Shown here: piece after piece, positions 1 to 64,000 of the stretch
Layout of the letters: each line of letters opens with the position of its first letter
How positions within the stretch are numbered: position 1 is the first letter of the stretch
IMG/VR virus record: IMGVR_UViG_3300025765_000001
Origin: a virus
Lineage: Duplodnaviria > Heunggongvirae > Uroviricota > Caudoviricetes
Direction: 5' to 3' (one strand)
DNA length: 64,000 bases
Notes under the pieces: model-generated
What the model was told of the DNA's origin: nothing
What the model saw: only the letters and a program-made list of their open reading frames with translations
Databases searched by the model: none
Made by a program: the position numbers and the translations under genes

Positions 1-6
1 ATTGGG

Positions 7-309
7 CTAAGGAGGGGCTGATTTCCTCGATAAATCATACCCATACTTCTTCAATATGTATCTGATATTCCTCGGTGTATATCCTGTGATTTCTGCTATA
101 TCAGACACGTTATACGAAGACTGCTCTGCAACGAATTTCTCCACTAAATCAACTACAAGCCCATGTTTCGGAGCTTGTCGGGTGGGTTTGCTACCGTTTC
201 TACACAGAATACGGTAAATCTCTCCAATAGAAGTATTTGTCTGGTTGACTATATCCCTAACCTTTGCATCGGGATTACGGTACAATTCAATTACTTGTTC
301 TTCTACCAT
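7..309 (-). CDS. helix-turn-helix DNA-binding protein
   Basis: Two HTH-like segments (VRDIVNQTNTSIGEIYRIL; VSDIAEITGYTPRNIRYIL). Confidence 0.6.
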   Translation of the reverse strand: MVEEQVIELYRNPDAKVRDIVNQTNTSIGEIYRILCRNGSKPTRQAPKHGLVVDLVEKFVAEQSSYNVSDIAEITGYTPRNIRYILKKYGYDLSRKSAPP

Positions 310-317
310 TTTCCTTC

Positions 318-668
318 CTATCTAAGATATCGCCAGACGGTTCTCTCGCTGATATCGAGTTGAGTTGCTATATCGGGGGCACTCATTCCTTTGTCACGAA
401 GCTCTCTAGCCTCCACTGGCTTTCGTTTCGTGGTGCCGGGCTTCCTGCCGATGTAGACTCCTCTTGCCTTGGCCGCAGCGATGCCAATGGCCTGAAGGCG
501 TTTCTTCGTTACCATATCAGAATCGTGAACTTTGCCGTGACACTTTAGGCAGAGCGGCACGGTTCTAGTACCTCCCAAGCATTTTGGGACTACACGATGG
601 TCGCACTTAGCTGGTTTGCCACACTCGAAGCATTGTATAGCCATGCAACTAATCCCAATTGAGTCCAC
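318..668 (-). CDS. HNH-like zinc finger fused to resolvase-type C-terminal HTH
   Basis: CFEC..DHRVVP..GG..LCLKCHGKVH, then GIAAAKARGVYIGRKP and a terminal HTH; true start may be ~644. Confidence 0.6.
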   Translation of the reverse strand: MDSIGISCMAIQCFECGKPAKCDHRVVPKCLGGTRTVPLCLKCHGKVHDSDMVTKKRLQAIGIAAAKARGVYIGRKPGTTKRKPVEARELRDKGMSAPDIATQLDISERTVWRYLR

Positions 669-1659
669 CAGTTTGGTATTCAGTCACTCTGGTCTCGAAG
701 AAGTTTTTCTCCTTCGCCAGATCGGTACTCTGGGAGAGCCAAGGAAACGGATTTGGCGTCCCGAACATCTTTGGTAGTTCAAGTCGTTCTAGACGACGAT
801 CAGCAATGTACTCGACGTACTGGCCGAACTGAGCGGCGTTGATGCCAAGGAGTCCTTTCGGGCAGGCGTCGAATGCGTACTTCTTCTCAAGCATCACGGC
901 TTGATCGATCAGTTCACGAACTTCCGCTGCGAACTCCGGGGTCCATGCCTCTGGGCACTCTGCCTTGATCGTGTTGATGAGATCAACGCCGAAAGCTAGA
1001 TGCACAGACTCGTCTCGCATGATGAATTCAAACTGCTCACCTACCCCAATCATCTTCTTTTGCCTCTTCAGGGCGAGCATCATAGCGAATCCGGCATAGA
1101 AAAAAATGCCCTCCATTACCACATAGAAACCAATTAGATCACGGAGGAACATCTGCACGTCCTTGACGACCGGCTGGCCGTCCTTATCTACACGCACCTT
1201 GAACTCCGGGTCGAAGATCACTTTGGTCAGTTCTACCACAAAGTCATCCTTCTCCCTAATGCTAGGGATGTTGGTATACATCGTGTAGATTTCCTCCGGG
1301 TCGAATCCGAAGGTATCACAGCAGTAGATGAAGGTGTCTGTGTGAATAGCCTCCTCGAACGCCTGCCGTAGTAGATATTGGCGGCACGCCGGATCGGTTA
1401 TGTGGTTGTAGACGGCTAGGACGATGTTGTTCGCCGTCAATGATTCGGCGGTGGAGAAGAAGCCTAGATTCCAGAGAATCAGACGGCGTTCGTCCTCACT
1501 GAGCCGGTCGGACTTCCACAACTCAACGTCATCCTGCATGGGAATCTCTTCGGGCACCCAATTATTGGAGACGCCCGCCTTGTAGTATTCCCTGGCCCAA
1601 GGGTAACGGATGGGAAGAATCTTGTTCGGATCAGTTTTGTTGTTCGATAGCAGTCCCAT
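649..1659 (-). CDS. nrdB: ribonucleotide reductase beta subunit, class Ic (Mn/Fe)-type
   Basis: WVPEEI, GFFSTAESL, EEAIHTDTF, EGIFFYAGF, RDESVH, NFFETRVTEY motifs. Confidence 0.95.
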   Translation of the reverse strand: MGLLSNNKTDPNKILPIRYPWAREYYKAGVSNNWVPEEIPMQDDVELWKSDRLSEDERRLILWNLGFFSTAESLTANNIVLAVYNHITDPACRQYLLRQAFEEAIHTDTFIYCCDTFGFDPEEIYTMYTNIPSIREKDDFVVELTKVIFDPEFKVRVDKDGQPVVKDVQMFLRDLIGFYVVMEGIFFYAGFAMMLALKRQKKMIGVGEQFEFIMRDESVHLAFGVDLINTIKAECPEAWTPEFAAEVRELIDQAVMLEKKYAFDACPKGLLGINAAQFGQYVEYIADRRLERLELPKMFGTPNPFPWLSQSTDLAKEKNFFETRVTEYQTGGLNWD

Positions 1660-1668
1660 CTCGTCTCC

Positions 1669-4497
1669 TTATTGACAAGCCTCGCAGGTGGGATCATTGA
1701 GGCGGCAGAGCTTCACTGGCTCTTCTTTGATTGTTGGTTCGTCTAGTCTACCATTATCTCGTTTTTGTGTTAAGCCGTATTTGGCGTCGAGAGTAGACTT
1801 CTCGATCTGCGTCACGCCGAGTGTCCGCAGATAGTAGGTTGTCTTTAGTCCTAGCTCCCAGGCGTAGAGATAGAGGTCGTATAGCAGCTTGCCAGAATTG
1901 CCTTTCACGAACACGTTATGTGATTGGCTCTGGTCAATCCACTTGCCTCTAGCTGCCGTGATTTCCAAGGCACGTCTAGGATCGATCTCAAAGGCTTCTT
2001 TGTACTTCTCTTTGAGCTTGGCCGGAACGCCTTCGATGTTCTGGATCGAGCCATCGTGGTATTTGATCTGGTCGAGCATGTCCTTGCTCCACACACCCAG
2101 CTTCTTCAAGTCTTCTACAAGGAACTCGTTTACGACAGTGAATTCGCCACTCATATTCGACTTCACATAGATGTTCTTGAAGACTGGCTCGAAGCAAGGC
2201 CCTAGAGACCCGACGACGGTGGAGATCGTTGCAGTGGGGGCGACCGCCATCGTATTCGAGTTCCTCATGCCCTGTGCCTTGACGATCTGCTTGAGGGCAT
2301 CCCAATCCTGGCGTGTAGTACGTCCAACCTTGATTGGTATACCACGTTCCTCTTCGAGCAGAGCTACCGTATCGAGTGGAAAGATACCACGGTCCCACTT
2401 GGAACCAGTGTAGGTCTCATAGGCCCCACGCTCCTTCGCCAAATTAGACGAAGCAAGAATGGCGTGGTAGGCGATGTATTCCTGTAGCTCGTCTTGGAAG
2501 TCGAGCGAGTCTTCATAGTTGATGCCTGCCTCGAATAGCACGTCCTGCATCGCCATGATACCCAAGCCCACCGGCCTGTGCTTCAGGTTGGAGTGACGTG
2601 CTTCTGGGATCGGGTAGAAATTCAGGTCGATGACGTTATCCAGCATACGCATTGCCGTCACGATGACCGAAGCGAGCTTCTTCCGATCTATCTTGCCCTT
2701 CTTCACAAACGCAATGAGGTTCAGGCTGCCCAGGTTACATACAGCAACCTCGCCCAGCTTGATCTCGTTGGTCATGGCGTCCACGGCCCAGGTCTTTTTC
2801 CTAGTTGGGCTAGTATTCAGCGTGATCTCTGTGCAGAGGTTGCTGGAGTGTACGACGCCAACATGGTCCTGTGGGGAGCGAATGTTGCAGGGGTCTTTCC
2901 AGCAGAGCCAAGGATGTCCGGTCTCGAATAACATCGAGATCATCTTCTTGTAGAACTTGTCGGCATCGAGGGTCTTGGTCTTCTTGATCTTTCCCTTCTC
3001 GGCCTGCTTCTCGTAGTAGACGTATCGCTCCTCGAACTTCTTTCCGTAGGTGTGGTGAAGGTCTGGAACCTCGTCGGGCGAGAACAGAATCCACTTTCCC
3101 TTCTCACGAACACGCTTCATGAACAGATCGGGAATCCAGTTCGCCGTGTTCATGTCCAGGGTACGACGGCGTTCGTCGCCTGTGTTCTTCCTCAAGTCGA
3201 GGAAGTCTTCGATGTCCAAGTGCCACGTTTCTAGATACGCAACCGTGGCTCCACGTCGCTTACCGCTGCGATTGATGGCGACAGTTGTATCATTGGCAAT
3301 CTTCAGGAACGGGATCACGCCCTGGCTATCCACCTTGGTGCTGGCGATGAACGCACCGGTAGAACGGATGTTCGACCAGTCGTTGCCGATGCCGCCGCTC
3401 CACTTCGAGAGTTGGGCGTTGTCGCTGAAGCTCTGGAAGATATGGTGCAGGTCGTCATCCACGGTGGTCAGGTAGCACGAGCTAAGTTGCGGGTGCGTCA
3501 GACCAGAGTGAAATAAAGTTGGCGTTGAAGGGACGTACAAGAACTGCGACATCACTTCATAGAACTCAATGGCACGAGCTTCTTTATCCTCTTCGTTAAT
3601 AGCCATGCCCATAGCAACCCGCATCCAGAATGCTTGGGGCGTCTCAATATGGCGGTTGCCTAGCTTGACAAAGTAACGCTCGTAAAGCGTCTGAAGCCCG
3701 ATGAACTTGAAGAGGTTGTCTCGCTCAAGGACCAGGGCTTCAGATAGTTTGTTGAGATCGAACTGTAGTAGTCTCTCATCGAATGCGTTGTACTTCACAC
3801 CTAACTGGATGCCGTGAATGAAGGCATCTCGGTAGGCTTGTGTTGCTTCTTCGGTGCCTGTGTGCGTACTGACGCCGAAGACTTCCTTACGCAATCGCTG
3901 TTGGAAGATTCGGGCTGCCAAATAGCTATAGTTCGGTTCTAGTTCAATGAATGAGGTAGTTGCGAGCAGCAGTGCTTTATCGATTTCATCGGACTTGATG
4001 CCGTTGTAGATGTTCTTGACGGCTTCTTCAAAGACGGCTTCGACGTTGATGTTGTCGAGGCCGACCGCACACCGTTCGATGGTCTCCTTCACCTTCTTGT
4101 CGTTAAAGAGTACGGTCCTGCCGTCCGATTTTTTCACCATCAGCTTACGCAGGAAGGACACCTTCTTACGTTCTTCGGCAACCTTTCGCCTGCGTTCTGC
4201 TCGATAGAGAATGTAGGACTTGGCGACTTCGTACAAGTCGGCTTTGACTAGATTCTTCTCAACGATATCATGGATGTTTTCCACGTTGGGAGTGAATTCA
4301 CTGTCAGAAAAACGACCTTCGATTTCTGACACGATCTCGTCGGTGACTCTGACGATGACCTGGGTATCGATTGGTTTCCCGGCTGCGAGGGCGGCTCGTT
4401 GGATGGCTCCCTCGATCTTGGTTCGGTCGAACGGTACTACTTGACCGTCCCGTTTCTCGACCATCAATACCATTCCAGCATTGGTCGAATTAGACAT
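1669..4497 (-). CDS. nrdA: ribonucleotide reductase alpha subunit with two ATP-cones
   Basis: VEKRDG and VKKSDG cones, PSTPTLFHSG, SSCYL, SNLCTEI, APTATIS, KTTYYLR, C-terminal CxxxxxxCEACQ; start set at ATG 4497 after GAAAGGA. Confidence 0.95.
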   Translation of the reverse strand: MSNSTNAGMVLMVEKRDGQVVPFDRTKIEGAIQRAALAAGKPIDTQVIVRVTDEIVSEIEGRFSDSEFTPNVENIHDIVEKNLVKADLYEVAKSYILYRAERRRKVAEERKKVSFLRKLMVKKSDGRTVLFNDKKVKETIERCAVGLDNINVEAVFEEAVKNIYNGIKSDEIDKALLLATTSFIELEPNYSYLAARIFQQRLRKEVFGVSTHTGTEEATQAYRDAFIHGIQLGVKYNAFDERLLQFDLNKLSEALVLERDNLFKFIGLQTLYERYFVKLGNRHIETPQAFWMRVAMGMAINEEDKEARAIEFYEVMSQFLYVPSTPTLFHSGLTHPQLSSCYLTTVDDDLHHIFQSFSDNAQLSKWSGGIGNDWSNIRSTGAFIASTKVDSQGVIPFLKIANDTTVAINRSGKRRGATVAYLETWHLDIEDFLDLRKNTGDERRRTLDMNTANWIPDLFMKRVREKGKWILFSPDEVPDLHHTYGKKFEERYVYYEKQAEKGKIKKTKTLDADKFYKKMISMLFETGHPWLCWKDPCNIRSPQDHVGVVHSSNLCTEITLNTSPTRKKTWAVDAMTNEIKLGEVAVCNLGSLNLIAFVKKGKIDRKKLASVIVTAMRMLDNVIDLNFYPIPEARHSNLKHRPVGLGIMAMQDVLFEAGINYEDSLDFQDELQEYIAYHAILASSNLAKERGAYETYTGSKWDRGIFPLDTVALLEEERGIPIKVGRTTRQDWDALKQIVKAQGMRNSNTMAVAPTATISTVVGSLGPCFEPVFKNIYVKSNMSGEFTVVNEFLVEDLKKLGVWSKDMLDQIKYHDGSIQNIEGVPAKLKEKYKEAFEIDPRRALEITAARGKWIDQSQSHNVFVKGNSGKLLYDLYLYAWELGLKTTYYLRTLGVTQIEKSTLDAKYGLTQKRDNGRLDEPTIKEEPVKLCRLNDPTCEACQ

Positions 4498-4630
4498 GGT
4501 TATAACTTTCCTTTCATATACTTCCTTTATTCGGGACTGGTATGTAAGGTTATGAAGAACAAAATAAACACACCACTCCACTATTAAAGGAGAACCATCT
4601 AAACCCAGGGAAAGGAAGAGATTATAGCAA

Positions 4631-6628
4631 CTACACTAGCTTTGTAAAGCCATTTCGCTTGACTAGATTGATCTGCTTGTAGCCACTGAGCATGTCTAAT
4701 AAATCATGGTCGTGCGTGGTGACAAAGACCTGTTTTTCCTTGGCTAGTTCACAGATCATATTAAACACACCTTGCACTCCCATCGGATCGATATTGGTAG
4801 TTACTTCGTCTAAAAAGACGAGTGATGGTGACACACCAGAGTTCAACATCATCACGTATGCAAAGGACTGAGAGACAGCTAGATTGAGCCTGCGTCTCTC
4901 ACCACCGGACATTGCGTAGTATACGAAGGGGTCGCCATCAGGCGGATTCCTCTCGATAGTCTCTTCTAGCTGGTTATTAAAACACAGCCCGATTCGTCCG
5001 TCGATGAGGAATTGTAGCCAATAAGCTATTCTGCTGTTGAGTGCCGGAATGATGCCGTCGATCACGAACTTTCTGATGCCTTTGTCTCCAAAAGCCTTGA
5101 CCCAGAACTCGTAGTACGGCAAGTCCTTCTCAGCTACTTCTAGCTCAGCTTTCTTGGCTTGACATTCCGTATCCTTCGCTGCCGATTCTTGAAGAGCATT
5201 CTTGAGTATCTCGGCAAATGGAGATACGCCATCTATTTCTTCTTTGAGTTTAACGGTCTGCTTCTTCAGTTCCTCTACCTGATCTTCTAGTATTTTCTCA
5301 TGACTCAAAGCTTCCGGTTTTTGGACCTTGGATAGCTCTTGAATCTCATTCTTCACCTGAGCGAGTTTGTTAATAAGTTCCGTCTGCTTTGCGTCAGCTA
5401 CGGAGATGGCAGCTTGTAGCTGCTTCGCATGAGCATTTAGTTCGGTAGTCTCTTTGTTCTTTCGGACCAACTCTACTTCTAACCAAAGTAGTTTGGTCCG
5501 ATTCTTTTCTACACACTCTCTGGTATGCGTCACAAACTCGCCATAGTTGTCTTCGCTTACCTCGCCATGACATACAGGACACTTGCTGCCTTTCTTGGAT
5601 TCTAGAGAAGCAATGGCCTTCTCGCCCTTCTCTACATCGGCCTGACACGTCTCCATGAGTTGTTGGTCAGTTGCGATCTCCAGGCTAAAAGTGTGCTTTT
5701 GTTCTTTGATCGAAGTCAACTTGTCATTGGCCTCACGCAGAATTTCCTTGACCCTAGTAAGTTTGCTATTCAGGTCGGGGATAGAGGCATTGAGAGTAGC
5801 AATTTTATCTTGTGCCTCGTTGTAGCGAGACAACGCCAGCCCCAAGTCTGAAGCCTCTAGTTCTTGTTTCTTTGCCTCGATCCGTTGGTTAAGAAGTTCA
5901 AGATCATTCTTCTTCTTGGCCTTCCACTCCTTCTCTTGTTGTGCAACGGTGTCGGCCCGTTTCCGGCAGGCAGCTAGATCATCCAAAAAACGCTGATAGT
6001 CCCTTGTGATGTTGTCTACACTGTCCTTGTATTCGTTGCGACTCTTCTTGGCCGACTCAAAGTATTCGACATACTTATCGAGAGATAGCAAGTTCTCCAC
6101 GATCTTGCGTTTGGTTGGCGTATCGCATTCGAGGAAGGCACCGGCATTGTTGTCGGTAAACACGATGGTGTTCACGAACGTCTCATAGTTCAAGCCAAGT
6201 ATCCGTTCAATCTCACGCTCTGTTTCCGGCATCCCTCCCAGAGTGATCTCGGTGTTGTCATCCCAGATGTCCTCAGCACTTTGCCAGAGCCTCAGAAAGT
6301 TTGGCTTGCGGCCACGAATCACCCGATAGTCGTCCCACCGGACTTCCGTTTCTAGTTTCTTCGCCGACTTGTTGTTGATGACGTTATCGTGATTGATCTT
6401 CTTCGGCGACTTGATTGTTCTGCCAAACAAGGTATACACGATGATCTCTGGAAGAGAGGACTTGCCAACACCATTACTGGCAATCCTCTCCTCCTCGTCT
6501 TTAACGTCTTGGTTATCCCCACGGATCAAGATGATGTTCCCTTGCTTCTCTAAGTCGATCTCTATCTCGTCAGGTCCGAAGCACAAGAAGTTCTTGGCCC
6601 GAAGGTACTTGAACTTGAGATTCTGCAC
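4631..6628 (-). CDS. SbcC/Rad50-like recombination ATPase (T4 gp46-like)
   Basis: NGVGKSS Walker A, coiled coil with CPVC hook, MSGGE signature, FLDE, TTHD. Confidence 0.92.
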   Translation of the reverse strand: MQNLKFKYLRAKNFLCFGPDEIEIDLEKQGNIILIRGDNQDVKDEEERIASNGVGKSSLPEIIVYTLFGRTIKSPKKINHDNVINNKSAKKLETEVRWDDYRVIRGRKPNFLRLWQSAEDIWDDNTEITLGGMPETEREIERILGLNYETFVNTIVFTDNNAGAFLECDTPTKRKIVENLLSLDKYVEYFESAKKSRNEYKDSVDNITRDYQRFLDDLAACRKRADTVAQQEKEWKAKKKNDLELLNQRIEAKKQELEASDLGLALSRYNEAQDKIATLNASIPDLNSKLTRVKEILREANDKLTSIKEQKHTFSLEIATDQQLMETCQADVEKGEKAIASLESKKGSKCPVCHGEVSEDNYGEFVTHTRECVEKNRTKLLWLEVELVRKNKETTELNAHAKQLQAAISVADAKQTELINKLAQVKNEIQELSKVQKPEALSHEKILEDQVEELKKQTVKLKEEIDGVSPFAEILKNALQESAAKDTECQAKKAELEVAEKDLPYYEFWVKAFGDKGIRKFVIDGIIPALNSRIAYWLQFLIDGRIGLCFNNQLEETIERNPPDGDPFVYYAMSGGERRRLNLAVSQSFAYVMMLNSGVSPSLVFLDEVTTNIDPMGVQGVFNMICELAKEKQVFVTTHDHDLLDMLSGYKQINLVKRNGFTKLV

Positions 6629-6647
6629 TCTCTAGCTCCAAAATAGT

Positions 6648-6830
6648 TCAATGTGCCGCCTCGAACATCTTCATCAACTCGACACGATCTATGCCCAGAA
6701 GGACACAAACCACGCCTGGAAGCAACCTCCCCTTTTCATCGAAACACTCGTTCTTCTGGTTTGTCAGAGCATCTACCAGAGGAGCGAAGCCGGATGATCG
6801 GAAATGGTTGCAGATGTCGAGATGCGTCAT
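6648..6830 (-). CDS. hypothetical protein
   Basis: Short ORF packed between operon genes. Confidence 0.45.
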   Translation of the reverse strand: MTHLDICNHFRSSGFAPLVDALTNQKNECFDEKGRLLPGVVCVLLGIDRVELMKMFEAAH

Positions 6831-7220
6831 CTAGAACTTCTTTCCGTGTCGGTAGGGGCGAGTGAGGTTGAACTTGTGCTTGGCAATGACTGCCTCGGCT
6901 ACCCGTAACCCTCTCGCCTGGGCGAAGTCGAAGATGCGGATAACGCAGTCGGCTAGCTCGGCCTCGACGCTGCTGAACTCTGGAATCTTGTCATCAGAAG
7001 GATTGCCGTGACGCATTGCTTCCAGGGCTTCGCTTAACTCTGAGTGCATGAGAGCAATCTTCTCGGCGTCGTTGACTTCTCCTTCCCAGAAACCGTTTCG
7101 CACGGCCAGATCGTACATCTGTTTGGAAACAATCTCCGTAGCGACAACGAATTGCAACTCGGCAACCTCGACCGCCTCCTTTTTCTCCTTCTCGCTGAAA
7201 CCTAATCCTATGCCGTTCAT
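6831..7220 (-). CDS. MazG-like nucleotide pyrophosphohydrolase
   Basis: LMHSELSEALEA..EAELADCVIRIFD..N..RPYRHGK. Confidence 0.8.
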   Translation of the reverse strand: MNGIGLGFSEKEKKEAVEVAELQFVVATEIVSKQMYDLAVRNGFWEGEVNDAEKIALMHSELSEALEAMRHGNPSDDKIPEFSSVEAELADCVIRIFDFAQARGLRVAEAVIAKHKFNLTRPYRHGKKF

Positions 7221-8299
7221 GCCTGTTCCCCTTTCCGTTCACAGATAGCTTGTCCGATTTCAATAAGCTTCTTCTTCTCTAGCTCGCCCAGCCCGACCGT
7301 CTTCTCTACTTCTTCGACAAACTTAACGGTCATCTCGTTGGTCTTAACTAGAAGTTGCTTGCCATCCAGAATGGACACATCGGTGTCTTCTTTAATGACA
7401 GGCTTGATCTCTAGACTGCCCATCTTGTGTTCATGGAGCAGGCTACTACGAACCTCGGTGAGATCAGAAGCAGCGATGTCGTCTACAATAACACGAATGA
7501 AGTTTTTGTCGAGGGCATATTTCTTCACGTCAGCTAGCGGCACTATAAAATGCTGCGGGCTGAATGTATTGCGAATGTACTCCTTCTCTCCGGTGTCAGT
7601 ATCGTAGACAATGATATGCTTGTGCTGGAATGCTTCTCCAAAATTCAACTGTAGCGGGGAACCGACGTACTCTACGTTGAAGTCTAGCTTTTGTTCTGCA
7701 TGATAGTGTCCAAGGAAAACTTGGTCCCAGCCTCGGAAGATAGACGAATCTACTTTCACCATATCTCCGTCGTGTTCTATTGAAACATCTGCGGTTGTGC
7801 CGTGCATGACGTTCCAAATAGCACCGTGAATTGCCACATGCCCGAACAATACCCGGTTATCTTCCTTGATCTTGATCTTCTTCAGGTCTTCAATCGGATT
7901 GCGAGTGTATGGCAGAAAGCCAAAGACCTTACCGGCTATACGGTGGGCACTAGGCTCGTCTATGACGCAAAAGCCTTCAATTGCACAGAGCGGGATGACG
8001 CTAGACACATCCCACTTTTCGTTGTACCAAAGATCGTGGTTTCCTAGAAGGGTGTGGAAACGTAGATTGTCAGGATTCAGGTTCTTCCTGAAAATCTCGA
8101 AAGTACGTTGGTAACTCAGAACGTCTATCCTTTGCCGGTCGTGGAATAGATCGCCGACAAAGACGATATCTTCAATAGAACGCTTCCGAGCAGTAACTAG
8201 CACCCACTCTAGCACTTCGAGGCAGTGGTAGAGTCTTTCTACAGACCTCTTGTGCTGGGCGACGTGTAGATCACTGAATATAAGAATTTTGCCCATCAC
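7217..8299 (-). CDS. SbcD/Mre11-like nuclease (T4 gp47-like)
   Basis: SDLH, GDLFH, GNHD, GHYH, GSP metallophosphoesterase motifs. Confidence 0.92.
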   Translation of the reverse strand: MMGKILIFSDLHVAQHKRSVERLYHCLEVLEWVLVTARKRSIEDIVFVGDLFHDRQRIDVLSYQRTFEIFRKNLNPDNLRFHTLLGNHDLWYNEKWDVSSVIPLCAIEGFCVIDEPSAHRIAGKVFGFLPYTRNPIEDLKKIKIKEDNRVLFGHVAIHGAIWNVMHGTTADVSIEHDGDMVKVDSSIFRGWDQVFLGHYHAEQKLDFNVEYVGSPLQLNFGEAFQHKHIIVYDTDTGEKEYIRNTFSPQHFIVPLADVKKYALDKNFIRVIVDDIAASDLTEVRSSLLHEHKMGSLEIKPVIKEDTDVSILDGKQLLVKTNEMTVKFVEEVEKTVGLGELEKKKLIEIGQAICERKGEQA

Positions 8300-8376
8300 C
8301 TGCTTCCTTTCTCGTCTAAAAGAGAAAGGAGACTAGCAAATGATGGGCAAGTTGTCCAGATAGACTACCTCGCCTA

Positions 8377-8814
8377 CTATACAGGCGGCATACCAACCGG
8401 GGATGGCGTTGGCAGACCTCCAGGCATAGCACCGCCTCTGGGTCCAGGCGGAACACCCATTGATAGAGCGGGCATCGGCGGAGCCACCATAGGCATTGGT
8501 AGAGCGGCGGGCATAGCTGCTGGTGCTGGAGCAGCAGCCTCTTCTGCTTCATCTTGTTCTTGTTCTACAGGTTTGCCGCCGAGCAATCTTTCTAATACAT
8601 CCCAGACGCCTAGAGGATGCAAACGCATTGGGGGTCCGCCTCCTACACCGCCAGGAGCGGGGGCACCGGGTATCGGTGGGGCACCGCCTGGAAGGGCACC
8701 AGGAAGTCCGAGCGGGGCACCGCCTGGAGGGGCACCAGGAGGGGCCATCGGTGGAGCAGCAGGAGGGGCGGGCGGGGCCTCCTCCATCATCACGTATTGC
8801 TGAAATGTTCTCAT
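8377..8814 (-). CDS. Pro/Gly/Ala-rich protein with capsid-targeting-like N-terminus
   Basis: MRTFQQYVMMEE followed by low-complexity sequence. Confidence 0.6.
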   Translation of the reverse strand: MRTFQQYVMMEEAPPAPPAAPPMAPPGAPPGGAPLGLPGALPGGAPPIPGAPAPGGVGGGPPMRLHPLGVWDVLERLLGGKPVEQEQDEAEEAAAPAPAAMPAALPMPMVAPPMPALSMGVPPGPRGGAMPGGLPTPSPVGMPPV

Positions 8815-8969
8815 CGTACCTTATATAGATGCGGAGACCACATGTTTATCGCAGGAGGCATATGTAAAACAACAATTCAATACTACACATCGTTATCGCC
8901 GCAGCTATTGCCTTTGCACTAGGATGGTTTTGCGGTCAGCAATATGAGAAGAAAAACAACCAGAACACG

Positions 8970-9311
8970 TTGCGGATCGACGTGCCTGGAGTACAATACG
9001 AACGCAAACTCTCGCAACCGCCATCGCAGAATTCCGAGAATTTCTCGCAAAGAATACGTGTTTGGCCGTTTGTAGATATAGAAAAAGTCGCTCTCATCGT
9101 TATATTTCTTGCGATAGTCGGCCTAGCACTATTCCACAAAAGGGACGAGGTTCAAGTACAACCTGGGTCTGCCCAGCCGATCATCATGAACCAGAATCAA
9201 CCACCTGTGATAGTGAATCCGCCACCGAGAAACTGCCCGTCGCATGTTTGTCCGCCGCCTCTCAACATCCAGATCAACCGTTCCTCAAAACCTACCAAAA
9301 TCTCACAGTGA
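8970..9311 (+). CDS. membrane protein, C-terminus interrupted by IS end
   Basis: One TM segment (VALIVIFLAIVGLALF); last codons lie in the IS right end at 9278. Confidence 0.45.
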   Translation: MRIDVPGVQYERKLSQPPSQNSENFSQRIRVWPFVDIEKVALIVIFLAIVGLALFHKRDEVQVQPGSAQPIIMNQNQPPVIVNPPPRNCPSHVCPPPLNIQINRSSKPTKISQ

Positions 9312-9689
9312 GAGATTTTGTGTTTGATTCTCACTTCTCCAACGACCACCTGCCAATTTCTTAGCATGAACTTTATCATCTCCATGAGTGTTAATTCCCG
9401 TTGAACTGACGGTATTTCTCAAATTACACGCAGCATTCAAGTCCCGATCCATCTCAAGACCGCAGCCGCACTTGTATGTCCTCTCGGATAGTTTCAGGTC
9501 TTTCTTGATCTTTCCACAAGCTGAACACATCTTACTTGAAGGAAAGAACCGATCTACAAACCTAACCTCGATGCCAGTCCAACCAGCCTTGTATTCTACC
9601 TGTCTGCGAAACTCTCGCATGTTGGCATCGTGGATAGCTTTCGCTAACTTGTGGTTCTTGGTCATGCCGCTTACATTCAGGTTTTCCAT
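9278..9689 (-). mobile_element. tnpB: tnpB 3' remnant with IS607-like right end
   Basis: ENLNV..EFRRQVEYKA..FFPSSKMCSACG..CGCG..DRDLNAA; ends GTAGGTTTTGAGGAACGG. Confidence 0.85.
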
Positions 9690-10027
9690 CGATCGAAAGC
9701 ATCTACCAACTCATGAAGGATCGGACGCTTGCCGTCGTCAGATGTAGATTCGGCCTTTCCCGAACGGAAGACCTTGGCGATGTCCTTGGCTAGTGCAACT
9801 GGCTTGATGCCATTGACGACGGGCATACAGTTGACGATCTCCTCAAAGGAGAGACCAGCTAGACGCCCTTCGTTTGTTGCACCGCTGAACTTGAGACAAG
9901 TGATGAACTTGGTCGGGTCGATGTAGCCTTCTGGTTTGGTTTCTGAAGTGCTTGACCTAGGCTGGATAGCCTCGTTGTGTTCTTGGACCAGTGCGGACGC
10001 ACGATCTAATTTGTCTTGGTAAGATAT
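9677..10027 (-). pseudogene. truncated hypothetical gene with ATA in place of ATG
   Basis: 117-codon open frame (SYQDKLDRASALVQEHNEAI...) after RBS AAGGAAA; fused into the tnpB remnant. Confidence 0.45.
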
Positions 10028-10329
10028 GATAGTTTTCCTTTCTTCTACTTACTTCTACTTCGCAGCCGAGTGCTGCAACTCTTGGCGGTACTTCCCGCCA
10101 TTTAATATAGTAGTCTACCATAAAAAATTCCCGGTCAAGATCATTGACCAGGAATTCTATAGTTATCTACTAATTTCCAACCGGAAATGTGGATTTCCTG
10201 GTCGGGCTTGGCATCCATCTCTATACCCTCTCATGTAATTTCCATCGTTTCTGTAGACGGGTGGGCGGTGGTTGAAACCGTCGTTGTAACCCATCTGGTA
10301 CATGGCACGGTGGTTAGGACTGGGGTAGC

Positions 10330-10690
10330 ACCTCAGCCGACTGATAGTTCAGCCGGATCGTATCTGAGTCCGTGGGCTTTACTTCCGAGCGTTCCGCCCG
10401 TAGTTGTACTTGATGTTCTCGTACTCCTTGCCGTCGCTATCAACGACGAGAGTTTTGATGCCAAGATCGACTCCAATCACGTTGTCGTTTGGTGGCAACT
10501 GCTCGACGTTCTTCTCTACCAACAACATACATGTAATGTAAGTGCGTCGGATTTTAGAGACGATTTTCAGGAAATCTTTGCGGATGGTGTTTTTGTCCTA
10601 TTTGACCAAGTGTTACTCTGCTTCAAAAGGACTGAGTTTTTCGAGGCGATCTTTAGCCCATCGCCTTCATCCCCTCCCCTAAAGGGCTGG
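10330..10690 (-). mobile_element. tnpB: internally deleted tnpB (IS200/IS605) remnant
   Basis: NVIGVDLGIKTLVVDSDG RuvC-I motif joined to a TnpB-like tail; IS605-like end sequence CCCTTTAGGGGAGGGGATG; boundaries approximate. Confidence 0.65.
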
Positions 10691-10729
10691 TAGGCAGTCT
10701 CCCTCGCTCCGCTCGGTCGCTTTGCCTGC

Positions 10730-11493
10730 CAGCATCTACGATGTAGGGGCTTTCGGCTCCGAAAAACGTAAATCCAAATTTCGGTCTGAAAAACTGCTTC
10801 TCGGTTCCGTACCAAGATGGCTACAAACAAGTGGTCATCACGCCCAAAGCATTCGGGTTTGTGATAGAAACCAAGGATTAGCAAGAACAAAGTTGCTACT
10901 ATAGACATTGGCTTAAACACTTTGGCTGCGATAACTTACGACCAGAACCGTCCAATACTGGTCAATGGTCGCATTGTCAAAAGTATCAACCAATGGTACA
11001 ACAAGCGTCCTTGCAAGAGCCGGTTGAGGAAGAGGTACTTTCGCTTGGAAAACTACTTCCATCATGTGTCTAAACTGGTCGTTGACCTATGCCTAAAGCA
11101 CGGCATCGGCAGAATCATCATTGGTAAAGTCAAGTATCAACTTGGGCAAGAAGACCAACCAAGCGTTCTGTTTTGTACCGACCTATCTCTTGCTGGAGAA
11201 GATCAAGTACAAGGCAGCGATTGCTGGAATTAACGTGACCTTCACGGAGGAAAGTTACACCAGCAAGGCGAGTTTCTACGACCGTGACCCACTGCCATCA
11301 GCAAGGACGGGTTTGCCGTGAATACTGATGTGAATGGAAGCCTGAAGGACGAAAAGTAATCCCTCAGTTCTTAGGAATAGGGGATAGGAGCATTGCCGCA
11401 ATGCCTGTAGTGGTCAACCCGTTGAAAACTTGATCGGTGAAGGATCAGGTGGTTGATTGCTCAAACCAGATTTCCGTAGGTTTTCTGGAACGG
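10730..11493 (+). mobile_element. tnpB: frameshifted tnpB pseudogene with IS607-like right end
   Basis: IDIGLNTLAA, NGRIVKSINQWYNK, KIKYKA..EESYTSKASF, NTDVNGS; ends GTAGGTTTTCTGGAACGG. Confidence 0.8.
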
Positions 11494-11602
11494 TACTCCT
11501 GTTGTGCGAAACAAAGTGTAAAGTAGTCTAGACAAAGGCAGCGGACGGGACTATATTGGTCCCGTTCCGCTGAACTAACCCCGTTTCAAAGGAGTCCCAA
11601 CG

Positions 11603-11788
11603 ATGAGTAGCTCGAAGGAGCAGGCCATCCGTGAGTTGGCCTACAAGAAGTGGTTGGAAGCCGGTGCCCCGGCTGGTAACGATGGCGTCGAGTTCTGGAC
11701 AGCCGCCGAGAAAGAGATCGGCCAAAGCAACCCGACTACCTGCGGAGAAGCCGAAGGGTGCGGAGACGACGACAGCGAAAAAGACTGA
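11603..11788 (+). CDS. DUF2934-like protein
   Basis: IRELAYKKWLEAGAPAG..FWTAAEKEI pattern; RBS AAGGAG. Confidence 0.75.
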   Translation: MSSSKEQAIRELAYKKWLEAGAPAGNDGVEFWTAAEKEIGQSNPTTCGEAEGCGDDDSEKD

Positions 11789-11937
11789 TTTTTCGTAAAC
11801 CTTTCGCCCCGCTCCCCCGTCTACATATTCAGATGAGCCAGATTGGGCCTTGGCCCGTATTTAACCCGGTGATCCCCAAAGCTGGGAAAAGGCGGCAATG
11901 CCCGATCTGGTGAAATCTGAAAAAGTGAATTCTGGGC

Positions 11938-11968
11938 TTGAAAAAAATTGTCAGGTGCGTACTATACT
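11938..11968 (+). promoter_or_regulatory. sigma70-like promoter of the tRNA operon leader
   Basis: TTGAAA (11938) and overlapping TACTAT/TATACT (11960-11968). Confidence 0.6.
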
Positions 11969-11996
11969 ACCTAGACGATACGAGGAACCAAAAATC

Positions 11997-12077
11997 ATGC
12001 ACGCTCTGTTAAGCTATAGCCTGTCATCCTTGTCCTCGCTCTTTAGCGAGCCTGGAGAGACTGCCGCTGTAGCTTGA
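11997..12077 (+). CDS. attenuator leader peptide MHALLSYSLSSLSSLFSEPGETAAVA
   Basis: RBS GAGGA at 11982; 14 consecutive Leu/Ser/Tyr/Phe codons; overlaps attenuator pairing segments. Confidence 0.85.
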   Translation: MHALLSYSLSSLSSLFSEPGETAAVA

Positions 12078-12144
12078 CGCACGAACGTGCGACGTGGGGA
12101 ACAAGGCCCCGGTGAGCTAAGCGGCTCACCGGGGTCTTTTTTTT
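12008..12144 (+). promoter_or_regulatory. ribosome-mediated transcriptional attenuator (1:2, 2:3, 3:4)
   Basis: 1:2 = 12008-12020 with 12066-12078; 2:3 = 12063-12075 with 12114-12125; 3:4 = terminator. Confidence 0.85.
12103..12144 (+). terminator. intrinsic terminator (attenuator 3:4)
   Basis: AAGGCCCCGGTGAGC / GCTCACCGGGGTCTT stem followed by T8. Confidence 0.92.
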
Positions 12145-12151
12145 GGTACAC

Positions 12152-12240
12152 GGAAGGGATTGCAAGTGGCTATGCTACCCTGTTTGCTAAACAGGCAGGC
12201 GGCGAAAGCCGCCTTGCGGGTTCGACTCCCGCTCCTTCCG
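12152..12240 (+). tRNA. tRNA-Ser(GCT)
   Basis: Cloverleaf, CCTGT-TTGCTAA-ACAGG, long variable arm, G73. Confidence 0.9.
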
Positions 12241-12243
12241 CTT

Positions 12244-12327
12244 GGGCCTGCTACGATTGTGGGAAACGAGACTGGCTGTAAACCAGTTGCTCTATAGAGA
12301 TAAGGGGTTCGATTCCTCACAGGCCCA
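12244..12327 (+). tRNA. tRNA-Tyr(GTA)
   Basis: GGGCCTG/CAGGCCC, ACTGG-CTGTAAA-CCAGT; atypical D arm. Confidence 0.8.
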
Positions 12328-12384
12328 TTAGGTAAAGCGGCTTTATCTAGTTAAGGTAAAGCGGCGTTATCTTAGGAGATTGAG

Positions 12385-12510
12385 ATGCAATACTGTCCGG
12401 CTTGCAACAGGTTCAAGCAAGCTAAGTTCTTCGCCGCTGAGGAACATCGGTATTGCAAAACGTGTGAGAAGAAATGGAGGAAGATCAACGGGCGAGTAGT
12501 GAAGGTATAA
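12385..12510 (+). CDS. 41-aa zinc-ribbon microprotein
   Basis: RBS AGGAG; MQYCPACNRF...YCKTCEKKWRKINGRVVKV. Confidence 0.6.
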   Translation: MQYCPACNRFKQAKFFAAEEHRYCKTCEKKWRKINGRVVKV

Positions 12511-12511
12511 C

Positions 12512-12596
12512 GGAAGAGATGAAGAGCGGCTACTTCACCTAGTCTTGAAAACTAGCGGGCCGAAAGGCTCTGCGGGTTCGACGCCCGCCTCTTCCG
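12512..12596 (+). tRNA. tRNA-Ser(TGA)
   Basis: CTAGT-CTTGAAA-ACTAG, variable arm, G73. Confidence 0.9.
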
Positions 12597-12602
12597 CTCG
12601 AT

Positions 12603-12690
12603 GCCCAGGTGGTGGAACTGGTAGACACGCAAGGTTCAGAGCCTTGTACCCGTTAAGGGCGTGTGGGTTCGAGTCCCACCCTGGGCACCA
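12603..12690 (+). tRNA. tRNA-Leu(CAG)
   Basis: Canonical class II cloverleaf with encoded CCA. Confidence 0.95.
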
Positions 12691-12691
12691 T

Positions 12692-12774
12692 GCGTCAGCA
12701 TCCCATGTGGCGAGGGAAGCAGACTGTAAATCTGTGGGCTTTAGCCTGTGCAGGTTCGACTCCTGCCTGACGCA
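12692..12774 (+). tRNA. tRNA-Tyr(GTA)
   Basis: GCGTCAG/CTGACGC, GCAGA-CTGTAAA-TCTGT. Confidence 0.88.
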
Positions 12775-12786
12775 CTGGAGGTAGAG

Positions 12787-13260
12787 ATGGTTGGTATAGT
12801 AATGGGGTCCAAGTCCGATTGGGAAACCATGAAGGCTGCCGCCGACATACTAGACCAACTCGGTGTGAAGTATGAGAAGAGAGTTGTTTCTGCTCACCGC
12901 ACACCAGACCTCCTGTTCGAGTACGCCGAGACAGCGAAGGATCGAGGACTCAGAGCGATCATAGCTGGTGCTGGTGGGGCAGCCCACCTACCGGGAATGC
13001 TCGCAGCGAAGACGAAAGTTCCGGTACTTGGAGTGCCGGTCGAATCGAAAGCCTTGCGTGGAATAGATTCGTTACTGTCGATAGTGCAGATGCCGCTTGG
13101 AGTTCCTGTGGCGACGTTCGCTATAGGGCCAGCGGGTGCCGGGAACGCCGCCCTGTTTGCCGCAGAGATGTTGGCCCACAGCAACCCGGAGATCGATTAC
13201 GCACTCGACAAGTATAGAGCGGCACAGACGCAAAGAGTGCTGGACACGGAGTTGTCATAA
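12787..13260 (+). CDS. purE: N5-CAIR mutase
   Basis: [39 protein letters not shown]. Confidence 0.97.
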
Positions 13261-13332
13261 GGGACGATAGCTGAGATAGATTAGCGATTGGCTGAAAACC
13301 AGTAGAGGTTGGTGCGATACCAACTCGTCCCA
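13261..13332 (+). tRNA. tRNA-Phe(GAA)
   Basis: GGGACGA/TCGTCCC, CTGAAAA loop; T-loop TGCGATA is atypical. Confidence 0.8.
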
Positions 13333-13344
13333 CTTGTTCTAGTC

Positions 13345-13358
13345 TGATCTTTGACAAT
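13345..13358 (+). promoter_or_regulatory. rrn-type boxA antitermination element
   Basis: TGATCTTTGACAAT, close to boxA consensus TGCTCTTTAACA, in a tRNA spacer. Confidence 0.6.
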
Positions 13359-13422
13359 TTGGTAGTTTGAAGTCGCACTTTCCCACCAGCCAGTGCGTGT
13401 CTCACCATACGCACTGGCACTT

Positions 13423-13495
13423 GTGGAGGAAGCAATTGTGGTCAATGCACCGGTCTGAAAAGCCGGTTAAGTGGGTTCGATCCCCACCCTCCACA
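13423..13495 (+). tRNA. tRNA-Phe(GAA)
   Basis: GTGGAGG/CCTCCAC, CCGGT-CTGAAAA-GCCGG. Confidence 0.85.
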
Positions 13496-13502
13496 CTCCT
13501 AT

Positions 13503-13577
13503 GAGTCGGTAGCTCAGTTGGTAGTAGCGTCTGCCTGAAGAGCAGAAGGTTCGTCGGTTCGATCCCGACCCGGCCCA
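13503..13577 (+). tRNA. tRNA-Phe(GAA)
   Basis: TAGCTCAGTTGGTAG D arm, TCTGC-CTGAAGA-GCAGA; one acceptor mismatch. Confidence 0.85.
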
Positions 13578-13702
13578 CTCGGAAGGTGCAATGTCGGCTT
13601 GTAGTCACTCTGGTTTCGCTCGTGGTGATAAAAAGATCAAACGATTGGGTGACGGAGCCGAAGGAAGTTTCCATGTCGCTCGTAGCGGCTAGGAGAAGGA
13701 CA

Positions 13703-14878
13703 ATGGAAAAGGTACATGTAAACGTCGGCACCATCGGTCACATCGACCACGGTAAGACCACGTTGACGGCTGCGATCCTTGCCGTCCAAGCAGAAAAGGG
13801 TCTAGCGAAACGCAAGAGCTACAAGGACATTGCCAAGGGCGGCACCTATCGTGACGAAAATAAAACTGTCACGATCATCACGTCGCACGTCAAGTACGAG
13901 ACGCCGACGAGGGAATACGCCCACATCGACTGCCCAGGCCACGCTGATTATGTGAAGAACATGATTACCGGGGCCGCACAGATGGACGGTGCAATCCTCC
14001 TGCTCTCGGCGGTGGACGGGCCTATGCCTCAGACAAGAGAGCATATCCTGCTCGCTCGCCAAGTGGGAGTGCCAGACCTTGTAGTGTTCATCAACAAGTG
14101 CGATCTAGTTGAAGACACCGAGATCATCGATCTGGTCGAACTGGAAGCTCGTGATCTTCTGGCGAAGTACGGATTCGACGGCGAGAAGACGCCTGTAATT
14201 CGTGGCAACGCCAAGGCAGCACTCGAAAATCCAGCCGATCCAGAATGTCGGAAGTGCATCGAGCAACTGCTAGATGCTCTCGACAGCTACATCCCGAACC
14301 CGGTGCGAGCCATCGATAAGCCGTTCCTAATGCCTATCGAGGGCGTCCATAAGATCGAGGGTCGTGGCACTGTAGCGACAGGAAAGATCGAGCAAGGCGT
14401 CGTCTGCCCCAACATGAAGGTCGAGATCATCGGCCTGGGAGAGATACGGGAAACCGTAGTCATCAGTGTTGAGGCGTTCAACGAGGCCAAGGAGAAAGGC
14501 GAAGCTGGCGAGAACGTTGGCGTCTTGCTCCGAGGCGTCAAGTACGACGAGATCAAGCGTGGTCAGGTTTTGACGCAACCTAGAACGGTCAAGCCGCAGA
14601 CCAAGTTTGAGTGCGAGGTCTACGTTCTCAGCAAGGAAGAGGGCGGGCGACACACGCCGCTGTTCAGCGGCTACAAGCCGCAGTTCTTCTTCCGAACAAC
14701 GGACGTGACGGGTGAGGTTAGCTTGGATGAAGAGATTTCAATGGTGATGCCGGGAGAAAACGCCCAACTACGAGTAGAACTCGGCAAGCCAGTGGCTCTC
14801 GAAGTCGGGACTCACTTCGCTGTCCGTGAGGGCGGCAAGACAGTTGGCTCTGGTGTCATCACCAAGATGCTAGAATAG
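13703..14878 (+). CDS. tuf: elongation factor Tu
   Basis: [41 protein letters not shown]; RBS AGGAGAAGG. Confidence 0.98.
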
Positions 14879-14884
14879 AAACCC

Positions 14885-15036
14885 AGAGTCGTTTACAATG
14901 GAATAGCCTTGATCGGGCTTGCGGGAATTAACAAGGTGCCGCTCGACGCTCATTAGCGAATCGGGAGGAAATGGGGGCCTAAGAATCCTCACAACTTGGA
15001 AGGGCATGTATAGATCGCAAGCTAGTGAACGACTCT
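14885..15036 (+). ncRNA. candidate structured RNA between tuf and the Leu tRNAs
   Basis: 12-bp closing stem AGAGTCGTTTAC/GTGAACGACTCT plus GCTTGCG/CGCAAGC. Confidence 0.45.
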
Positions 15037-15038
15037 AT

Positions 15039-15113
15039 CGCCGGGTGACGGGAATAGGCATACCTCTGATACTTAAAATATCAGGCTTGTGGGTTCGAGT
15101 CCCACCCCGGCGA
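15039..15113 (+). tRNA. tRNA-Leu(TAA), short variable loop
   Basis: TGATA-CTTAAAA-TATCA, A73. Confidence 0.88.
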
Positions 15114-15120
15114 CTAGACG

Positions 15121-15168
15121 GAAGGTGCGTCCGAAAGGACTTGTGGGTGCGAATCCCACATTCACTGT
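15121..15168 (+). pseudogene. 3' half of a class II tRNA
   Basis: Variable arm GTCCGAAAGGAC and T arm GTGGG-TGCGAAT-CCCAC without a 5' half. Confidence 0.5.
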
Positions 15169-15193
15169 AGGCGTATATTTCTCCGTCTAATTT

Positions 15194-15268
15194 GTCCAGG
15201 TGACGGGAACTGGCATACCTAGATGGCTTAGAACCATCTGTTTGTGGGTTCGACTCCCACCCTGGACA
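15194..15268 (+). tRNA. tRNA-Leu(TAG), short variable loop
   Basis: GATGG-CTTAGAA-CCATC. Confidence 0.9.
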
Positions 15269-15272
15269 CTGC

Positions 15273-15356
15273 GGCCTTGTGGTGAAATTGGCAAACACGC
15301 TAGTCTCAAACACTAGTGCCCTTACGGGCTTGTGGGTTCGAGTCCCACCAAGGCCA
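15273..15356 (+). tRNA. tRNA-Leu(CAA)
   Basis: CTAGT-CTCAAAC-ACTAG, long variable arm. Confidence 0.92.
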
Positions 15357-15360
15357 CTAT

Positions 15361-15435
15361 GTTCAGGTGACGGGAACTGGCATACCTCTCAGGTCGAGAG
15401 CCTGGGGCTTGTGGGTTCGACTCCCACCCTGAACA
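15361..15435 (+). tRNA. tRNA-Leu(GAG), short variable loop, C33
   Basis: TCAGG-TCGAGAG-CCTGG; lacks invariant U33. Confidence 0.75.
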
Positions 15436-15439
15436 CTCT

Positions 15440-15514
15440 GCCGAGATGACGGGAACTGGCATACCTCTCAGCCTCAAAAGCTGGGGTTTGTGGGTTCGAC
15501 TCCCACTCTCGGCA
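15440..15514 (+). tRNA. tRNA-Leu(CAA), short variable loop
   Basis: TCAGC-CTCAAAA-GCTGG. Confidence 0.88.
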
Positions 15515-15523
15515 CTAGAAACG

Positions 15524-15550
15524 AAAAGGCCCGCCTTGCGGCGGGCCTTT
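15524..15550. terminator. bidirectional terminator
   Basis: AAAAGGCCCGCC-TTGC-GGCGGGCCTTT between convergent units; same hairpin inverted at 20861. Confidence 0.8.
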
Positions 15551-15554
15551 GGGA

Positions 15555-15899
15555 CTACTTCTTGGAAGTCCGTTTCTTCGATGTGGTTTTCTTGGCTGAC
15601 TTCTTGGAGGCCCTGGCTTCGGCCCGGCGAGCTTTGATAGCTTCGGTCCAGAGTGTGGTTTGCTCCTCCTCGTTGTCGTAGTCAACCTCGAAGCCGTGGG
15701 TGTCAACCTGATCGTTCTTGAGACCGAGCTTCTCCTGGGCGGTGTAGGCACCACCGACCCCGCCGAGTTGCCCAAGGACGCACTCGAAGTTGGATGACAT
15801 CTGCAAGTTCGCAGGCTTGACCTTGTTGGCCCAGCCCGGCCAATCCTTGTCGAGTTTGCGGATGCCCCGATTGACACGAGTTTTGATAGATTCGGCCAT
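15555..15899 (-). CDS. hypothetical protein with Lys-rich tail
   Basis: RBS AAGGAG; ends SKKSAKKTTSKKRTSKK. Confidence 0.7.
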   Translation of the reverse strand: MAESIKTRVNRGIRKLDKDWPGWANKVKPANLQMSSNFECVLGQLGGVGGAYTAQEKLGLKNDQVDTHGFEVDYDNEEEQTTLWTEAIKARRAEARASKKSAKKTTSKKRTSKK

Positions 15900-16315
15900 G
15901 ACACAACTCCTTAACATTATGGGTAAGCGAAACGAAGAGGCAGTATCACAAGAACTAGGTTTTTTGACAAGAGCAACACTACAGGCCCAACTGAAAGCCG
16001 ATAGACAGGGTTCAGCGGGCGTAGCTAACCTGCGTTGCCTGCCATGAGCGGTCGCAAGACACGTCTCTTCAGGAAGACCTACGACGAGATATGCGGGTTC
16101 GATTCCCGTCAGGTCCACTACCACGGATTGCAAAGGTAATGATCGAGTGCTTCCAGGGCTTGGCGGACTTGCCAAACCGGAACAACTGAACGGAAGGAGA
16201 TTTTCGGATCGTGCCAGTCTTGCAGATCAACGGATGCATTTGTGTCGTCCGTGACTATGCTAAGGTAGCATGATCCCATCTTTACTACCTGCATGATGCT
16301 ATATAGTAGAACCAC

Positions 16316-16404
16316 GGAAGCGATTAAGAGTGGCTACTTTACCCCGCTTGGAAAGCGGGCAGGCGGTGCAAGCCGCCTTGCGAGTTCGACTCTCGCCGCT
16401 TCCG
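16316..16404 (+). tRNA. tRNA-Ser(GGA)
   Basis: CCCGC-TTGGAAA-GCGGG, variable arm, G73. Confidence 0.9.
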
Positions 16405-16422
16405 CTCCCGAAAGAAAGGCAC

Positions 16423-16668
16423 ATGAAAGACATGAACATCATTCAGTTTCTAGCTCGCAAGGGAGCGACTGTTTCGATGTCGGAAAGCAGGCGACTCGTG
16501 GCTTGTGGTATAGTTCGTGTGAACGACCACCCTGAACCTGACATGTCCAGAGTTCTCAAAGTCGGCGATGTCGTCTCTATAGGACAAAGGAGATGGGTAT
16601 GTACCGATGCAGAAGTACAAGATTCTCCAGACAAGGACAGTGAAGGAGTTCCTATGGTTTCCCCGTAG
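16423..16668 (+). CDS. stand-alone S4-like RNA-binding domain (TyrRS C-terminal type)
   Basis: SMSESRRLVACGIVRVND...LKVGDVVSIGQRRW. Confidence 0.75.
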   Translation: MKDMNIIQFLARKGATVSMSESRRLVACGIVRVNDHPEPDMSRVLKVGDVVSIGQRRWVCTDAEVQDSPDKDSEGVPMVSP

Positions 16669-16768
16669 GGTAAAAGGCAAACTCCGCTGGCTGTGCTTCA
16701 TCGAACATTCTGAATTTTTGATCCAGGTGCGATCCACTGGCGAACGTAAATGGGTCAAATTCAAGTAA

Positions 16769-16853
16769 GGAAGAGATTGAGAGCGGCTACTCTACCTCGC
16801 CTCGAAAGCGAGCGGGCCGAAAGGCTCTGCGGGTTCGACTCCCGCCTCTTCCG
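16769..16853 (+). tRNA. tRNA-Ser(CGA)
   Basis: CTCGC-CTCGAAA-GCGAG, variable arm, G73. Confidence 0.9.
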
Positions 16854-16917
16854 CTTTTGACCACGCCTCAAACGTGAGCTATGCTTTTCTGTGGACTAAC
16901 TCAGGGGAGCAAGAAGC

Positions 16918-17211
16918 ATGAAGGTCGTGTGTGCGTGGTGCCAGGAGCGGATGCCCGACAAGGAGCCGCTTGAAGACGAAACGATTTCGCATGGGCTGTG
17001 TGGTCCATGCATGGCGGTGGTGCTGGAAGAATCGTGTTTACAATCGACCCCGAAGACACTAGAATGCCGGGGTCTTGATGCAGAAAGAGTCGTTCAGTTG
17101 CCAAGCGGAGTAGGAAATTCAGATGAGACAACCGCCGTTCGGAATGCCCCCCTGGATGATGGGTCCGTGGATGATGGGGCAGGACCAGCAGCACCAGCAA
17201 TATACTCCTGA
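16918..17211 (+). CDS. small Zn-binding hypothetical protein
   Basis: CAWC..SHGLCGPC. Confidence 0.55.
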   Translation: MKVVCAWCQERMPDKEPLEDETISHGLCGPCMAVVLEESCLQSTPKTLECRGLDAERVVQLPSGVGNSDETTAVRNAPLDDGSVDDGAGPAAPAIYS

Positions 17212-17230
17212 CCTCATCGTTCCAGCCAGA

Positions 17231-17680
17231 GTGCCTTCCGAGAATCCAGTTTTGAAAATTGGCGAAGGTTCCTCGAACCTGTACTAAGGAACCTAAATAG
17301 GTAAACCTCACAGCTTCGGCAGTGGGACAATGCTCACGAGATGAAGACCCAGAAGGAACCGTAGAGGGTGGAAGTCCCGTAGTCGCCGACATGTTGTAAT
17401 AGACGTAGACTGAACTGTTCCTCTGGTCGGAAATCAGGGGCGTGTGGGAGACGCTGAAAGCACCATTGTTTGGCAGATAATCTAAGCGTCAGTTGTACCA
17501 CGGTTGATGATCGGTCGGATGGTGCACAGGGCTTCGGCCTATGCATGTGTCATCAGCGTGAGGGCTAACCGACAAACTCTGGACAAGGCCATATCCAACG
17601 GCGTGCCTGTTCGGTAGCCGTATGGACCGGGATGCAGGGGAGGGGTGTTGCCCGATACAGAACCTCAGAGAAGGGCCGGT
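17231..17680 (+). ncRNA. candidate large structured ncRNA (RNA-A)
   Basis: ~450 nt with no credible ORF and many hairpins, including two UUCG loops. Confidence 0.55.
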
Positions 17681-17704
17681 TAGCATTTTTGTACCAGGAG
17701 AACG

Positions 17705-17956
17705 ATGATTTCAGACAACGGATTCCCTCGTCGGTGCCGAATTGATCTGATGACTCCAGCCGAACTTGTAATCCGCAGAGCAACCAGGGAAAAGACACTC
17801 AATCGTGAAGTTGGGGAATTGAAAAATTCTGCTTCTCTGAAAGATCAAATTTGCGGATTACTGATGGATATGCATATTGGGTCAAGTGGTATGCACAGGC
17901 CAGCAGTGGAGGCAAAGTCGGTGGCTATCCTCGAACTAGTCAATGAATCGGCGTGA
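17705..17956 (+). CDS. hypothetical protein
   Basis: RBS AGGAG; short ORF. Confidence 0.45.
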   Translation: MISDNGFPRRCRIDLMTPAELVIRRATREKTLNREVGELKNSASLKDQICGLLMDMHIGSSGMHRPAVEAKSVAILELVNESA

Positions 17957-17983
17957 CCGTCTAATAAATGGACGCTTTTCGTA

Positions 17984-18068
17984 GCCCAGGTGGTGAAATG
18001 GCAGACATGCAAGGCTCAGAACCTTGTGCCAGTTAAACGGCGTGTCGGTTCGAGTCCGGCCGTGGGCA
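17984..18068 (+). tRNA. tRNA-Leu(CAG)
   Basis: CAAGG-CTCAGAA-CCTTG; one acceptor mismatch. Confidence 0.85.
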
Positions 18069-18108
18069 CTTAGGCCCTCTGGGGGTAGACCCTTGGGAGA
18101 CCTCCCTT

Positions 18109-18260
18109 CGATGTTAAGCAGAGACAGCCAGGATGTTGGCTTAGGAGCAGTCATCATATAATGAATGAGTTGGACAATGCCGCCAAAGGCAGGGAAGTCG
18201 GCTACGGCACCTTCCCATTTAGGCGTAATAGCACACTGGCCGAGCTAGTCGAGCCTAACG
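18109..18260 (+). ncRNA. 23S rRNA GTPase-associated centre (H42-H44) mimic RNA
   Basis: AGACAGCCAGGATGTTGGCTTAGGAGCAGTCATCATATAATGAA ... GCGTAATAGCACACTGGCCGAG matches 23S nt ~1045-1112, with a ~57-nt insertion. Confidence 0.85.
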
Positions 18261-18291
18261 CCGGGTGTGTACACACCCGGCGTTATTTTTT
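18256..18291 (+). terminator. intrinsic terminator
   Basis: TAACGCCGGGTGT/ACACCCGGCGTTA plus T6. Confidence 0.88.
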
Positions 18292-18478
18292 GGTACCTGT
18301 ATAACTCCCAAAGTCGGCGACCTGATTCAGTGGCAGTGCGAACATTACTACATGTTTCGCCCGCTCGCCAAAATTACCGACATCTCTCCGTGTGGCAGAT
18401 TCGTCTTCGTAGAAGGGAGTCGGTGCGGAATTCCAATTTCCGAAATTGTGGAAATCCAAAAACCCAAGGAGGCAAACA

Positions 18479-18817
18479 ATGGCAACGACAGCAGATACTC
18501 AATCTAGATATACTCCTGACTGCGGGAAAGTGCCTGTCGGCGAGAAAGTTACCTGTGGTGTTTGCGGGGCCGTGATGAACGAACGTCGCAACGTCAGCGG
18601 CCCTCGTAGTTGGGCACAAGCGATCAGCCGTGGTAGCTCACCGCATGACGTGTTCGAGTGTCCGCACATGAACGAGGACTGGCACAAACAAGTCGTAGCG
18701 TTGCGTCGGAAAGCTAGAAACTCTGTCAGCAAGAAACTAGCCGATATGATGCTACAAGAAGCGGACGAAATTCTGTCTAGCAAAACGGCAACGAAGAAGA
18801 TATACTTCCACATATGA
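18479..18817 (+). CDS. hypothetical Zn-binding protein
   Basis: RBS AGGAGG; CGVC...CP..WH. Confidence 0.65.
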   Translation: MATTADTQSRYTPDCGKVPVGEKVTCGVCGAVMNERRNVSGPRSWAQAISRGSSPHDVFECPHMNEDWHKQVVALRRKARNSVSKKLADMMLQEADEILSSKTATKKIYFHI

Positions 18818-19032
18818 AAAACATCGATGGCATCCAGGTTATCGAGTGGTACGAACACCCGGCGATGAGGGGTGTGAAAGAAGTCCTCGATGTAATGCTT
18901 CCTGGTTGGGGGATCGACGGTCCCTACTGCCCAGGTAAGGCAGACCATTGGACTTTCAAAGTTACCCAGGGTAGAGAAGAAAAAATGGTCCACGTCCACG
19001 ATTTAACCCACGAGGTTACTATAGAAGCATAG
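18814..19032 (+). CDS. hypothetical protein
   Basis: ATGA coupling to the previous gene. Confidence 0.55.
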   Translation: MKNIDGIQVIEWYEHPAMRGVKEVLDVMLPGWGIDGPYCPGKADHWTFKVTQGREEKMVHVHDLTHEVTIEA

Positions 19033-19477
19033 TTCCGCCATTCACAGGCGGTTAAATAGGAGGTAGCCGGAGTAGTTTCAACAGGCCACTCTTCACATTA
19101 GTCCTCCAGTATTTGGGTGGAGTTGCCATCCTAGAGTATCGGTTCAAAGACGGTAGTTGGCATCTGCCTAGCATAGATGCCAATGGACTGAAGAGGAAGT
19201 AATGTTCTGGGAACCATGTCCAAAATGCGGCGGTCCATTCATCTTCCACGAATGTGTGGACGCTGAATAGACTTGTGCTGCCTGTGGGTTTAACTGTTTC
19301 CAATCAGAGTTGCGGTTCCATGTGAAAAATGATATAATGACCCGTATTGACTACATTGGAGACGACAATGGTAGCCTGGACCAAGAATCCTGGCAACGAA
19401 GCCGCACTGCACGTTTTGCGTAAAATAGCAGCTATCGCCATCCGAGCCTTGGAACAATACGGGTGCCCAAGAAGACC

Positions 19478-19873
19478 ATGAGACAAGAACTAGAAAAACG
19501 ATTGGTCACGGAGTTTCCAACATTCTTTCGTGACATGTGGGGCGATCCACGCAAGACGTGCATGGCCTGGGGTTGTTCGCACGGCGATGGCTGGTATCCC
19601 ATTCTGTACGAACTATGTCAAGGCTTGCTAGCGGAGTCTTTGAAAGACCCATCAACTGATTTTCACTTCCTACAGATCAAAGAAAAGTTCGGGCGGCTCA
19701 CGCTTTACCATTCTGGCGGCAACAAGGAGATGTGTTGTTTGATCGATGAAGCCGAAAAGAAGTCCGAATCAATTTGCGAAGAATGTGGCGTTGGCGGCGT
19801 ATCTATTGACTATACGCTACCTTGGTACAGGGCACTTTGCGAAGGGTGTAAAATACGGACCAACCAACCCTAA
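19478..19873 (+). CDS. conserved phage hypothetical protein
   Basis: GDGW..QIKEKFGRL..SESICEECG pattern, common in large phages. Confidence 0.7.
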   Translation: MRQELEKRLVTEFPTFFRDMWGDPRKTCMAWGCSHGDGWYPILYELCQGLLAESLKDPSTDFHFLQIKEKFGRLTLYHSGGNKEMCCLIDEAEKKSESICEECGVGGVSIDYTLPWYRALCEGCKIRTNQP

Positions 19874-20044
19874 CTAGAGATGTACACTGCCTGTTCGACT
19901 GGATGACCGACGAACGCAATCTAGATAAGAAAAACTGGACAATTTTAGTTAATCCACTCTTCTGGGCGATAGGGTGCATGGCAATGATGTTTATCGCCGT
20001 GTGCTGTTTGTGTATGATGTGTCGGTCAAGGCCAAAGTTTTAAC

Positions 20045-20129
20045 GGGAACGATCCGGCTGGATGAGGGTGCCGTCTACTAAACGAACTGGACTGAAAAAA
20101 TCTTGTGGATTCGAGTCCCACCGTTTCCG
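20045..20129 (+). pseudogene. degenerate tRNA-Ser-like gene (ACT)
   Basis: GGGAACG/CGTTTCC-G acceptor; mispaired anticodon and T stems. Confidence 0.55.
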
Positions 20130-20474
20130 CTATGGATACCTACGACAATAACCAGCAACCATACGGCTCCAACTGGTGGGATTTTTGGTTCATCGCTTTA
20201 ATGCAGGAAAGGCCAGGTTCCCCCTGAACTCAAGAAGCTCTACGACCACCCAATTCGCCAGCAAGTTCCCTGGCTGCTTTCCCCCGAATGGGTCAGACCT
20301 TGTGATTGGGTTGAGGGGCGTCACGAAGGATGAACCTTTTCAGGGGCAGGAGTATCATATAATGACTGTGAGACAGGGAAACGGCCTCCTGGTCACAGCC
20401 CTTTTGTTTTTACTGGCTGTCGTTCTTGGCGTCTTGGCAGCCGCCTTCTTGCCGGACATCCTTGAGAGGTTACT

Positions 20475-20858
20475 ATGATCCCTGAAGAACGTCGTGCGAA
20501 ACATGCCGAGCGATTTGCCGAAAGACAGGCCAGAGTCGCCCTGCTCAAAGGACTGTCGCCCGAAGTACGCAAAGCGACTATCGCCGAAAAAAAAGAGCAG
20601 ATTAGGAAGCTCAATGAGGAACTTGAGGAACTAAAAGACTCCTGCTCGCCGCACCAGTTCAAACCGTTAAGTAAAGAAGACCTGGATGACAAATGGATGT
20701 CGGTCGGGGCTAGTTGCATCATCTGCGGGGGGCACTTCGGCTGGCGTTGTAAAGTTTCGCCGGATGGCGTTTGTCATTACCACACCGAAGATGGTAAAAT
20801 AGAACTGAGCGACGGCACCCAATGTATCTGGTGTGGGCATTCAAGCGAGAGAAAGTAA
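20475..20858 (+). CDS. hypothetical Cys-rich protein
   Basis: Coiled N-terminus, CIIC/CHY/CIWCG. Confidence 0.65.
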   Translation: MIPEERRAKHAERFAERQARVALLKGLSPEVRKATIAEKKEQIRKLNEELEELKDSCSPHQFKPLSKEDLDDKWMSVGASCIICGGHFGWRCKVSPDGVCHYHTEDGKIELSDGTQCIWCGHSSERK

Positions 20859-20860
20859 CC

Positions 20861-20889
20861 AAAAGGCCCGCCGCAAGGCGGGCCTTTTT
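20861..20889 (+). terminator. intrinsic terminator
   Basis: GGCCCGCC-GCAA-GGCGGGCC plus T5. Confidence 0.85.
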
Positions 20890-21097
20890 GTCTTATGACA
20901 TACAAAATAATCGTACCTGATGATAGACACGAAGAAGCTAGGCTTGGGTTGCCTTGACCGCTTTACTGTTGCCACGGTCTAGTGGCAAAACCAGTAAGGT
21001 GTGACGAGTTCAATGAAAGCGTCAAGGTTTTTGAACTAGATCGGAAATTGTTTGCTGTTCCTGTTAGTTGGTTGCAGGAAATGCCAGGGTAAAGAAA

Positions 21098-21701
21098 ATG
21101 AGCGACATAGAATACTTCATGGCAACCTATGGATTCCGTCCAAAGGATGTGATATTGGTTCCCTACAGTAGCCGAGTCTACGGCACAGCTACCGACCGCT
21201 CAGACTACGACTATATCACCATTATTCCGACCAACCGGTTTGCTGATACAAGTACGGAATACCGCCATAATGAAACCAACGTCCATATGTACAATCGACA
21301 TGATTTCCAACAGTAACTCAACAGGCACAAGATTCACGCTCTCGAAGCCTACTTCCACCCCAGCCAGCTTTGCAAAGCATTCACCTTCACATTGAATCCC
21401 TCCGTACTACATGAGGAGATTTCATCCAAGGCTTCCCATAGCTTTGTTAAAGCCAAGAAGAAGATCGAAAAGGGAACATGATTACTACATTGGTTTCAAG
21501 AGTCTCTTCCACTCCCTTCGTATCCTAGTCTTCGGCACACAGGTAGCCACGGTTGGGAAGATCGAGGACTATGGGGCAGCCAATCACTACTGGAAAGAGA
21601 CCATTAAAGCCAGTCAATACACCTGGGATTATTACAAAGACAAGTACCAGCCGGTGTATAATGCCCTGGCTACCGAATTCATGAGAGCGGCACCGAAATG
21701 A
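21098..21701 (+). pseudogene. pol-beta-type nucleotidyltransferase pseudogene
   Basis: YSSRVYGT..SDYDY motif; in-frame TAA at 21314 and frameshift near 21470. Confidence 0.7.
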
Positions 21702-22699
21702 GATTGAGCGTTTTCACTCCGACTCACAACCCCCAGCATCTTCGCAGACTAGAAGCATCTCTCAAAGATCAGGCTTTTCAGGACTTCGAGTGGATCATTG
21801 TGCCCAATGGCATCGCTTTGGAAGGGGAGTGGCACAACGCCAAAATTATTCCATCTGAGCTAGGGCGGATTGGTGCTTTGAAGAAATTCGCCTGCTCCCA
21901 GGCTACCGGAGACATTCTGGTAGAGGCCGACCACGACGATGAATTGTTCCCCAATGCACTTGAGGAAGTTGTTTTGGCTTTCCAAAAGCCCCATGTAGAC
22001 TTCGTGTATTCCAATTCGTGTAATGTCCGAGACGGCAAACCCCATCGTTTCAGCGACTCGTTTGGCTGGAAATACCGGGACGTACAATACAAGGGACAGC
22101 GGCTACTTGAAACCGTTGCTTTCAAAGCCAGCCCTATTACACTGAGTCAAATCTGGTTCTGCCCAAATCACATACGAGCTTGGCGACGGCCTTTCTACGA
22201 ACGTATCGGGGGGCATCAGGACATAGTGCTGGACGATCAAGACTTATTATGTCGTACCTACATAAAAGGCTGGGTAGAGCATATAGACAAACCACTTTAC
22301 GTCTACCATCTCCACGAAGCAAACTCCTTCCGAGAATTAGCAGGAAATGTCGTCCAGGCTTCAATGGCTCTGTATGACAAGTATATTAGAAACGTGGTTC
22401 AACGGTGGTGTGAACTACATATGCTGTTGTATGCCGATTATCAAGAATACTTCAACAACAGATTTCCTGGCAGGGGCAGGAAAGGCGAAGTAGGTGCCTT
22501 CATAGCTAACGACGTATCTAAAATACCACAAAATAAGTTTCTAAAGGACACCAGCCGTTGTCTGGCTAACAACGGCTGGGTGTTTTTGAACACTGAGTCG
22601 TCACGCTGGACTCGCCAAGCTATAGAGAGCATGGGGTTTGTAGTCATCAGGGCCAATTCCAATCGCCAGCGACTTGTGTTGGATTTTACAAAACAGTGA
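21698..22699 (+). CDS. glycosyltransferase family 2
   Basis: LSVFTPTHN, DFEWIIV, EADHDDEL, DDQDL. Confidence 0.85.
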   Translation: MRLSVFTPTHNPQHLRRLEASLKDQAFQDFEWIIVPNGIALEGEWHNAKIIPSELGRIGALKKFACSQATGDILVEADHDDELFPNALEEVVLAFQKPHVDFVYSNSCNVRDGKPHRFSDSFGWKYRDVQYKGQRLLETVAFKASPITLSQIWFCPNHIRAWRRPFYERIGGHQDIVLDDQDLLCRTYIKGWVEHIDKPLYVYHLHEANSFRELAGNVVQASMALYDKYIRNVVQRWCELHMLLYADYQEYFNNRFPGRGRKGEVGAFIANDVSKIPQNKFLKDTSRCLANNGWVFLNTESSRWTRQAIESMGFVVIRANSNRQRLVLDFTKQ

Positions 22700-22928
22700 A
22701 GCCCCTATTTTTCAAGTGGCAAATCGTAGTAGATGGTAAATAGGCCCCGGTAGAATCTGGATTCCAGGCTGTGATTTGCGAATTGGTGAATAGCATCCTC
22801 TCTTTTGTTATTACACTATCCACATCGCAAAGGATATAGTCGATCTTCTCTTCTTCTTTGGGAAGTGGATTGCATCCACGATAGGTACTCTTCCTCTTCG
22901 CTTTGATTACACAACTCATGATGAGCAT
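22686..22928 (-). CDS. hypothetical protein
   Basis: ORF with RBS AGGAG. Confidence 0.4.
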   Translation of the reverse strand: MLIMSCVIKAKRKSTYRGCNPLPKEEEKIDYILCDVDSVITKERMLFTNSQITAWNPDSTGAYLPSTTICHLKNRGFTVL

Positions 22929-23302
22929 GTCTCCTTAAATGCATCCTGGTCCTTAGCCAGCTTCTTTGGTTCCGGGTAGTGGTTCACTTCTATACTTGGC
23001 TTATCTAGCCCAGATACCGCTGCCGGTGGTATGCTGAAAATTACCGGGTCGCTGGGGTTAGAATATACCCTCTGGCCGTTTGGCAGCACGGTAATGTTCT
23101 TGATCCATGTCTTAACCGTATCGCCGTGATCAGCCACAACGGGGTACGCTCTGGCTGATCCAGGGATATAAAAGCTCCTCGTAAACGAGGCATCACCTGG
23201 GCGGCTGATCTCCACGTAGACCAATCTCCGCATCACATCTTTTGAAGGCCGTATGTATATAGTCCTTTTGACCGACCTTGCTATAGGCATGGCTACTCCC
23301 AA
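22916..23302 (-). CDS. hypothetical protein
   Basis: ORF downstream of a TATATA motif. Confidence 0.5.
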   Translation of the reverse strand: MGVAMPIARSVKRTIYIRPSKDVMRRLVYVEISRPGDASFTRSFYIPGSARAYPVVADHGDTVKTWIKNITVLPNGQRVYSNPSDPVIFSIPPAAVSGLDKPSIEVNHYPEPKKLAKDQDAFKETCSS

Positions 23303-24409
23303 AATCGTTGAAACTACAAGTATATATCCATGATGGACTCTATTGGACTACATTTTGGGGAGTGACTTATGCTTAAGGAGAAGGTACGGATACCGCTCCC
23401 GAAAGTGGAGCAGGTGTCGAACTACGCCTATAGCCCTGCTATATTGCGGGCCATTTGCCAATACTAGGGATTGCAGGACCAGCAAGAAAGATGGAACCGA
23501 ATCTGAAGACCTAATTAGAGTTGCGAAGAAGTACGTCCTCCGGGTCAAAGAGGTCCACGACATGAGTTTGGATCGTTTGGAAAAATTCCTAGACGAAGGC
23601 AAGCCTGTAACGGTGCTTCGCTGGCTTCTTCGAGAATAGGGAAGGCGTCTATGTTTCCCTCTCAATCGACGGTACCTACAAATGGCGACACCATGTTGCC
23701 GGACACGACTATCTCGTTCCTTTGGGACTCGTCAAGTTTGTCACCAACGAAACCGATATGGTCTACAAAGACGAGCGGGTGGATTTCAACGATGATTTCG
23801 TAATCGCCAACAACATCGAGCCAATGAGAGTAAAGGTGTTCTCATGAATGTGACACAAGTAACGGCTGCGAGCTACGCCGAGTGCGGTGGGAGTGGTTAC
23901 GGCATCTATGAGAAACCTGGTCCTAATCCATGTGCGAGATGTAACCCATGACAGAAAAGCCAGCAGGCAGGTAGAACGAGAGGATTTCTTCTCTACAATC
24001 CTTTCACAGAACGTTACTTTTTCAGAATTTACGACCCTGAAGACAAGCGTAAGTTCAAAGACTACCGCATTGGTGCGGAGAACATCGAGGTAGAAATTCT
24101 GCTGATATTTTACAACGAAAGCATGTTATCCGTCTCGACTGGTCTAGCCAAGTCCTCGGAAAGAAGAAATAAATGTTGCCAATCGAAAACCCGATGGTTG
24201 CCTGTCTTAGCAACCATCTAGCTATTTGGATGAACCGGGCAATGACTGCCGAGTGTGACTTGGACCGCTATAAGCAGCACCATCCATGCATCAACCCAGA
24301 TTGCCCGATGTGTAAAGGAAACCCAGATGATACACATGACGGGGCCGAGAAACCCCTTTCCTCCTGAGTCGCCAATACACACTCGCATTAACACCACATC
24401 TCGGTCTCG

Positions 24410-24909
24410 TGATTAGTGTCAAGGACTCAGCCCATTCTTTCTGGGGCCAGTCGATCTCTATAGTTACTACACCGCTCAAAATGTAGAGAACGGATGGCAA
24501 TACACCAAGGTCTACCCCGAATATGTTGATGAAAAAGGGGAACCGTCCGAAGACTACTTCACCTGGGCTATTCACGGCTGGAACCTGAAACGAGCCATGC
24601 GATACCCTATAGGAAAGGATAAAAAGCCTCCCTATTCCTGGTGGAACGGCCAAAAGCTCCCTTATGTCGAGCCAGAAAGAAGATATACGCCCCGCTCTAT
24701 GCCAAGGCCGTAGAAGGAACAAAGGCGTACAAAAAACTGTTTATGAAAAGTGGGGCGAACTTTGGTTGTGGGATTTCGATTCCTACGACTACATCAAGCT
24801 AGGAATGACCTTGCAAGATGTCATCAACTGTGAGACAAGGAAGTGCGGTCACGGCTTTATACTAGCCATGATGTTGCAAAATCAAAGGGTATGGGAATGC
24901 ACGACCTAA
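24410..24909 (+). pseudogene. DUF6939-like pseudogene
   Basis: GLSPFFLGP..NVENGWQYTKVY..RYPIG frame broken by frameshifts; ends LWDFD..GHGFILAM. Confidence 0.5.
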
Positions 24910-25397
24910 TTCTAGAATTCGACGGAGGTTGCGAGCCTGTCAACCCTGGCGGTTTGGCTATAGGCTCCTTCTTACTCCGTTCTCCAGATGGCAAGATCAT
25001 CGAAAGCGGAGCTACCTTAGCAGCCAGTTATTCTCCCCAGGCTACAAACAACACAGCCGAGTTCACCGGCCTGCTCCTTGGTCTGGAAACTGTGGTGGAG
25101 CGTAGTTGGCCTCAGCATCTAAAGATCACCGGAGACTCAGAAGTGGTCATTAGGTGGTTCCTCCAGAGACGGTGTGTAATCAAGCCTAATCCGAAAGCAC
25201 CGCATCTTGAGCCAATCAAATTGAAAATCAGAGATATCCTGCTGGCTGATGACCGTCAGTGGACTGCCGAGCATGTGTTAAGAGAATACAACTCCGATGC
25301 CGATAGAATCGGGCGTGAGTATATGGAAACATTAGAACCGTTCGATGCTGGCAAGCTGTGGCCCGATCACTGGTGGAACCATAGAGGTAAGAAATGA
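24897..25397 (+). CDS. ribonuclease HI-like protein
   Basis: FDGGCEPVNPG, TNNTAEFTG, GDSE, REYNSDAD. Confidence 0.88.
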   Translation: MHDLILEFDGGCEPVNPGGLAIGSFLLRSPDGKIIESGATLAASYSPQATNNTAEFTGLLLGLETVVERSWPQHLKITGDSEVVIRWFLQRRCVIKPNPKAPHLEPIKLKIRDILLADDRQWTAEHVLREYNSDADRIGREYMETLEPFDAGKLWPDHWWNHRGKK

Positions 25398-25690
25398 GAA
25401 TTTGCTACCACGGAACGAGCGAGGAAAACGCTCGAAGCATCCTCTGTCAAGGTTTTCGTGATGGCACTTGGTTTGCCGCCAATCTACAAGACGCAATCGG
25501 CTTTGGTGGACTTCACGTTTTTCAAGTCGTATTCGATTTCGATGAACCTCCAAATTGGCAATTCACATCACCGCCAGTAGCCCTTGACCGCATCGTTCGC
25601 TATACTATCTACCAGCAAGAAGTCCTACTTGAAAACGAGGAACTGAGAAAGCGTATTTTTGAACATAACTTTAACCGAAACCAGCTATGA
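25394..25690 (+). CDS. hypothetical protein, ADP-ribosyltransferase-like N-terminus
   Basis: YHGTS..ARSIL..GF..TWF. Confidence 0.45.
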   Translation: MRICYHGTSEENARSILCQGFRDGTWFAANLQDAIGFGGLHVFQVVFDFDEPPNWQFTSPPVALDRIVRYTIYQQEVLLENEELRKRIFEHNFNRNQL

Positions 25691-26034
25691 CTCATACCAG
25701 CACTCGCCTGTTGTTAAACAACAACACCGCCAACCCGATCACCCTGCAAATCATGTGGGTCGCTGACGAGGATAGCCACGGTTGGAAGGGCCAGTGTACC
25801 GTTTGGAAGGATCGCAAGGACAAAATTGCAGAGGGGCACATAGTTTCACTTCGCCAGGGTCAACCTCTCGGCTCGATCAGCGTCAACCTAGACGAATGCA
25901 AGGGCGGGGCCTGGGTTTTCCACTCGTTTGAAGGCACTGGAATCACCGAGCGAGACCTGCAATGGGCAACCGCCTGGGCTGCCATCGCCATCCGAGACAA
26001 GCGGTTGCATATGCAGGAAGAGAAGCTGTATTGA
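25687..26034 (+). CDS. hypothetical protein
   Basis: Translationally coupled ORF. Confidence 0.55.
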   Translation: MTHTSTRLLLNNNTANPITLQIMWVADEDSHGWKGQCTVWKDRKDKIAEGHIVSLRQGQPLGSISVNLDECKGGAWVFHSFEGTGITERDLQWATAWAAIAIRDKRLHMQEEKLY

Positions 26035-26550
26035 CACCCGACTTTTCTGGACTACAATGAGCGTGGTGTTGAAGGTCAAAATCAAACGGCACCGTCGCAG
26101 TGCCGGGCCAAAGATTGAAGAAAGCGAGTGCTTCGGCAAACCTTGCCTCAGAGATGAGGGCAGCGGCACAAGCTCACATTTTTAGGCCGTCAGCAACGCT
26201 TCAGAAATGCCATAAGGACTGCGAACGAGATGTGGAGATTGAGGGACGCCCTCTGCGTTTCATCTTCACATACAACGTCCTTACGCCTGAATCCCACGGC
26301 TTCACAGCCGAGTTCTGGCACCTTTCTGTCTCCGATCACCGCCGCATTCCCATTGAATGGAAACTCCTTAAGCGTATCCTAGCTGCGTTCTTCGACTCGG
26401 AAAGCCTGTGGAAAGGGGTTACGTTCCTGGTATCGCCCTGCATTTCTCACAGATCGTCAAGCTCACCAAGTGAGTTTTGTGCTTTACAGCAAGCACGAGG
26501 AGACTAGAATGATGGTGTGAACTCGACTCTTTTGAGAAAGAGGCACCGTC

Positions 26551-26865
26551 ATGATCTATTTTGTACACAGCGGGCGAGAATCGCTCTGTCGTGACGAGAA
26601 TCTAGCCCTCTACTACTGGCTGCTCGCCCGCTGCCCTTCCACTGTTGCCACACTTCCGCAAAACGAATCCCCTGTCGAGGTCAAGAAGGCCCCCAAAGGG
26701 ATGCCGCAACCTGGGCAGGTAGTCCCGCTGGCTCTCGCTGCGTGTGAGCGAGAATTCGGCAAGACCCCAACCTTTGACGCTACCAAGGATGTCAACGGCC
26801 AATGCCGGGACATCTTGGAGTGGTTAAAAACCCACGGAGACATTACGCAGTTGGAGGAGCGGTAA
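26551..26865 (+). CDS. hypothetical protein
   Basis: ORF with RBS GAGG. Confidence 0.5.
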   Translation: MIYFVHSGRESLCRDENLALYYWLLARCPSTVATLPQNESPVEVKKAPKGMPQPGQVVPLALAACEREFGKTPTFDATKDVNGQCRDILEWLKTHGDITQLEER

Positions 26866-27175
26866 TGGACGAGTTGCTGGCTGTGAATACCAGCCCGATG
26901 GACCAAACCGTGTTAAAAGCCCTATCAACCGACTATAAAGGAACGCCGTTCGGCTCTCTGGTGCCTTACGCCGTTGACGCCGAAGAGCGGCCCTACATCT
27001 TCGTGAGCGACATCACAAACAAGGAACGGGAGGAACTGCATAAGCCAAGACCTTCAGCGATTTCGGCGACTTCCATTTCTTCAGACTAGAGATCGAGCGA
27101 ATTCACTATATCGGCGGGTTCGGAGAAATCCATTGGATAGATGTCAAAAACTACACCAAGGAATGGAAGCAGTAA
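26865..27175 (+). pseudogene. HugZ/PNPOx-like FMN split-barrel pseudogene
   Basis: GTPFGSLVPY..PYIFVSD, then in another frame GDFHFFRLE..YIGGFG..WI; middle deleted. Confidence 0.6.
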
Positions 27176-27198
27176 ACTCAGCCCCGCCTCTGGCGGGG

Positions 27199-27990
27199 CT
27201 ACATTTTTAGGCTACTTCGTTTGGGCAGTAGTTCGTCAATCGAATTGTATATGCTCGATCCATTCCATTCCAAAATGTTGCGATCTTCCCTATCTAGCCA
27301 AACCCGGCCTTCATCGTTGGTGTGAACTCTACAGATAAACTTGCCAAGCATCCTCATTGGGACCAAAAAGAAGTGGCGATATAACAATAGAGCCTCATCA
27401 GGCGTGTTTGTCCGTCTATTACACAGCCCACGTTTATACAAACCATTAGGCACATCGAAACTTCTACTAAACACACCGAACGTAGTCAAAAACGCTGTTG
27501 TCAAAATTACTTCCGGCCAGGGCGTAAACGGCTTGTTGGTTTCCAAATGCTCCTTAGCCCACTCAAGAGCCTGGACCATCCGCCATTTAGCAGTTCCAAA
27601 CAGATGATCGCTCATGTGCAATGGGTATTCCTTGCGGAAATATACGTTGCCGCAACATACCTTATCTGGATGTTCTCTCATGGCGTCTATAAAACAACTG
27701 AGATCGCTATATGACTCGTCCGACCGAACCTTGATACACATCTCGCCAGTGCTGCACAGCAGGCCATTCAATGTAGAAATAGTTTGAAGATGTATGTTGG
27801 ACCGGCTTATCATCGGTCGTCTTGGATATGGGCTGACCACCAATTTGATGTCGCCCGGCAATGAATTTAGTAGTTCTGGACTATCGTTTTCCCAGCACGA
27901 AACAATTACCTCGCCGAACTTTTTGTAGAATGGAATTGTTCCTATGGTAAGCGGGTGTAGTGGCCCTTGTATGATAATAGATGTATCCAT
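27199..27990 (-). CDS. WavE-like LPS synthesis protein
   Basis: SIIIQGP, IVSCWE, QTISTLNGL, KVRSD, HMSDH, PEV. Confidence 0.75.
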   Translation of the reverse strand: MDTSIIIQGPLHPLTIGTIPFYKKFGEVIVSCWENDSPELLNSLPGDIKLVVSPYPRRPMISRSNIHLQTISTLNGLLCSTGEMCIKVRSDESYSDLSCFIDAMREHPDKVCCGNVYFRKEYPLHMSDHLFGTAKWRMVQALEWAKEHLETNKPFTPWPEVILTTAFLTTFGVFSRSFDVPNGLYKRGLCNRRTNTPDEALLLYRHFFLVPMRMLGKFICRVHTNDEGRVWLDREDRNILEWNGSSIYNSIDELLPKRSSLKM

Positions 27991-27999
27991 AGCTACGCA

Positions 28000-28695
28000 T
28001 CACAGAACTACCAAGTCATCGTTGGTTATGTAAATCAGATTGCATCCTTTACCGGCTGGAACTACTAACTTGCATCTCCCCTTTCCCCGGTTATCTACCG
28101 TCGTCATCACTTGATGTATGATCCTCATACTAAAGCTGTGAGCGTCGTGTATGAACAACGTAAATTTGCTATCTAGGTAAGGGAATGTTGCCTCGAAGTC
28201 CTCTACCAAACTCTTGTCATCATGCATGGCGTCTATAAACACCACATCTAGTTTGTCTGTTGAGAGGTCATACGTCCTGCCAAGACGATCACTGGTATGT
28301 TGTGGGCTACACCCTACCTCCGCTCGGACAACGCCGCTTAGCCTAAAACGCTTGATTAGCTTCAAAAATCGCTTGTAGCCGACGCTCTTGGGGAACGATT
28401 CAACCTCGTAGTATAGTTCGCCACTGTTCTCCTCCACATATGCGTCCATAGTCACAAGTCGCCCGCCGTTATCCTTGAGAGCCAGCCCCATAGCTAATGC
28501 TGATATTCCACAACCAGTAGCCAAGTCGTATCCAGCCTTGTAACCCATCTGTTTGATATGGCTAAAAACAAAGTTAAACTCGTCATTGGATATAGACCAA
28601 GGATATTTGTGGTCTGTGAATTTGAGGTTGTTAATTTCTGGATCAGCAACCTCATAGATACCGGATTTTACCAATTCCTTGTAAACTGGATTCAC
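28000..28695 (-). CDS. class I SAM-dependent methyltransferase (Methyltransf_24-like)
   Basis: DLATGCGIS, DVVFIDAMH, FIHD; GTG start overlapping the upstream stop. Confidence 0.75.
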   Translation of the reverse strand: MNPVYKELVKSGIYEVADPEINNLKFTDHKYPWSISNDEFNFVFSHIKQMGYKAGYDLATGCGISALAMGLALKDNGGRLVTMDAYVEENSGELYYEVESFPKSVGYKRFLKLIKRFRLSGVVRAEVGCSPQHTSDRLGRTYDLSTDKLDVVFIDAMHDDKSLVEDFEATFPYLDSKFTLFIHDAHSFSMRIIHQVMTTVDNRGKGRCKLVVPAGKGCNLIYITNDDLVVL

Positions 28696-30059
28696 TTGTG
28701 GTTCCTCAAGTAGTGTTCTAGGTCTTCCGGGGTGCCCAGCCCCCACATCTCTCTGATTTGGTAGTGTCTAATTTTCTTGCCATCGGATATAGCCTCGTTG
28801 TACACCGGGGCGACGTAGAACTCGTTATTGGTCCTGACATCTTTTTCTATCATTTGTTCAGCGTACTTGACGTAATCAGAACCTTTGTTCCAATAGTATA
28901 TTCCTACATTTGCTATGTTTGAGATAGGTATCTTCTCTGCTACCTGACACACAAATCCGTTGTCGTCTAGTTTTACATAGCTCCATTTGGGATGTGTGGC
29001 ATTGAAAGTCAATATACCGCCGTCTATATCAGAGGCACACATGGAATACATGAATTCGCTGCTATCCCAATCGATAAATTGATCTGAATTAGCTATTAGC
29101 AGGTGGTGGTCGCTGTCTATCAAGTGCTTAGCTAGTAACGTCGTACAAGCCGCACCCTCTGTCAAACCCTGAGTGCAGACGACTTCGCAGCCTGGGCGAA
29201 TCAGATTCAACATTTGTTTGAGGTTGTACTGATCGTAATGCTCCTGCTGCACGATGAAAATAAATTTGCCCTCCAGCCCCAGATTCTCAACCACCAGTTG
29301 AATCATCGGTTTGCCAAGCACGTCGATTAGAGGCTTGGGGAACGTATAACCAGCCGCTTGAAATCTCTTTCCGGCCCCGGCCATAGGAATTAGCACATTG
29401 AGCTTATCGCTTCTCCACTTCTGTCTATTGGAATCTACGCTGATTATCTGTTGCATAATGTTCTCGTAAGTAACCTCATCCATCCGCTCTATGCCGAACA
29501 AGTGTGCCCCCGCCTCCAGTGCAGCCTTGCGGCCCTGGGAAGAGTCCTCTACCACGAGGCACTCTTTTGGGTTCACGCCAGCATGTACCATGCAACGAAG
29601 ATAAATCTCAGAATGAGGTTTAGGGTGAACGACATCTTCGTTGGAGATGAAATAGTCTACGTACTCAATCAACCCGGTACGGATCAGCATCAGCTTCATC
29701 GTCTCTCTAATCGAATTGCTAGCTACGTAAATTCGGTACTTCTTCCTCAGAGCTTTCAATACATCGCAGAGGCGATGATCGATCTTCAGTGACGAGTTGA
29801 TGACCTCGATGGTGTGGTCTTGCTTGTCATGCCAGATTTGGTCGTAAGTTTCGGCTGGAAGACCCTTATTACTCGTGAGGAGTTGCAGTTTCTTGCGTGT
29901 CGGGAGGCCGTCGTAGATGAAGAAATGCTCGTTACGCTGTATAACAAAGCGAGAACCATGTTTCTCTAACGCCTTGTTCAGAGCTTGGTAGTGTATCTCT
30001 TTGGCATCGACCAGCACGCCGTCTAGATCAAAGATGATGAGCTTAATAGGCTTGTCCAT
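28692..30059 (-). CDS. HAD phosphatase fused to sugar nucleotidyltransferase-like domain
   Basis: FDLDGVL, PKP, EDS; IPMAGAGKRF..PKPLI, NSDQ, GLGTPEDL. Confidence 0.88.
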   Translation of the reverse strand: MDKPIKLIIFDLDGVLVDAKEIHYQALNKALEKHGSRFVIQRNEHFFIYDGLPTRKKLQLLTSNKGLPAETYDQIWHDKQDHTIEVINSSLKIDHRLCDVLKALRKKYRIYVASNSIRETMKLMLIRTGLIEYVDYFISNEDVVHPKPHSEIYLRCMVHAGVNPKECLVVEDSSQGRKAALEAGAHLFGIERMDEVTYENIMQQIISVDSNRQKWRSDKLNVLIPMAGAGKRFQAAGYTFPKPLIDVLGKPMIQLVVENLGLEGKFIFIVQQEHYDQYNLKQMLNLIRPGCEVVCTQGLTEGAACTTLLAKHLIDSDHHLLIANSDQFIDWDSSEFMYSMCASDIDGGILTFNATHPKWSYVKLDDNGFVCQVAEKIPISNIANVGIYYWNKGSDYVKYAEQMIEKDVRTNNEFYVAPVYNEAISDGKKIRHYQIREMWGLGTPEDLEHYLRNHK

Positions 30060-30082
30060 GCCATATGTATGGCTGGAAAAAC

Positions 30083-30113
30083 AAAACGCCGGGCCTTTTC
30101 AGGCCCGGCGTTT
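30083..30113 (-). terminator. intrinsic terminator
   Basis: ACGCCGGGCC hairpin with T tract on minus strand. Confidence 0.75.
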
Positions 30114-30434
30114 GGTTCGAGTAAGCGGGATTCTGGTTTATGCCTACATTTATCTCACAGGCACTTGTCACCTGTGGGCAGTCTATTACGACACGCCTGC
30201 ACCTACCAGACCTTCACAGCCCTGCTCACCGGCTCCAGTCTATTTGGCTTGCATCCTCCGTGGTGCAGACGACCCTCGCTGGCGTACCAGCTACTCGGTC
30301 TCCCACGTTAAGCAGTGATGTCCCGACTTTCCTCTACCACGGTTGGCGATCCCGCAGCAGCGTAGGCTCCGAACCAAAGTCCATTATAGAAGTCCGCATC
30401 ATTTCGTCAATGATGCGGACTAGGTGCGTACTTG

Positions 30435-31157
30435 TCAGTTTCTTTCTTCTGATTCCGGCTTCGGCTTCTTGATCTCTACCACGTCGGCGGCAACATTCCT
30501 GAACACATGCTTCGACATCTGCTCGAAAAGATCGCCGAGCCAAGCGTAGATGCGGTTCCACAGATCGTAAAGTAGATCGCCGAGCAAATACCAGAACAGC
30601 GACCAGGGCCAGAACGCCATCCAGGTGATAATCTTGGTCTTGTTCTCCCATGCTCTGGGCCGCACGGTAAGAACCCTGTCATTGATGTCCTTGGAGAGTT
30701 TGGCATCCCACCTGTGAACCGGGACAAACGGCTTTTTTGGACGGGACCATTCATCGCTGTTGAGCAGGTAGAGTGTCCACTTCTTCTTCAATTCTTCGGG
30801 GATTTCCTTAGCATCTAGCAAGCCCTCCTCCCGAAGCCAAGCTAACTTGGCATCTTCGTACTTCCGACGCCGCTTGTGCAGGAAGACAAACCATTTGATA
30901 AAGCCCCATGTGATGCCCAGGCCGATGAATCCACCTGCGTAGGGTACGATCATGTAGGGCCGCTCAATGAGCGTTTTGACGAGGCCAGTGTCACCAAGAA
31001 ACACGCAGGCTGCCAGGAAAGCGAGGACCGAGAATCCGGCCCAATACCATCTGTTTTCTTCAATGGCCCAGATGATACAACTGCTCACCACTAGAAAGAG
31101 TAGCCAGAAGAGAGGACTGCCCAGGGTGAAGAGTACAATGAGAGGTTCGATGGTCAT
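30435..31157 (-). CDS. multi-pass membrane protein
   Basis: Several hydrophobic Trp-rich segments. Confidence 0.7.
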   Translation of the reverse strand: MTIEPLIVLFTLGSPLFWLLFLVVSSCIIWAIEENRWYWAGFSVLAFLAACVFLGDTGLVKTLIERPYMIVPYAGGFIGLGITWGFIKWFVFLHKRRRKYEDAKLAWLREEGLLDAKEIPEELKKKWTLYLLNSDEWSRPKKPFVPVHRWDAKLSKDINDRVLTVRPRAWENKTKIITWMAFWPWSLFWYLLGDLLYDLWNRIYAWLGDLFEQMSKHVFRNVAADVVEIKKPKPESEERN

Positions 31158-31405
31158 GGTTCTAATTCTTCATTGAGCAGATAGTTGAGGATATCTTGTA
31201 CGCTTACAAAGCATTCCTCTTCCGCCTTAGTTATGTTGAGTTTCTTGACATGCTCGAATTTCCTTTCGAGCCGGAAAGACAGGTCGGTGAGATCGAGTGA
31301 GTCTGCCCCCAGGTCTTCCTTGAACCTATCCGTGTTCTTGATGTTCCTCCAATCAACTTGAAAGCATTCCCCAATGACTTCCTTAACTCGTTGTTCGAGA
31401 GCCAT
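31154..31405 (-). CDS. acpP: acyl carrier protein
   Basis: DLGADSLD phosphopantetheine motif; 83 aa. Confidence 0.85.
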   Translation of the reverse strand: MALEQRVKEVIGECFQVDWRNIKNTDRFKEDLGADSLDLTDLSFRLERKFEHVKKLNITKAEEECFVSVQDILNYLLNEELEP

Positions 31406-31480
31406 CAGTTCGGTTCCTCCATAGAAAACTGAAGTTGCACAATGGTATCGAAATTTGAATTAAATGTAAAGAGCAACACC

Positions 31481-31516
31481 AAAAAGAAACCCACGGTAAA
31501 GATACCGTGGGTTTCT
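31481..31516 (-). terminator. terminator after tRNA-Leu
   Basis: AGAAACCCACGGTA/TACCGTGGGTTTCT plus T tract. Confidence 0.8.
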
Positions 31517-31520
31517 AAAG

Positions 31521-31603
31521 TGCCCTTGGCAGGACTCGAACCTGCACGCCTTACGGTACATGGTCCTAAGCCATGCGTGTCTGCCTGATTCCACCACAAG
31601 GGC
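31521..31603 (-). tRNA. tRNA-Leu(TAG)
   Basis: GCCCTTG/CAAGGGC-A, CATGG-CTTAGGA-CCATG, class II. Confidence 0.93.
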
Positions 31604-31824
31604 ATTAAGGCCAGTTTTCTTTAGCCCTTTTCGATCCGGAGATCGTTGCACCACCGCCTTAGCTCTCCTGGCCTTATCCCCGCATTGTGTTTATACAGCA
31701 TTGGGGTTGTTCTACTGTGTTTAGTCGAGCATGTTGGTGATGTTGGACTGCTACTCCTATATAGTACGATGTCACGCAAAATTCGTCAATAGCATTTACT
31801 TGGCTGCCCTGGTAAAATGCTAAC

Positions 31825-32554
31825 ATGATTTACTCTACCTGCCGACAAGTAGAAGTTGAGGATTCACGCTTCATAACCTGTGAGAGGTGCCGTGGAAAGC
31901 ACGCCGAAAAAACAAGGAAGATCAGGAACAAGAAACCGGTTAATTGCACGGTATACGGGACGCCTCATTGTGATAGGAAGCCCAACGGCTATCCTTTTAA
32001 GCTCTGTGCTGTCTGCCGTGAGGCTGGCCTAACTAGAGTAACCCACTGCAAACAGCAACTTCTAGAGCGTTTGGCAACCGAACACAAATGTGTAAATTGC
32101 GGTTCTGTCTTTAATGTTTCTTCAGGGAACACCTTATGTGAAACGTGCCGAGAGAAAAATAAAACCAACCAGCAAGAGGCTAGAAAAAGGACGAATCGAA
32201 AATGGTCTTTGCCACATGTGCAGCGGCGAACGACAGGATAAAATCGGCAGATGCTATCGGTGCGTACTAAAGGCGATATCCTACGTTTGCTTGGAAACAC
32301 GTTATCGGTGGAAAGAGATAGGTCTAATTCTGTTTGAAAAACAAAATCAGACCTGCGTGTATTCCGGTCAACCTATCAAGTTAGGTGTCGATACTTCCAT
32401 AGATCATAGAGTGCCACTTAGCAGAGGAGGTACACACGCCGCCGATAACCTGCAATGGGTTCGCATAGATATCAATACGGCGAAGAGCGGACTTCTTGAA
32501 GAAGAATTCCTATCAATGATTTCCCAGATTCACTCTCACCGACTAGCATCCTGA
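31825..32554 (+). pseudogene. HNH endonuclease with N-terminal CxxC repeats, frameshifted
   Basis: Repeated CxxC; C-terminal CVYSG..SIDHRVPLSRGG..NLQWV..N..K in a second frame. Confidence 0.7.
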
Positions 32555-33138
32555 TCCTTCTTTTGCTTCGCCTTCTTGCGGGCCTCCTCGATCTCTTCGT
32601 CAAAGTTCGATTCCCGAATGACACGCCTTAGCCGCACTTCGACTTCCACGATGCCGCAGCTTTTGACGCATTTCTTGTTTTCTTCGAGGTCTTTGACAGA
32701 TGGGAAAATCCTGTTGCCGCCCTTGGCACCACCGAGTTCGTAATCGAAATCCACCTTATCCATGTAGCCGATTACGACACCTTGTTCGTCTCCCCAGATT
32801 GGTTCCGTGAACGTCTTCTTTTCATGGTCGATCATTTCTTTGGGTGCGGTGAGTAGTCCCACGTCCGCAACTTTGTTTGGTTGGTCGAGTAACTGTGATT
32901 TGTCAACAGTCACCCGATTGCCTATCGTATTCACTTGGGCTGGCAGTGTCAAGGATACCTTGTCAGCAGACACCCCATGCGAAGTCACCCAGAGCCAGGG
33001 CGTTTCGCTCTCTCGATCAAGCAGGCGTGCTGGGACGGTGAATTGAAATACGGTGCCTTCAATTAAGCGACTTTCCAACACCACGTAATTGCCACGTTCC
33101 TCGACAACCTTAACTTTAAGTTTTACTTGCTTGTCCAT
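32536..33138 (-). CDS. hypothetical protein
   Basis: 200-aa ORF. Confidence 0.65.
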   Translation of the reverse strand: MDKQVKLKVKVVEERGNYVVLESRLIEGTVFQFTVPARLLDRESETPWLWVTSHGVSADKVSLTLPAQVNTIGNRVTVDKSQLLDQPNKVADVGLLTAPKEMIDHEKKTFTEPIWGDEQGVVIGYMDKVDFDYELGGAKGGNRIFPSVKDLEENKKCVKSCGIVEVEVRLRRVIRESNFDEEIEEARKKAKQKKDQDASR

Positions 33139-33234
33139 GATCTATAGTAGTTACTAAATCCCAAATTTCAGCTTGTTCTCCAGCAGCTAATTATCTAGAA
33201 TGAAAGCCGGTTGTTATTTTCAGGGGTGACTTCA

Positions 33235-34308
33235 ATGGCTACTAGGGAAGGCAAAACCGTATTCATGGCGAACTCTGAAGATGAAGCCGAAGAGTATTTC
33301 TGGAAAGAGATCAAATCCGCCTGGACCCAATTACGGGAACCGGTGGAGCTAAAGGAGGGCATCAAGCTAGGTGACGTGTACAATATGGTCCAGTCCCGGC
33401 CTGAGCTAAGGTTGCTGGCGAGCATGTGGTGGCCCAATTACCGCAATGTTACGCCCATCGAGGAACCGGACTCGGATCGTCTTATAGTCAGCAGGCAGGG
33501 GATCATCGATAGAAGCGATAGGCTTCTAGTGGTTAATGAACTGGAGACAGAACCAGCGTTGGCTCTGTCAGAAATGCCTTTAGAAGTCAACGACTCCTTC
33601 ATCGTGAAGAAGAAAGTCGTACTCAAGAAGAAACCTGATATAACAACCAAACAGATTCTTGAAGGAAAATACCCGTTCAGTCTACTAGACCTTCTCTGCG
33701 GCCTTTTCCATAACTACGTTTTCTATGGGCCTGTGACTCTTACTAAGTCCGGCCTGTTGGACGAGGATGGAGAACCAGTCGATGATCCTCTGCCATATCT
33801 GCTGTCTGATTGCAAAATAAAAAAGCTAACCCTGGGAGACCTGTTCTCGTGGGTTGAGAATAACAAGGGATTGAAGGATTTCATCTCCATGTACTCATGG
33901 TGCAACGATATAGACGAATTCCACGCTGCATCTAGAAATAAGCCAACAAAGACGGATTTGGATTACTTGGAATGCTACAAAGTAATCGGCAACTGGAGCA
34001 ATCATGCTGAGCTTTGCACCGGATTCCACGGCGTTGGCCCGCCGATCACCGAGGGAATCAAGAACTCCTGCTATGGGGTTGAGTTTTGCGACATGTCAGA
34101 ACTAGCACAACTACCACTGAGAGTAGATGATTCGATCCAGATAGAAACGAAAGAAGGGGTGATAGAATGCCATCACCCCTTCACATTGATAGAAATCTTG
34201 GACTCGGTTTATTGGGAGATATCCTACTTCGGCACTGTCGAACAAATCAAAGCTCTTACCAAACATCGTACCGAGGTCATTCAGGATATTATGTCCCAGG
34301 AGCCTTAG
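33235..34308 (+). CDS. hypothetical protein with internal duplication
   Basis: Two related halves (LGDVY/LGDLF; PFSLLDLL/PFTLIEIL). Confidence 0.7.
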   Translation: MATREGKTVFMANSEDEAEEYFWKEIKSAWTQLREPVELKEGIKLGDVYNMVQSRPELRLLASMWWPNYRNVTPIEEPDSDRLIVSRQGIIDRSDRLLVVNELETEPALALSEMPLEVNDSFIVKKKVVLKKKPDITTKQILEGKYPFSLLDLLCGLFHNYVFYGPVTLTKSGLLDEDGEPVDDPLPYLLSDCKIKKLTLGDLFSWVENNKGLKDFISMYSWCNDIDEFHAASRNKPTKTDLDYLECYKVIGNWSNHAELCTGFHGVGPPITEGIKNSCYGVEFCDMSELAQLPLRVDDSIQIETKEGVIECHHPFTLIEILDSVYWEISYFGTVEQIKALTKHRTEVIQDIMSQEP

Positions 34309-34660
34309 CAGGCGGTGCCCCCGGAGTTGCTGGTGGGGTGCCTCCTGCGGCTGGCGGTGTTCCTGGTGCAGGAGCTTTGGCTGCCTGTGCTAGTTCTTGT
34401 TGCCACGCCGTCAGGTTTTTCGTCAAATCCTGTGCCATCTTTGCTAGATTGGGATCGGCTGGGTTTTTTTGCATTGCAGCCTGCATATCAGTCATGCCCT
34501 TTTGTACTAGAGGCAGTGTCTTGCTTTGGGGTGGGGCAGCAGGCGGCGTTCCAGCAGGTGGAGTGCCAGCCGGTGGTGTCGCTGGGGCAGCCGGGCCAAC
34601 TTCGTTCAACTTCTTGTAGTATGATTCCCGCTGATTGCAAAAGTATTTGAACGTCTTCAT
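34289..34660 (-). CDS. Pro/Ala-rich protein with capsid-targeting-like N-terminus
   Basis: MKTFKYF..LNE, then TPPA repeats. Confidence 0.65.
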   Translation of the reverse strand: MKTFKYFCNQRESYYKKLNEVGPAAPATPPAGTPPAGTPPAAPPQSKTLPLVQKGMTDMQAAMQKNPADPNLAKMAQDLTKNLTAWQQELAQAAKAPAPGTPPAAGGTPPATPGAPPAKAPGT

Positions 34661-34674
34661 AACCTATATATCTC

Positions 34675-35559
34675 CTAGCTCGTAAATGTATAGTAATCTT
34701 CGAGCGTGCAATTCTCGTTGAACTCATCGTCTTTAATGGTTCCTGGGGCTATCACAGACCCACTGGTGGATATGATGGCACCCTGAATACCTCCCTCTTC
34801 CGGGGGTTGTAGGAACCACTTCATAAGCTCTTCTTGCTCTACCTCCTTGATCTCTTCAAAGAGGTTGTTGATAACCTGTGCGAATTCAGAGTTGTCAGTG
34901 TCATCTATCTTGTAGTTGAACTTGCAAACCCCGTTCTGGAATACATGAATCTTCTTGATGTTGACTACCGAGTTGGCTGCCTTTGGCTCAGCAACGACCA
35001 CAAATCCCCACTCTAGAGGGTTGTCCAGGTCATACGGATTCTTGCCAGTGAAGTAGATTTCCTTGGCATCTGGAGAAATACAGCCAGATTCCTCGTACTC
35101 GTAGTCTATAGCCATGAATCGGTCGCCGATCAACGAACTACGATCCCATTGGGTGACTATCTCGCCGGTCCTGTAGTTGATCTTGGCTGAAATAACTGGC
35201 GAATCAATTTCCTCACTCATATCTGGCTTCATCAATTTCAATGTCCTGAAACCAGTTAGATCAGGCTCGTCTAGCTCTTCAACAAAAGCCTGCATATAGG
35301 TCTGACCGACTACAAAATAACCCTTGACACTACCCAAGGATATGGGTTGCTTTTTTGTCTTGTAGATAACACCGACGCCAGACCCGCTTCCCAGCGTAGT
35401 AGAGCCGGAAAGTACGGCGTATTCCTCGCCCTCATGTCTCTCGTCCTTGATCCTATAGTCTGGCAGACGGCAAATGAATTTCTGCCAAACTATCTCAGGA
35501 CATGGCCGCACTGCGGAACGTCTAGCTAGTTCTTTCAGAATGTCGGTTTGATTTGCCAT
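34675..35559 (-). CDS. hypothetical protein
   Basis: 294-aa ORF with RBS AAGGAG. Confidence 0.7.
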   Translation of the reverse strand: MANQTDILKELARRSAVRPCPEIVWQKFICRLPDYRIKDERHEGEEYAVLSGSTTLGSGSGVGVIYKTKKQPISLGSVKGYFVVGQTYMQAFVEELDEPDLTGFRTLKLMKPDMSEEIDSPVISAKINYRTGEIVTQWDRSSLIGDRFMAIDYEYEESGCISPDAKEIYFTGKNPYDLDNPLEWGFVVVAEPKAANSVVNIKKIHVFQNGVCKFNYKIDDTDNSEFAQVINNLFEEIKEVEQEELMKWFLQPPEEGGIQGAIISTSGSVIAPGTIKDDEFNENCTLEDYYTFTS

Positions 35560-35653
35560 CTCTACTCCTTTTAAGCCTTTCCGAAGGTATATATCACTGT
35601 AGTCTTTGGAAAACAGGGGTTACATTTTCAGGAAAGGGTGGTATAATCTTGGC

Positions 35654-37084
35654 ATGAGCAAGGCGGTTATTTCAGTACAGAACTGCTATTCTTGGCTAGA
35701 AACCAACAGCGAAGAAATTAGATCGACACTATGGCGTGCCCTTCGCTTCAAAGAAAGAAACTACTTCCACAGCCGTCTATACAAACAAAAGAAGTGGGAC
35801 GGCTATACCGAATTCTTCAAGCCAGAGAGCGGCAGATTTTTGACTGGTCTGCTACCGGAGGTAGAGTATGCCTTGAATCATCTGAAGTGCGACTATCGCA
35901 TTCTGGATGAGCGAAGCCAGTACGATTTCCGCTACAACTCCATTACCGATAACTTCCTGCAACAATGGCAGAAGTCGGGCACCAAGCCAGTTACGCTATA
36001 CGACTACCAAGTTGACCTGTGCAACCAAATCCTAAAGCACAGAAGGGGTGTTATCCAAGCCCCTACCTCAGCAGGCAAAACAAACATTATGATATCGATA
36101 TTGAAATGCCTGCCGGTTAATTGCCCAACCGTCATTCTAGCTAACAAGAAAAGCTTAGTCTCTCAAAACTACGATGAGATGATAAAGTGGGGCTTCTCCA
36201 ACGCAGGCAGACTATACGACAAATACGAAGAACCGAACATCATTACCTGTGCCACAGTCCAATCGCTTCACAAAATGGATAAGGTGCTGGGCAAGATTCG
36301 ATGTCTGATCGTAGATGAGATTCACGAGATGATGTCGAAAGAACCACGGAAGTTTTACAACAAGATGAAGGCAGCCTCCGTTCGGGTCGCTATCAGTGCC
36401 ACACCATTTAAGTTCGGCGGCAATGACAAAAGCCAGAAGTATGCCGTCAAGGGATTCTTCGGCCCGGTAATGCGTACTCATGTGGTCGAGGGCGGAGTCC
36501 TCACCACTGATTTCCTACAAGAACGTGGCACCCTGTCTAAGTCTCGATGTGTTTTCTACCCGATCACCGAGCCGCAGATACCCTACGACATCTACATGGA
36601 TGCCGTCACCAACGGCATTGCTGAAAACTGGCAGTTCCACAACATTGTGAAGAGACTAGCCATTACGCTGAAGGGACGGACTCTAGTTCTGGTCGAGCGT
36701 ATATCCCACGGTGATACGCTCAATAAGCTAATCCCTGGGTCTCTTTGGGTGCAAGGTAAGGACGACGATGACACCAGAAAGCAGGTAATCAAGCAGCTAC
36801 AACACAACGAACAATGTATTGCCATAGCTACCCAGGGCATTTTCAATACTGGCATCAACGTATTTGTTCACAACCTCATTAACGCTGCTGGCGGACAGGC
36901 AGACCACCAAATCGTCCAGAGAATGGGCCGTGGCCTCCGTACCGCTGAGGATAAGGAAATCCTCAACTACTATGACTTCGTGTTCAACATCAATAATTAC
37001 CTACTAGATCACTCCAAGAAGAGAATTAAGATTCTCTCCAAGGAAGGGCATGATTTGGAGGTCAAAAAGACCATAGACTTCTAG
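35654..37084 (+). CDS. uvsW: UvsW-like SF2 helicase
   Basis: LYDYQ, APTSAGKT, DEIH, SATP, QRMGRGLR. Confidence 0.88.
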   Translation: MSKAVISVQNCYSWLETNSEEIRSTLWRALRFKERNYFHSRLYKQKKWDGYTEFFKPESGRFLTGLLPEVEYALNHLKCDYRILDERSQYDFRYNSITDNFLQQWQKSGTKPVTLYDYQVDLCNQILKHRRGVIQAPTSAGKTNIMISILKCLPVNCPTVILANKKSLVSQNYDEMIKWGFSNAGRLYDKYEEPNIITCATVQSLHKMDKVLGKIRCLIVDEIHEMMSKEPRKFYNKMKAASVRVAISATPFKFGGNDKSQKYAVKGFFGPVMRTHVVEGGVLTTDFLQERGTLSKSRCVFYPITEPQIPYDIYMDAVTNGIAENWQFHNIVKRLAITLKGRTLVLVERISHGDTLNKLIPGSLWVQGKDDDDTRKQVIKQLQHNEQCIAIATQGIFNTGINVFVHNLINAAGGQADHQIVQRMGRGLRTAEDKEILNYYDFVFNINNYLLDHSKKRIKILSKEGHDLEVKKTIDF

Positions 37085-37106
37085 CCATACGCTACATAGA
37101 TAACGT

Positions 37107-38462
37107 ATGGATTTCAAACTCTGGCTTGAGTACGAGGAATACGGAAACCTAGATTCCGAGGTTGAGTTCTTCCTAGATAGGGTCAAGAAATCAACCCTGT
37201 CCTCTATGACAATGGAAGGCGGACATCTCACGTTCAGGTTTCCGAACTATTCCAAAATGTACTCTGTCCCAGCCACTAGTCCGTACCCACAGATCAATGT
37301 CAGGCCACTAGCTTTAGCTGCCCACACTCAATATGATGGCCCTATTGTATCGGAAGGCATCAAGGAAAAAGAAGGCGGCAAAGGGAGGCTCACCTACGAT
37401 GCCGGAGTAGAGGCGGGGTTCATCAAGCCGTTCCGAGCTAACAAAGATGTGACCAAATTCCAGAAAGCATTAGACAGCAAGATTCATCTAATATCGAAGG
37501 ATATGGGCCTCCTCTTTGAGACCGAAGTATTCATAGCCCTTATTACGGGCAAAAAGCTGAAACCAGTAAACGGTCACGGCCTCCCAGAAGCCAAGGAGAT
37601 TCGCAATCACCATTTGGAAGCCATCAAAGCTCGCATAACCAACGGTGCTGTGTATAGAAGGATCGTCGTTCTGGTCCGTAGTCACGGCATCGATCTAGCC
37701 AACCAGATATACTACCGAGCGATGCAGAATCAGACTCTTCAAAAAAAGTGCCAGGGTCAGATAACTCAGGTAGAGTTCTCTGGGGGTTCTTCTGGTTGGG
37801 GTGTGACCGACATAGCCGACATCAAGATCGGGTGCGATTTAGACAAGATGGGATTTGCTACCAAGTTCACCAGTGAGGCAAAGGTAGCATACCGCAGCCT
37901 GTCTGCTCAGACAATGTACTCTATTCTTGGCGGAAGCGAACCATCTACATTCGAGGACGAACTGAAGAAGGCTATGGCTATCGACACCAGCGAAGCCAAA
38001 CAGTTCATGATCGACACCTACCACGGACTAGCCAAACAACTAATGGCTGGTAATCCAAACAAGTTCGTTGAATTCCTCAACTACGTCCTCACCGCTGGCA
38101 AAAACACGTTCTCGGCAGCCAGGAATTATACCAGGAATATGGGTGGGGCGTTCTGGTCTGGAGCTATGCAAAGGGATTTCATTACCTCTGATACACCAGC
38201 CACGCCACTCAGCCCGAAGGACGGGGCTGTGGTCACAGTGGGTGCTAACCAGACCTATGTAAAAATGTTATACAAGCTCCAAGGCGGGTCTAGAGATGGA
38301 ACTTATGTGACTTTGGAACCTGATGTCAAAGTCGCCGATCTCTTTGGCGACGAAGACGACTTCACCCCATCGACTACCAATATAGCCAGAGTAGTCGTAA
38401 AGGTGAACAACATCGCTACCGACAGGTTCAACAACAACAAACCCGGACGGTTCAACAAGTGA
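37107..38462 (+). CDS. hypothetical protein, putative virion-internal
   Basis: N-terminus MDFKLWLE. Confidence 0.7.
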   Translation: MDFKLWLEYEEYGNLDSEVEFFLDRVKKSTLSSMTMEGGHLTFRFPNYSKMYSVPATSPYPQINVRPLALAAHTQYDGPIVSEGIKEKEGGKGRLTYDAGVEAGFIKPFRANKDVTKFQKALDSKIHLISKDMGLLFETEVFIALITGKKLKPVNGHGLPEAKEIRNHHLEAIKARITNGAVYRRIVVLVRSHGIDLANQIYYRAMQNQTLQKKCQGQITQVEFSGGSSGWGVTDIADIKIGCDLDKMGFATKFTSEAKVAYRSLSAQTMYSILGGSEPSTFEDELKKAMAIDTSEAKQFMIDTYHGLAKQLMAGNPNKFVEFLNYVLTAGKNTFSAARNYTRNMGGAFWSGAMQRDFITSDTPATPLSPKDGAVVTVGANQTYVKMLYKLQGGSRDGTYVTLEPDVKVADLFGDEDDFTPSTTNIARVVVKVNNIATDRFNNNKPGRFNK

Positions 38463-38463
38463 T

Positions 38464-39759
38464 CTACTTTTTCTTAGTCTTTGGCGGGTGCCCTAGCACC
38501 ATTTCGACGCTCACGACGAGTTGGTAATTATCAATCATCTTCCAATATATGTGTGTAGGGACATCGTGTTTGCCGTGTTCCTGCATCTCCTCAATGAATT
38601 TCTCAAGCTCCTTCTTTTTTGCCTTCTTGTCATTTAGACAGTGGGCATATTTCTTCCACCAAGGTGAGTTAGGCTCACGGATCATAACCACGTAGCCGTT
38701 GTCGTCGGCGTATTCTACATACGCCCTCATATCCATAACTTTGACGTTGGTGTTGTCTACAACAACTGGAGTGACGCCGTTATCGATGGCATATTTGAAT
38801 AACCGAAGGTTCTCAGCGTGAGCCGCCATCAGCTTATCAGCATTCCAGTTCCTCTTGTACTCTTTGACCTCATCTTCTTCGGATACGGTCTCTCCACGCC
38901 GACGTTTTTCAAGCGTCTCAGGTATCCATTGGTTGTCCGTAGAGAAAATGTGGTCATTAGGGTCTCCACCACCGAACTCTTTCAGGAGTTCCTTGCCTCT
39001 AGTAGATTTGCCAGAGCCGGGGAATCCACGCATTACGATACAATACCTATTGCTGGTATCGACCGGACCTCTATTCTTTACGTAATCCTTGAATGTCGGT
39101 AAATCTGCCATCGGAGCCATTCCTTCGCCATTCCTTCGCCATTCTACTTTGCCGTCTTTGATGTAGATAGCATCACAGTTTCTAATGGAATCTGGATGAT
39201 GTTCTAGACATTCCAGAGCATCCTCTTGCTCGTGGCACAGCCGTACACAGTCTTGGTAGCTCTTGCCTAGAGCAAATTCAGCCAGTACCCTACAAGGGGC
39301 ACCGTGGCTGACCACGATGAATTTGTCTTGTTCACGACCTACTAGATCGTACCAAAACAGTTTGATACGATCAACGAACACTTCTGTAGATTCTCTTTGG
39401 AAGAATCTACCTTCTTTGTGCCATTGGTCTGGTGGGTATACTATGCCTGGAATATCCCTTTTCGGCACAAATACTCCACCATTGCTATCCAAGTCACGGT
39501 GACTATAGCTAGTGACATAATACTCCCTTGGGCCTGCGTGTACCACAAAGGGTAGCTTTGCCAAGGTAGCTAGTTTGCTAGCTGTTTGTACAGTTCGGAG
39601 ATACGGCGAGCAAATGCCGAGGTAGCCATCAAACGAAGCTAGGAATGACGCTAAAGACTCGGCTTGTGAGTGACCTTTTTTAGTCAACTCAGAACCTAGC
39701 TCGTCGCTGAGGCGGGCATTATACTTACTCTGGCCGTGCCTAACGATGATGAGTTCCAT
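38464..39759 (-). CDS. histidine phosphatase fused to AAA_33/N4BP2-like P-loop kinase
   Basis: RHGQS, SPYLRTVQT, SHG; MRGFPGSGKST, STD, VVDNTN, HDVP. Confidence 0.85.
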   Translation of the reverse strand: MELIIVRHGQSKYNARLSDELGSELTKKGHSQAESLASFLASFDGYLGICSPYLRTVQTASKLATLAKLPFVVHAGPREYYVTSYSHRDLDSNGGVFVPKRDIPGIVYPPDQWHKEGRFFQRESTEVFVDRIKLFWYDLVGREQDKFIVVSHGAPCRVLAEFALGKSYQDCVRLCHEQEDALECLEHHPDSIRNCDAIYIKDGKVEWRRNGEGMAPMADLPTFKDYVKNRGPVDTSNRYCIVMRGFPGSGKSTRGKELLKEFGGGDPNDHIFSTDNQWIPETLEKRRRGETVSEEDEVKEYKRNWNADKLMAAHAENLRLFKYAIDNGVTPVVVDNTNVKVMDMRAYVEYADDNGYVVMIREPNSPWWKKYAHCLNDKKAKKKELEKFIEEMQEHGKHDVPTHIYWKMIDNYQLVVSVEMVLGHPPKTKKK

Positions 39760-39824
39760 TTCTATATCCTCTTGGTAAAAGCCTACCAAGATTCAATAGA
39801 AATTAGAAGGTGATTATAGACGTG

Positions 39825-40163
39825 TCATTCTGGCCCCCCTGTCCCGCCAGATCGCATATTCATTTCTGCGGCTTTTACGATTTCATCAATAAACCTAGAA
39901 ACCGGAATCCCTGGACCATCTTTTGCAAGTTTGCGAATAGCAAATACTTGCTCAGGACGTAGGTACTGTTGGACCTCCCCACGTTCTAGAACGTCGTTGA
40001 CCTTGGGGTAGATCATTTTCGTATTACGCATCATAAGCGTATCTTCATCGGTGTCCCTGGCTACGGGATCGTCTTCAGCCATGAAGTTGATAATGATCTG
40101 CCGGACGGTATCTTGAAGTTTTTTGACTTCCTCGTTCTCTAGCCATATCTTGAACGTCAACAT
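39825..40163 (-). CDS. hypothetical protein, putative virion-internal
   Basis: N-terminus MLTFKIWLENE. Confidence 0.65.
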   Translation of the reverse strand: MLTFKIWLENEEVKKLQDTVRQIIINFMAEDDPVARDTDEDTLMMRNTKMIYPKVNDVLERGEVQQYLRPEQVFAIRKLAKDGPGIPVSRFIDEIVKAAEMNMRSGGTGGPE

Positions 40164-40170
40164 ACCGTAT

Positions 40171-41037
40171 TTACGGACGCAGAATTATTTTCAGAAGTGC
40201 CATACGAAGATAGAGGCCATTTTTTACCTGCCTCCAGTAAGCGGCACGAGGGTCAGCATCGCACTCGATACTAAGTTCCCTGGTTCTGGGTAGGGGGTGC
40301 AACAGGATTGATTTTTCCTTCATGTGCGGCAGCGGATTGAGGTTCCTGCATTCTTCGCCGCCGTCCGTTCCACATCTCTCGCTTTGGAGACGGGTCATAT
40401 ACACGACATCAGCCGCCCTTAGAAGGTTCGGCAACTTTTCCAAAGTCTCGGAAGGTCCGTTTCTTATGTCTATTTCATGAATCTGACAGTCCTCGAAGAC
40501 CCGACGTACCAGCAATGCTAGCGAATTGATGGTTCTGGCATATTGGATGTCGCCCAGGAATAGTAACCGCTCGAAGTTGGGAATTTCGTCAATAATCGTA
40601 AACAAATCAATCAACGCCTGGGTAGGATGCTCACCGGCACCATCCCCGGCATTGATAACCGGAACGTCAGAGACCCTAGCCGCCGTCTGTGCCGCCCCTA
40701 TATTCGGGTGCCGGATCACAATGACATCGGCATATTGCGAGATCGTCTTGATGGTGTCCTCGAATGACTCCCCCTTCCTCATGGATGAAGTCATGGTATC
40801 GACACTAAAAAACGAGCCGCCCAATCGCATGACGGCTGCTTCAAAAGAAGACTTGGTTCTGGTGCTAGGCTCATCGAAAACCGTGGCTATAGTACATCCC
40901 TTCAAGGCCGTGAAGTAATGGCATTCACGCATGAACCACGGTTCGTCCTTGGAAAAGTTAGACCTTATGCTTTTCGTGAGCTTGAAAAGCTGATCTAGAA
41001 AATGGAGATTAAACTGAGAGGAAGACAATATATCCAC
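40171..41037 (-). CDS. pyrB: aspartate carbamoyltransferase catalytic subunit
   Basis: EPSTRT, KGES, IRH, NAGDG.GEHPTQAL, HPLPR; GTG start after AGGAGG. Confidence 0.95.
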   Translation of the reverse strand: MDILSSSQFNLHFLDQLFKLTKSIRSNFSKDEPWFMRECHYFTALKGCTIATVFDEPSTRTKSSFEAAVMRLGGSFFSVDTMTSSMRKGESFEDTIKTISQYADVIVIRHPNIGAAQTAARVSDVPVINAGDGAGEHPTQALIDLFTIIDEIPNFERLLFLGDIQYARTINSLALLVRRVFEDCQIHEIDIRNGPSETLEKLPNLLRAADVVYMTRLQSERCGTDGGEECRNLNPLPHMKEKSILLHPLPRTRELSIECDADPRAAYWRQVKNGLYLRMALLKIILRP

Positions 41038-41104
41038 GGCCCGGCCTCCTAAAGTGTAAATTAGGTCTATTTTAAGTATGGCGTAACTAAATATCAACAG
41101 CAAT

Positions 41105-41920
41105 ATGTACAAGAACTTTCAACAATGGATAAAGCGGCGTGACCATCCGTGTGTAAAGGAGTGGGCGGACTTCGGCTTCAGCAAGCAAAAGGACGATTGC
41201 AAAAAATACACCGATGACGATCAAACTCCCCTTAATCCTTTCGATGTCCAAGAGATGTTTGATGAAATGCTTCGGATGCCGTCTATCAACTCTCACAAAG
41301 CCAAAAAGAGATGGGCCGACACACTAGAGTGGGGGCAGGACATAGGTGCCCTCTTATTAGACATATCTCCGCTGGGATCGTTCAAAATAACGATACGCAG
41401 GAAGATTACGGACCTACAGGGTGAAATGCGTTGGATTTGCAAAAAAATCATTTCGCTGAATGAGAGAAACTACAACACAGATGAGGGGCCTAGAGCAGTG
41501 GAAGTATACGAGGCTGTCAAGGACATAGGAAAGCAAATGATTGATTCGCCTAAATCAGATTACGAAGACTTTCATACCCTGGTGCGGCACCTATTCTCTC
41601 AATCTCGACTACACTTTCCGTCTTACTGCATGTTTTCACCGAAAATCAAACAGATCAATGAGAACTACTACAAAATATACTTCGACATGAAAGGTCATGG
41701 AGTGGAATCCCCTAGTGCTACCAGGGTGGAGCAATTCAACATAGACATACTCATGGACAAAGAAAAGGGCTTAATTAGGTGTTGGGGTTATGATGTCAAA
41801 TCGCCCACCAAGGGCCACAAATGGGAGATCGTTCCGTCTGAGTGGGATGAATGGTACGCACCATCGCAGCCCATAGAGGAAATAGTAGATATCGTCATAA
41901 ATACTCTGTTGTTCTATTAG
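41105..41920 (+). CDS. hypothetical protein
   Basis: N-terminus MYKNFQQWI. Confidence 0.7.
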   Translation: MYKNFQQWIKRRDHPCVKEWADFGFSKQKDDCKKYTDDDQTPLNPFDVQEMFDEMLRMPSINSHKAKKRWADTLEWGQDIGALLLDISPLGSFKITIRRKITDLQGEMRWICKKIISLNERNYNTDEGPRAVEVYEAVKDIGKQMIDSPKSDYEDFHTLVRHLFSQSRLHFPSYCMFSPKIKQINENYYKIYFDMKGHGVESPSATRVEQFNIDILMDKEKGLIRCWGYDVKSPTKGHKWEIVPSEWDEWYAPSQPIEEIVDIVINTLLFY

Positions 41921-41923
41921 GAG

Positions 41924-42199
41924 ATGTATATGAATTTCAAAGAATGGCTCAAGCTAAAAGAAGGAAGAGGCCAGCCTGGAATTCAAGTCACACCAAATGT
42001 GAAAAAGGCTGCCAGTATCGCTATGCAAAAGGCAAAGATAGCTGTTCCTCCTGGTACGACGGCTGGAGATTACTTCAAGCAGAATCCGGCAGCTTTGAAG
42101 GGATTCCAACAACAAATGGTTGCCGCCAAAGTTCCCGGTATCGATCCGAACACGCCTATTTCACTTGATGATATAGCCGCTATTCTAGGAGTGAATTGA
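41924..42199 (+). CDS. hypothetical protein, putative virion-internal
   Basis: MNFKEWLKLKE. Confidence 0.65.
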   Translation: MYMNFKEWLKLKEGRGQPGIQVTPNVKKAASIAMQKAKIAVPPGTTAGDYFKQNPAALKGFQQQMVAAKVPGIDPNTPISLDDIAAILGVN

Positions 42200-42420
42200 T
42201 GAGTAATGCCAGGGACGTAGCACTTGATATAGCCAAATATCTACAAGGCACCTTCAAGCGAACCACTAGGAACGCCCGCAAGGTCGCATGGCGTACTCTG
42301 TCCAGCGGCAAAGGAAAAGAAGAGATTGACAGGCTCTTAGACAACCCTGATCGGAGCCTCAACACTATAGCCAACCTTAGTTTCAAGGAGTGGCTATCTC
42401 GTTCGGAAACAAATCCTTAA
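42196..42420 (+). CDS. hypothetical protein
   Basis: C-terminal SFKEWL motif. Confidence 0.5.
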   Translation: MMSNARDVALDIAKYLQGTFKRTTRNARKVAWRTLSSGKGKEEIDRLLDNPDRSLNTIANLSFKEWLSRSETNP

Positions 42421-43084
42421 ACACAGACTCTACCTCGTTCGAGGACTGTTCTCTGTACACATTCAGGTCCATAGAGAAATCTTCTATCTTTAACACGTCT
42501 CTCAGGAAGGGAGACAGCACTAGATAGTATGGACTCACCTTTCCCAAAGTCGTCCAGCCGATTAGCGTGCGATCTTGAAGCAGGATGATGATATCTTGCT
42601 TGTTGTAATTCTCGCCGAGTTTGGACACGAGAAATTTTCTAGTGTCTTGCAAGTCGAACTTCACCAAGATAACATTGGCCTTATTCGCACCTTTCTCTTC
42701 GGAGGTAGCTGGCCTCTCCATAGCTCGGTCATATTGCTTCTTCCAAAGACGCCATCGCTTCCAAGCTTTCTCGCCGTGTAGAATGCCTGGGTCGATCATA
42801 GCGTGAATTGTCCCATCTGTGATATGCTTCATGATCTGAAGCTGAGCCGTGATGTAAAGTTGGTAGTCTGAGTCCTCGATCAGGCCTAGTGTCTCACGAG
42901 CCAGCTTGTAGCAATGCTTGAACAGAAGTGACTTCCGTGGATCGCCCGTCTTGCGTAATTTGGCGTGCTGATAGTTGGGGAACAGTTTTCTTGACAAATC
43001 TATCCACATGAGCGAAATCTTGTAAGCCTTGGCTTCAAGATCGTTCATTTTGTATTGCAGTACGACTTCGAGGGGGTCTACCAC
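42383..43084 (-). CDS. hypothetical protein
   Basis: 233-aa ORF. Confidence 0.7.
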   Translation of the reverse strand: MVDPLEVVLQYKMNDLEAKAYKISLMWIDLSRKLFPNYQHAKLRKTGDPRKSLLFKHCYKLARETLGLIEDSDYQLYITAQLQIMKHITDGTIHAMIDPGILHGEKAWKRWRLWKKQYDRAMERPATSEEKGANKANVILVKFDLQDTRKFLVSKLGENYNKQDIIILLQDRTLIGWTTLGKVSPYYLVLSPFLRDVLKIEDFSMDLNVYREQSSNEVESVFKDLFPNEIATP

Positions 43085-43889
43085 ATTTAGTCTCCCAGAA
43101 AATCGTGGACTATTTTCATGACCTTAACCATGTTCTTCAAACCTTTTACTGGTTTGTTGCCAGGGAGTTTGGCTTCGAGGCGAAGCTGTATCCAGGTATC
43201 CTGATATGCCTTTTTATTGATTTTGCTGGCCTCTGCCTTAGCCGCCTTGTAGCCATCAAGATTATCAATGTAGTCGTTATCGTTCACCCGGATGTCGTCT
43301 CCGAACCACATTCTCTTCAGGGTAGGTATACGGTCATCGTCGGCAGACCTACGTTCGGGTCAAAATCCGTAATGATCTCCTTACCGAACAACTTACTGAG
43401 TTCGTCTCGGTATGCCGCCTTTAATGGCGTCCTGGGACATAAGTATAGTTGTAGATTGATGTTCCCAGAATTCAGATGGCGGACTGCAATCGTTAGTCGA
43501 GCTAATGTTATTCGGTTTTCAAAAACATTGCAAGAGCAATTTTAAGGAGCTAGCCGTGGAGAAAAACGAACTAGTACAAGCCGGTTTCATTATCAGAAAC
43601 CTAGTCAACTTCTGTCGTTGGGGTGGGGAGAGTCTCAAAGAAGCTCCTTCTATACTGAAGAAAGTTGTCGAAAAAAAGCTGTACCTGGAGTTTTACATGT
43701 ACGGCGAAGGTAATCCGAAAAGAGAAAACAATCAATGCGGCCTGTATTGATGCAGGACTAGCGGTGCCTAAGATTCAAGTCAACAAAAACGATCCTAAAC
43801 AGGTTACAAGAATACTATACAAGCACTACGGCAAGATTGGTATAAGAGTTGATAGATGAGTTGCGTCGTTCACTAGACGAGAAATGATC

Positions 43890-43917
43890 TTGACTTCCTG
43901 TACCACTTTGCTATGAT
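43890..43917 (+). promoter_or_regulatory. sigma70-like promoter
   Basis: TTGACT-N16-TATGAT with extended TG. Confidence 0.65.
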
Positions 43918-43919
43918 AA

Positions 43920-44291
43920 GGGGTGTAGATAACTGGGGCCAATAGCGGTGATAGCCGACTAGGGTGGTGATTCTACGACTCCACAAGAGCTTGAACTGTC
44001 CAAGTGAATGTTGAGTTAAAAACCTGCAAGGCGGTGCCAGAGACCCTGGCGAGTAACGGCCTGCAAATAACTCGTGTAATCTGACGAGTCGATGATCGCA
44101 TAGTTCCAAGGTAAGCCTACTAACGTCAAGGCCGTGCGGTGTGCTTCGGCACCCAAACAAGGTCGGTAGGTTAGGCGGAACTCCCGCAAGCGGGACTTAG
44201 CTTGCACTGACAGAACTAACTCCGATGCCAAGTCGGTTCTTTGATGGCATAACGGAGAAGGTGTACTTGTGTCAATGATTTTGACACCCCA
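43920..44291 (+). ncRNA. candidate large structured ncRNA (RNA-B)
   Basis: Follows the promoter; ends can pair (GGGGTGT/ACACCCC); multiple hairpins; no credible ORF. Confidence 0.6.
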
Positions 44292-44409
44292 TATATCTTC
44301 TCTTAAATGCAACACAACACTAAGAACCGCTTTAGGCCCAGATTATGTACTCATTTCTGCTTTTCACTTCAGACTAGATTCATCTCGTTGGTTTTGGTAT
44401 ACTTCCGCC

Positions 44410-44583
44410 ATGACAACTTTGAGACATTTGAAGGTTGGAGACCGAGGCCAGTTCAAGACAAGTTGTGGCACCGAAATTACCGGCGTGGTTGTCGAAGCAC
44501 GTCCAGATGGCTACACTGTTCGTAGCGACTCAATCCAGAGCAATCGACATGAGAACGGATATTTCAGATTCACACTTTCCTGA
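44410..44583 (+). CDS. small hypothetical protein
   Basis: TATACT-N6-ATG, leaderless-type start. Confidence 0.5.
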   Translation: MTTLRHLKVGDRGQFKTSCGTEITGVVVEARPDGYTVRSDSIQSNRHENGYFRFTLS

Positions 44584-44874
44584 CTGGTTGATGGCTCGGT
44601 CTGATCGAGGAGAGTGGAGATGTGGACACAACTATTCACCGGGAAGATTAGCCCGGCTCTGTTGCATAAGTGTAAGGACCACGCCTGGAAGGTTTATCTG
44701 GCGAGGGCAGATCAAGACAAGGCTAATGATGATGAAGGCGAACACAGGTACATGCGAAAGCTGATCGGGAAGATAGGCGAGGTTGGAGCAGGGGAAGCCG
44801 GGTACGAAGGCGAGATTGATTGGAAGATATGGGAACGTCCAGCTTCGCTTCCTGACTTGGGCGACAACATTTGA

Positions 44875-45780
44875 GTCAAGACTTGTTCCGCATTTGAGAT
44901 GCGGAGTTTTGGGTTGTCTTGGCACATGGCTCTCGGCACGGTTTAGGAAGGTTGCTGCCAGAGAAGCCATAGACATGATTCTGAGCGTGAAGAACAAGGA
45001 GAACGAGAAGGCATGCCAGTTCAAACCACGTCACTATGGACGCTCCATGAGTGTGTCCAGTACGATTGCGAGCCTCTAGACCACCAAGAACGCTAGTGAA
45101 TACGACTGCTGGTTGCATATCGCCAGCGTTGGTGACGGCATCATCTTGGATTTGCCGGTGAAGTTGCACAAGCATTTCCACTGGCTCAAAGGGCGTGGTA
45201 AGGGGCTAGAGTCATACATCATCAAGAAGGACTGCGTTCAATTCTCGTTTGAGATAGAGACAGGTGCGAAGAAGGACGATGGCGTGGTGATCGGCGTGGT
45301 GATCGACGTGGATACCGGCATCAACGCACTGGCGTCTCTGGACGATGGGCGTCAGTATGGCCGGGACGTGAAGGGACTGATTGAGAAGATCAAGAGGAAG
45401 CAGCACGGCAGTAAGAGGCAGCAACGAGTACGCCGTGCTTTGAGACAGCGAGTAGATGAAGTCGTCAAAGAGGTAGTCGGCGGTGACGTGAAACTGGTCG
45501 TGGTGGAAGATTTGAAGAAAATGAACCACCGGACCAAACTCAAACGACGCTTGAGTAAAAATATGTGTCGTTCTCTCGGTGCGTGGATATATCGTTACTG
45601 GTTGAACCGGCTGAACTAGACCTGCGAAGACAACCGTGTTGCCTATCGTCGAGAATGCCGATGTAGTCGGCGGCAAGAACATCAAGTTCTGGTTTCTCTG
45701 CGGACCTTACGGTGCTGCATACAAACTAAGAAACATGGATTTTTTGTCTAAGGTAAGATTTTCCAAGTTTTGAGGAACGG
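44875..45780 (+). mobile_element. tnpB: tnpB pseudogene with IS607-like right end
   Basis: DVDTGINALASL, VVVEDLK; in-frame TAGs at 45077 and 45617; NADVVGGKNI; ends AAGTTTTGAGGAACGG. Confidence 0.75.
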
Positions 45781-45861
45781 TATCAAAGACTTGGTACAGT
45801 CGTGCCCCATTTACGCCAAGCGTATCTAGAAAATCTGCCCGCAATGTGATATGGTGAGGAG

Positions 45862-47169
45862 ATGCTCAATCCTGCTCTGGCGGATGCCATTCAAAAACTG
45901 GAGGGGAAAGACCTTTTTCTCTATCCCGAACCGGAGGTTCTCGACCACACGAACCCAGCACGTCCGGCGAAGCTAGTTTTATTAGCTCAGGGCATCAGGG
46001 TCGAGGTTCCATTTCCAGCAGAGCAGAAGAAGCTGAATGAGTTTCTGGGTCTTTTGCTGGAAGCCTTCTCCCTGCCAACACGTCTAGTGATCGGTTGGGA
46101 AATCAAGAACTTCCTCAGCTACGTATTTTGCCGAACAGGTAAGAAGTTTGCTCTTGAAGGCACTCTTCTTGATCTGAAGGTGTTAGAGAGCTTCATGGGC
46201 ATCTCCAATGAATGCCCGAAGACTTTCCACGACGCCAAGACCAGATTGGCGTTCGTGGCGACTCAACCGACCTGGAAAGAACTGAAAGAAATCTACAAGA
46301 AGGTGTACTTGCCACTGATTGTCGAAGTCGTCCCTGCGATGGAAGCCAGATACATGACCCATCAGCGGGACCGAATACTAATCTCCTCGTACTACGAAGT
46401 AGTTGGTCAGATCAACGGTAGGATGAAATGCCACAAGGCTCTGGCTCACTGCTTTAACCCACATTCTATAACTGAGGACGACAAAAACAATTTGGTCTCG
46501 ACTAGATACGACAACAGGTTCCTATACCTGGATTTTAAGCACATGGAAGCCAGTGTGCTACATTGGCTTACCAACGATCCGGTCCTTGGAGGAATTCTTG
46601 CTTCCGGCAAAGACCTATACGCATCAATTTGGAAGAAGATCACAACGCTAGACGCTGACGCAGCCCAGAGACAGAAATGCAAAGATGTGTTTCTGCCTGT
46701 AGTTTTCGGGCTGGGCGTGTCTTCGTTGGCCGAGAAACTCAAGGTATCCGAGGCTACGGCGAGTAAGTTGGTAGATCGCACCTACCAAATTTTCTCCGTT
46801 GCAATGGACTGGATCAAGAGACGTCAGAATTCGTTAGATGAGAACAACTACTCCTACGACTACTTCGGGAAACGGCGTAGGTTTGAAGATCAACTGTACC
46901 GGATTCGGAACTTCCAGGTGCAGTCTCCCGCAGCCCTTATCTGCCTGCACAAGTTGGTGCGACTCCACGAGGCGTTAGCCAGGGATGAGGGCAAATTGGC
47001 CTATCACGTTCACGACGGCTACATGTTGTTCACTGACAAGTCTAGTTGGATGAAAACCGCTGAGTTAGCGAAGCAAGTGTTGGAATCCGAAGAAGACCTG
47101 TACCCAGGTCTGAGACTCAAGGTAGCCTGTAGTACAGGAGACAGGATGGGCAGTATGAAATCCATTTGA
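45862..47169 (+). CDS. family A DNA polymerase-like protein
   Basis: NGRM, LDFKHMEASVL (motif A), RQKCK..FLPVVFG (motif B), NFQVQS, HVHDG (motif C). Confidence 0.8.
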   Translation: MLNPALADAIQKLEGKDLFLYPEPEVLDHTNPARPAKLVLLAQGIRVEVPFPAEQKKLNEFLGLLLEAFSLPTRLVIGWEIKNFLSYVFCRTGKKFALEGTLLDLKVLESFMGISNECPKTFHDAKTRLAFVATQPTWKELKEIYKKVYLPLIVEVVPAMEARYMTHQRDRILISSYYEVVGQINGRMKCHKALAHCFNPHSITEDDKNNLVSTRYDNRFLYLDFKHMEASVLHWLTNDPVLGGILASGKDLYASIWKKITTLDADAAQRQKCKDVFLPVVFGLGVSSLAEKLKVSEATASKLVDRTYQIFSVAMDWIKRRQNSLDENNYSYDYFGKRRRFEDQLYRIRNFQVQSPAALICLHKLVRLHEALARDEGKLAYHVHDGYMLFTDKSSWMKTAELAKQVLESEEDLYPGLRLKVACSTGDRMGSMKSI

Positions 47170-47183
47170 ATGAAAGAGAATGT

Positions 47184-47741
47184 ATGGATAGTATCGTTAA
47201 GTCTTTTCCTATCACCCAAGAGGAGTATGCTGATCTAGATAAGGCTTTTGGTGATCTATGTGAGTACGCTGCATGGCAGCTAATTAAGAAGAACTCCTGC
47301 AACAATCACACCGATGACCAGAGCGACATAGCTCAAGAGCTACGTTTCTCTCTAATCCACGCCGGGTCGTATTTCAAAAGACAAGTCTACATCGAGAAGT
47401 GTCTAAATCTGTGTTTCAAGTACGCTGAAGACCACTTCTTGAAGAGCATCGTTGATGAACTATTGTTTCTTTGGAACAACAAAACTAGACACGGTGCCAA
47501 CCGGCAGAAGTTCGGGCCGCATCAAGAGCGACTGCTAGAAAAGCTCACCAAGGTGCTAGTTCCAAAAGAGGAGCGGCCCTCAAAACGAGAACCTCTTTCT
47601 ATCAGTCCCGAATTCAAGACCTATTGTAAAGCGATCACCTGGAACCGCCAAAAGAGTATAGGTAAGAAGTATACGAGAGAAAAGTGTATACGAACTGGCA
47701 TGGTTTCTCTCTCGGAATATGACCACCTAGTGACTTGCTAG
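47184..47741 (+). CDS. hypothetical protein
   Basis: ORF in the replication cluster. Confidence 0.7.
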   Translation: MDSIVKSFPITQEEYADLDKAFGDLCEYAAWQLIKKNSCNNHTDDQSDIAQELRFSLIHAGSYFKRQVYIEKCLNLCFKYAEDHFLKSIVDELLFLWNNKTRHGANRQKFGPHQERLLEKLTKVLVPKEERPSKREPLSISPEFKTYCKAITWNRQKSIGKKYTREKCIRTGMVSLSEYDHLVTC

Positions 47742-47800
47742 GCTTGCAAGAATCTTGGGAATCGGGTAGACTCCAGCGACTAATTAAGTGGGTCTCTCCG

Positions 47801-48271
47801 ATGACTGAGTACGTTGTAGTTTTCGCAAGATATAGGCCAGAATTCGTTCTACTAGTCCACAAGGACCGTCCAGCTTGGCAGGCCGGTCGCTACAATCTAC
47901 CCGGTGGGAAGGTACAACCTGGCGAATCGCCAGAATATGCCGCTAGGAGAGAACTGTTGGAAGAAACAGGTCTCCATAGCGACAATGTTATTTTGAGAGG
48001 CAAGATTGTAGGAAGCTGGGGTATTGTCTACTGTTTTGACGCAGAAGTTGACTTCGACCAGCCTAAGCCGAGAGAAGGCGAGACCGAAGAGGTACATTGG
48101 CATCGCTGGGGCGATGTTCGCAGCAGTTCTTTCCTTCTTCCCAACCTGAAGGTAATCATACCGTTGTTCATCGCCGCCGTTGATAATTGGGTTGTCAACG
48201 ATGAGGGGCCTAGCTATGTGAATGGGATTTGCCCCAGCCACACCTTTGCAGTCACAATTTACATGGAGTGA
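47801..48271 (+). CDS. NUDIX hydrolase
   Basis: GGKVQPGESPEYAARRELLEETGL Nudix box. Confidence 0.92.
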   Translation: MTEYVVVFARYRPEFVLLVHKDRPAWQAGRYNLPGGKVQPGESPEYAARRELLEETGLHSDNVILRGKIVGSWGIVYCFDAEVDFDQPKPREGETEEVHWHRWGDVRSSSFLLPNLKVIIPLFIAAVDNWVVNDEGPSYVNGICPSHTFAVTIYME

Positions 48272-48273
48272 TA

Positions 48274-49827
48274 ATGCCCTTAACGCCAGAAGAAGAAACC
48301 CTGTTGCAATCCTTCACCGATCCTGATGCGGCTGAGAAGGACTCGTATCATTGGGACGAGGAATTTCAACGGCAGATATTAGGCATGTTACTCTGTGATC
48401 GCTACTTCTTGGTTCAAAGCCAAGGATTGATTCAGGCTACATACTTCAGCGATGAAGTTCACAAGTTGATCTGCACGATCCTACATCGGCACTTCAAGCA
48501 GTACAAGAACCCACCGACCAAGATTCACCTTCGGCAAGAGGTACTAGACCAAATCGGTGACAAGAAGAAGGAGGTCCAGCTTCACTATTTGAGCGAACTC
48601 AATACGGTCTACGAATACTACGTTCCTGGTACCGACTCACGAGACTATCTGCGAGATAAGATCACCAAGTTTGCCAAAATTCGGGCAATCAAGAACGCTT
48701 TTAACGCCAGTATCGACGTGTTGAAGAAGGCACCGGAATCTGACGAAAGCTGGGTTAAGGTCAGCAATCTAGTTCGTAAAGCCCTAACCATCGACCGCAA
48801 CTTCGAGATCGGTTGTGAGTATTTCCAGACATTCGAGGAGCGGTATGCCAAGATGATGGAGGCAGCCGCCACGAAGGATGTGTTTACCTTGGGGTTCGAG
48901 TCCATCGACAAAAACCTGTTGGGCGGTGGTTTGGGCCGGGGCGAGATCGGCTCGTTCATGGGCCTGTCCGGTACAGGTAAGTCGCTCATTCTTGTTGGGG
49001 CTGCCATCGCTAATCTGAATCAAGGGAAGAAGGTTCTATACATTTCGACTGAGATGAACGAAACGAAGGTCGCCGAGCGGTTCGACGCTCAGCTTGCCGA
49101 CCCGAAGGGCATTCACGGCATCCGCATCGACAACCTGCTCGACAAACAGACGTTCGTGTTTGAGGCCCTCAGAGATTACACGAAGGAGTGCCTCGACCCA
49201 CGCCTGCTGGTCATCAAGCAATTTGCCGCTGGTACGATGGACGTGCCGACCTTCCGAGCCTACTACTCACAGTTGCTACAGTACGGCTTCCGCCCCGATC
49301 TAGTCATCGTTGACTACATCGGCGAGATGAAGGATTATCCAGGGATGAAAACCTATGAGTCACGGTACATGATTGTTCGTGATCTGAGAGGTTTTGCCGT
49401 TGAGGAGAATGTCTGTGTCTTGACGGCCATGCAACCTGATAGGCGTTCGAGGGAGCAAATCAAGCTGGGCGGCGTGATTGACGACGAGAACTTGGCCGAC
49501 TCCTATGGTCAGGTTCGCCCACTGGATGCTCTGTGGTCCATTAACCAAACCAAGGACGAGAAAGATTGTGAACTAGCGAAAATCTTCGCTATCAAGCACC
49601 GCCACGGCAAGAGTCGGTTCACGTTCTATGTTGAATACAACAAAAACACCCTAAAGATTTCCGAGCTATCTAGCGAAAGCTATCATAGTCGTCTGCACAG
49701 CTACCAACAAACCAAGAAGGTCCACAAGACCGATGAGGTAGAGGACAACATTAAGTTCAGCAAGAAGATGAAATCGGTGGGCGAGGAACTAGCTAGAGAG
49801 GTCGAAGACGAGAAGCCAATAACGTAG
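48274..49827 (+). CDS. replicative helicase (DnaB / T4 gp41-like)
   Basis: GLSGTGKS, ISTEM, IVDY, TAMQ, ADS, KHRHG. Confidence 0.9.
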   Translation: MPLTPEEETLLQSFTDPDAAEKDSYHWDEEFQRQILGMLLCDRYFLVQSQGLIQATYFSDEVHKLICTILHRHFKQYKNPPTKIHLRQEVLDQIGDKKKEVQLHYLSELNTVYEYYVPGTDSRDYLRDKITKFAKIRAIKNAFNASIDVLKKAPESDESWVKVSNLVRKALTIDRNFEIGCEYFQTFEERYAKMMEAAATKDVFTLGFESIDKNLLGGGLGRGEIGSFMGLSGTGKSLILVGAAIANLNQGKKVLYISTEMNETKVAERFDAQLADPKGIHGIRIDNLLDKQTFVFEALRDYTKECLDPRLLVIKQFAAGTMDVPTFRAYYSQLLQYGFRPDLVIVDYIGEMKDYPGMKTYESRYMIVRDLRGFAVEENVCVLTAMQPDRRSREQIKLGGVIDDENLADSYGQVRPLDALWSINQTKDEKDCELAKIFAIKHRHGKSRFTFYVEYNKNTLKISELSSESYHSRLHSYQQTKKVHKTDEVEDNIKFSKKMKSVGEELAREVEDEKPIT

Positions 49828-49835
49828 GAGATACA

Positions 49836-50342
49836 ATGTCACAGATGCAAGAAACACTCTCGATGCTAGAACTTCTGAAGAAGAAGGTCTTGGTCGAGAT
49901 AGATGCCGAACACAAATTTGAAATCGACAACGCTGCGTTGGATTTCAACGACCAAACCCTCACCGAGTATATGCGTAGAGAGGGAATGGCCTATAGCCAC
50001 TATAGCAGCCTCCAAGCTACGCTAGAGCGTGCCCTTGAGATGGCAGAGATCGATCATGAGGTTCGCTACTCTGAAAAGTTCAAGCACTACAAGAGCGAAG
50101 GGTCTAGCGATAAGCTAGCAGAGGCTTGTGCAAAGTGCGATCCGGAAGTAGAGGAACTACAAAGAAGGGTTGCAAGAATCAAATACGGCGTTAGTATGGT
50201 GAAGTATCACCTGAAGGCGTGGGATAAGAACCACGACAACGCCCAGAGTACAGGACACATGATCCGCAAGGAGATGGACCTGGGTGCCCGCAAATTCAAG
50301 GAGGATGTACTGCTGAACCTGACTGATATGGAATCGAGGTAA
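49836..50342 (+). CDS. UvsY-like recombination mediator
   Basis: Helical protein of UvsY-like size next to the helicase. Confidence 0.5.
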   Translation: MSQMQETLSMLELLKKKVLVEIDAEHKFEIDNAALDFNDQTLTEYMRREGMAYSHYSSLQATLERALEMAEIDHEVRYSEKFKHYKSEGSSDKLAEACAKCDPEVEELQRRVARIKYGVSMVKYHLKAWDKNHDNAQSTGHMIRKEMDLGARKFKEDVLLNLTDMESR

Positions 50343-50938
50343 TGGTTGATCCGACTAATATCACCCGGTATTACCAGACCCACGATGAACTAGAAGAGAC
50401 AATTTTATTTTGGGTCTGTGCCGCAGGCAAGAACGGCGTTACTGCTGCTAGGTGCCTGGAGAACCTGCTGTGTTATGCTGAAAAGCAGACTGGTAGGAAC
50501 AAGAAGTACCGCAAGCCTTTTGCGACCCTATCTACTTTGAGCGGGCAAGAGAACTTGGCTGAGGCTATGAAGAATCACGGCATTGGTTGTTACAACAACA
50601 AGGCCAAGACATTTATAGAGTTAATCAGGCGTGATATGAACCTGAAATCCTGTACCCGCAACGATCTTGCTGGGATATGGGGTATAGGTATGAAAACCGC
50701 ATCGTGCTTCATCATGCACAGTAGACCGGATGCCAATTGTGCTGGGTTAGATACACATGTGTTGAAATATTTACGTGACCAGGGCATCGAGACCCCAAGC
50801 TCCACACCTACCAGCAGGAAGAAATACCTGGAGTTGGAGCAAAAATTCCTCAATCTAGTGTCCTCTAACAAAACTCCAGCCGAGTTTGATTTAGATATCT
50901 GGCTGAAGTATTCGGGGCATAAGTGGAGCGACCAATGA
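50342..50938 (+). CDS. HhH-GPD DNA glycosylase-like protein
   Basis: LAGIWGIGMKTASCF, GLDTHVLKYL, YLELE, DLDIW. Confidence 0.8.
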   Translation: MVDPTNITRYYQTHDELEETILFWVCAAGKNGVTAARCLENLLCYAEKQTGRNKKYRKPFATLSTLSGQENLAEAMKNHGIGCYNNKAKTFIELIRRDMNLKSCTRNDLAGIWGIGMKTASCFIMHSRPDANCAGLDTHVLKYLRDQGIETPSSTPTSRKKYLELEQKFLNLVSSNKTPAEFDLDIWLKYSGHKWSDQ

Positions 50939-51444
50939 TCGAAGTGTGTCATCCATATTATGACGCCGCCTACTACCTCTATCTGGCTTATAGGAAAGCC
51001 AAAGAAAGCGTTGATCTTTCTACACAAAACGGGGCTGTCTTGGTTCCTGCGACAAGAGAAGGCCAGATCATTACTGCCTGTAACACGCTGCCAACAAACA
51101 TCAAGAACACGCCAGAACGGTTGGAGAGGCCGTTGAAGTACAACTTCGTGGAACACGCCGAGCGTGGTGTCATTTTTGCAGCAGCCAGAGAGGGCGTCTG
51201 CACCAAGGATAGTACCATGTACGTGCCTTGGTTTGCCTGCTCTGACTGTGCCAGGGCAATTATTCTAGCTGGCGTCAAGAGGGTGGTTGGACACAAGGCG
51301 ATGATGGACAAGACACCCGAACGCTGGAAGGAATCTATCGAACACGCTTTTGTAATGTTGAAAGAGGCTGGCATCGACACCCACTTGTACGAGGGAGAAG
51401 TTCTTCCTCCCGTCAAGTTCAATGGAGAATTCTGGAGGCCATGA
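50935..51444 (+). CDS. dCMP deaminase
   Basis: HAER and PWFACSDCARAII. Confidence 0.88.
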   Translation: MIEVCHPYYDAAYYLYLAYRKAKESVDLSTQNGAVLVPATREGQIITACNTLPTNIKNTPERLERPLKYNFVEHAERGVIFAAAREGVCTKDSTMYVPWFACSDCARAIILAGVKRVVGHKAMMDKTPERWKESIEHAFVMLKEAGIDTHLYEGEVLPPVKFNGEFWRP

Positions 51445-51731
51445 GAAAAGTATTATCCTTATTGTTCCTCGCCCTAGTTGTAGCTTTCTCTTGTGCAGCA
51501 TCAGGCTGCAAGCAGGAGAGAAAATCTCCTGTGGTCAAGGTGGAACGAGTAGAGCGGTCAGGGACCGCCTCGCTGAAGATCACTTATGAGAACCATTCGA
51601 GCAACAATGGTACTCCATATGTTGATCTACATGGCCCGGAGGAAGTGCGAGCCTATAAACAACAGCTTCAATTCCTGCTCTCCCAGATTGAGGAGGCAGA
51701 AAAACGGATGGACCAGAACGAGCAGAAGTGA
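51441..51731 (+). CDS. putative lipoprotein
   Basis: Signal peptide with lipobox-like ASGC. Confidence 0.6.
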   Translation: MRKVLSLLFLALVVAFSCAASGCKQERKSPVVKVERVERSGTASLKITYENHSSNNGTPYVDLHGPEEVRAYKQQLQFLLSQIEEAEKRMDQNEQK

Positions 51732-51953
51732 TGGTGGTACTCCTCGACAGGTGGTATTCAGTAAATTACTCGGTTGTGTGATATATACTATGTTCTGTCC
51801 TGACAGGTTCCGATCTTCCTTGTTGTAGGGTCCAAACTTGTTGCAAATAGTTCACGCAGACGTTGCATCAAGTCCTACCAAGCAAACTGTCGGCGTGAAG
51901 AGTGGATAATACCTAGTGTTACACTCTAGGCAGTAACTCATGTATGTCAGGCG

Positions 51954-51990
51954 AGGGATGCTACAAGCGTATTGTAAGCATCCCTTTTTT
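51954..51990 (+). terminator. intrinsic terminator
   Basis: AGGGATGCT..AGCATCCCT plus T tract. Confidence 0.75.
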
Positions 51991-52052
51991 ATTGGCCTTT
52001 GGAAAAATTTACTAACCTTTGATATATACCCCTAGTAATTAGAGAAGGTCCG

Positions 52053-52673
52053 ATGGAAGTTCAAGAACTTAGAAAGGTTTTAGAGACATCACTTAACAAA
52101 CAACTAGTCGGCTCGAATATTATGAGCCACTTTTGTTTCATTACTGAGGACTCCAAGAAGACAAGTGCTTTTGGAGACCCCAGGTACGTCCCTTTCTATT
52201 ACTATCTTGGCAAACATATAGCTCCAAGGAATCTTCTAGAGATAGGTTTCCGGCTTGGATTGCTCAGCGGGGCCTTTCTGGAGAGTTGTCGATCCGTAGA
52301 GTATTTTCTGGCTTATCAGGAATCTACTGGTGATTTTTACTCTCCTAGAATGGCATCTAAGAACGTTAAGCGAAACCACAAGAAGAAGCCTCTGGAGTTT
52401 TATTTTGGACAGATAGAAGATGAAACTTTTCTAGAGAAACTGTCTGCACGGAAGTGGGACTTGGTGATCGTGAATGAAGAAAAGGATTACGACCGCCACA
52501 TGTTTTACCTAGACCTAGTTTGGGAACACATGAATCTTGGCGGACATATAGTAATGGATTACGTGAAAAGCCACGACCTCGCAGCCAGAGCCTTCCAGAG
52601 TTTCTGCAAGACCAAGAACAGAGAGCCGATTATCTTTTCGACAAGATACGGCACTGGTTTGGTAGTCAGATAA
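52053..52673 (+). CDS. methyltransferase-like protein
   Basis: LLEIGFRLGL, WDLV, GGHIVMD. Confidence 0.65.
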   Translation: MEVQELRKVLETSLNKQLVGSNIMSHFCFITEDSKKTSAFGDPRYVPFYYYLGKHIAPRNLLEIGFRLGLLSGAFLESCRSVEYFLAYQESTGDFYSPRMASKNVKRNHKKKPLEFYFGQIEDETFLEKLSARKWDLVIVNEEKDYDRHMFYLDLVWEHMNLGGHIVMDYVKSHDLAARAFQSFCKTKNREPIIFSTRYGTGLVVR

Positions 52674-52687
52674 GGAAAAGGTCAGTT

Positions 52688-53797
52688 ATGCTAGATTTCG
52701 ACAAGCAAAAGAAGCCGAAGCTAGAGGCTTATAAGAAGTGGGATCAGATTGGTTTGCTCAAGGGTATTAAGGATGACTTTCACCGTGCTGTCATCGCCAT
52801 GATCCTAGAGAACCAGCGGCTCTATAATGAGAAGTTTCCTCTAGCCGAGGCCGACGAATCCGACAAGGCGTTCAACAACCTGTTCAGACGCCTAAGTATC
52901 CCGTTGGCTAGGAGGGTATTTTCACCTAACCAGTTCATAGCTTACAAGATTGCTTCAGTTCAAACGCTTGTCAGTCCGACCGATGAGTTTTATCACCCGA
53001 ATAAATACGGTCTCATAGTACCACATCCAATCCAGGCCAGGACTAGATTGCTGGCTACTGGTTTTCCTCTGGTGGAAGTAGACAATATCGAAGAATCCGA
53101 AACCGGGCTGCGTCAGTGGTTCGGCAAGTTTTACTACAACGAGGATGCCAGTAAATATGCTCTTAGTGCAAATGGCATTGATAACGAAGCCGAGATGACC
53201 GGTAGGATGGCTACAGACATTATTCGAGAGTTAAACAAGGAAGTCATTTCTGATATATCCAGCACAGCTACATTCCAAGCCGAACACAGTTGGTTAAACG
53301 CAGCCAAGCTCGCCGACGCTGTTTTAGCGGTTAGCAATGCTATTGGCAGCCGTATAACCACATCTGCTAATTGGATCGTGACCTCTGAAGGGCTGGCGAC
53401 ACATCTGGCCCGCCATTTTGACCTCAAGGATTTTGCTGGCGTCACCTTCGCCGAGAACAGGTTGGGGTACGTTGGGCACCTTGCCAACAAGTGGCATCTC
53501 TATGCTATCTCCGAGGACTATTTCCCCGAAACTCAGTTGGTGATGGGGTTCAATAGGCCAACTATGGAGAGCGGGTACTATTACTGCCCGTATGTTGCTT
53601 TTGCTCCAACAGCTAAACCAAGGACTTCGATTCTTTCCAGATACGGGAAGCATCTACTATCCGGGGATTACTATGGAGTAATACAAGTAGAGAATTCGTT
53701 TACAAAGGATATAGAACATGAGCCAGAACGAACCTACCCCGATTCAACACAACAACTACTGGTTGGAGAGGGCGAAGCAGATACAGCAGGAGAATAA
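52688..53797 (+). CDS. T4 gp23/gp24-fold capsid protein paralog
   Basis: KW..GLL.GI, ILENQ, IPLARRV, GIDNEAEM..ELNKEVI, ANWIVTS, GYYYCPYV, SRYG. Confidence 0.8.
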   Translation: MLDFDKQKKPKLEAYKKWDQIGLLKGIKDDFHRAVIAMILENQRLYNEKFPLAEADESDKAFNNLFRRLSIPLARRVFSPNQFIAYKIASVQTLVSPTDEFYHPNKYGLIVPHPIQARTRLLATGFPLVEVDNIEESETGLRQWFGKFYYNEDASKYALSANGIDNEAEMTGRMATDIIRELNKEVISDISSTATFQAEHSWLNAAKLADAVLAVSNAIGSRITTSANWIVTSEGLATHLARHFDLKDFAGVTFAENRLGYVGHLANKWHLYAISEDYFPETQLVMGFNRPTMESGYYYCPYVAFAPTAKPRTSILSRYGKHLLSGDYYGVIQVENSFTKDIEHEPERTYPDSTQQLLVGEGEADTAGE

Positions 53798-54056
53798 AGA
53801 AGACCTGTTGAAGACTTGGAAGAAATTATCTTTCTACTGTATTGATCCGCCACTTCCAGAGATTGAGACTAGACTAGATACTGAAAGCTATGCCCAAGCC
53901 CTTTTGTTCAAGAGTGCTAACAACATTAGCAGGAACGGCATGTTGGTAAAGCCGGGCGGTCTCAAAGTGTGTGTTGGGTTTCATGAAGGCAAATCAACCT
54001 ACGTGACTCTTTCTGGCGGCTCCGTGGTTACACGTCATCGGAGCAAGGAGGAGTAA
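53718..54056 (+). CDS. hypothetical protein
   Basis: ORF in operon. Confidence 0.5.
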   Translation: MSQNEPTPIQHNNYWLERAKQIQQENKEDLLKTWKKLSFYCIDPPLPEIETRLDTESYAQALLFKSANNISRNGMLVKPGGLKVCVGFHEGKSTYVTLSGGSVVTRHRSKEE

Positions 54057-54382
54057 TGGATCGTAAAGTATACGATGAATGGGTGAACTCCGTCGAAGGT
54101 ACAGCCGAGTATTGTGCTGAACTCACTAAGAGGAACAAGAACTCTTCCGATCCTCTAGTTTGGTTGTTCTTCGGCCCACAGAGTTTGTCCGCCTTTCCAG
54201 ACAGTGATAAACGGCCAGCGTTCATCGATGTTCCGTCACCGCTGGATACTATGACCGAGGTAGAGATCATGGTTGAGTATCTCGGTATGACCGAGGAGGA
54301 AGCGGTCCAGACCTTGCAGTTTAGAGACGTGCAGGAGAACTTGAGGAAATACGAGAACTTGAGGAGGGATTTGCTTCAATGA
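54056..54382 (+). CDS. hypothetical protein
   Basis: RBS GGAGGAG. Confidence 0.6.
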   Translation: MDRKVYDEWVNSVEGTAEYCAELTKRNKNSSDPLVWLFFGPQSLSAFPDSDKRPAFIDVPSPLDTMTEVEIMVEYLGMTEEEAVQTLQFRDVQENLRKYENLRRDLLQ

Positions 54383-55209
54383 GATACGAAATCACATATC
54401 ACTACAAAGAACAAGAGGATGGTATTTTCGGCGAAGACGTGAAGACTAAGACGATTAAGATCGGCACTCCCGACGACGATATCACTCTAGATGTTTGTGC
54501 TGGCAAAATTATAGGCCAGTTGGCTAGGAGAAATATAGAGATAGTAGATGTAGAAATCATCGAACACTCTAAGAAGAATCTCACGTTCAAGCAAACTGAC
54601 GACGGCATAATGATCGGTAAGCGTAAGTTTTCTTACGAAGACGGTCCTCGTCTTGGTAACAGCGTGTGTGAGATGGAAAGTGGTACTAGTCAACCGGCCC
54701 CCGTTCAGCCAGTTCAAGCGGGTGGGCCGGTTGAACAACTGCTGGCTTTGCTTCTCAATAACCCTGGTATTCTCGGTCAAATACAAGGCACTGGTATCCA
54801 ACCGCATCAGGCTCCGATTTCTGGCGGCACCGGTTCGGTTGTTCAATTCAAACCGACGCCGGTTGGTAAGCCTCTGCGTTTCGAGATATTCAACCCTGTT
54901 ATCCCAGGATTGGCACAAGAGGCCAAGCGACGTGGGTATGCTTTCACGTTGGGTAAAAAGTACCCAATCTATTCTGAATCTGCGGCATCTACTGAAAACG
55001 TCCACGCTGGTATGAACTACGTCACCGTAGATGATACCGGGCAAAGAAGAGTCATGAATGACAAACACTTTACCCCCGACGTGGCTAAGTTGGAGCGAGG
55101 GTTCGAGGGAGACTCCTTCAAGCCAGCTAGCACTCCGGGGTCGGGCGATGCCCGTCTTGATTGGGGGTCGGGCGTGGTTGATGGGGCGATGCCGGATATC
55201 AGACGATAA
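54379..55209 (+). CDS. hypothetical protein
   Basis: ATGA-coupled 276-aa ORF. Confidence 0.7.
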   Translation: MRYEITYHYKEQEDGIFGEDVKTKTIKIGTPDDDITLDVCAGKIIGQLARRNIEIVDVEIIEHSKKNLTFKQTDDGIMIGKRKFSYEDGPRLGNSVCEMESGTSQPAPVQPVQAGGPVEQLLALLLNNPGILGQIQGTGIQPHQAPISGGTGSVVQFKPTPVGKPLRFEIFNPVIPGLAQEAKRRGYAFTLGKKYPIYSESAASTENVHAGMNYVTVDDTGQRRVMNDKHFTPDVAKLERGFEGDSFKPASTPGSGDARLDWGSGVVDGAMPDIRR

Positions 55210-55217
55210 GGAGAACT

Positions 55218-55988
55218 ATGAATCAAAGTTATGATGAACTAGACCTGGATCAGGAAGTAGACAGGGCTGTAGCAAAGTCTAGAGCAACTGGCGTAGATCA
55301 GCAACAAAAAGAGTTACTGAAAGAACTGATCCTCAAGGCCGAGAAAGCCAATGAGCAGGAATTTCCGCATTCGGAAGCTGCCCGTAAAGCCAAAGAAATG
55401 ATAGACGAAGCCTATGATATCGATATAGAAGCCCCGCCAATATTTGGCAGGGAATTGAAATTGTACCATAAGATTGACGATGATCTAGATCAGTGGTCGC
55501 CTAAACAGGTACAATCTGCACTAGAGAAAGCTGTCAAGGAACTACGCACCGACGACTTTGCAGCTTTCGATCTAGCTATGACTTTGACAGGTCGCCAGTT
55601 TGTGGGCGGCGGACACATGGATGAGGAAATGGCTAGCTGGATCGAGAACATGGAACGTGTCGATGAGGTATTTAACCATAGGGAACCCTCTACGGATAGG
55701 ACTGACGGCCTAAAAGGAATCGTTGTTTTCTATATTGATGTTGGGCAACTACCGCCTCAAAAGGCCGAGGCTTTCATAGAGCGTATTAAGGAAGACAACA
55801 AGGCCCTGTTGGACAAACTGCCCAGCAATGTGGGCACCGTGTTTATGCCGCATCGAGCTAGGCCAAGCAAGATAGAATACGTGTCTTTCGATAGCTTCGA
55901 TAAGAAACTCAAGGAGTTAGTATGTCGAACCAAAAAAAGAAAGAGAAGAAGAAAAAAGAAAGAGAACGAGTCGCCAAAGCCAGAGTAA
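55218..55988 (+). CDS. hypothetical protein with T4 portal (gp20)-like segment
   Basis: VFYIDVGQLPPQKAEAFI resembles the gp20 VFYIDVGNLP..KAEQY motif. Confidence 0.65.
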   Translation: MNQSYDELDLDQEVDRAVAKSRATGVDQQQKELLKELILKAEKANEQEFPHSEAARKAKEMIDEAYDIDIEAPPIFGRELKLYHKIDDDLDQWSPKQVQSALEKAVKELRTDDFAAFDLAMTLTGRQFVGGGHMDEEMASWIENMERVDEVFNHREPSTDRTDGLKGIVVFYIDVGQLPPQKAEAFIERIKEDNKALLDKLPSNVGTVFMPHRARPSKIEYVSFDSFDKKLKELVCRTKKRKRRRKKKENESPKPE

Positions 55989-56479
55989 TGCGGCGGCGAG
56001 TCGCTATACGTGCTGCGGCCAAAGAGGAAAGCGACCGGTACAAGAAGGCCAAGGAACTCAAAAAGATGGTCGCTAAGGATGTCCGAGAACGCCAGAAGTT
56101 CGAGTCTATGTCGGAGGTTGAGAAGCTAGAACACATCCAAAATAGACTCGAATACAATCTAGAGGTTCTCAAGGCCCTTGAGGAAGAGTTCACCAAGGAA
56201 GCTATGGCCCGTAATGAATTGGTCAAGCAGCTAGAAGATGAAGGTCATCTAACCCTGTCGCAGAAGATAGACGCCCTCAAGAAGAAGTTTGCCGAGACAT
56301 CTGGTGTGGATATTGCCGATATGCAGACCAACATTGAGGAATATGTAAAATCTCAAGAAGAGGTACTTGTCAACAAAGATAGAAATGATATAGTTGAGCC
56401 TGTTCTGGACGAAGAACCTGCTAGTGTTGAAAACAACGATACTAGCGAGGAAGTAGATGAGGCCAGTAAGAGCGGCTAA
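55922..56479 (+). CDS. coiled-coil hypothetical protein
   Basis: Basic N-terminus, acidic C-terminus; RBS AAGGAG. Confidence 0.65.
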   Translation: MSNQKKKEKKKKERERVAKARVMRRRVAIRAAAKEESDRYKKAKELKKMVAKDVRERQKFESMSEVEKLEHIQNRLEYNLEVLKALEEEFTKEAMARNELVKQLEDEGHLTLSQKIDALKKKFAETSGVDIADMQTNIEEYVKSQEEVLVNKDRNDIVEPVLDEEPASVENNDTSEEVDEASKSG

Positions 56480-56485
56480 AGTCTA

Positions 56486-56514
56486 TTGACACGTTCTTCG
56501 ATATTCAGTACAAT
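56486..56514 (+). promoter_or_regulatory. sigma70 promoter
   Basis: TTGACA-N17-TACAAT. Confidence 0.85.
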
Positions 56515-56580
56515 TAGCCAAGCTACTTGAGTGAGTAGCTGGCAAGAAACTACAATAACTTCTAAAACAGGAGAACTATC

Positions 56581-57588
56581 ATGTCACTCGACTTTCAAGA
56601 ACTAGCATTAGAGAACGAGCGTTTATCGACGCAGGCCGGGGCTGGCTGGATGAAGAACTTCGTCAAGCTACCCGAAGGCAACGGTCATATCGTTGTCCGT
56701 TTCCTTTCCACTCCTGACGGGGCGTTCAATCGGGCCAAGAACCCCTTCTATCAATACACCCGAATCCATCGGGTGAACGACAAGAGCCTACACTGTCCAC
56801 GAAACTTGGTCAACAACAAGTTCGTTGGCGAGTGCTGCATCTGTGACTACTACAACTGGCTCTGGAGAGAGTCGGAGAAAAAGGGTTCAGAGGAAGCAGC
56901 CAGGATGCAGGCGAAGGCTCGTGCTATCAAACCCATCGAACGCTACTACCTCAACTGCATCGTTCGCTCAATGGTGAATGAAGAGACGCAGCAAATCGAG
57001 AAGAACGTCGGCCCACTCATCCTGAGTGTGGGCAAGACGCTTATCCAGATGGTCATTCGTGCCATCGTCGGCAACGAAAAGCTCGATGAGAAGGGCCTGG
57101 GTGACGTAACTCATCCGCTCAAGGGTCGTGACTTCAAGCTCATTAAGACGATGCGGCACAGTGGCAAGGAGGCATACCCGAACTACAGTGAGTCCAAGTT
57201 CCTCGATCCGTCGCCACTAGGCACGCCAGAGGAAGTCGAGAAGTGGTTGGCAGGTTGCCACGATCTGGTAGCTCTTCGTGTTCTTCCGACTGCCGACGAC
57301 CTGAAGTACAACCTCAAGGTCCACCTGAATCTGATCCGTGACACCAAGAGCGGCTTCGATCCTCGTGAATGGCAGACATTGGAAGCAGCAGAAGATTCCG
57401 GCGTTACCGTCACCGAAGACGAGATCGCCGAGGGTGCTGAGAGAGCGGCTTTCGAGGCCAATAAGAAGTCAACCCCTTCAGCCCAGCCTCCGAAGACCGA
57501 TGCCCAGGTTGCAGCCGAGAAGGAAACTCCAGGTAAGGACGAGACCTTGGTGGAGTCGGACTTCCTGGCCGAACTTCGGGGCATGTAA
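56581..57588 (+). CDS. gp32-like single-stranded DNA-binding protein
   Basis: VRFL, H..C..CCIC Zn site, RYY, GRDF, YPNY..SKF, acidic tail DFLAEL. Confidence 0.85.
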   Translation: MSLDFQELALENERLSTQAGAGWMKNFVKLPEGNGHIVVRFLSTPDGAFNRAKNPFYQYTRIHRVNDKSLHCPRNLVNNKFVGECCICDYYNWLWRESEKKGSEEAARMQAKARAIKPIERYYLNCIVRSMVNEETQQIEKNVGPLILSVGKTLIQMVIRAIVGNEKLDEKGLGDVTHPLKGRDFKLIKTMRHSGKEAYPNYSESKFLDPSPLGTPEEVEKWLAGCHDLVALRVLPTADDLKYNLKVHLNLIRDTKSGFDPREWQTLEAAEDSGVTVTEDEIAEGAERAAFEANKKSTPSAQPPKTDAQVAAEKETPGKDETLVESDFLAELRGM

Positions 57589-57727
57589 CGAACAAGGTGT
57601 CACCTAGAGGTTGGTTTGACTAGCATGTTGCTGGTCGAAGTCTGCGAACGTTAGCTAGTACCAGATGAGGTTTACAGACGTTTACGGCAACCGCTGCAAC
57701 CTATGATGAGTCAAACGACACCTTTGC

Positions 57728-57776
57728 AAAAGGGTGTGACCATATACCTTGTCGGTCGTTGGTCACACCCTTTTTT
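57728..57776 (+). terminator. intrinsic terminator upstream of uvsX
   Basis: AAAAGGGTGTGACCA/TGGTCACACCC plus T6. Confidence 0.75.
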
Positions 57777-57872
57777 CATACATGGTGATTGCCATGAGGA
57801 GCCGGTTATGTACCACAAACGCTTCAAACTCACCAGAAAGAAACTACCAAAACTGAAACTCAGGAGATACCA

Positions 57873-59105
57873 ATGGCGAAAAGAAAAACAACCGACGACG
57901 CAACTCCCGTCAAGGGAGTCACAATCGACACAAGCCTGCTCGCAGGCATCCTCAATGAAACTGGAGGACAGACTTTCGAGTTGGCTGGACGAGCTAGCTA
58001 TTTTGTAGACACAGGCTCGCTCAGCCTGAATTACATCTGTAGCGGCAGGTTCATTACTGGCGGCTTGCCGGGCGGTAAGATTATTGAGGTCTACGGCCCA
58101 CCGGCTACATCCAAGTCCTTGCTGGGGTATTGTGCCTTGGCTGGGGTACAGCGAATGGGCGGTATCGGGGCCTATCTCGACTGCGAGCGTGCGGGCAACG
58201 CCGAGTTCGCTCAACGAGCCGGACATGTCGATACAAGTACCCTGCTGCTCTACGAACCCATTTCCATCGAGCAGGTGGAAGCCAAAATCATCAACGTCAC
58301 CAGAGCCATTCGCAAGAAGTATGGCCCGGATGTTCCTATCTTTTGGGTATGGGATTCCATTGGCGTTACTCCTTGCCAGCGTGAATGGGAAGAAGTTGGG
58401 CTGCCTGAGAATCCTACCAAGGAGCAACTCAAGGCGGTTGGTGTTGAGCGTCCTGGTGAGCGGGCACGAGCCTGTGGTGATGCACTACGGAAACTCAATC
58501 CGTTCATCTCAGAACAGAACGCTACGCTCTACATCATCAACCAAACTCGTCAGGCTATCGGTGCTTTCTGGGAAGAAGTGACTGCTGGCGGCGGTAAGGC
58601 CCTGCCTTTCTATACCTCATGCCGACTACGCACGTCCGCTCAGAAGGAGATCAAGGATGCGAAGAGGGACATTCCTCTTGGCGTCAACTTGACCTTCCGC
58701 AACAAGAAAAATCGTAGCTTTACGCCCGGCTTGTATACAAAAGGCGTGCAGTTATACTTCGCCAACGGTATAAATCCAGTGGGCGGGCTACTGTCTTGCC
58801 TCATTGCCGCTGGTCGAGTTGACCCGACTGGCAAGGCTGGGTACTACACGGTTCTTGATCCGTGGGCCGGGGGCAAAGAGATCAAATTCCGAGCCTCAAA
58901 GGAACGCAATGATGTTCCGATTGATGTTCTACTCGATTGCCCATCAGTGATTGATGCCGACTCCAAAGAGCAAGTAGAAAGCTACTTCAAAATCTTCGGA
59001 GACGCCATCAAGTTGACGGACGACGAGAATGTGAAAGAAATCGACAAGGCAGACGGCGAGGTTGACGATGGCCGTAACCTTGTTGGTGACGAGAATAGCT
59101 ACTAG
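57873..59105 (+). CDS. uvsX: RecA/UvsX recombinase
   Basis: GGLPGGKIIEVYGPPATSKS, DCERA, WDSI, INQ, GGKALPFY, KNR. Confidence 0.92.
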   Translation: MAKRKTTDDATPVKGVTIDTSLLAGILNETGGQTFELAGRASYFVDTGSLSLNYICSGRFITGGLPGGKIIEVYGPPATSKSLLGYCALAGVQRMGGIGAYLDCERAGNAEFAQRAGHVDTSTLLLYEPISIEQVEAKIINVTRAIRKKYGPDVPIFWVWDSIGVTPCQREWEEVGLPENPTKEQLKAVGVERPGERARACGDALRKLNPFISEQNATLYIINQTRQAIGAFWEEVTAGGGKALPFYTSCRLRTSAQKEIKDAKRDIPLGVNLTFRNKKNRSFTPGLYTKGVQLYFANGINPVGGLLSCLIAAGRVDPTGKAGYYTVLDPWAGGKEIKFRASKERNDVPIDVLLDCPSVIDADSKEQVESYFKIFGDAIKLTDDENVKEIDKADGEVDDGRNLVGDENSY

Positions 59106-59116
59106 GCAGTGAGAGG

Positions 59117-59148
59117 AACGCCCAGCCCCGAAGGGGCTGGGCGTTTTT
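59117..59148 (+). terminator. intrinsic terminator
   Basis: ACGCCCAGCCCC/GGGGCTGGGCGT plus T tract. Confidence 0.88.
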
Positions 59149-59455
59149 GTTTATGTTGTTAGTTGATGCTCAAATATGATTCAGTCGGATTTACGGCTTT
59201 GGTCTTCATGCCAAGCAAGATGGCACCTTCATCCTTTGTGGTGATGATGCTCGTTTCATGAACCATAGTCATAAACCGAATTTAGTGTGCTATACCAACG
59301 ACTGCTACGCCATACGTGACATACGTGTGGGCGAGGAGATCACATGCGATTACGCTGAATTCGATTACAAAGACCACTCCTTCGTGTGTAAATCGAACTA
59401 CCAAATCTGAAGCGGTGATTCTAATATAATTGGAGGTCACAAGAGAGGTAATACA

Positions 59456-60325
59456 ATGAAGTTTCTAGTCACAGGAGGAGCCGGATTCATAGGTAGTAAC
59501 TTGGTGGACTTGCTTGTGGAAGAAGGTCATGAAGTCCATGTCTGGGATAGTTTCACTACTGGCGTGCCTGATAAGCTATCCAAAAAGGCCACTTGGTCTG
59601 TGGTAGATGTCGGGGCGTTCAACCCCAGGGATCATGCATCACAGTGTAGCAACTATGAAGTCATTTTTCATTTAGCAGCCGAAGCTAGGATTCAGCCGAG
59701 TTTCCAGTTCCCTCACAAGTCTCACAATTCCAATACCAATGGGACAGCTAACGTATTAGAGTTTGCCAGAATCACTGGTAGTAAGGTGGTTTATGCTGGG
59801 TCGAGTTCTTTCTACGGCGGCGTATACAAGAACCCGTACACCTTCACGAAATGGCTGGGCGAAGAGTATTGCAAGATGTATCACAATGTCTTCAATGTTC
59901 AGACGGCGATAGCCCGTTTCTTCAACGTCTATGGGCCTCGCCATGTCAGTGATGGACCGTATGCGACGGTGCTTGCCATATTTGAGAGGCAGAAAAAGGA
60001 AGGTCTGCCGTTGACTGTGACCGGCGATGGCGAGCAACGGCGTGATTTTACCCACGTCAATGACATAGTTATTGGATTACGGGCGATCTCCGCTTTTCAT
60101 TCGTTGGAGGCCCAGGTGTTTAATTTTGGGTCTGGCCGAAACCACTCCATCAATGAAGTGGCAAAATTATTTCAGCCGTCCTCAATCGAATACCTCCCGG
60201 CTCGCCCAGGCGAGGCTAGAGACACGCTGGCGGATATCGAAGCTACCTGCAACTTGTTAGGATGGACCCCGCAGCAGCGGTTGGAAGACTACATCGCCGA
60301 GTATGTCTCTGGTTTGAATAGCTGA
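59456..60325 (+). CDS. NAD-dependent sugar epimerase/dehydratase
   Basis: TGGAGFIGS, HLAA, YxxxK, RFFNVYGP, GDGEQRRDF. Confidence 0.93.
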   Translation: MKFLVTGGAGFIGSNLVDLLVEEGHEVHVWDSFTTGVPDKLSKKATWSVVDVGAFNPRDHASQCSNYEVIFHLAAEARIQPSFQFPHKSHNSNTNGTANVLEFARITGSKVVYAGSSSFYGGVYKNPYTFTKWLGEEYCKMYHNVFNVQTAIARFFNVYGPRHVSDGPYATVLAIFERQKKEGLPLTVTGDGEQRRDFTHVNDIVIGLRAISAFHSLEAQVFNFGSGRNHSINEVAKLFQPSSIEYLPARPGEARDTLADIEATCNLLGWTPQQRLEDYIAEYVSGLNS

Positions 60326-60789
60326 TACTTGCCCCCACCGATTTTGTGGATGATGTGTCCAGATGTCTCTAGTTCACGTCTGCTTTCGGACAAGTGGTTG
60401 CAGAAACAGGCTAGGGTTAGGTTTTCCTTATCAAACTTTCTTCGGACTTGTTTTAGTGAGACCGTGTTTCCTTTGAGGAACTCGCTTGTGATGTAGCGTC
60501 TGATTCGGCTTGCATTCCTGAGAATGTCTTTGCGTTTGTGGGTTGGCGACTCTATTTTCTTTTCTACGAGTTCAAAGGACGATTTGGCTTTGTACTCTTT
60601 GTTGCAGATAGCTGGAACCAAGTCCACTAGATCGAGAACCTCTCCTTCTTTTATTTTGACTATAGAAATCTCGGCACCGAAAGTCTTGGAGAACTCGATC
60701 AGTTGTTGTAGATTCTTTTCGTGGGTAAAGAACTTTCGGCTGTCTCTAGTTTGAATCATCAGGCACTTACGATTCTTTTTCTGCGACAT
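60289..60789 (-). CDS. hypothetical protein (possible C-terminal winged helix)
   Basis: 166-aa ORF. Confidence 0.65.
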   Translation of the reverse strand: MSQKKNRKCLMIQTRDSRKFFTHEKNLQQLIEFSKTFGAEISIVKIKEGEVLDLVDLVPAICNKEYKAKSSFELVEKKIESPTHKRKDILRNASRIRRYITSEFLKGNTVSLKQVRRKFDKENLTLACFCNHLSESRRELETSGHIIHKIGGGKYQLFKPETYSAM

Positions 60790-60857
60790 ATTAGCCCTCT
60801 TGATGTAAATACTATTCTAGTATATGATTGCAGGGATATGCGGTGCAAGGGGTAAAC

Positions 60858-61901
60858 ATGGAATCTGAGAAAATTGTCCGACTTTCTACTAGTCGGAGGT
60901 TCGGTGTAGAAATTGAGGTCAACTCGTTTGACAGCCGCAATTTCAAGTTATTTCCTTTGGACAAGATCAACAAAGAATTACCCAAAGGCATTGATGAGGT
61001 AGCCGAACTAGTAGCTCGCTCAGCGAATGAGCCAGTATCCATTAAGACATGGCATTCTACACACAACAACACAGGATGGATCGTTAAGCCAGATTCAAGT
61101 TGCGGTATGGAAATATGTTCCCCGCCCAAGAGGGGTTGGATTGGGATACGCTCAATCTGTCAGGTAATCGACGCTGTAGCTCGTGATCGACGCATCCCGG
61201 TAGACGAGACTTGTTCCCTACACCTTCACATTGATATGGCCGACTGCGATTTCGAGCAGATAGCGGCTGCCATCGTTTGGTGGATCAAATGTGAGCGGGT
61301 ATTCCTTTCGGCTGTTCCATTCCAGAGGAAGAGGAATAAGTATTGCCAATTCATTGGGCTGTGCGATCTTTTCTCACACGATTCTACCCTGGACCCTGAG
61401 ATCATAATCAAACGCATAGGTGCATCAAAGTATTATACGATCAACACATTCCATTTAATCCGGGGCGATAGAAAAACTCTGGAGTTTCGCATCATTGGCA
61501 GGGACGGGTGCCTCAATCCGTTCTTGACCAAAAACTGGATCAAACTAGTTCTGCATTTTATAGATTGCAGTCTACAACGTGGTATGCCTATTAACTGTCA
61601 ACGTGGCAATAAATGGTCATCGTTCCTGTGGTTGGAGCCGGAAGATGTCTTCAACTTTCTACATTTTGATGGTACTCTTTCTAATGGTATGCGACAAACC
61701 AGGGATTGGTTTTTAGCCTCGATCATACATAATTCCAGAGAGGGCGAGCTTCCTGGTATATGGAGTTCGCCGATAACGAGTTACTCCAAGGAACAGGCCG
61801 AGCGATTGGGACGCAAGTATGGTTTAGATACAATGAATCTACTTCAGTATCTACTGCCGGGGTCGCCTGAGCTTGTTTATTCTGGAGATTATAAAGACTG
61901 A
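60858..61901 (+). CDS. putative amidoligase
   Basis: RRFGVEIE, W..KPDSS, EICSP, CSLHLHI, TLEFR. Confidence 0.8.
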   Translation: MESEKIVRLSTSRRFGVEIEVNSFDSRNFKLFPLDKINKELPKGIDEVAELVARSANEPVSIKTWHSTHNNTGWIVKPDSSCGMEICSPPKRGWIGIRSICQVIDAVARDRRIPVDETCSLHLHIDMADCDFEQIAAAIVWWIKCERVFLSAVPFQRKRNKYCQFIGLCDLFSHDSTLDPEIIIKRIGASKYYTINTFHLIRGDRKTLEFRIIGRDGCLNPFLTKNWIKLVLHFIDCSLQRGMPINCQRGNKWSSFLWLEPEDVFNFLHFDGTLSNGMRQTRDWFLASIIHNSREGELPGIWSSPITSYSKEQAERLGRKYGLDTMNLLQYLLPGSPELVYSGDYKD

Positions 61902-61925
61902 CTCGTATATATTGAGGAGAAAGGC

Positions 61926-62384
61926 ATGTACGGCAGGAAACTTGACGAACAGATTGAAAAGATTAAGGAGATGGGCGATAGCCTCATCCCTTACAACTTC
62001 CCTCTAGGAAACGTAAAGAACGAGGACGAATTGCTTCCATTGAAAACCAGCGAATTGTTAGTTGATGGCTACAATGTCATCGTACATTTCAGCAAAGCTG
62101 ACTATGAGAAGCACTATCTCATCACGGTGCAGATACATGGCAAGTACGAACCCTTCTTGCCATTCAATCTAGTGACGAAACTCGCCAAACGCTTCTTGGG
62201 AGAGGAGAATCTGTACTTGGTCGAACTATTGAAGGACAACAGGAAAATCTACTGTTGGACACTAACAACGACCAAGGATGGAGAAGCTGTGCCTAATTCG
62301 TTACAAGAGCCGGTAGCCGAGCCACTAGAATATGAGGGTCTCAGGTATGGATACCTTCTGCCGCAGGACGTTAATTTCTTCTAG
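61926..62384 (+). CDS. hypothetical protein
   Basis: RBS GAGGAG. Confidence 0.7.
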   Translation: MYGRKLDEQIEKIKEMGDSLIPYNFPLGNVKNEDELLPLKTSELLVDGYNVIVHFSKADYEKHYLITVQIHGKYEPFLPFNLVTKLAKRFLGEENLYLVELLKDNRKIYCWTLTTTKDGEAVPNSLQEPVAEPLEYEGLRYGYLLPQDVNFF

Positions 62385-62838
62385 TCTGGTCCTGTTGATA
62401 TTCGTGATCGGCGGCTGCTGTCTTCGATCACCGACTCCAATTCGCATTATGCTGCCGGAAGAGCAGCGTATCGTAGACGCTACTAATGCCGCTAGAGCTA
62501 AACATGGCCTCCCGCCGCTGGAAGTAGACATCAAGCTATGTACAGCCGCAGGTGAACATGCCAGGAATATGGCTAGCCGCAAGCGTCTGTCTCACGAGTT
62601 ACCCATCCCAGGTGCCCGCACCATGATAGAGCGTGTCGGGGCCGTTCAATACCAATGGTCTGCTTTGGGTGAAAACATAGCGTGGAACTACCCATTCGAG
62701 GAGGTAGTTTCAAGTTGGATGTCCTCGCCCGGTTATAGAGAAACATCTTGGGAAAGTATACTCAAATTGGAGTGGCGTTCGCCGTGGCTGATGACGGAAT
62801 CTACTACTATTGTCAGGTTTTCGCCACGCCTAGATGAG
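62380..62838 (+). pseudogene. CAP/SCP domain protein, frameshifted
   Basis: NAARAKHGLPPL, HARNM, SH, GENIA, WMSSPGY, then frameshift; no clear start. Confidence 0.7.
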
Positions 62839-62947
62839 TTATTATTTTCTCATCTGGATGATTCCTTCTTTAATACAGGTATATAGTTCGTCTCGTTTTT
62901 GACGAGCTATTCAATACCGATAAGCCTATGAATGGAGAGGTATACCA

Positions 62948-63250
62948 ATGACCAAAACAGACAAAATTCAGTCCATGCTTATTACCACTCTGCTTGAAGA
63001 GGGTCAGGTTCAATTGATTCTGCCGAGCGGCATGGTACTAGAAATTGGTATCACGCAGGAAGATAAAAATGGACAACTAGTAAAGACCGAAGACTATTGT
63101 TGGGTTATCGCCTCTCAATCCGGTAGGGACGTATCCATCGATTCCTATAATCTGGGCTTGAGATTTTGTGACGACGGTAGTAAAATCTTGTTCGAGGATT
63201 GTGTAGTAAACAAGGAGGGCAGACCGACCCGTTCGGTCGCAGTTGCTTAA
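62948..63250 (+). CDS. hypothetical protein
   Basis: RBS GGAGAGG. Confidence 0.65.
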   Translation: MTKTDKIQSMLITTLLEEGQVQLILPSGMVLEIGITQEDKNGQLVKTEDYCWVIASQSGRDVSIDSYNLGLRFCDDGSKILFEDCVVNKEGRPTRSVAVA

Positions 63251-63558
63251 ACGATCTCTAGCGGTTGGAATTGCCCATGCCAATTTATCAGGGCTTCTAT
63301 AGTTCCTGTGGTGTGGGCAACTCCGTGCATAACCTCGAACTCTATCCAAACGAGAAAACCCTTCTCGACAAGCTTGAATCTACTAAAACTGATCTTGCGG
63401 GCTTGACAAGTAGGCTCTATCTGTAGATACTGTATCGAGCAATCACGGACAAAGGACATCAACGCACGACGGTCGATGAACTTGGTCCAGTTCGCAACGA
63501 GGAGTTTTTCAAGGTCCGCACAGTTTAGTTCCATGTAATTTGTGCTGTCTGGCAGCAC
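63247..63558 (-). CDS. hypothetical protein
   Basis: Convergent ORF. Confidence 0.55.
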   Translation of the reverse strand: MLPDSTNYMELNCADLEKLLVANWTKFIDRRALMSFVRDCSIQYLQIEPTCQARKISFSRFKLVEKGFLVWIEFEVMHGVAHTTGTIEALINWHGQFQPLEIV

Positions 63559-63582
63559 TGTCTCTAGAGGTAAGGGTGTCCA

Positions 63583-63957
63583 ATGAAAAAGACAGACGCC
63601 GTACTAAAAGAGTATGTCAGAGGTCTTTCTGATGAAGACCTTCGCTTCTTGAATAGCCGGTTCCAGCAGTTGCTCTGCGGAGATCGTGCTGAGATCGCTG
63701 ACATACTTTTCAAGGACAAGGATGTAGATCGTTGGCTGGCTTCTGCTACCTCAGCAGAGGATTGGTTTGATATGCTCGATGTTGTTGGGCAGAACGTCGT
63801 CCGTGAGGCCAAACGGCGACATGCTATCCTGAAGGAACAGAGGGAACAGAGGGAACAGAGGGAACAGAGGGAACAGAACCAGGGAAAACGGGACAAGCCT
63901 TTCCAAAGGAAGGAGCGGCTCCCGCAGCCCGCACCCGCAAATGTGGAGGCTTCTTAA
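63583..63957 (+). CDS. hypothetical protein with EQR repeats
   Basis: ORF followed by a terminator. Confidence 0.7.
   Translation: MKKTDAVLKEYVRGLSDEDLRFLNSRFQQLLCGDRAEIADILFKDKDVDRWLASATSAEDWFDMLDVVGQNVVREAKRRHAILKEQREQREQREQREQNQGKRDKPFQRKERLPQPAPANVEAS
63835..63877 (+). repeat. 9-bp tandem repeat GAACAGAGG x ~4.8
   Basis: Seen directly; encodes (EQR)n. Confidence 0.9.
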
Positions 63958-63963
63958 CTACAC

Positions 63964-63993
63964 AAAAGCAGGCGGCGAGAGCCGCCTGCTTTT
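63964..63993 (+). terminator. intrinsic terminator
   Basis: GCAGGCGGC-GAGA-GCCGCCTGC plus TTTT. Confidence 0.85.
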
Positions 63994-64000
63994 GTGTTTA

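Follow-up and report, generated by a model that had tools for sequence, protein, structure and literature searches.

Results

Organization of the tRNA clusters

The window analysed here, a 64-kb stretch of DNA, is the start of a 435,946-base virus record. The window and the genome carry genes for a gp23-type capsid, ribonucleotide reductase, PolA, DnaB and RecA, and a record of this size with such a gene content indicates a jumbo phage. The closest cellular homologs of its EF-Tu, at 65-68% identity, are from Pirellulales/Planctomycetota, and this similarity is no more than a weak pointer to a planctomycete host. The genome has about 65 tRNA genes, which are split into three clusters referred to here as A, B and C (Table 1). 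Cluster A contains the full Ser and Leu tRNA sets, and neither amino-acid biosynthesis genes nor synthetase genes were found in it. A hairpin (15525-15550) and an antisense gene (15555-15900) separate its tRNA-Ser(GGA) and tRNA-Ser(CGA) genes, at 16316 and 16769, and one Leu(CAG) gene from the proximal part. Because they lie beyond these two features, the three distal tRNA genes may belong to a separate transcript that is not attenuated.

Table 1 Positions of the leaders, the tRNA clusters and their associated features.
Feature	Position	Strand	Description
sigma70-type promoter	11938-11965	+	-35 TTGAAA, 16 nt, -10 TACTAT; 9/12 match
Shine-Dalgarno GAGGA	11982-11986	+	10 nt 5' of ATG; read from sequence
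Leader A ORF	11997-12077	+	26 codons and TGA; homologous leaders in relatives have 18-27 codons
Control codons 4-17	12006-12047	+	Ser/Leu/Tyr/Phe throughout
Segment 1	12007-12020	+	pairs with 12066-12079 when ribosome absent
Segment 2	12063-12079	+	overlaps final codons and stop; alternative partners segment 1 or 3
Helper hairpin	12092-12113 (12092-99/12107-13)	+	holds lower 5' arm of terminator
Intrinsic terminator	12103-12144	+	16-bp stem 12103-12138, -31.1 kcal/mol; T8 at 12137-12144
Segment 3	12114-12125	+	top of terminator 5' arm, loop and three 3'-arm bases; 12-bp antiterminator with 12063-12075
tRNA-Ser(GCT), first tRNA of cluster A	starts 12152	+
Cluster A, proximal part	12152-15515	+	Ser(GCT,TGA), Tyr x2, Leu(CAG,TAA,TAG,CAA x2,GAG), Phe x3; purE and tuf interspersed
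purE	12787-13260	+	inside cluster A; TIGR01162 above cut-off
tuf (EF-Tu)	13703-14878	+	inside cluster A; TIGR00485 above cut-off
Cluster A, distal part	16316-18069	+	Ser(GGA), Ser(CGA), Leu(CAG); on leader transcript: uncertain
Cluster A, whole	12.1-18.1 kb		Ser, Leu, Tyr and Phe only, with purE and tuf
Leader B	L001 1836-1922; unit L001 1836-2025 (G000 165335)		before cluster B; terminator 1985-2019
Cluster B	165-179 kb		Asn, Lys, Ile, His, Gln, Arg, Cys, Gly
Leader C	L002 4350-4460; unit L002 4350-4570 (G000 184850)		terminator 4528-4564, 15 nt before cluster C
Cluster C	185-192 kb		Met, Pro, Gly, Asp, Thr, Glu, Val, Ala

Several other features were noticed in and around the clusters. An ORF with an S4 domain (16330-16668) lies amid the cluster A tRNAs besides purE and tuf, and we have no explanation for a possible co-regulation of purE with these tRNAs. 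The antisense gene that splits the cluster (15555-15900, - strand) encodes a Lys/Ser-rich C-terminal tail and has a promoter-like site at 15970-15942 and a terminator at 15525-15550. Four tRNA-Leu genes of 76 nt (15039-15114, 15194-15269, 15361-15436 and 15440-15515) are without the long variable arm and adjoin tRNA-Leu genes of the normal 85-88 nt; short tRNA-Leu genes are also present in L003, L010, L012, L128 and L131. A degenerate remnant resembling tRNA-Leu(CAG) was recognized by eye at 16030-16120 and was not called by ARAGORN. Just 5' of the leader promoter, positions 11828-11920, about 95 nt, can fold into a long and irregular hairpin (-46.8 kcal/mol, without shuffle control), which comes after a 61-aa ORF (11603-11788) and is possibly a small RNA. 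Cluster B contains an insertion (L001 3780-6653) with MerR-HTH/resolvase and TnpB-like transposon genes (IS607-like) and a LAGLIDADG endonuclease. A tRNA-like gene at L002 5366-5641 has a structured insert of about 180 nt (a low-threshold Arg call by ARAGORN with a weak tmRNA hit). Short tRNA calls with a TCA anticodon (L002 10889-10959, with an atypical loop, and L259 5623 and 5724) are possible UGA readers or degenerate genes.

A leader upstream of cluster A

An initial annotation of the interval between the promoter and the first tRNA had described a leader-peptide attenuator. All the elements it listed, namely the promoter, the ribosome-binding site, the ORF, the helices, the terminator with its T8 tract and the 7-nt gap between the end of this tract and the first tRNA gene, are present as annotated (Table 1), and we likewise counted 14 control codons with ten distinct Leu/Ser/Tyr/Phe codons. 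The three mutually exclusive helices stand as well. Helix 1:2 has 14 bp in the minimum free energy structure, with a duplex energy of -18.1 kcal/mol; helix 2:3, the antiterminator, has one bulge and a duplex energy of -17.3 kcal/mol. What had been missed is the helper hairpin. Its counterpart, a helix of 4-9 bp, is found in every homolog with different letters. The leader as a whole folds more stably than expected, with a z-score of -6.3. Helix 1:2 could serve as an RNA polymerase pause hairpin for the coupling of transcription to translation. Within the window, Rfam returned only tRNA matches and no family for the leader.

The same TTGAAA/TACTAT promoter elements precede the leaders in L003, L005, L010, L128 and L131, and the leader promoter is the top match to that consensus in 11400-18400. 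A second promoter between 12145 and the tRNAs, which would have refuted the initial annotation, was not found in a scan of the + strand from 11965 to 14870. Moreover, an independent promoter between the terminator and the tRNA is precluded by a gap of only 7 nt. Farther upstream, a promoter at 11529-11557 might transcribe into the leader region.

The control codons match the cluster by amino acid

The run of control codons is specific to its reading frame: all 14 codons specify Ser, Leu, Tyr or Phe in the frame of the ORF, compared with 2 and 4 in the other two frames. Such a run was not reached in any of 20,000 shuffles of its own nucleotides, and longer Ser/Leu/Tyr/Phe runs occur in the genome, read in all six frames, only as poly-Ser tracts. 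The match between leader A and cluster A was found per amino acid, not per isoacceptor. The initial annotation had stated that every control codon has a matching tRNA downstream, and this is so at the level of amino acids. At the level of codons, the ten distinct codons compare with 9.7 expected from the amino-acid sequence alone (P = 0.58), and Ser(GGA) and Ser(CGA) are perhaps off the transcript. The codon-by-codon statement adds nothing beyond the amino-acid match because cluster A has full Ser and Leu sets. We therefore rejected isoacceptor-level design as evidence, codon diversity being at chance in leader A and likewise in leaders B and C. The leader may be a multi-codon sensor for four amino acids, and sensing of individual isoacceptors is not established.

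A ribosome-dependent switch in silico

The folding of the leader was examined by blocking pairing under a ribosome placed at each codon and folding the nascent RNA at the stage of terminator nucleation. The probability of nucleation, scored on the loop-proximal pairs, was 0.97 without a ribosome, 0.00-0.08 with the ribosome at codons 3-19 and again 0.97 at codons 21-27. The antitermination window thus coincides with the control codons. The comparison that the initial annotation had called for, a ribosome on codons 4-17 versus one at the stop codon, gave 0.01 versus 0.97. In the stalled state, segment 2 (12063-75) was predicted to pair with 12114-25, while the helper hairpin kept the remainder of the terminator 5' arm.

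The switch was stable to footprints of +8 to +14 nt as long as the 3' end of the RNA did not exceed 12129; it was complete up to that position, partial at 12130-12133 and absent at full length. At equilibrium the full terminator always won over the antiterminator (-31.1 versus -17.3 kcal/mol), and no unit showed a switch in full-length equilibrium folding. Since the switch fades past about 12131 and the full terminator prevails at equilibrium, the antiterminator must act kinetically. We infer from this folding model that it may block nucleation while the 3' arm is still within the polymerase.

None of 300 and none of 120 dinucleotide shuffles of the ORF and spacer reproduced the three-state pattern, and among 108 terminator-like hairpins of the genome only leader A's own showed it. 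A coarser test that compared the duplex energy of helix 2:3 alone with shuffles gave P = 0.16 for the window and 0.00-0.63 for its relatives; it ignores intramolecular structure and is superseded by the ensemble tests.

Matched leaders before the other two clusters

Leaders B and C (Table 1) came out of a blind scan for short ORFs followed by a terminator. Leader B is rich in Ile, Gln, Arg, His, Lys, Cys and Asn codons, and 17 of its 27 codons match cluster B. Leader C is rich in Thr, Val, Ala, Glu, Gly and Pro; 32 of its 35 codons match cluster C, or 27 of 35 if doubtful Arg and Phe calls are left out (P = 2e-4 for 27/35). The corresponding count for leader A and its own cluster is 14 of 25. 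No leader among the three was enriched for the amino acids of another cluster. Leader B showed the full switch, which no shuffle out of 120 reached. For leader C, termination required a ribosome at the stop codon, and the state in which untranslated RNA terminates is absent. Leader B contains two Trp codons, yet no Trp tRNA was called in the genome. A tRNA with a CAT anticodon lies upstream of the second leader and outside its control, both here (L001 1635-1709) and in LR756511.1 (L345, reverse, 577).

Conservation in related phages

Phages with 65-74% identical EF-Tu also have a Ser/Leu/Tyr/Phe and tuf cluster. Leaders with Ser/Leu/Tyr/Phe runs of 13-16 codons, a short tail and a U-tailed terminator were found in L003/L004, L005/L007, L010/L011, L012, L128 and L131, and also in GenBank LR756511.1 (L343; 16 of 18 codons), located via its tRNAs. 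The runs in relatives are all frame-specific, and in each of eight leaders at most one shuffle in 20,000 reached the run. The Ser/Leu/Tyr/Phe unit recurs in seven divergent phage leaders, among which the paired sequences differ. The promoter is kept among these leaders, and the rest is conserved at only about 55% per column. The initial annotation had suggested a search for matched leaders with covarying helices in related phages, and such leaders exist: segments 2 and 3 vary in sequence between phages, and their complementarity of 9-12 bp stays. Substitutions within the run are synonymous or exchange Ser, Leu, Tyr and Phe for one another. Neither the order of residues nor the length is conserved in the homologs; only membership in this set of four is kept.

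In five of the six relatives tested (L003, L005, L010, L012 and L128), the difference between stall and stop was reached by 0-3 of 120 shuffles. The switch of L131 is weak, with 8 of 120 shuffles reaching it, and L003 and L005 are without the state in which untranslated RNA terminates. No leader was found in L008, L009 and L035, which have a related cluster, or in the mixed tRNA arrays that were inspected (L006, L132, L143, L144, L150 and L151). No cultured phage matched the leader. Bacterial copies were considered and rejected: in Pirellulales/Planctomycetota, which have the nearest cellular EF-Tu loci, tuf belongs to an ordinary Thr-Tyr-Gly-Thr-tuf operon that no leader precedes. Relatives of leaders B and C, sought via a neighbouring SPFH protein, led to two phages with other tRNA layouts and no leader.

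Other lineages and prevalence

In G006 (618 kb) and G007 (230 kb), GC-rich phages that belong to another lineage, tuf is in a Pro/Arg/Leu/Tyr cluster, and the leader of that cluster is rich in Pro, Arg, Leu and Tyr. Their other leaders, rich in Thr/Asp/Val, Ala/Gly/Ser/Cys/Trp, Glu/Asn, Lys, Gln, His or Arg, precede matching clusters. G006 has eight leaders and eight clusters, for which the true pairing was the best of 40,320 permutations; in a second permutation test on G006/G007 it was the best of 120. As these leader ORFs were chosen with knowledge of the cluster content, the single P values are inflated. The ORFs inspected lie close behind a TTGAC promoter. Most of the leaders in this lineage (L244, L245, L246, L248, L251, L252 and L253) are without a U-tailed terminator, and downstream hairpins abut or pair with the 5' end of the first tRNA. 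This suggests that their output step may differ from the terminator type. One G006 leader (L249 1104-1190) has three AGG codons and one ATA before a tRNA(CAT) and a tRNA-Arg(CCT). If the CAT tRNA is of the lysidine Ile type, this arrangement hints at matching at the isoacceptor level.

Upstream of its cluster of the remaining tRNAs, LR756511.1 has a second leader, with 32 codons none of which specifies Leu, Ser or Tyr (P about 0.001); no switch was seen for it in a simple folding model. For 143 unselected tRNA clusters, only ten terminator sites were located upstream, and one had a clear matched leader. This leader (L337, reverse, 6642-6758), from another phage, is a Thr/Lys/Arg/Gly/Ile/Met/Val/Trp leader followed by a terminator (P = 3.5e-6). 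One clear case in 143 indicates that the design is not universal and is a minority feature.

Discussion

Leader A compared with known systems

The leaders trpL, hisL and leuL are leader-peptide attenuators of amino-acid biosynthesis operons. Leader A resembles these and pheL: control codons in a short ORF lie on segment 1, the 1:2, 2:3 and 3:4 helices are alternatives, the terminator has a U tail, and a stall would free segment 2. Unlike them, it is in a phage, would control tRNA genes and tuf rather than enzymes and has an extra helper hairpin. It does not meet the criterion for a biosynthetic or synthetase operon, which requires enzymes or aminoacyl-tRNA synthetases downstream, as tRNAs, purE and tuf are found there instead. 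The product of leader A's operon would, in addition, directly restore the decoding of the control codons. Multivalent attenuators are exemplified by thrL (Thr, Ile), ilvL of ilvGMEDA (Ile, Leu, Val) and ivbL. Like those, leader A interleaves several amino acids in a long run, and shortage of any one should give read-through. It differs from them in that it has four amino acids, with eight or more in leaders B and C, in that the set is defined by the tRNAs of the cluster and in that three leaders partition the code in one genome. In E. coli, the leader peptide of the pheM-pheST attenuator senses charged tRNA-Phe and controls the translation machinery; its target is a synthetase, its amino acid a single one and its location chromosomal, unlike leader A with its tRNA set. 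For pheL-pheA, the segment logic is as in leader A (PMC3082878). Leader A has every attenuator feature that can be tested in sequence, that is, a ribosome-binding site with an ORF, cognate codons, exclusive helices, a U-tract terminator and a codon-dependent switch, the last in silico only.

Two other kinds of regulator were considered and rejected. T-box riboswitches are tRNA-responsive antitermination elements before translation genes; they recognize uncharged tRNA by direct binding through a single specifier codon, and no translation is involved. The Rfam matches in the window are tRNA only, and to our knowledge a T-box could not use the absence of a tRNA as its on-signal. Nascent-peptide arrest leaders of the ermC, tnaC or secM type were rejected since the homologs have no conserved arrest sequence and keep only composition.

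Phage tRNAs can replace host tRNAs destroyed by nucleases, as reported for a T5-like tRNA-Tyr against retron-Eco7 PtuAB and tRNA-Lys against PrrC (PMC11555353). Rescue by the phage tRNA-Tyr depends on high expression from a strong promoter, and no leader or attenuation is mentioned (PMC11555353). Unlike the supply of those counter-defence tRNAs, the supply under leader A would be conditional and feedback-controlled. The initial annotation knew of no attenuator on a phage tRNA array, and we too found none on tRNA genes or phage tRNA arrays in the open literature. Subscription papers were mostly not covered, and this absence is not proof. The proposed mechanism is that of a classical ribosome-mediated attenuator; its new part is the target, the tRNA genes themselves.

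A model for leader A

We propose with considerable confidence that leader A is a ribosome-mediated transcription attenuator of the trp/phe type that exerts negative feedback on the phage's own tRNA supply. The logic was already that of the initial annotation, and it is supported because the constrained folds place the switch window on the control codons, two more matched leaders occur in the genome, divergent phages keep the pairing logic and the composition of the leaders tracks the tRNAs of their clusters. The anatomy, the composition match, the computed switch and the recurrence are observations. Translation of the leader, switching in vivo and the trigger are inferred, there being no expression, ribosome-profiling or termination data; for translation and the response in vivo, the kept reading frame and the synonymous substitutions are indirect support only.

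Host RNA polymerase would initiate near 11972 and a ribosome would translate the leader. When codons 4-17 are read fast, the ribosome at the stop codon would cover segment 2 and the terminator would nucleate; in untranslated RNA, segment 1 would hold segment 2 with the same outcome. Transcription would then end 7 nt ahead of the first tRNA. When there is too little Ser, Leu, Tyr or Phe tRNA that is both charged and intact, the ribosome would linger on segment 1, the freed segment 2 would pair with the terminator loop while the helper hairpin holds the lower arm, and the polymerase would continue into the tRNA genes and tuf. The circuit would amount to negative feedback on tRNA supply, since the control codons are read by the very tRNAs that it yields. 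The genome would divide its roughly 65 tRNAs among three such modules.

Which signal opens the terminator is a separate inference. Loss or inactivation of host tRNA during infection, through a host tRNase defence or general decay, is the most likely trigger, and we favour it with fair rather than high confidence because extra tRNA cures a loss of tRNA but not a lack of amino acid and because the cluster has no amino-acid biosynthesis genes. It is possible, but clearly less likely, that the same attenuator responds naturally to amino-acid starvation (uncharged tRNA) or to a general slowdown of elongation, such as by loss of EF-Tu, and that the phage, by raising tRNA and EF-Tu, competes for the little charged tRNA available. 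A ribosome cannot distinguish an uncharged from a missing tRNA, as is established for the trp, his and phe leaders, tuf is inside the regulated cluster, and the match of leader A is shown only per amino acid. Against this possibility, synthetase genes are as absent from the cluster as biosynthetic ones, and cluster-specific leaders would be needless in a general slowdown. In addition, the G006 leader with three AGG codons precedes tRNA-Arg(CCT), and a Pro/Arg/Leu leader with only CGN Arg codons precedes Arg(ACG)/(CCG); both hint at matching at the level of tRNA, although the numbers are small.

It is improbable that a phage antitermination protein opens the terminator or that temporal promoters bypass it, which would leave the leader as a secondary or vestigial tuner. 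The terminator is far stabler than the antiterminator, the promoter at 11529-11557 could read into the region and some relatives do without a leader, all of which would suit such a bypass. However, the open frame, the ribosome-binding site, the run of control codons and the 2:3 complementarity are kept across divergent phages, and a vestige would lose them. Even less probable is that the ORF acts through its peptide, either by nascent-chain arrest as in ermC or tnaC or as a small membrane peptide, with the codon match being incidental. The run is moderately hydrophobic with its Leu, Phe and Ser residues and its Ser-Leu-rich pattern recurs among homologs, but what recurs is membership in the set and not order or length; the leaders of the other clusters differ entirely in composition and are again matched, and the leader peptide has no family hit. 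Chance, that is, a pyrimidine-rich stretch before a constitutive terminator that happens to read as Ser, Leu and Phe, is effectively refuted: U/C-rich sequence is enriched for these codons and longer poly-Ser runs exist elsewhere in the genome, but the frame specificity and shuffle results hold in all eight leaders, three of three tRNA clusters in the genome have matched leaders, and the cluster would be silent if a constitutive terminator stood 7 nt ahead of it without an intervening promoter.

The reason for the presence of tRNA genes in phages has long been in question, and codon bias, decay of host tRNA and anti-defence compete as explanations. A leader that depends on slow reading implies that the tRNA genes behind it respond conditionally to a shortage of tRNA. 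It also offers a ready reporter, since whatever opens the terminator is what the tRNAs answer. More tentatively, and as a possibility that we would not yet call likely, the leaders of these jumbo phages may form a modular surveillance panel for the tRNA pool of the host. The leader of each block would read the block's own codons, all leaders together nearly the whole genetic code; tRNAs destroyed by a defence nuclease of the host would be detected and only the matching block transcribed, here with EF-Tu and the short-arm Leu tRNAs, as an inducible counter-defence that is triggered by the defence itself and made of RNA only. The attenuator proposed for leader A would extend leader-peptide attenuation from enzymes to tRNAs as a direct feedback loop, for which we found no published example, and the composition of a leader would predict the boundaries of operons and which groups of tRNAs are lost together in infection.

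Follow-up and report, generated by a model that had tools for sequence, protein, structure and literature searches.

Why does a phage keep a run of tRNA genes for only four amino acids, with the gene for EF-Tu among them? The question is raised by an array of 16 genes for Ser, Leu, Tyr and Phe tRNAs in a stretch of 64,000 nucleotides of a Caudoviricetes genome (hereafter the window). The preliminary description of this locus had read the array as a module replacing one structural class of tRNA attacked by a host nuclease. The present analysis points to regulation instead. It is quite likely, judging from its sequence, that the array forms the body of a transcription unit that is sensed through the ribosome and controlled by a leader-peptide attenuator. 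A tRNA supply controlled by demand, and not shared tRNA shape, probably explains the four-amino-acid grouping, because a leader spelled in the same four amino acids and a predicted switchable stop signal precede the array.

Composition of the array

ARAGORN called 15 tRNA genes on the + strand of 12152-18069. The set comprises Ser (GCT, TGA, GGA and CGA), Tyr (GTA, two genes), Leu (CAG twice, TAA, TAG, CAA twice and GAG) and Phe (GAA, two genes). A third Phe(GAA) gene at 13261-13332 was missed by ARAGORN and scored 51.4 bits with Rfam tRNA, and Infernal gave tRNA-clan RNA scores for 16 of the 16 array genes. The earlier count of 16 tRNA genes for these four amino acids alone, interleaved with tuf and purE, was confirmed by ARAGORN, Rfam and Pfam. 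The phage genome is 436 kb long and carries 63 tRNA genes and one tmRNA according to a whole-genome tRNA search. All Ser (4/4), Leu (8/8) and Tyr (2/2) genes of the genome are held in the window, and most of its Phe tRNA genes are also in the array. The same search found no Ser, Leu or Tyr gene in the arrays at 165-192 kb. Gene-order shuffles produced a 16-gene run limited to four amino acids in 0 of 200,000 cases and matched the 22 same-amino-acid neighbour pairs seen genome-wide in 0 of 200,000. The array is a real, non-random module.

Table 1. Features of the array and its upstream region, with one stray tRNA gene of the window.
Feature	Position	Strand	Basis or remark
Promoter-like site TTGAAA, 16 nt, TACTAT	11938-11965	+	sequence pattern
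Leader ORF MHALLSYSLSSLSSLFSEPGETAAVA, 26 codons	11997-12077	+	GAGGAA ribosome-binding site 9 nt upstream
Predicted antiterminator, 12066-12075 pairing with 12113-12122, plus inner helix	12066-12122	+	folding
Intrinsic terminator, 14-bp stem, -28.6 kcal/mol, run of 8 T	12105-12146	+	folding
tRNA-Ser(GCT), long arm	12152-12241	+	ARAGORN
tRNA-Tyr(GTA), long arm	12243-12328	+	ARAGORN
Zinc-ribbon-like ORF, 41 aa; not kept in relatives	12385-12510	+	sequence
tRNA-Ser(TGA), long arm	12512-12597	+	ARAGORN
tRNA-Leu(CAG), long arm	12603-12690	+	ARAGORN
tRNA-Tyr(GTA), long arm; 60% identity to first Tyr gene	12692-12775	+	ARAGORN
purE (AIR carboxylase)	12787-13260	+	Pfam 1.7e-63
tRNA-Phe(GAA), odd T loop TGCGATA	13261-13332	+	Rfam only
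tRNA-Phe(GAA)	13423-13496	+	ARAGORN
tRNA-Phe(GAA), G at position 37	13503-13578	+	ARAGORN
tuf (EF-Tu), 401 aa, three domains	13673-14878	+	Pfam
tRNA-Leu(TAA), short-arm phage type	15039-15114	+	ARAGORN
Stable tRNA-like element	15115-15193	+	folding, z-score -4.1
tRNA-Leu(TAG), short-arm phage type	15194-15269	+	ARAGORN
tRNA-Leu(CAA), long arm	15273-15357	+	ARAGORN
tRNA-Leu(GAG), short-arm phage type, C at position 33	15361-15436	+	ARAGORN
tRNA-Leu(CAA), short-arm phage type	15440-15515	+	ARAGORN
GC-rich hairpin	15525-15550		good terminator for convergent minus-strand gene
Inverted gene, 115 aa, family unassigned, Lys-rich tail	15555-15902	-	sequence
tRNA-Ser(GGA), long arm	16316-16405	+	ARAGORN
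S4-like ORF, 81 aa; not kept in relatives	16423-16668	+	marginal Pfam match
tRNA-Ser(CGA), long arm	16769-16854	+	ARAGORN
tRNA-Leu(CAG), long arm	17984-18069	+	ARAGORN
tRNA-Leu(TAG), long arm, stray, outside array	31520-31603	-	whole-genome tRNA search

A leader ORF and a putatively switchable terminator

The region upstream of the array contains a short ORF with a ribosome-binding site, a codon cluster that matches the array and a terminator, as in a leader-peptide transcription attenuator. Codons 4-17 of the leader are 14 consecutive Leu, Ser, Tyr or Phe codons (10 different codons), readable by 11 of the 11 downstream anticodon species. The stem of the terminator (12105-12136) ends 16 nt short of the first tRNA gene, a tRNA-Ser. 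The remaining element of an attenuator, an antiterminator helix that depends on stalling, was found in silico only. With a ribosome stalled in the leader, this helix is predicted to occupy the terminator 5' arm over 12 of its 14 nt. The same behaviour was predicted for 12 of 12 leaders folded: with a ribosome in mid-run the best fold sequesters most of the 5' arm (12/14, 18/19 and 17/19 nt, for example), and with a ribosome at the stop codon the terminator stays intact.

These elements suggest the following mechanism. Transcription from the promoter at 11938-11965 would run into the 26-codon leader ORF. Fast decoding of codons 4-17 would bring the ribosome to the stop codon, where it would cover the nearby RNA; the terminator would then form and transcription would end 16 nt before the first tRNA. 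A shortage of charged Leu, Ser, Tyr or Phe tRNA would slow decoding and stall the ribosome in the run, RNA from the 3' end of the leader would pair with the terminator 5' arm, and RNA polymerase would continue into the tRNA genes and the phage tuf. That stalling switches termination is inferred from the modelled folds. During infection, the outcome would be tRNA and EF-Tu supplied according to demand. The four-amino-acid restriction would be the membership list of one feedback loop, and the genome would carry at least three such loops with one leader each. The loop would sense its own products, because the genes it regulates are tRNA genes and the gene for EF-Tu.

Two further leaders in the same genome

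The preliminary description had anticipated other amino-acid-grouped arrays with matching leaders, and a whole-genome check found two. Leader B (165335-165421, MAVLIQRHGKQWCRCHKQWNNQITYLMS; p = 1.9e-6) is followed by a terminator at 165483-165519 and precedes an Asn/Lys/Ile/His/Gln/Arg/Cys array. Leader C (184850-184960, MLTCRFTFVERTAGTTEAVAPAAVRPEGMSAVDTTV; p = 3.3e-6) precedes a Met/Pro/Gly/Asp/Thr/Glu/Val/Ala array, and its terminator (185030-185062) also lies 16 nt ahead of the first tRNA. The frame of leader C stays open over 227 codons; it looks non-coding, and Pfam gave no match to it. Relatives of leaders B and C were looked for and not found, and each is a single instance.

Each leader matches its own array. 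The anticodon species covered were 11 of 11 for the Ser/Leu/Tyr/Phe leader, 9 of 9 for leader B and 16 of 16 for leader C, the last count omitting the TCA suppressor-like tRNA of the third array, which leader C does not cover. Only 1-5 anticodon species of the other arrays are covered by each leader, and among 2036 control small ORFs no more than one reached both coverage values for any one array. Given the peptide, synonymous codon choice gave anticodon coverage no better than chance (P = 0.25-0.48). The leader signal is therefore amino-acid composition and not extra codon tuning.

Conservation in relatives

Eight further distinct loci carry a Ser/Leu/Tyr/Phe array with tuf (L045, L046, L048, L050, L051, L052, L054 and L077), two more (L049 and L053) having been counted as duplicates. 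The EF-Tu proteins of these relatives are 67-74% identical. Each array is preceded by a leader of 24-27 codons with a pure Leu/Ser/Tyr/Phe run of 9-18 codons (7-14 different codons); the shortest runs, in L051 and L077, continue after one other residue. A large terminator follows each of these leaders, and a TTGA...TAC(T/C)ATA promoter pattern is also found ahead of them. For the six relative loci testable by scan, binomial p values ranged from 6e-11 to 2e-8, with 58 candidate ORFs tested. The composition of the leader is conserved and its sequence has diverged. Five of nine leaders (L045, L046, L048, L050 and L077) have GGCTGC at their end, which repeats a stretch of the terminator 3' arm, and L051 has a one-base variant. 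Gene order is shuffled in the relatives while the four tRNA families stay with tuf, the only protein gene kept in their arrays (purE, S4 and zinc ribbons are not). The parts of the putative attenuator, their conservation and the match of leader to array are documented by sequence and by comparison.

A predicted leader in L058 (MTGKTTNKMTFTGKGT; p = 1.7e-8) provides an independent case of a leader matching its array; it stands before a Met/Thr/Lys/Gly array that includes tuf. The rule of one leader per array is not universal. In G001, a complete 533-kb relative, the Ser/Leu/Tyr/Phe array is kept apart, and the remaining 36 tRNA genes lie together in a single mixed array for which no leader was detected. 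In L047, tuf lies in a different array, which begins directly after a promoter.

Variable arms and alternative explanations

A long variable arm is found in nine of the 16 array genes (four Ser, two Tyr and three Leu). The other seven have short variable loops of 4-5 nt, namely the three Phe genes and the Leu genes at 15039, 15194, 15361 and 15440, which are 76 nt each. A class II (long-variable-arm) set is thereby ruled out as the unifying feature, and the proposal of a module of one structural class did not hold. The short Leu genes belong to a phage-borne family whose D arm is invariant (TGACGGGAAYTGGCATACCT), whose anticodon stem has 7 bp and whose anticodons are TAA, TAG, CAA, CAG and GAG. 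They resemble the type I tRNA-Leu(CAA) of Streptomyces coelicolor, which is described as having a short variable loop, as coexisting with long-arm tRNA-Leu and as a substrate of the single LeuRS (Fan et al. 2019, PMC6614811), whereas the four genes seen here are putative tRNA genes of that phage-borne family.

That a host nuclease attacks class II tRNAs, and that the module replaces this class, is very unlikely. The window does contain the genome's full complement of Ser, Leu and Tyr genes, but a null model with intact amino-acid families puts these three in the same one of three groups with P of about 0.1, and Phe always belongs to the set. In the array, the four Leu genes that read CUN codons have A37, where E. 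coli tRNA-Leu(CAG) has G37, Leu(GAG) has the oddity of C33, and short-arm Leu genes could in principle evade an enzyme that reads the long arm; yet seven of the 16 genes fall outside class II, and the anticodon CAA is borne by a long-arm and a short-arm Leu gene side by side. Class II clustering is absent from 41 other, unrelated phage tRNA loci, where Leu neighbours are not preferentially Ser, Tyr or Phe, and from the Streptomyces phage Jay2Jay, in which class II genes are scattered. Phage tRNAs are known to defeat tRNA-cutting defences, as T5 tRNA-Tyr counters Retron-Eco7 (PMC11555353) and T5 tRNA-Lys counters PARIS (PMC11464382). The other arrays of the genome, however, serve most other amino acids and have the same build with leaders. 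Because the phage tRNAs span most other amino acids too, replacement would not be aimed at any one tRNA class. If an attenuator senses slow decoding, it would react to a loss of tRNA whatever the cause, a possible host nuclease included.

Two other readings are highly improbable. Local duplication followed by anticodon change could have made the grouping a matter of history only, the upstream ORF being coincidental and the array constitutive. Such a history agrees with the genome-wide neighbouring of isoacceptors (22 pairs; 0/200,000 shuffles), with the likeness among Ser (74-88%), long Leu (74-83%) and short Leu genes (70-83%), and with Jay2Jay, which pairs isoacceptors likewise without leaders. 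It accounts for one-amino-acid families only, whereas in the relatives, despite the shuffled order, tuf remains accompanied by four families with a likeness to one another of only 55-65%. Nor would it explain why three leaders of a single genome should each fit their own array alone, or why leader composition and a terminator/antiterminator design are conserved though the leader sequence has diverged. Codon identity could also be what defines the set. Phe, Leu (UUR), Ser (UCN) and Tyr have U-first codons and A36 tRNAs, and i6A37 is common to them in bacteria, which would suggest a common maturation need or decoding weakness. A36 is found in 11 of the 16 genes, but five (Ser GCT, both Leu CAG, Leu TAG and Leu GAG) do not fit. 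The three arrays are divided roughly by first codon base (U; A plus CAN; G plus CCN and ACN), but Cys (UGY) belongs to another array, a MiaA gene is missing from the phage, and one Phe gene has G37.

Comparison with known systems

Leader-peptide attenuators are known from the enterobacterial trpL, hisL, leuL, pheL and thrL, from the multivalent ilv leader and from pheST. The proposed phage attenuator shares with the enterobacterial ones a promoter, a short translated ORF enriched in the matching codons, mutually exclusive helices and a terminator before the first gene. A stall at regulatory codons would likewise favour read-through (here predicted from folding), and several amino acids would be sensed together, as in the ilv and thr leaders. 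It differs in that the regulated genes encode tRNAs and EF-Tu, not biosynthetic enzymes or a synthetase. The leaders also sample from four to eight amino acids, giving each isoacceptor between one and several codons; they are phage-borne, and several cassettes stand in parallel in one genome. A literature search found no published account of leader-peptide attenuation of phage tRNA or EF-Tu genes.

The E. coli tRNA-tufB operon (thrU-tyrU-glyT-thrT-tufB) likewise combines tRNA genes and an EF-Tu gene on one strand in one unit. Its Thr-Tyr-Gly-Thr-tuf order was seen in three bacterial-type contigs (L055, L066 and L073), whereas the phage tRNA set is different and much larger, the unit is fronted by a putative leader-peptide attenuator and the EF-Tu switch I is altered. 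T-box riboswitches bind uncharged tRNA directly and do not need translation. They too place translation-supply genes under tRNA state through a choice of terminator or antiterminator, but sensing here would run through ribosome speed on the leader ORF, and a T-box was not detected by Rfam at this locus. The array resembles the T4 and T5 clusters and anti-defence tRNAs in its supply of phage tRNA and possible independence from host tRNA loss; the T4 and T5 clusters, however, are not reported as amino-acid-partitioned or leader-gated (PMC11555353, PMC11464382, PMC11025619). Unlike anti-defence tRNAs, the present array is linked to no defence system.

Proteins and other elements within the array

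The phage EF-Tu contains the Pfam domains GTP_EFTU, D2 and D3, its GTPase motifs are intact (NKCD among them), and its best solved homologue gave 2e-161. Its switch I reads KTVTI in place of the bacterial RGITI, which is retained in the EF-Tu copies of the 24 other loci compared in full. purE is evidently a passenger gene, the relatives' arrays being without it. The S4 domain of the preliminary description corresponds to an ORF that is present at 16423-16668, but the match is marginal because its Pfam score of 22.4 bits lies below the cut-off of 22.8. The terminator placed at 15524 and the inverted gene beyond it are both present as described, but the hairpin is a weak + strand terminator because its U tract, poor on that strand, fits the minus strand better. 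Past the hairpin and the inverted gene are Ser(GGA), Ser(CGA) and the second Leu(CAG), which may escape control by the leader; their codons are nonetheless sampled by it. The tRNA-like element between Leu(TAA) and Leu(TAG) has a closing stem of 8 bp and a T-arm-like hairpin with the loop TGCGAAT.

Leader and tRNA array of the window

The Ser, Leu, Tyr and Phe tRNA genes at 12152-18069 are probably united by what lies upstream of them, a small leader ORF with a promoter-like site and a terminator in the style of an attenuator. Codons 4-17 of this ORF specify exclusively Leu, Ser, Tyr and Phe. The 435,946-bp IMG/VR virus record that begins with the 64-kb window (CheckV completeness ~85%) carries 63 tRNA genes and one tmRNA, as called by ARAGORN on the whole record. 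Fifteen of these tRNA genes were placed on the plus strand at 12152-18069. The third tRNA-Phe, which scores 51.4 bits with Rfam and folds as a cloverleaf, is absent from the ARAGORN output, probably because its T loop reads TGCGATA, with G rather than U at position 55. All 16 genes score as tRNA-clan RNAs in Infernal. The preliminary description of a 16-tRNA array interleaved with tuf, purE and an S4 domain was borne out, the S4 match being only marginal. The hairpin and inverted gene that it placed near 15524 are likewise real; the U tract of the hairpin is better suited to the minus strand. Both features separate Ser(GGA), Ser(CGA) and the second Leu(CAG) from the rest of the array, and these three genes may need read-through or their own promoter.

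All Ser, Leu and Tyr genes called by ARAGORN in the whole record are inside the window, and none was found in the arrays at 165-192 kb. A run of 16 genes limited to four amino acids was produced by none of 200,000 gene-order shuffles.

Features of the leader-associated tRNA arrays (coordinates of the whole record)
Feature	Position	Strand	Description
Promoter-like site	11938-11965		Ahead of leader ORF
Ribosome-binding site			GAGGAA, between promoter-like site and leader ORF
Leader ORF (A)	11997-12077		Encodes MHALLSYSLSSLSSLFSEPGETAAVA
Terminator	12105-12146		3' of leader; 14-bp stem, eight T's; stem ends 16 nt before tRNA-Ser
tRNA-Ser	within 12152-18069	+	GCT, TGA, GGA, CGA (ARAGORN)
tRNA-Leu	within 12152-18069	+	CAG x2, TAA, TAG, CAA x2, GAG (ARAGORN)
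tRNA-Tyr	within 12152-18069	+	GTA x2 (ARAGORN)
tRNA-Phe	within 12152-18069	+	GAA x2 (ARAGORN)
Third tRNA-Phe	13261-13332		GAA
purE	12787-13260		
EF-Tu	13673-14878		Complete, three domains
Hairpin	15525-15550		
Inverted gene	15555-15902		
S4-like ORF	16423-16668		81 aa, marginal (22.4 bits, cut-off 22.8)
Stray tRNA-Leu(TAG)	31520-31603	-	In the window, outside the array
Leader B	165335-165421		Encodes MAVLIQRHGKQWCRCHKQWNNQITYLMS
Terminator	165483-165519		Preceded by leader B
Array	165874-173603		Asn, Lys, Ile, His, Gln, Arg, Cys
Leader C	184850-184960		Encodes MLTCRFTFVERTAGTTEAVAPAAVRPEGMSAVDTTV
Terminator	185030-185062		Preceded by promoter-like site, AAGGAG and leader C; ends 16 nt before tRNA-Met
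Array	185078-192503		Met, Pro, Gly, Asp, Thr, Glu, Val, Ala; one TCA suppressor-like tRNA

Further leaders in the same genome

The expectation that other arrays would have their own matching leaders was confirmed. A scan for strong terminators directly before tRNA genes identified four sites in the genome: the window site, a plain gene end near 250 kb, and two sites built like that of the window, each with leader, terminator and array. Allowing for wobble, the leaders cover 11/11 (A), 9/9 (B) and 16/16 (C) of the anticodon species of their own arrays, the last count excluding the TCA suppressor-like tRNA, which leader C does not cover. Only 1-5 anticodon species of the other arrays are covered by each leader. 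Of 2036 small ORFs used as controls, no more than one per array attains the leader's composition as well as its coverage, and binomial window tests gave 1.9e-6 and 3.3e-6 for leaders B and C. Given the peptides, synonymous codon choice showed no significant extra tuning (P = 0.25-0.48). Leaders B and C were missed by simple run-of-residues scans and recovered by the terminator-first scan; a six-frame low-complexity leader scan was too noisy to be used. Leader C sits in a 227-codon open frame that has no Pfam match and appears non-coding.

Several features of these regions were also observed. The Asn/Lys/Ile/His/Gln/Arg/Cys array is interrupted at 167279-170152 of the whole record (G000; 3280-6150 of its slice L085) by mobile genes encoding a MerR-type HTH protein, a LAGLIDADG endonuclease, a serine resolvase and an IS605-type OrfB/TnpB. 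Suppressor-like tRNAs have TCA and CTA anticodons (191389-191459; 219242-219319, minus strand). At 206777-206873 lies a tRNA whose anticodon was called as four bases (taac), and at 206405-206494 a 90-nt tRNA-Ile(TAT). No tRNA-Trp(CCA) was found in the record, despite two TGG codons in leader B.

Relatives carrying the cassette

A search with the window EF-Tu protein was used to fetch 37 loci. Ten of these (L045, L046, L048/L049, L050, L051, L052/L053, L054 and L077, eight of them distinct) encode an EF-Tu 67-74% identical to the window copy, with Tyr/Ser/Leu/Phe tRNA arrays around tuf. The only exceptions in the ten arrays are an edge Val (L051), a tRNA left unassigned by ARAGORN (L077) and a long-arm CTA suppressor-like tRNA (L050). 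This last tRNA, of 91 nt and with an amber-reading anticodon, lies within the array at 9218-9308. Gene order varies among the ten. Each of the eight distinct loci has a 24-27 codon ORF upstream on the same strand, followed by a large terminator. Within each ORF, 9-18 consecutive codons specify Leu, Ser, Tyr or Phe alone and draw on 7-14 different codons; the two shortest runs (L051, L077) continue after one other residue. Examples of the peptides are VNTLSLSLSLSYSSLYLFSDGEGCVLT, VNFFSLSLSLFSSSSLFSYSAEGGCTV, MTFSFSSSLLYLYSLSREHDTVMD and MRTLLSSLFSLSLLSSLYSDGIGGSV. The peptides have diverged in sequence and retained their Leu/Ser/Tyr/Phe composition, as expected from selection on which tRNAs are sampled. 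By tblastn, tuf is the sole protein gene common to the relative arrays, with purE, the S4 ORF and the zinc ribbons counted as passengers.

Judged by its sequence, locus L058 is an independent candidate case of leader, terminator and tRNA array with tuf: its Met/Thr/Lys/Gly array, in which tuf is included, follows leader MLSTYGCIFMTGKTTNKMTFTGKGTAVYWDE and a terminator (p = 1.7e-8). Its EF-Tu is just 56% identical and has an ordinary RGITI switch I. The rule that the leader spells the array has exceptions. The complete 533-kb relative G001 keeps a separate Ser/Leu/Tyr/Phe array at 473-499 kb and groups its 36 remaining tRNA genes in a single mixed array, for which no leader was detected, contig end included. 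In L047, tuf lies within a Met/Lys/Glu/Gly/Gln/Pro/Asn/Asp/Trp/Ala array that has no leader, its first tRNA directly abutting the promoter. No leader was found in Streptomyces phage Jay2Jay (L087), in which a 72-nt short-arm tRNA-Tyr (22690-22761) adjoins a normal 83-nt tRNA-Tyr.

Predicted switching mechanism

Twelve leaders were folded with the ribosome at varied positions. For a ribosome stalled midway through the regulatory run, the RNA was folded as far as the terminator loop, and the best in silico fold sequesters most of the terminator 5' arm (12/14 nt in the window, 18/19 in L045, 17/19 in L046 and 16/17 in L048), at predicted energies comparable to the terminator energies. When the ribosome sits at the stop codon, the terminator is predicted to form. 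Five of nine leaders (L045, L046, L048, L050, L077) end in GGCTGC, and L051 in a one-base variant. This motif repeats part of the terminator 3' arm and would therefore be able to compete for the 5' arm. In these models, the fold pattern and the GGCTGC ends are those of a classical attenuator design. The window leader would gauge the reading speed of 11 anticodon species, and slow decoding would turn on replacement tRNAs and EF-Tu. A wider role is doubtful, though conceivable: the cassette as sensor-coupled decoding rescue, in which failed reading induces replacement tRNAs, among them short-arm Leu tRNAs whose design is found in phages only, and an EF-Tu without RGITI and so counters translation-shutdown defences of the host.

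Among known mechanisms, leader-peptide attenuation of amino-acid operons and pheST comes closest, and all of its defining features at the sequence level appear to be present here. The targets differ, as the phage cassette would regulate tRNA genes and EF-Tu. Its breadth differs too: each leader would sense four to eight amino acids, and one genome carries several cassettes. No account of tRNA operons controlled by leader peptides came up in full-text searches of the literature. The leader-peptide mechanism is thus known, and the novelty would lie in the tRNA/EF-Tu targets, the breadth of sensing and the multiple cassettes. If the switch works, the virus reads host decoding capacity codon by codon and tops up only the scarce tRNA sets and the elongation factor, which would carry trp-operon-style attenuation beyond amino-acid supply and into the decoding machinery. 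A working switch would also explain the amino-acid sorting of giant-phage tRNA arrays, give a simple rule for reading them (the leader peptide spells the array) and yield compact natural parts for monitoring how available chosen tRNAs are.

Why these four amino acids

Ser, Leu and Tyr tRNAs share a long variable arm (class II), and the array had been proposed to replace this class after attack by a host nuclease. This tempting structural reading is corrected by cloverleaf analysis: the long arm is present in only 9/16 array genes, and the cloverleaves, together with covariation in 39 family members, rule out class II as the unifying feature. The proposed nuclease attack is likewise not supported. 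With amino-acid families kept as units, the chance of Ser, Leu and Tyr falling in one of three groups is ~0.1. A codon-based grouping, in which the tRNAs share U-first codons, A36 and i6A37, fits 11/16 array genes; it is most improbable given that Cys sits in another array and that no MiaA gene was found in the phage. Recent duplication was rejected as the source of the array. Identity is 70-88% within its tRNA families and 55-65% between them, the closest pair reaching only 88%, which indicates that the families are old.

A general preference of phage Leu genes for Ser/Tyr/Phe neighbours was not seen in 41 distinct other loci, where the commonest non-Leu neighbours were Arg, Glu, Val, Gly and Ser (Tyr 3, Phe 0). 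In Jay2Jay, the three class II families are scattered, with no Leu-Ser/Tyr/Phe clustering. The grouping is therefore a feature of the leader-associated cassette of this lineage and no general law.

Short-arm leucine tRNAs

Four Leu genes of the array (15039-15114, 15194-15269, 15361-15436 and 15440-15515) are 76 nt each, with short variable loops and a common invariant D arm, TGACGGGAAYTGGCATACCT. When IMG/VR was scanned for the exact pattern of this motif, 44 contigs matched, and 42 matches are tRNAs with Leu-type anticodons. By blastn, the type is also present in cultured Acinetobacter, Streptomyces and Aeromonas phages, annotated as plain tRNA-Leu. An alignment of 39 distinct members showed rich covariation in the acceptor, anticodon and T stems, a 7-bp anticodon stem including an invariant U.G pair, a D stem with just two invariant G-C pairs, and A73 and A37 conserved at >=90%. 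A37 is present in each of the four array Leu genes that read CUN codons (12603-12690, 15194-15269, 15361-15436 and 17984-18069); E. coli tRNA-Leu(CAG) has G37, methylated to m1G. In Leu(GAG) (15361-15436), C33 replaces U33.

According to a review, tRNA-Leu is long-armed in all organisms but animal mitochondria, and E. coli LeuRS requires A73 and the D/T-loop elbow, not the long arm (PMC9976931). A literature search on phage short-arm tRNA-Leu found no direct match; the sole published precedent found is the type I tRNA-Leu(CAA) of Streptomyces coelicolor, which is charged by its single LeuRS (PMC6614811). No phage LeuRS or SerRS-type enzyme was found in the genome. The class Ia synthetase at 210,989-213,776 (L088 990-3776, a slice of the record) was rejected as a LeuRS; it is a 928-aa IleRS (TIGR00392, 5e-217), encoded ~4.5 kb downstream of tRNA-Ile(TAT), and another class I synthetase-like ORF occurs at ~256-257 kb. 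The short-arm leucine tRNAs are an oddity worth biochemistry.

Phage EF-Tu and other elements of the array

The phage EF-Tu is intact and, across the printed alignment, shares ~60% identity with bacterial EF-Tu. Its switch I (residues ~44-66), near-universally APEEKERGITINTAHV in bacteria, is rewritten as IAKGGT.RD..K(T/V)VT(I/V)(T/I)(T/S)SHV in the phage record and in 10/11 loci with EF-Tu 67-74% identical, L047 included. In L077, frame breaks lie ahead of switch I, and tuf matches as four frame-shifted pieces (10001-11166). The other 24 EF-Tu copies that were retrieved and displayed in full, that of L058 among them, keep the usual APEE..(R/K)G(I/V)TI. Lit protease cleaves bacterial EF-Tu within RGITI, which is gone from the phage protein. 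That the altered switch I confers resistance to Lit-like attack is speculation; the rewritten factor also deserves biochemical study.

Other oddities were observed within the array. The tRNA-Phe at 13503-13578 carries G37; bacterial tRNA-Phe has A37. The ORF-free stretch 17290-17700 was ruled out as a structured RNA (fold z-score +0.4). An acceptor/T-arm minihelix at 16093-16162, GCGGGTTCGATTCCCGT then CAGGTCCA, gave weak sub-threshold tmRNA-model matches (E = 7e-4 and 0.07), and the wider region 15985-16122 has no significant fold. Between two Leu genes, a stable 79-nt element (15115-15193; fold z-score -4.1) is closed by an 8-bp stem and includes a T-arm-like hairpin with loop TGCGAAT; it may represent either a remnant of a tRNA or a tRNA-like RNA.

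Follow-up and report, generated by a model that had tools for sequence, protein, structure and literature searches.

The window analysed here (64,000 nt from the start of an IMG/VR virus record of 436 kb) contains a stand-alone copy of the GTPase-associated centre (GAC; helices H42-H44) of 23S rRNA, and this element belongs to a large family of phage RNAs. It is under selection and is neither debris nor an assembly chimera, and we are highly confident that it represents a functional structured RNA of this family of GAC mimics. Selection rather than debris had already been proposed in a preliminary description made from the DNA sequence alone, and it is now borne out by family-wide covariation, by syntenic orthologues with a kept core and divergent inserts, and by a base triple that covaries. 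Neither a stand-alone gene for an rRNA domain nor the family itself was found described in Rfam 15 or in the full-text literature searched.

The GAC copy of the window and its surroundings

Using Infernal and Rfam, positions 18117-18246 of the plus strand were assigned to positions 1082-1155 (H42-H44) of the model LSU_rRNA_bacteria (RF02541). The match scored 33.9 bits (E 1.3e-8) in a local search of 601 nt and 39.5 bits (E 3.1e-11) in a search of the whole 436-kb record, where it was the sole LSU match and the sole rRNA-like piece. This agrees with the preliminary description, which had recognised a free-standing GAC limited to H42-H44; the sequence quoted there is indeed present at the positions given. 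The scores of 33.9-39.5 bits are below the gathering score of 50 bits, which is expected because the element covers 74 of the 2925 positions of the full model; the match thus does not correspond to a full-length bacterial 23S gene. In the window, Rfam detected only the LSU fragment and tRNA, with no match to L10_leader (RF00557), GOLLD or ROOL. Over E. coli positions 1045-1112, 60 of 68 bases (88%) are identical to E. coli-type 23S rRNA (40/46 over 1045-1090 and 20/22 over 1091-1112), for which locus L024 served as the reference; the E. coli 23S string given in the preliminary description is the same as the L024 sequence. In the register adopted here, E. coli 1051-1090 corresponds to 18127-18166 and 1091-1112 to 18223-18244.

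All features of the locus described below are located on the plus strand. A phage EF-Tu gene (13586-14878; Pfam GTP_EFTU, D2 and D3) belongs to the same tRNA island as the element and precedes it by 3.2 kb, and a tRNA-Leu(CAG) gene (17984-18069; ARAGORN; Rfam tRNA, 45.5 bits) adjoins the element on its 5' side. The element starts 44 nt 3' of this tRNA on the same strand, and the two are probably co-transcribed; its assignment to a tRNA/EF-Tu locus was therefore correct. According to sequence and fold, the spacer between them (18070-18112) contains a small hairpin of the GGGAG/CUCCC type. It is followed by GUUA (18113-18116), the 5' strand of a possible outer closing helix with UAAC (18256-18259) as its partner. 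This helix forms in free and in constrained folds and has four bases in common with the foot of the terminator. The closing helix suggested before, TGTTAAGC/GCCTAACG, was thus partly right: in the rRNA-like register closure is provided by AGC (18117-18119) and GCU (18244-18246), while the outer GUUA/UAAC helix is only possible. As had been noticed, an intrinsic terminator (18256-18291) follows at once. It was identified by pattern and consists of a 13-bp stem (18256-18285, with 8 G-C pairs), a 4-nt loop and TTTTTT. The next ORF starts at 18480, 190 nt downstream, and has a good ribosome-binding site.

Both strands of H42 were placed by Infernal. The 5' strand (18117-18131) comprises AGC, the loop AGAGACA (18120-18126) and the top-stem strand GCCAG (1051-1055; 18127-18131), and the 3' strand (18235-18246) comprises A1103, CUGGC (1104-1108; 18236-18240), the loop CGA and GCU, so that the top stem 1051-1055/1104-1108 is present. 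H43 with the A1067 loop (18133-18157; E. coli 1057-1081) forms all six pairs of its stems 1057-1059/1079-1081 and 1062-1064/1074-1076, with 1065-1073 as the loop. It carries the exchanges A1069G and C1075U, the latter resulting in a G1063-U1075 wobble. The stretch 18158-18166 contains the junction 1082-1086, with the A1082-U1086 pair, A1084 and A1085, followed by the 5' strand of H44 (G1087, A1088, A1089, U1090). A 4-nt AUGA repeat allows an alternative register for this strand, with GAGU (18167-18170) instead of GAAU. The H44 hairpin region (18223-18234) reads GC-GUAAUA-GC (1091-1100), then A1101 and C1102; the hairpin itself (18223-18232) has the pairs 1091-1092/1099-1100 and a loop from G1093 to A1098 that includes A1095. 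All residues needed for the tertiary contacts, namely U1060-A1088, 1082-1086, G1071, C1072 and A1084/A1085, are present.

Between 1090 and 1091 the element has an insertion with two hairpins (18167-18222), as judged from folds and from comparison with the family. Hairpin 1 (18178-18191) has the sequence UGCC-GCCAAA-GGCA, and hairpin 2 (18192-18216; GGGAAG...CUUCCC) is followed by AUUUAG, where the family consensus is UUUG. Both hairpins had been predicted and both appear in the unconstrained fold. The length of about 57 nt proposed earlier depends on the register, since the insert comprises 56 nt in the register adopted here and 62 nt according to Infernal; the insert as such stands.

The nearest-neighbour minimum free energy structure of the window's copy lacks the GAC architecture (-41.7 kcal/mol, compared to -32.1 kcal/mol for a GAC-type fold). 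The isolated rRNA fragment is likewise not folded into a GAC by the energy model and needs Mg2+ and tertiary contacts. In the family, A1069G and C1075U are rare (1/60 each in one set, and 4/108 and 2/108 in the other, among the matches listed). Because of these two exchanges in H43 and of the 4-nt duplication in the region 1082-1090, the window's copy could be a weakened member of the family; position 1069 makes no contribution to the fold (PMC6239185). The H43 variant with both exchanges was not found in a 23S context among 185,579 GTDB species representatives; this negative result carries little weight, since rRNA is missing from many MAGs. Four GTDB matches to this variant were chance matches, all of them outside rRNA.

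The phage RNA family and its conservation

Scanning IMG/VR for the H43 loop revealed 24 loci, of which one is a true 23S gene and the others are isolated GAC halves with variable inserts. With a less strict 5' pattern and with a pattern for the 3' half, at least about 118 IMG/VR loci each were obtained, from which at least 61-67 (5' pattern set) and at least 108 (3'-half set) distinct elements were extracted; all family counts are lower bounds. Collection by pattern biases the pattern positions, and conservation is given here for free positions or from the set collected with the complementary pattern. The 3'-half set leaves H43 largely free of this ascertainment. Isolated H42-H44 copies in phage genomes, the existence of which had been suggested as a check, were thus found in more than 100 distinct versions in IMG/VR, plus in cultured phages.

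Three hallmarks characterise the family, which the preliminary description had not recognised. An insertion of approximately 45-350 nt between U1090 and G1091 is found in more than 100 distinct members, including the window's element. Position 1101, which is U in rRNA, is A in 60 of 60 elements among the matches listed and also in the window. Finally, G1091 is preceded by UUUG (U60, U60, U56 and G57 of 60 among the matches listed); the window has UUUA-G at this site, and 3/60 elements among the matches listed have A rather than G at the last position of this motif. A second insertion site exists at 1078 (13/67 members among the matches listed), and in most members a plain helix replaces the rRNA-like internal loop of H42. 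Profiles of the two family halves, which were built without the window's element or its clade, matched the 436-kb genome once in an nhmmer search, in the correct order and strand (18129-18164, E 3e-7; 18222-18238, E 1.2e-3).

The location of the window's element in a phage tRNA array and on the tRNA strand is a family trait. Among the matches listed, 28 of 61 distinct elements have a tRNA at a distance of up to 150 nt, always on the same strand (28/28) and often with a spacing of 0-10 nt, and 39 of 61 have one within 1 kb. At 13 family loci, Rfam 15 detected only tRNAs and one group I intron, with no GOLLD or ROOL at the gathering threshold, and an Rfam scan by E-value at 13 family loci found no LSU region beyond 1084-1153. 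A conserved partner gene was not found: the ORF clusters within 4 kb of 65 elements reflect clade-local synteny only.

The family is also present, unannotated, in cultured phages: the jumbo phages Cronobacter phage GAP32 (JN882285, 289509-289764), Pectobacterium phage CBB and Serratia phage BF, as well as Xanthomonas phages XbC2 and XaC1, six Erwinia pEa_SNUABM phages, Erwinia phage Kaldavass, and Yersinia phages fHe-Yen9-03 and fHe-Yen9-04. Reading of the sequence showed that Pseudomonas phage pf16 (158 kb) carries a member, located between tRNA-Asn and tRNA-Pro, while Pseudomonas phages UNO-G1W1 and Milchi and Aeromonas phage 4_4572 are candidates from BLAST only. The GenBank phage match in Paenibacillus phage Pd_22F turned out to be true 23S on reading and does not belong to the family. 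Matches in Listeria, Staphylococcus and Salmonella records are short and unannotated or are annotated 23S, and were taken as host rRNA contaminants.

Covariation strongly indicates that the helices are maintained. For 25 seed sequences, 85% of the cells are paired compared to 64% in shuffles, and 171 double-sided changes were counted compared to 65 in shuffles, with none of 500 shuffles reaching 171; in this test all slid controls collapsed. The pairs of 1051-1055/1104-1108 form in 62-67 of 67 elements among the matches listed, and individual positions show as many as six standard pair types. Among the 67 distinct elements in the matches listed, the pair 1058-1080 is UA in 38, GC in 19 and AU in 7 cases, and the pair 1082-1086 is UA in 35, CG in 21 and AU in 8 cases.

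In the 3'-half set, among the matches listed, U1060, G1063, G1071 and C1072 are each present in 108/108 and both A1088 and G1089 in 85/85 elements, while position 1061 varies freely. The exposed loop bases vary (A1067 in 95/108, G1068 in 89/108 and A1070 in 88/108 among the matches listed), although A1070 is invariant in rRNA (PMC6239185). A1095 is conserved in all freely readable elements among the matches listed. The U1060-A1088 pair is contacted by Gly130-Thr131 of uL11 (PMC2175356), and A1084 and A1085 take part in triples at the junction, with 1054-1105 and 1055-1104 (PMC1919483). Since the residues which build the fold are invariant and the exposed loop bases vary, the constraint on the fold is stronger than that on the factor-facing bases. 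Such a constraint would be expected from a partner that reads the fold, for example the C-terminal domain of uL11.

To analyse the window's own clade, the phage EF-Tu was used as a query and 37 related viral loci were found. Six of them (L131, L132, which is the L005 contig, L134, L135, L136 and L163) have an EF-Tu with 73-74% identity, and in all six the EF-Tu strand also carries a GAC element, at a distance of 5.3-7.1 kb downstream of the EF-Tu start. No GAC element was found within 10 kb at EF-Tu loci with up to 70% identity. The loci of the clade have in common a repertoire of tRNAs for Ser, Leu, Tyr and Phe only. Their GAC cores are nearly identical and their inserts are unrelated in sequence; that of the window is among the shortest and has no shared insert motif. 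The rRNA-like H42 internal loop AGA(C/U)A...(C/U)GA is retained in 6/6 orthologues of the clade, with U at both loop cytosines in L136. In L134 and L135, C1072, C1092 and G1099 are jointly changed to U, U and A. According to Conn, Gutell and Draper in 1998, C1072-(C1092-G1099) is reportedly a base triple of the GAC and U-(U-A) its natural, functional alternative. This triple change is direct evidence of a maintained tertiary structure.

Proposed function and alternative explanations

The best explanation that we can offer, although its probability seems to us just short of an even chance, is that the RNA is a free copy of the uL11-binding stalk base and acts as a decoy. The preliminary description had already considered a decoy or scaffold, either for L11 or L10-L12 or for a stringent-response factor or a defence factor aimed at the ribosome. 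The gene would be the last unit of the tRNA/EF-Tu island and would give rise to a stable non-coding RNA of approximately 150-180 nt, transcription itself being predicted from the context. The RNA would be freed from the tRNA transcript by processing, with its 3' end set by its own intrinsic terminator. Its two ends are predicted to fold as a closed GAC, consisting of the top and the internal loop of H42, H43, and H44 with the residues for the tertiary fold, while the 56-nt insertion with its two hairpins would exit from the 5' strand of H44. Folding autonomously like the 58-nt rRNA fragment, the RNA would work in trans, away from the ribosome, as a binding site for host uL11. The C-terminal domain of this protein would recognise the fold via U1060-A1088; in the EF-Tu clade, uL10(bL12)n is perhaps also bound through the retained H42 loop. 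Ribosomes would then face competition from this free stalk base, either for uL11 or for the ligands docking there. As a result, signalling of host ribosomes or attack on them may be altered during infection, for example by a weaker uL11-dependent activation of RelA. In this concrete form of the idea, ribosomes deprived of uL11 would activate RelA less, as in the relC phenotype.

Several observations are consistent with this proposal. The GAC domain folds autonomously and uL11 binding needs its tertiary fold (PMC6239185), and E. coli L11 even accepts the domain from yeast (PMC2175356). Since the family has no conserved neighbouring protein gene and no uL11, uL10 or bL12 gene was found in the 436-kb phage genome, the partner should be a host component, and uL10 is unlikely as a common partner because most members lack the rRNA-like H42 internal loop. 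On the other hand, the insertion in H44 and that at 1078 could clash with uL11, and it is not obvious what a phage would gain from titrating an abundant ribosomal protein. The conservation of A1095 and the near-conservation of A1067 would also fit a factor- or toxin-binding role. Stop-codon recoding as a link to uL11-dependent termination gave no signal in the ORF statistics. A broader version of the idea seems plausible to us, at somewhat less than an even chance: together with host uL11 the RNA may constitute a "ribosome-in-pieces" particle, present in large phages of many lineages, which intercepts the readers of the site. These readers may be RelA with tRNA, translational GTPases or an rRNA-directed immune effector, and in the EF-Tu clade uL10(bL12)n may join the particle via the retained H42 loop.

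Instead of host uL11, the target could be a host weapon aimed at the GAC, such as an RNase, an ADP-ribosyltransferase or a methyltransferase, for which the RNA would serve as a decoy or pseudo-substrate so that ribosomes are spared, in parallel to the phage tRNAs which substitute for those attacked by host nucleases. The T6SS toxin Tre23 would be a weapon of this kind, its target for ADP-ribosylation being H44 of the GAC. On the other hand, we know of no defence system that targets H43/H44 in phage infection. The location in tRNA arrays, the "spare-parts" loci of phages, and the presence of A1095 in all freely readable elements and of A1067 in 88%, among the matches listed, suit such a role, and there is a precedent in the antiphage HEPN RNase AbiV, whose degradation of rRNA is prevented by a small RNA (bioRxiv 10.1101/2024.05.05.592566). 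However, a stoichiometric decoy would be weak against a catalytic toxin unless it binds very tightly, and since the hosts of the carrier phages differ greatly, the target enzyme would have to be widespread. Overall we regard this explanation as unlikely. The constant linkage to phage EF-Tu and to the Ser/Leu/Tyr/Phe tRNA set in the window's clade could instead point to a platform for a translational GTPase (EF-G or the ternary complex of the phage EF-Tu) or for the tRNA elbow, with or without uL11, by which factor availability or tRNA handling would be modulated. Munishkin and Wool are said to have found in 1997 that EF-G binds isolated GAC oligonucleotides, and Schmeing reportedly described in 2009 that A1067 stacks on the elbow of A/T-state tRNA. 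Yet most family members are found in phages without EF-Tu nearby, and the relatives of the phage EF-Tu with up to 70% identity lack the element within 10 kb. Moreover, A1067 and A1070, which are factor-facing or invariant in rRNA, vary in 12-19% of the elements among the matches listed, and a copy of the sarcin-ricin loop was not found in the inserts, apart from one weak match in 61 among the matches listed and none in the window. In our view, a platform role is quite improbable. 

We also give little credence to the idea that the GAC fold is a mere stable chassis, compact, nuclease-resistant and coated by protein, with the variable insertions doing the work. It would account for insert lengths from approximately 45 to 350 nt at two fixed sites, for the motif GGUAAGG at a fixed distance from the 3' half in about 20 of 61 inserts among the matches listed, and for GAP32-type phages, in which the whole 256 nt, insert included, are 82-90% conserved. 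It is at odds with the unrelated inserts and nearly invariant core of the EF-Tu clade, with the short insert of the window that has no shared motifs, and with the conservation of residues dispensable for the fold, such as A1095. A cis-acting leader or attenuator of the ORF starting at 18480 is very improbable. Mimicry of rRNA in mRNA leaders is the classical case, exemplified by the rplJ leader, the ORF with its good ribosome-binding site lies close by, and insert-less copies in L011, L021 and L023 directly precede a small ORF. Nevertheless, both the context and the conservation contradict this interpretation: between the element and the ORF there is a full terminator, whose overlap with the element is limited to four A-U foot pairs, and the neighbours of the family are tRNAs with no conserved ORF. 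Nor does the element qualify as a 5'-UTR of a ribosomal protein mRNA, given the genome without ribosomal protein genes (uL10, uL11 and bL12 included), the terminator after the element and the missing match to RF00557. Least credible of all is the view that the element is host rRNA which was captured and decays neutrally, or that the assembly is chimeric; for this one could quote the 88% identity to real 23S over 68 nt and the true rRNA contaminants in the IMG/VR and GenBank phage sets (L024, L121 and L123). Only 74 model positions are present, with phage sequence on both sides, the element has family hallmarks that rRNA lacks, six independently assembled orthologues occupy the same place, the helices and the base triple covary, and the H43 variant occurs in a 23S context in 0 of 185,579 GTDB species representatives. 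The orthologues, the hallmarks, the covariation and the phage flanks thus contradict this explanation.

Relation to known RNAs and significance

The phage element is homologous to the GAC of 23S rRNA, of which 1051-1108 is the 58-nt fragment that binds uL11 and thiostrepton. Both have the same helices and, in addition, U1060-A1088, 1082-1086, G1071 and C1072 with the H44 pairs, A1067, A1095, and A1084/A1085 with 1054-1105 and 1055-1104. In contrast to the rRNA domain, the phage element is located outside rRNA among tRNA genes, is self-closed by H42, and has the 56-nt insertion and A1101; across the phage family the exposed loop bases are less constrained than in rRNA.

To our knowledge, rRNA mimicry has been limited to cis-acting leaders of ribosomal-protein mRNAs. 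The rplJ/L10 leader (RF00557) resembles the phage element in being an RNA off the ribosome which imitates a ribosomal protein site of the stalk region. Leaders of this type, however, are cis-acting parts of mRNAs with structural mimicry only, whereas the phage element is free-standing and homologous to rRNA. The logic proposed here, a structured and abundant RNA which mimics what a protein normally binds and titrates that protein, is the same as that of 6S RNA, which imitates open promoter DNA, of CsrB/RsmZ, which titrate CsrA, and of the type III antitoxins (ToxI, abiV2). None of these decoy RNAs is related to the phage element in sequence or structure; the latter imitates a ribosomal domain, and its titrated partner is a proposal. 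GOLLD and ROOL are likewise structured phage non-coding RNAs beside tRNA genes whose function is unknown, but the phage element is much smaller, has a core derived from an rRNA domain and gave no match to them in Rfam at 14 loci.

The identification of this family is important for several reasons. The GAC is where uL11, the stalk, EF-G, the EF-Tu-tRNA complex, RelA and thiopeptide antibiotics dock, and here a whole, autonomously folding ribosomal centre was copied into many large phages, where it is found among the tRNA genes and its three-dimensional fold is kept by selection. If the RNA titrates uL11 or a factor binding to the GAC, it would reveal a new level at which viruses and hosts fight over translation or the stringent response. 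In that case, a natural and compact RNA tool for the GAC site would also become available. If the readers of the site are intercepted, this would be an unrecognised viral route to manipulate or protect the translation machinery. These ideas are directly testable, because few RNAs are biochemically as well characterised as the 58-nt fragment and cultured carriers exist, with hosts in Cronobacter, Pectobacterium, Serratia, Erwinia, Yersinia and Pseudomonas. Last but not least, the window adds to the family a clade characterised by linkage of the element to a phage EF-Tu and to tRNAs for Ser, Leu, Tyr and Phe, by retention of the internal loop of H42 and by covariation of the base triple.

Insertions in the family elements

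The insert between positions 1090 and 1091 (E. coli 23S rRNA numbering) is accompanied in part of the family by additional sequence in H43. Between positions 1077/1078 and 1079, 20 to 91 extra nt are present in 13 of the 67 distinct family elements, for example at 15866-15895 in L132 and at 17130-17220 in L163, two loci of related huge phages. This site is a second permissive position for insertions in the GAC family.

The inserts themselves share sequence in about one third of the cases. The motif GGUAAGG is common to approximately 20 of 61 inserts, such as those of the loci L032, L002, L063 and L125 (phage pf16). It precedes the 3' end of the extracted element by about 48 nt and G1091 by about 22 nt. 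Often, GCGAAG(C/U)AC also occurs close to the insert's 5' end. This pattern suggests that one GAC subfamily has a conserved insert domain. The insert of the window's element has none of these shared motifs.

Changes in H42 and GAC copies without an insert

In the GAC orthologue of L136 (16926-17046), a further phage of the clade, the H42 internal loop has U in place of each of its two cytosines (AGACA...CGA to AGAUA...UGA). This correlated change hints at a non-canonical contact between the two positions.

GAC copies of the rRNA type, with U1101 and the AGACA loop and without an insert, were found in three small viral contigs of 15-42 kb (L011:4340-4420, minus strand; L021:1752-1826, plus strand; L023:3118-3195, plus strand). 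Each is directly followed at its 3' side by a hairpin, the ribosome-binding site GAGGUGA and a short hydrophobic ORF. Here, the GAC domain is put to a different, leader-like use.

The tRNA/EF-Tu island and other RNA sequences

Throughout the clade of related huge phages, EF-Tu and a tRNA set that covers only Ser, Leu, Tyr and Phe are conserved (12152-18069 in the window; also in L131, L132, L134, L136 and L163). L136 harbours an extra tRNA with the anticodon CUA, which ARAGORN called 'Pyl'. Interspersed among the window's tRNA genes are genes for AIR carboxylase (purE, 12748-13260) and a small S4-domain protein (16330-16668).

In L008, a phage locus rich in tRNA, a sub-threshold match to the Y RNA-like YrlA (5015-5109, minus strand; 36 bits, E 2e-4) lies about 1 kb from a family GAC element. 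True 23S rRNA sequence was found at approximately 83.9-84.1 kb in Paenibacillus phage Pd_22F (L123, MZ092003), in an unannotated region near one end of the GenBank record. This stretch probably represents DNA of the host or the border of a prophage.
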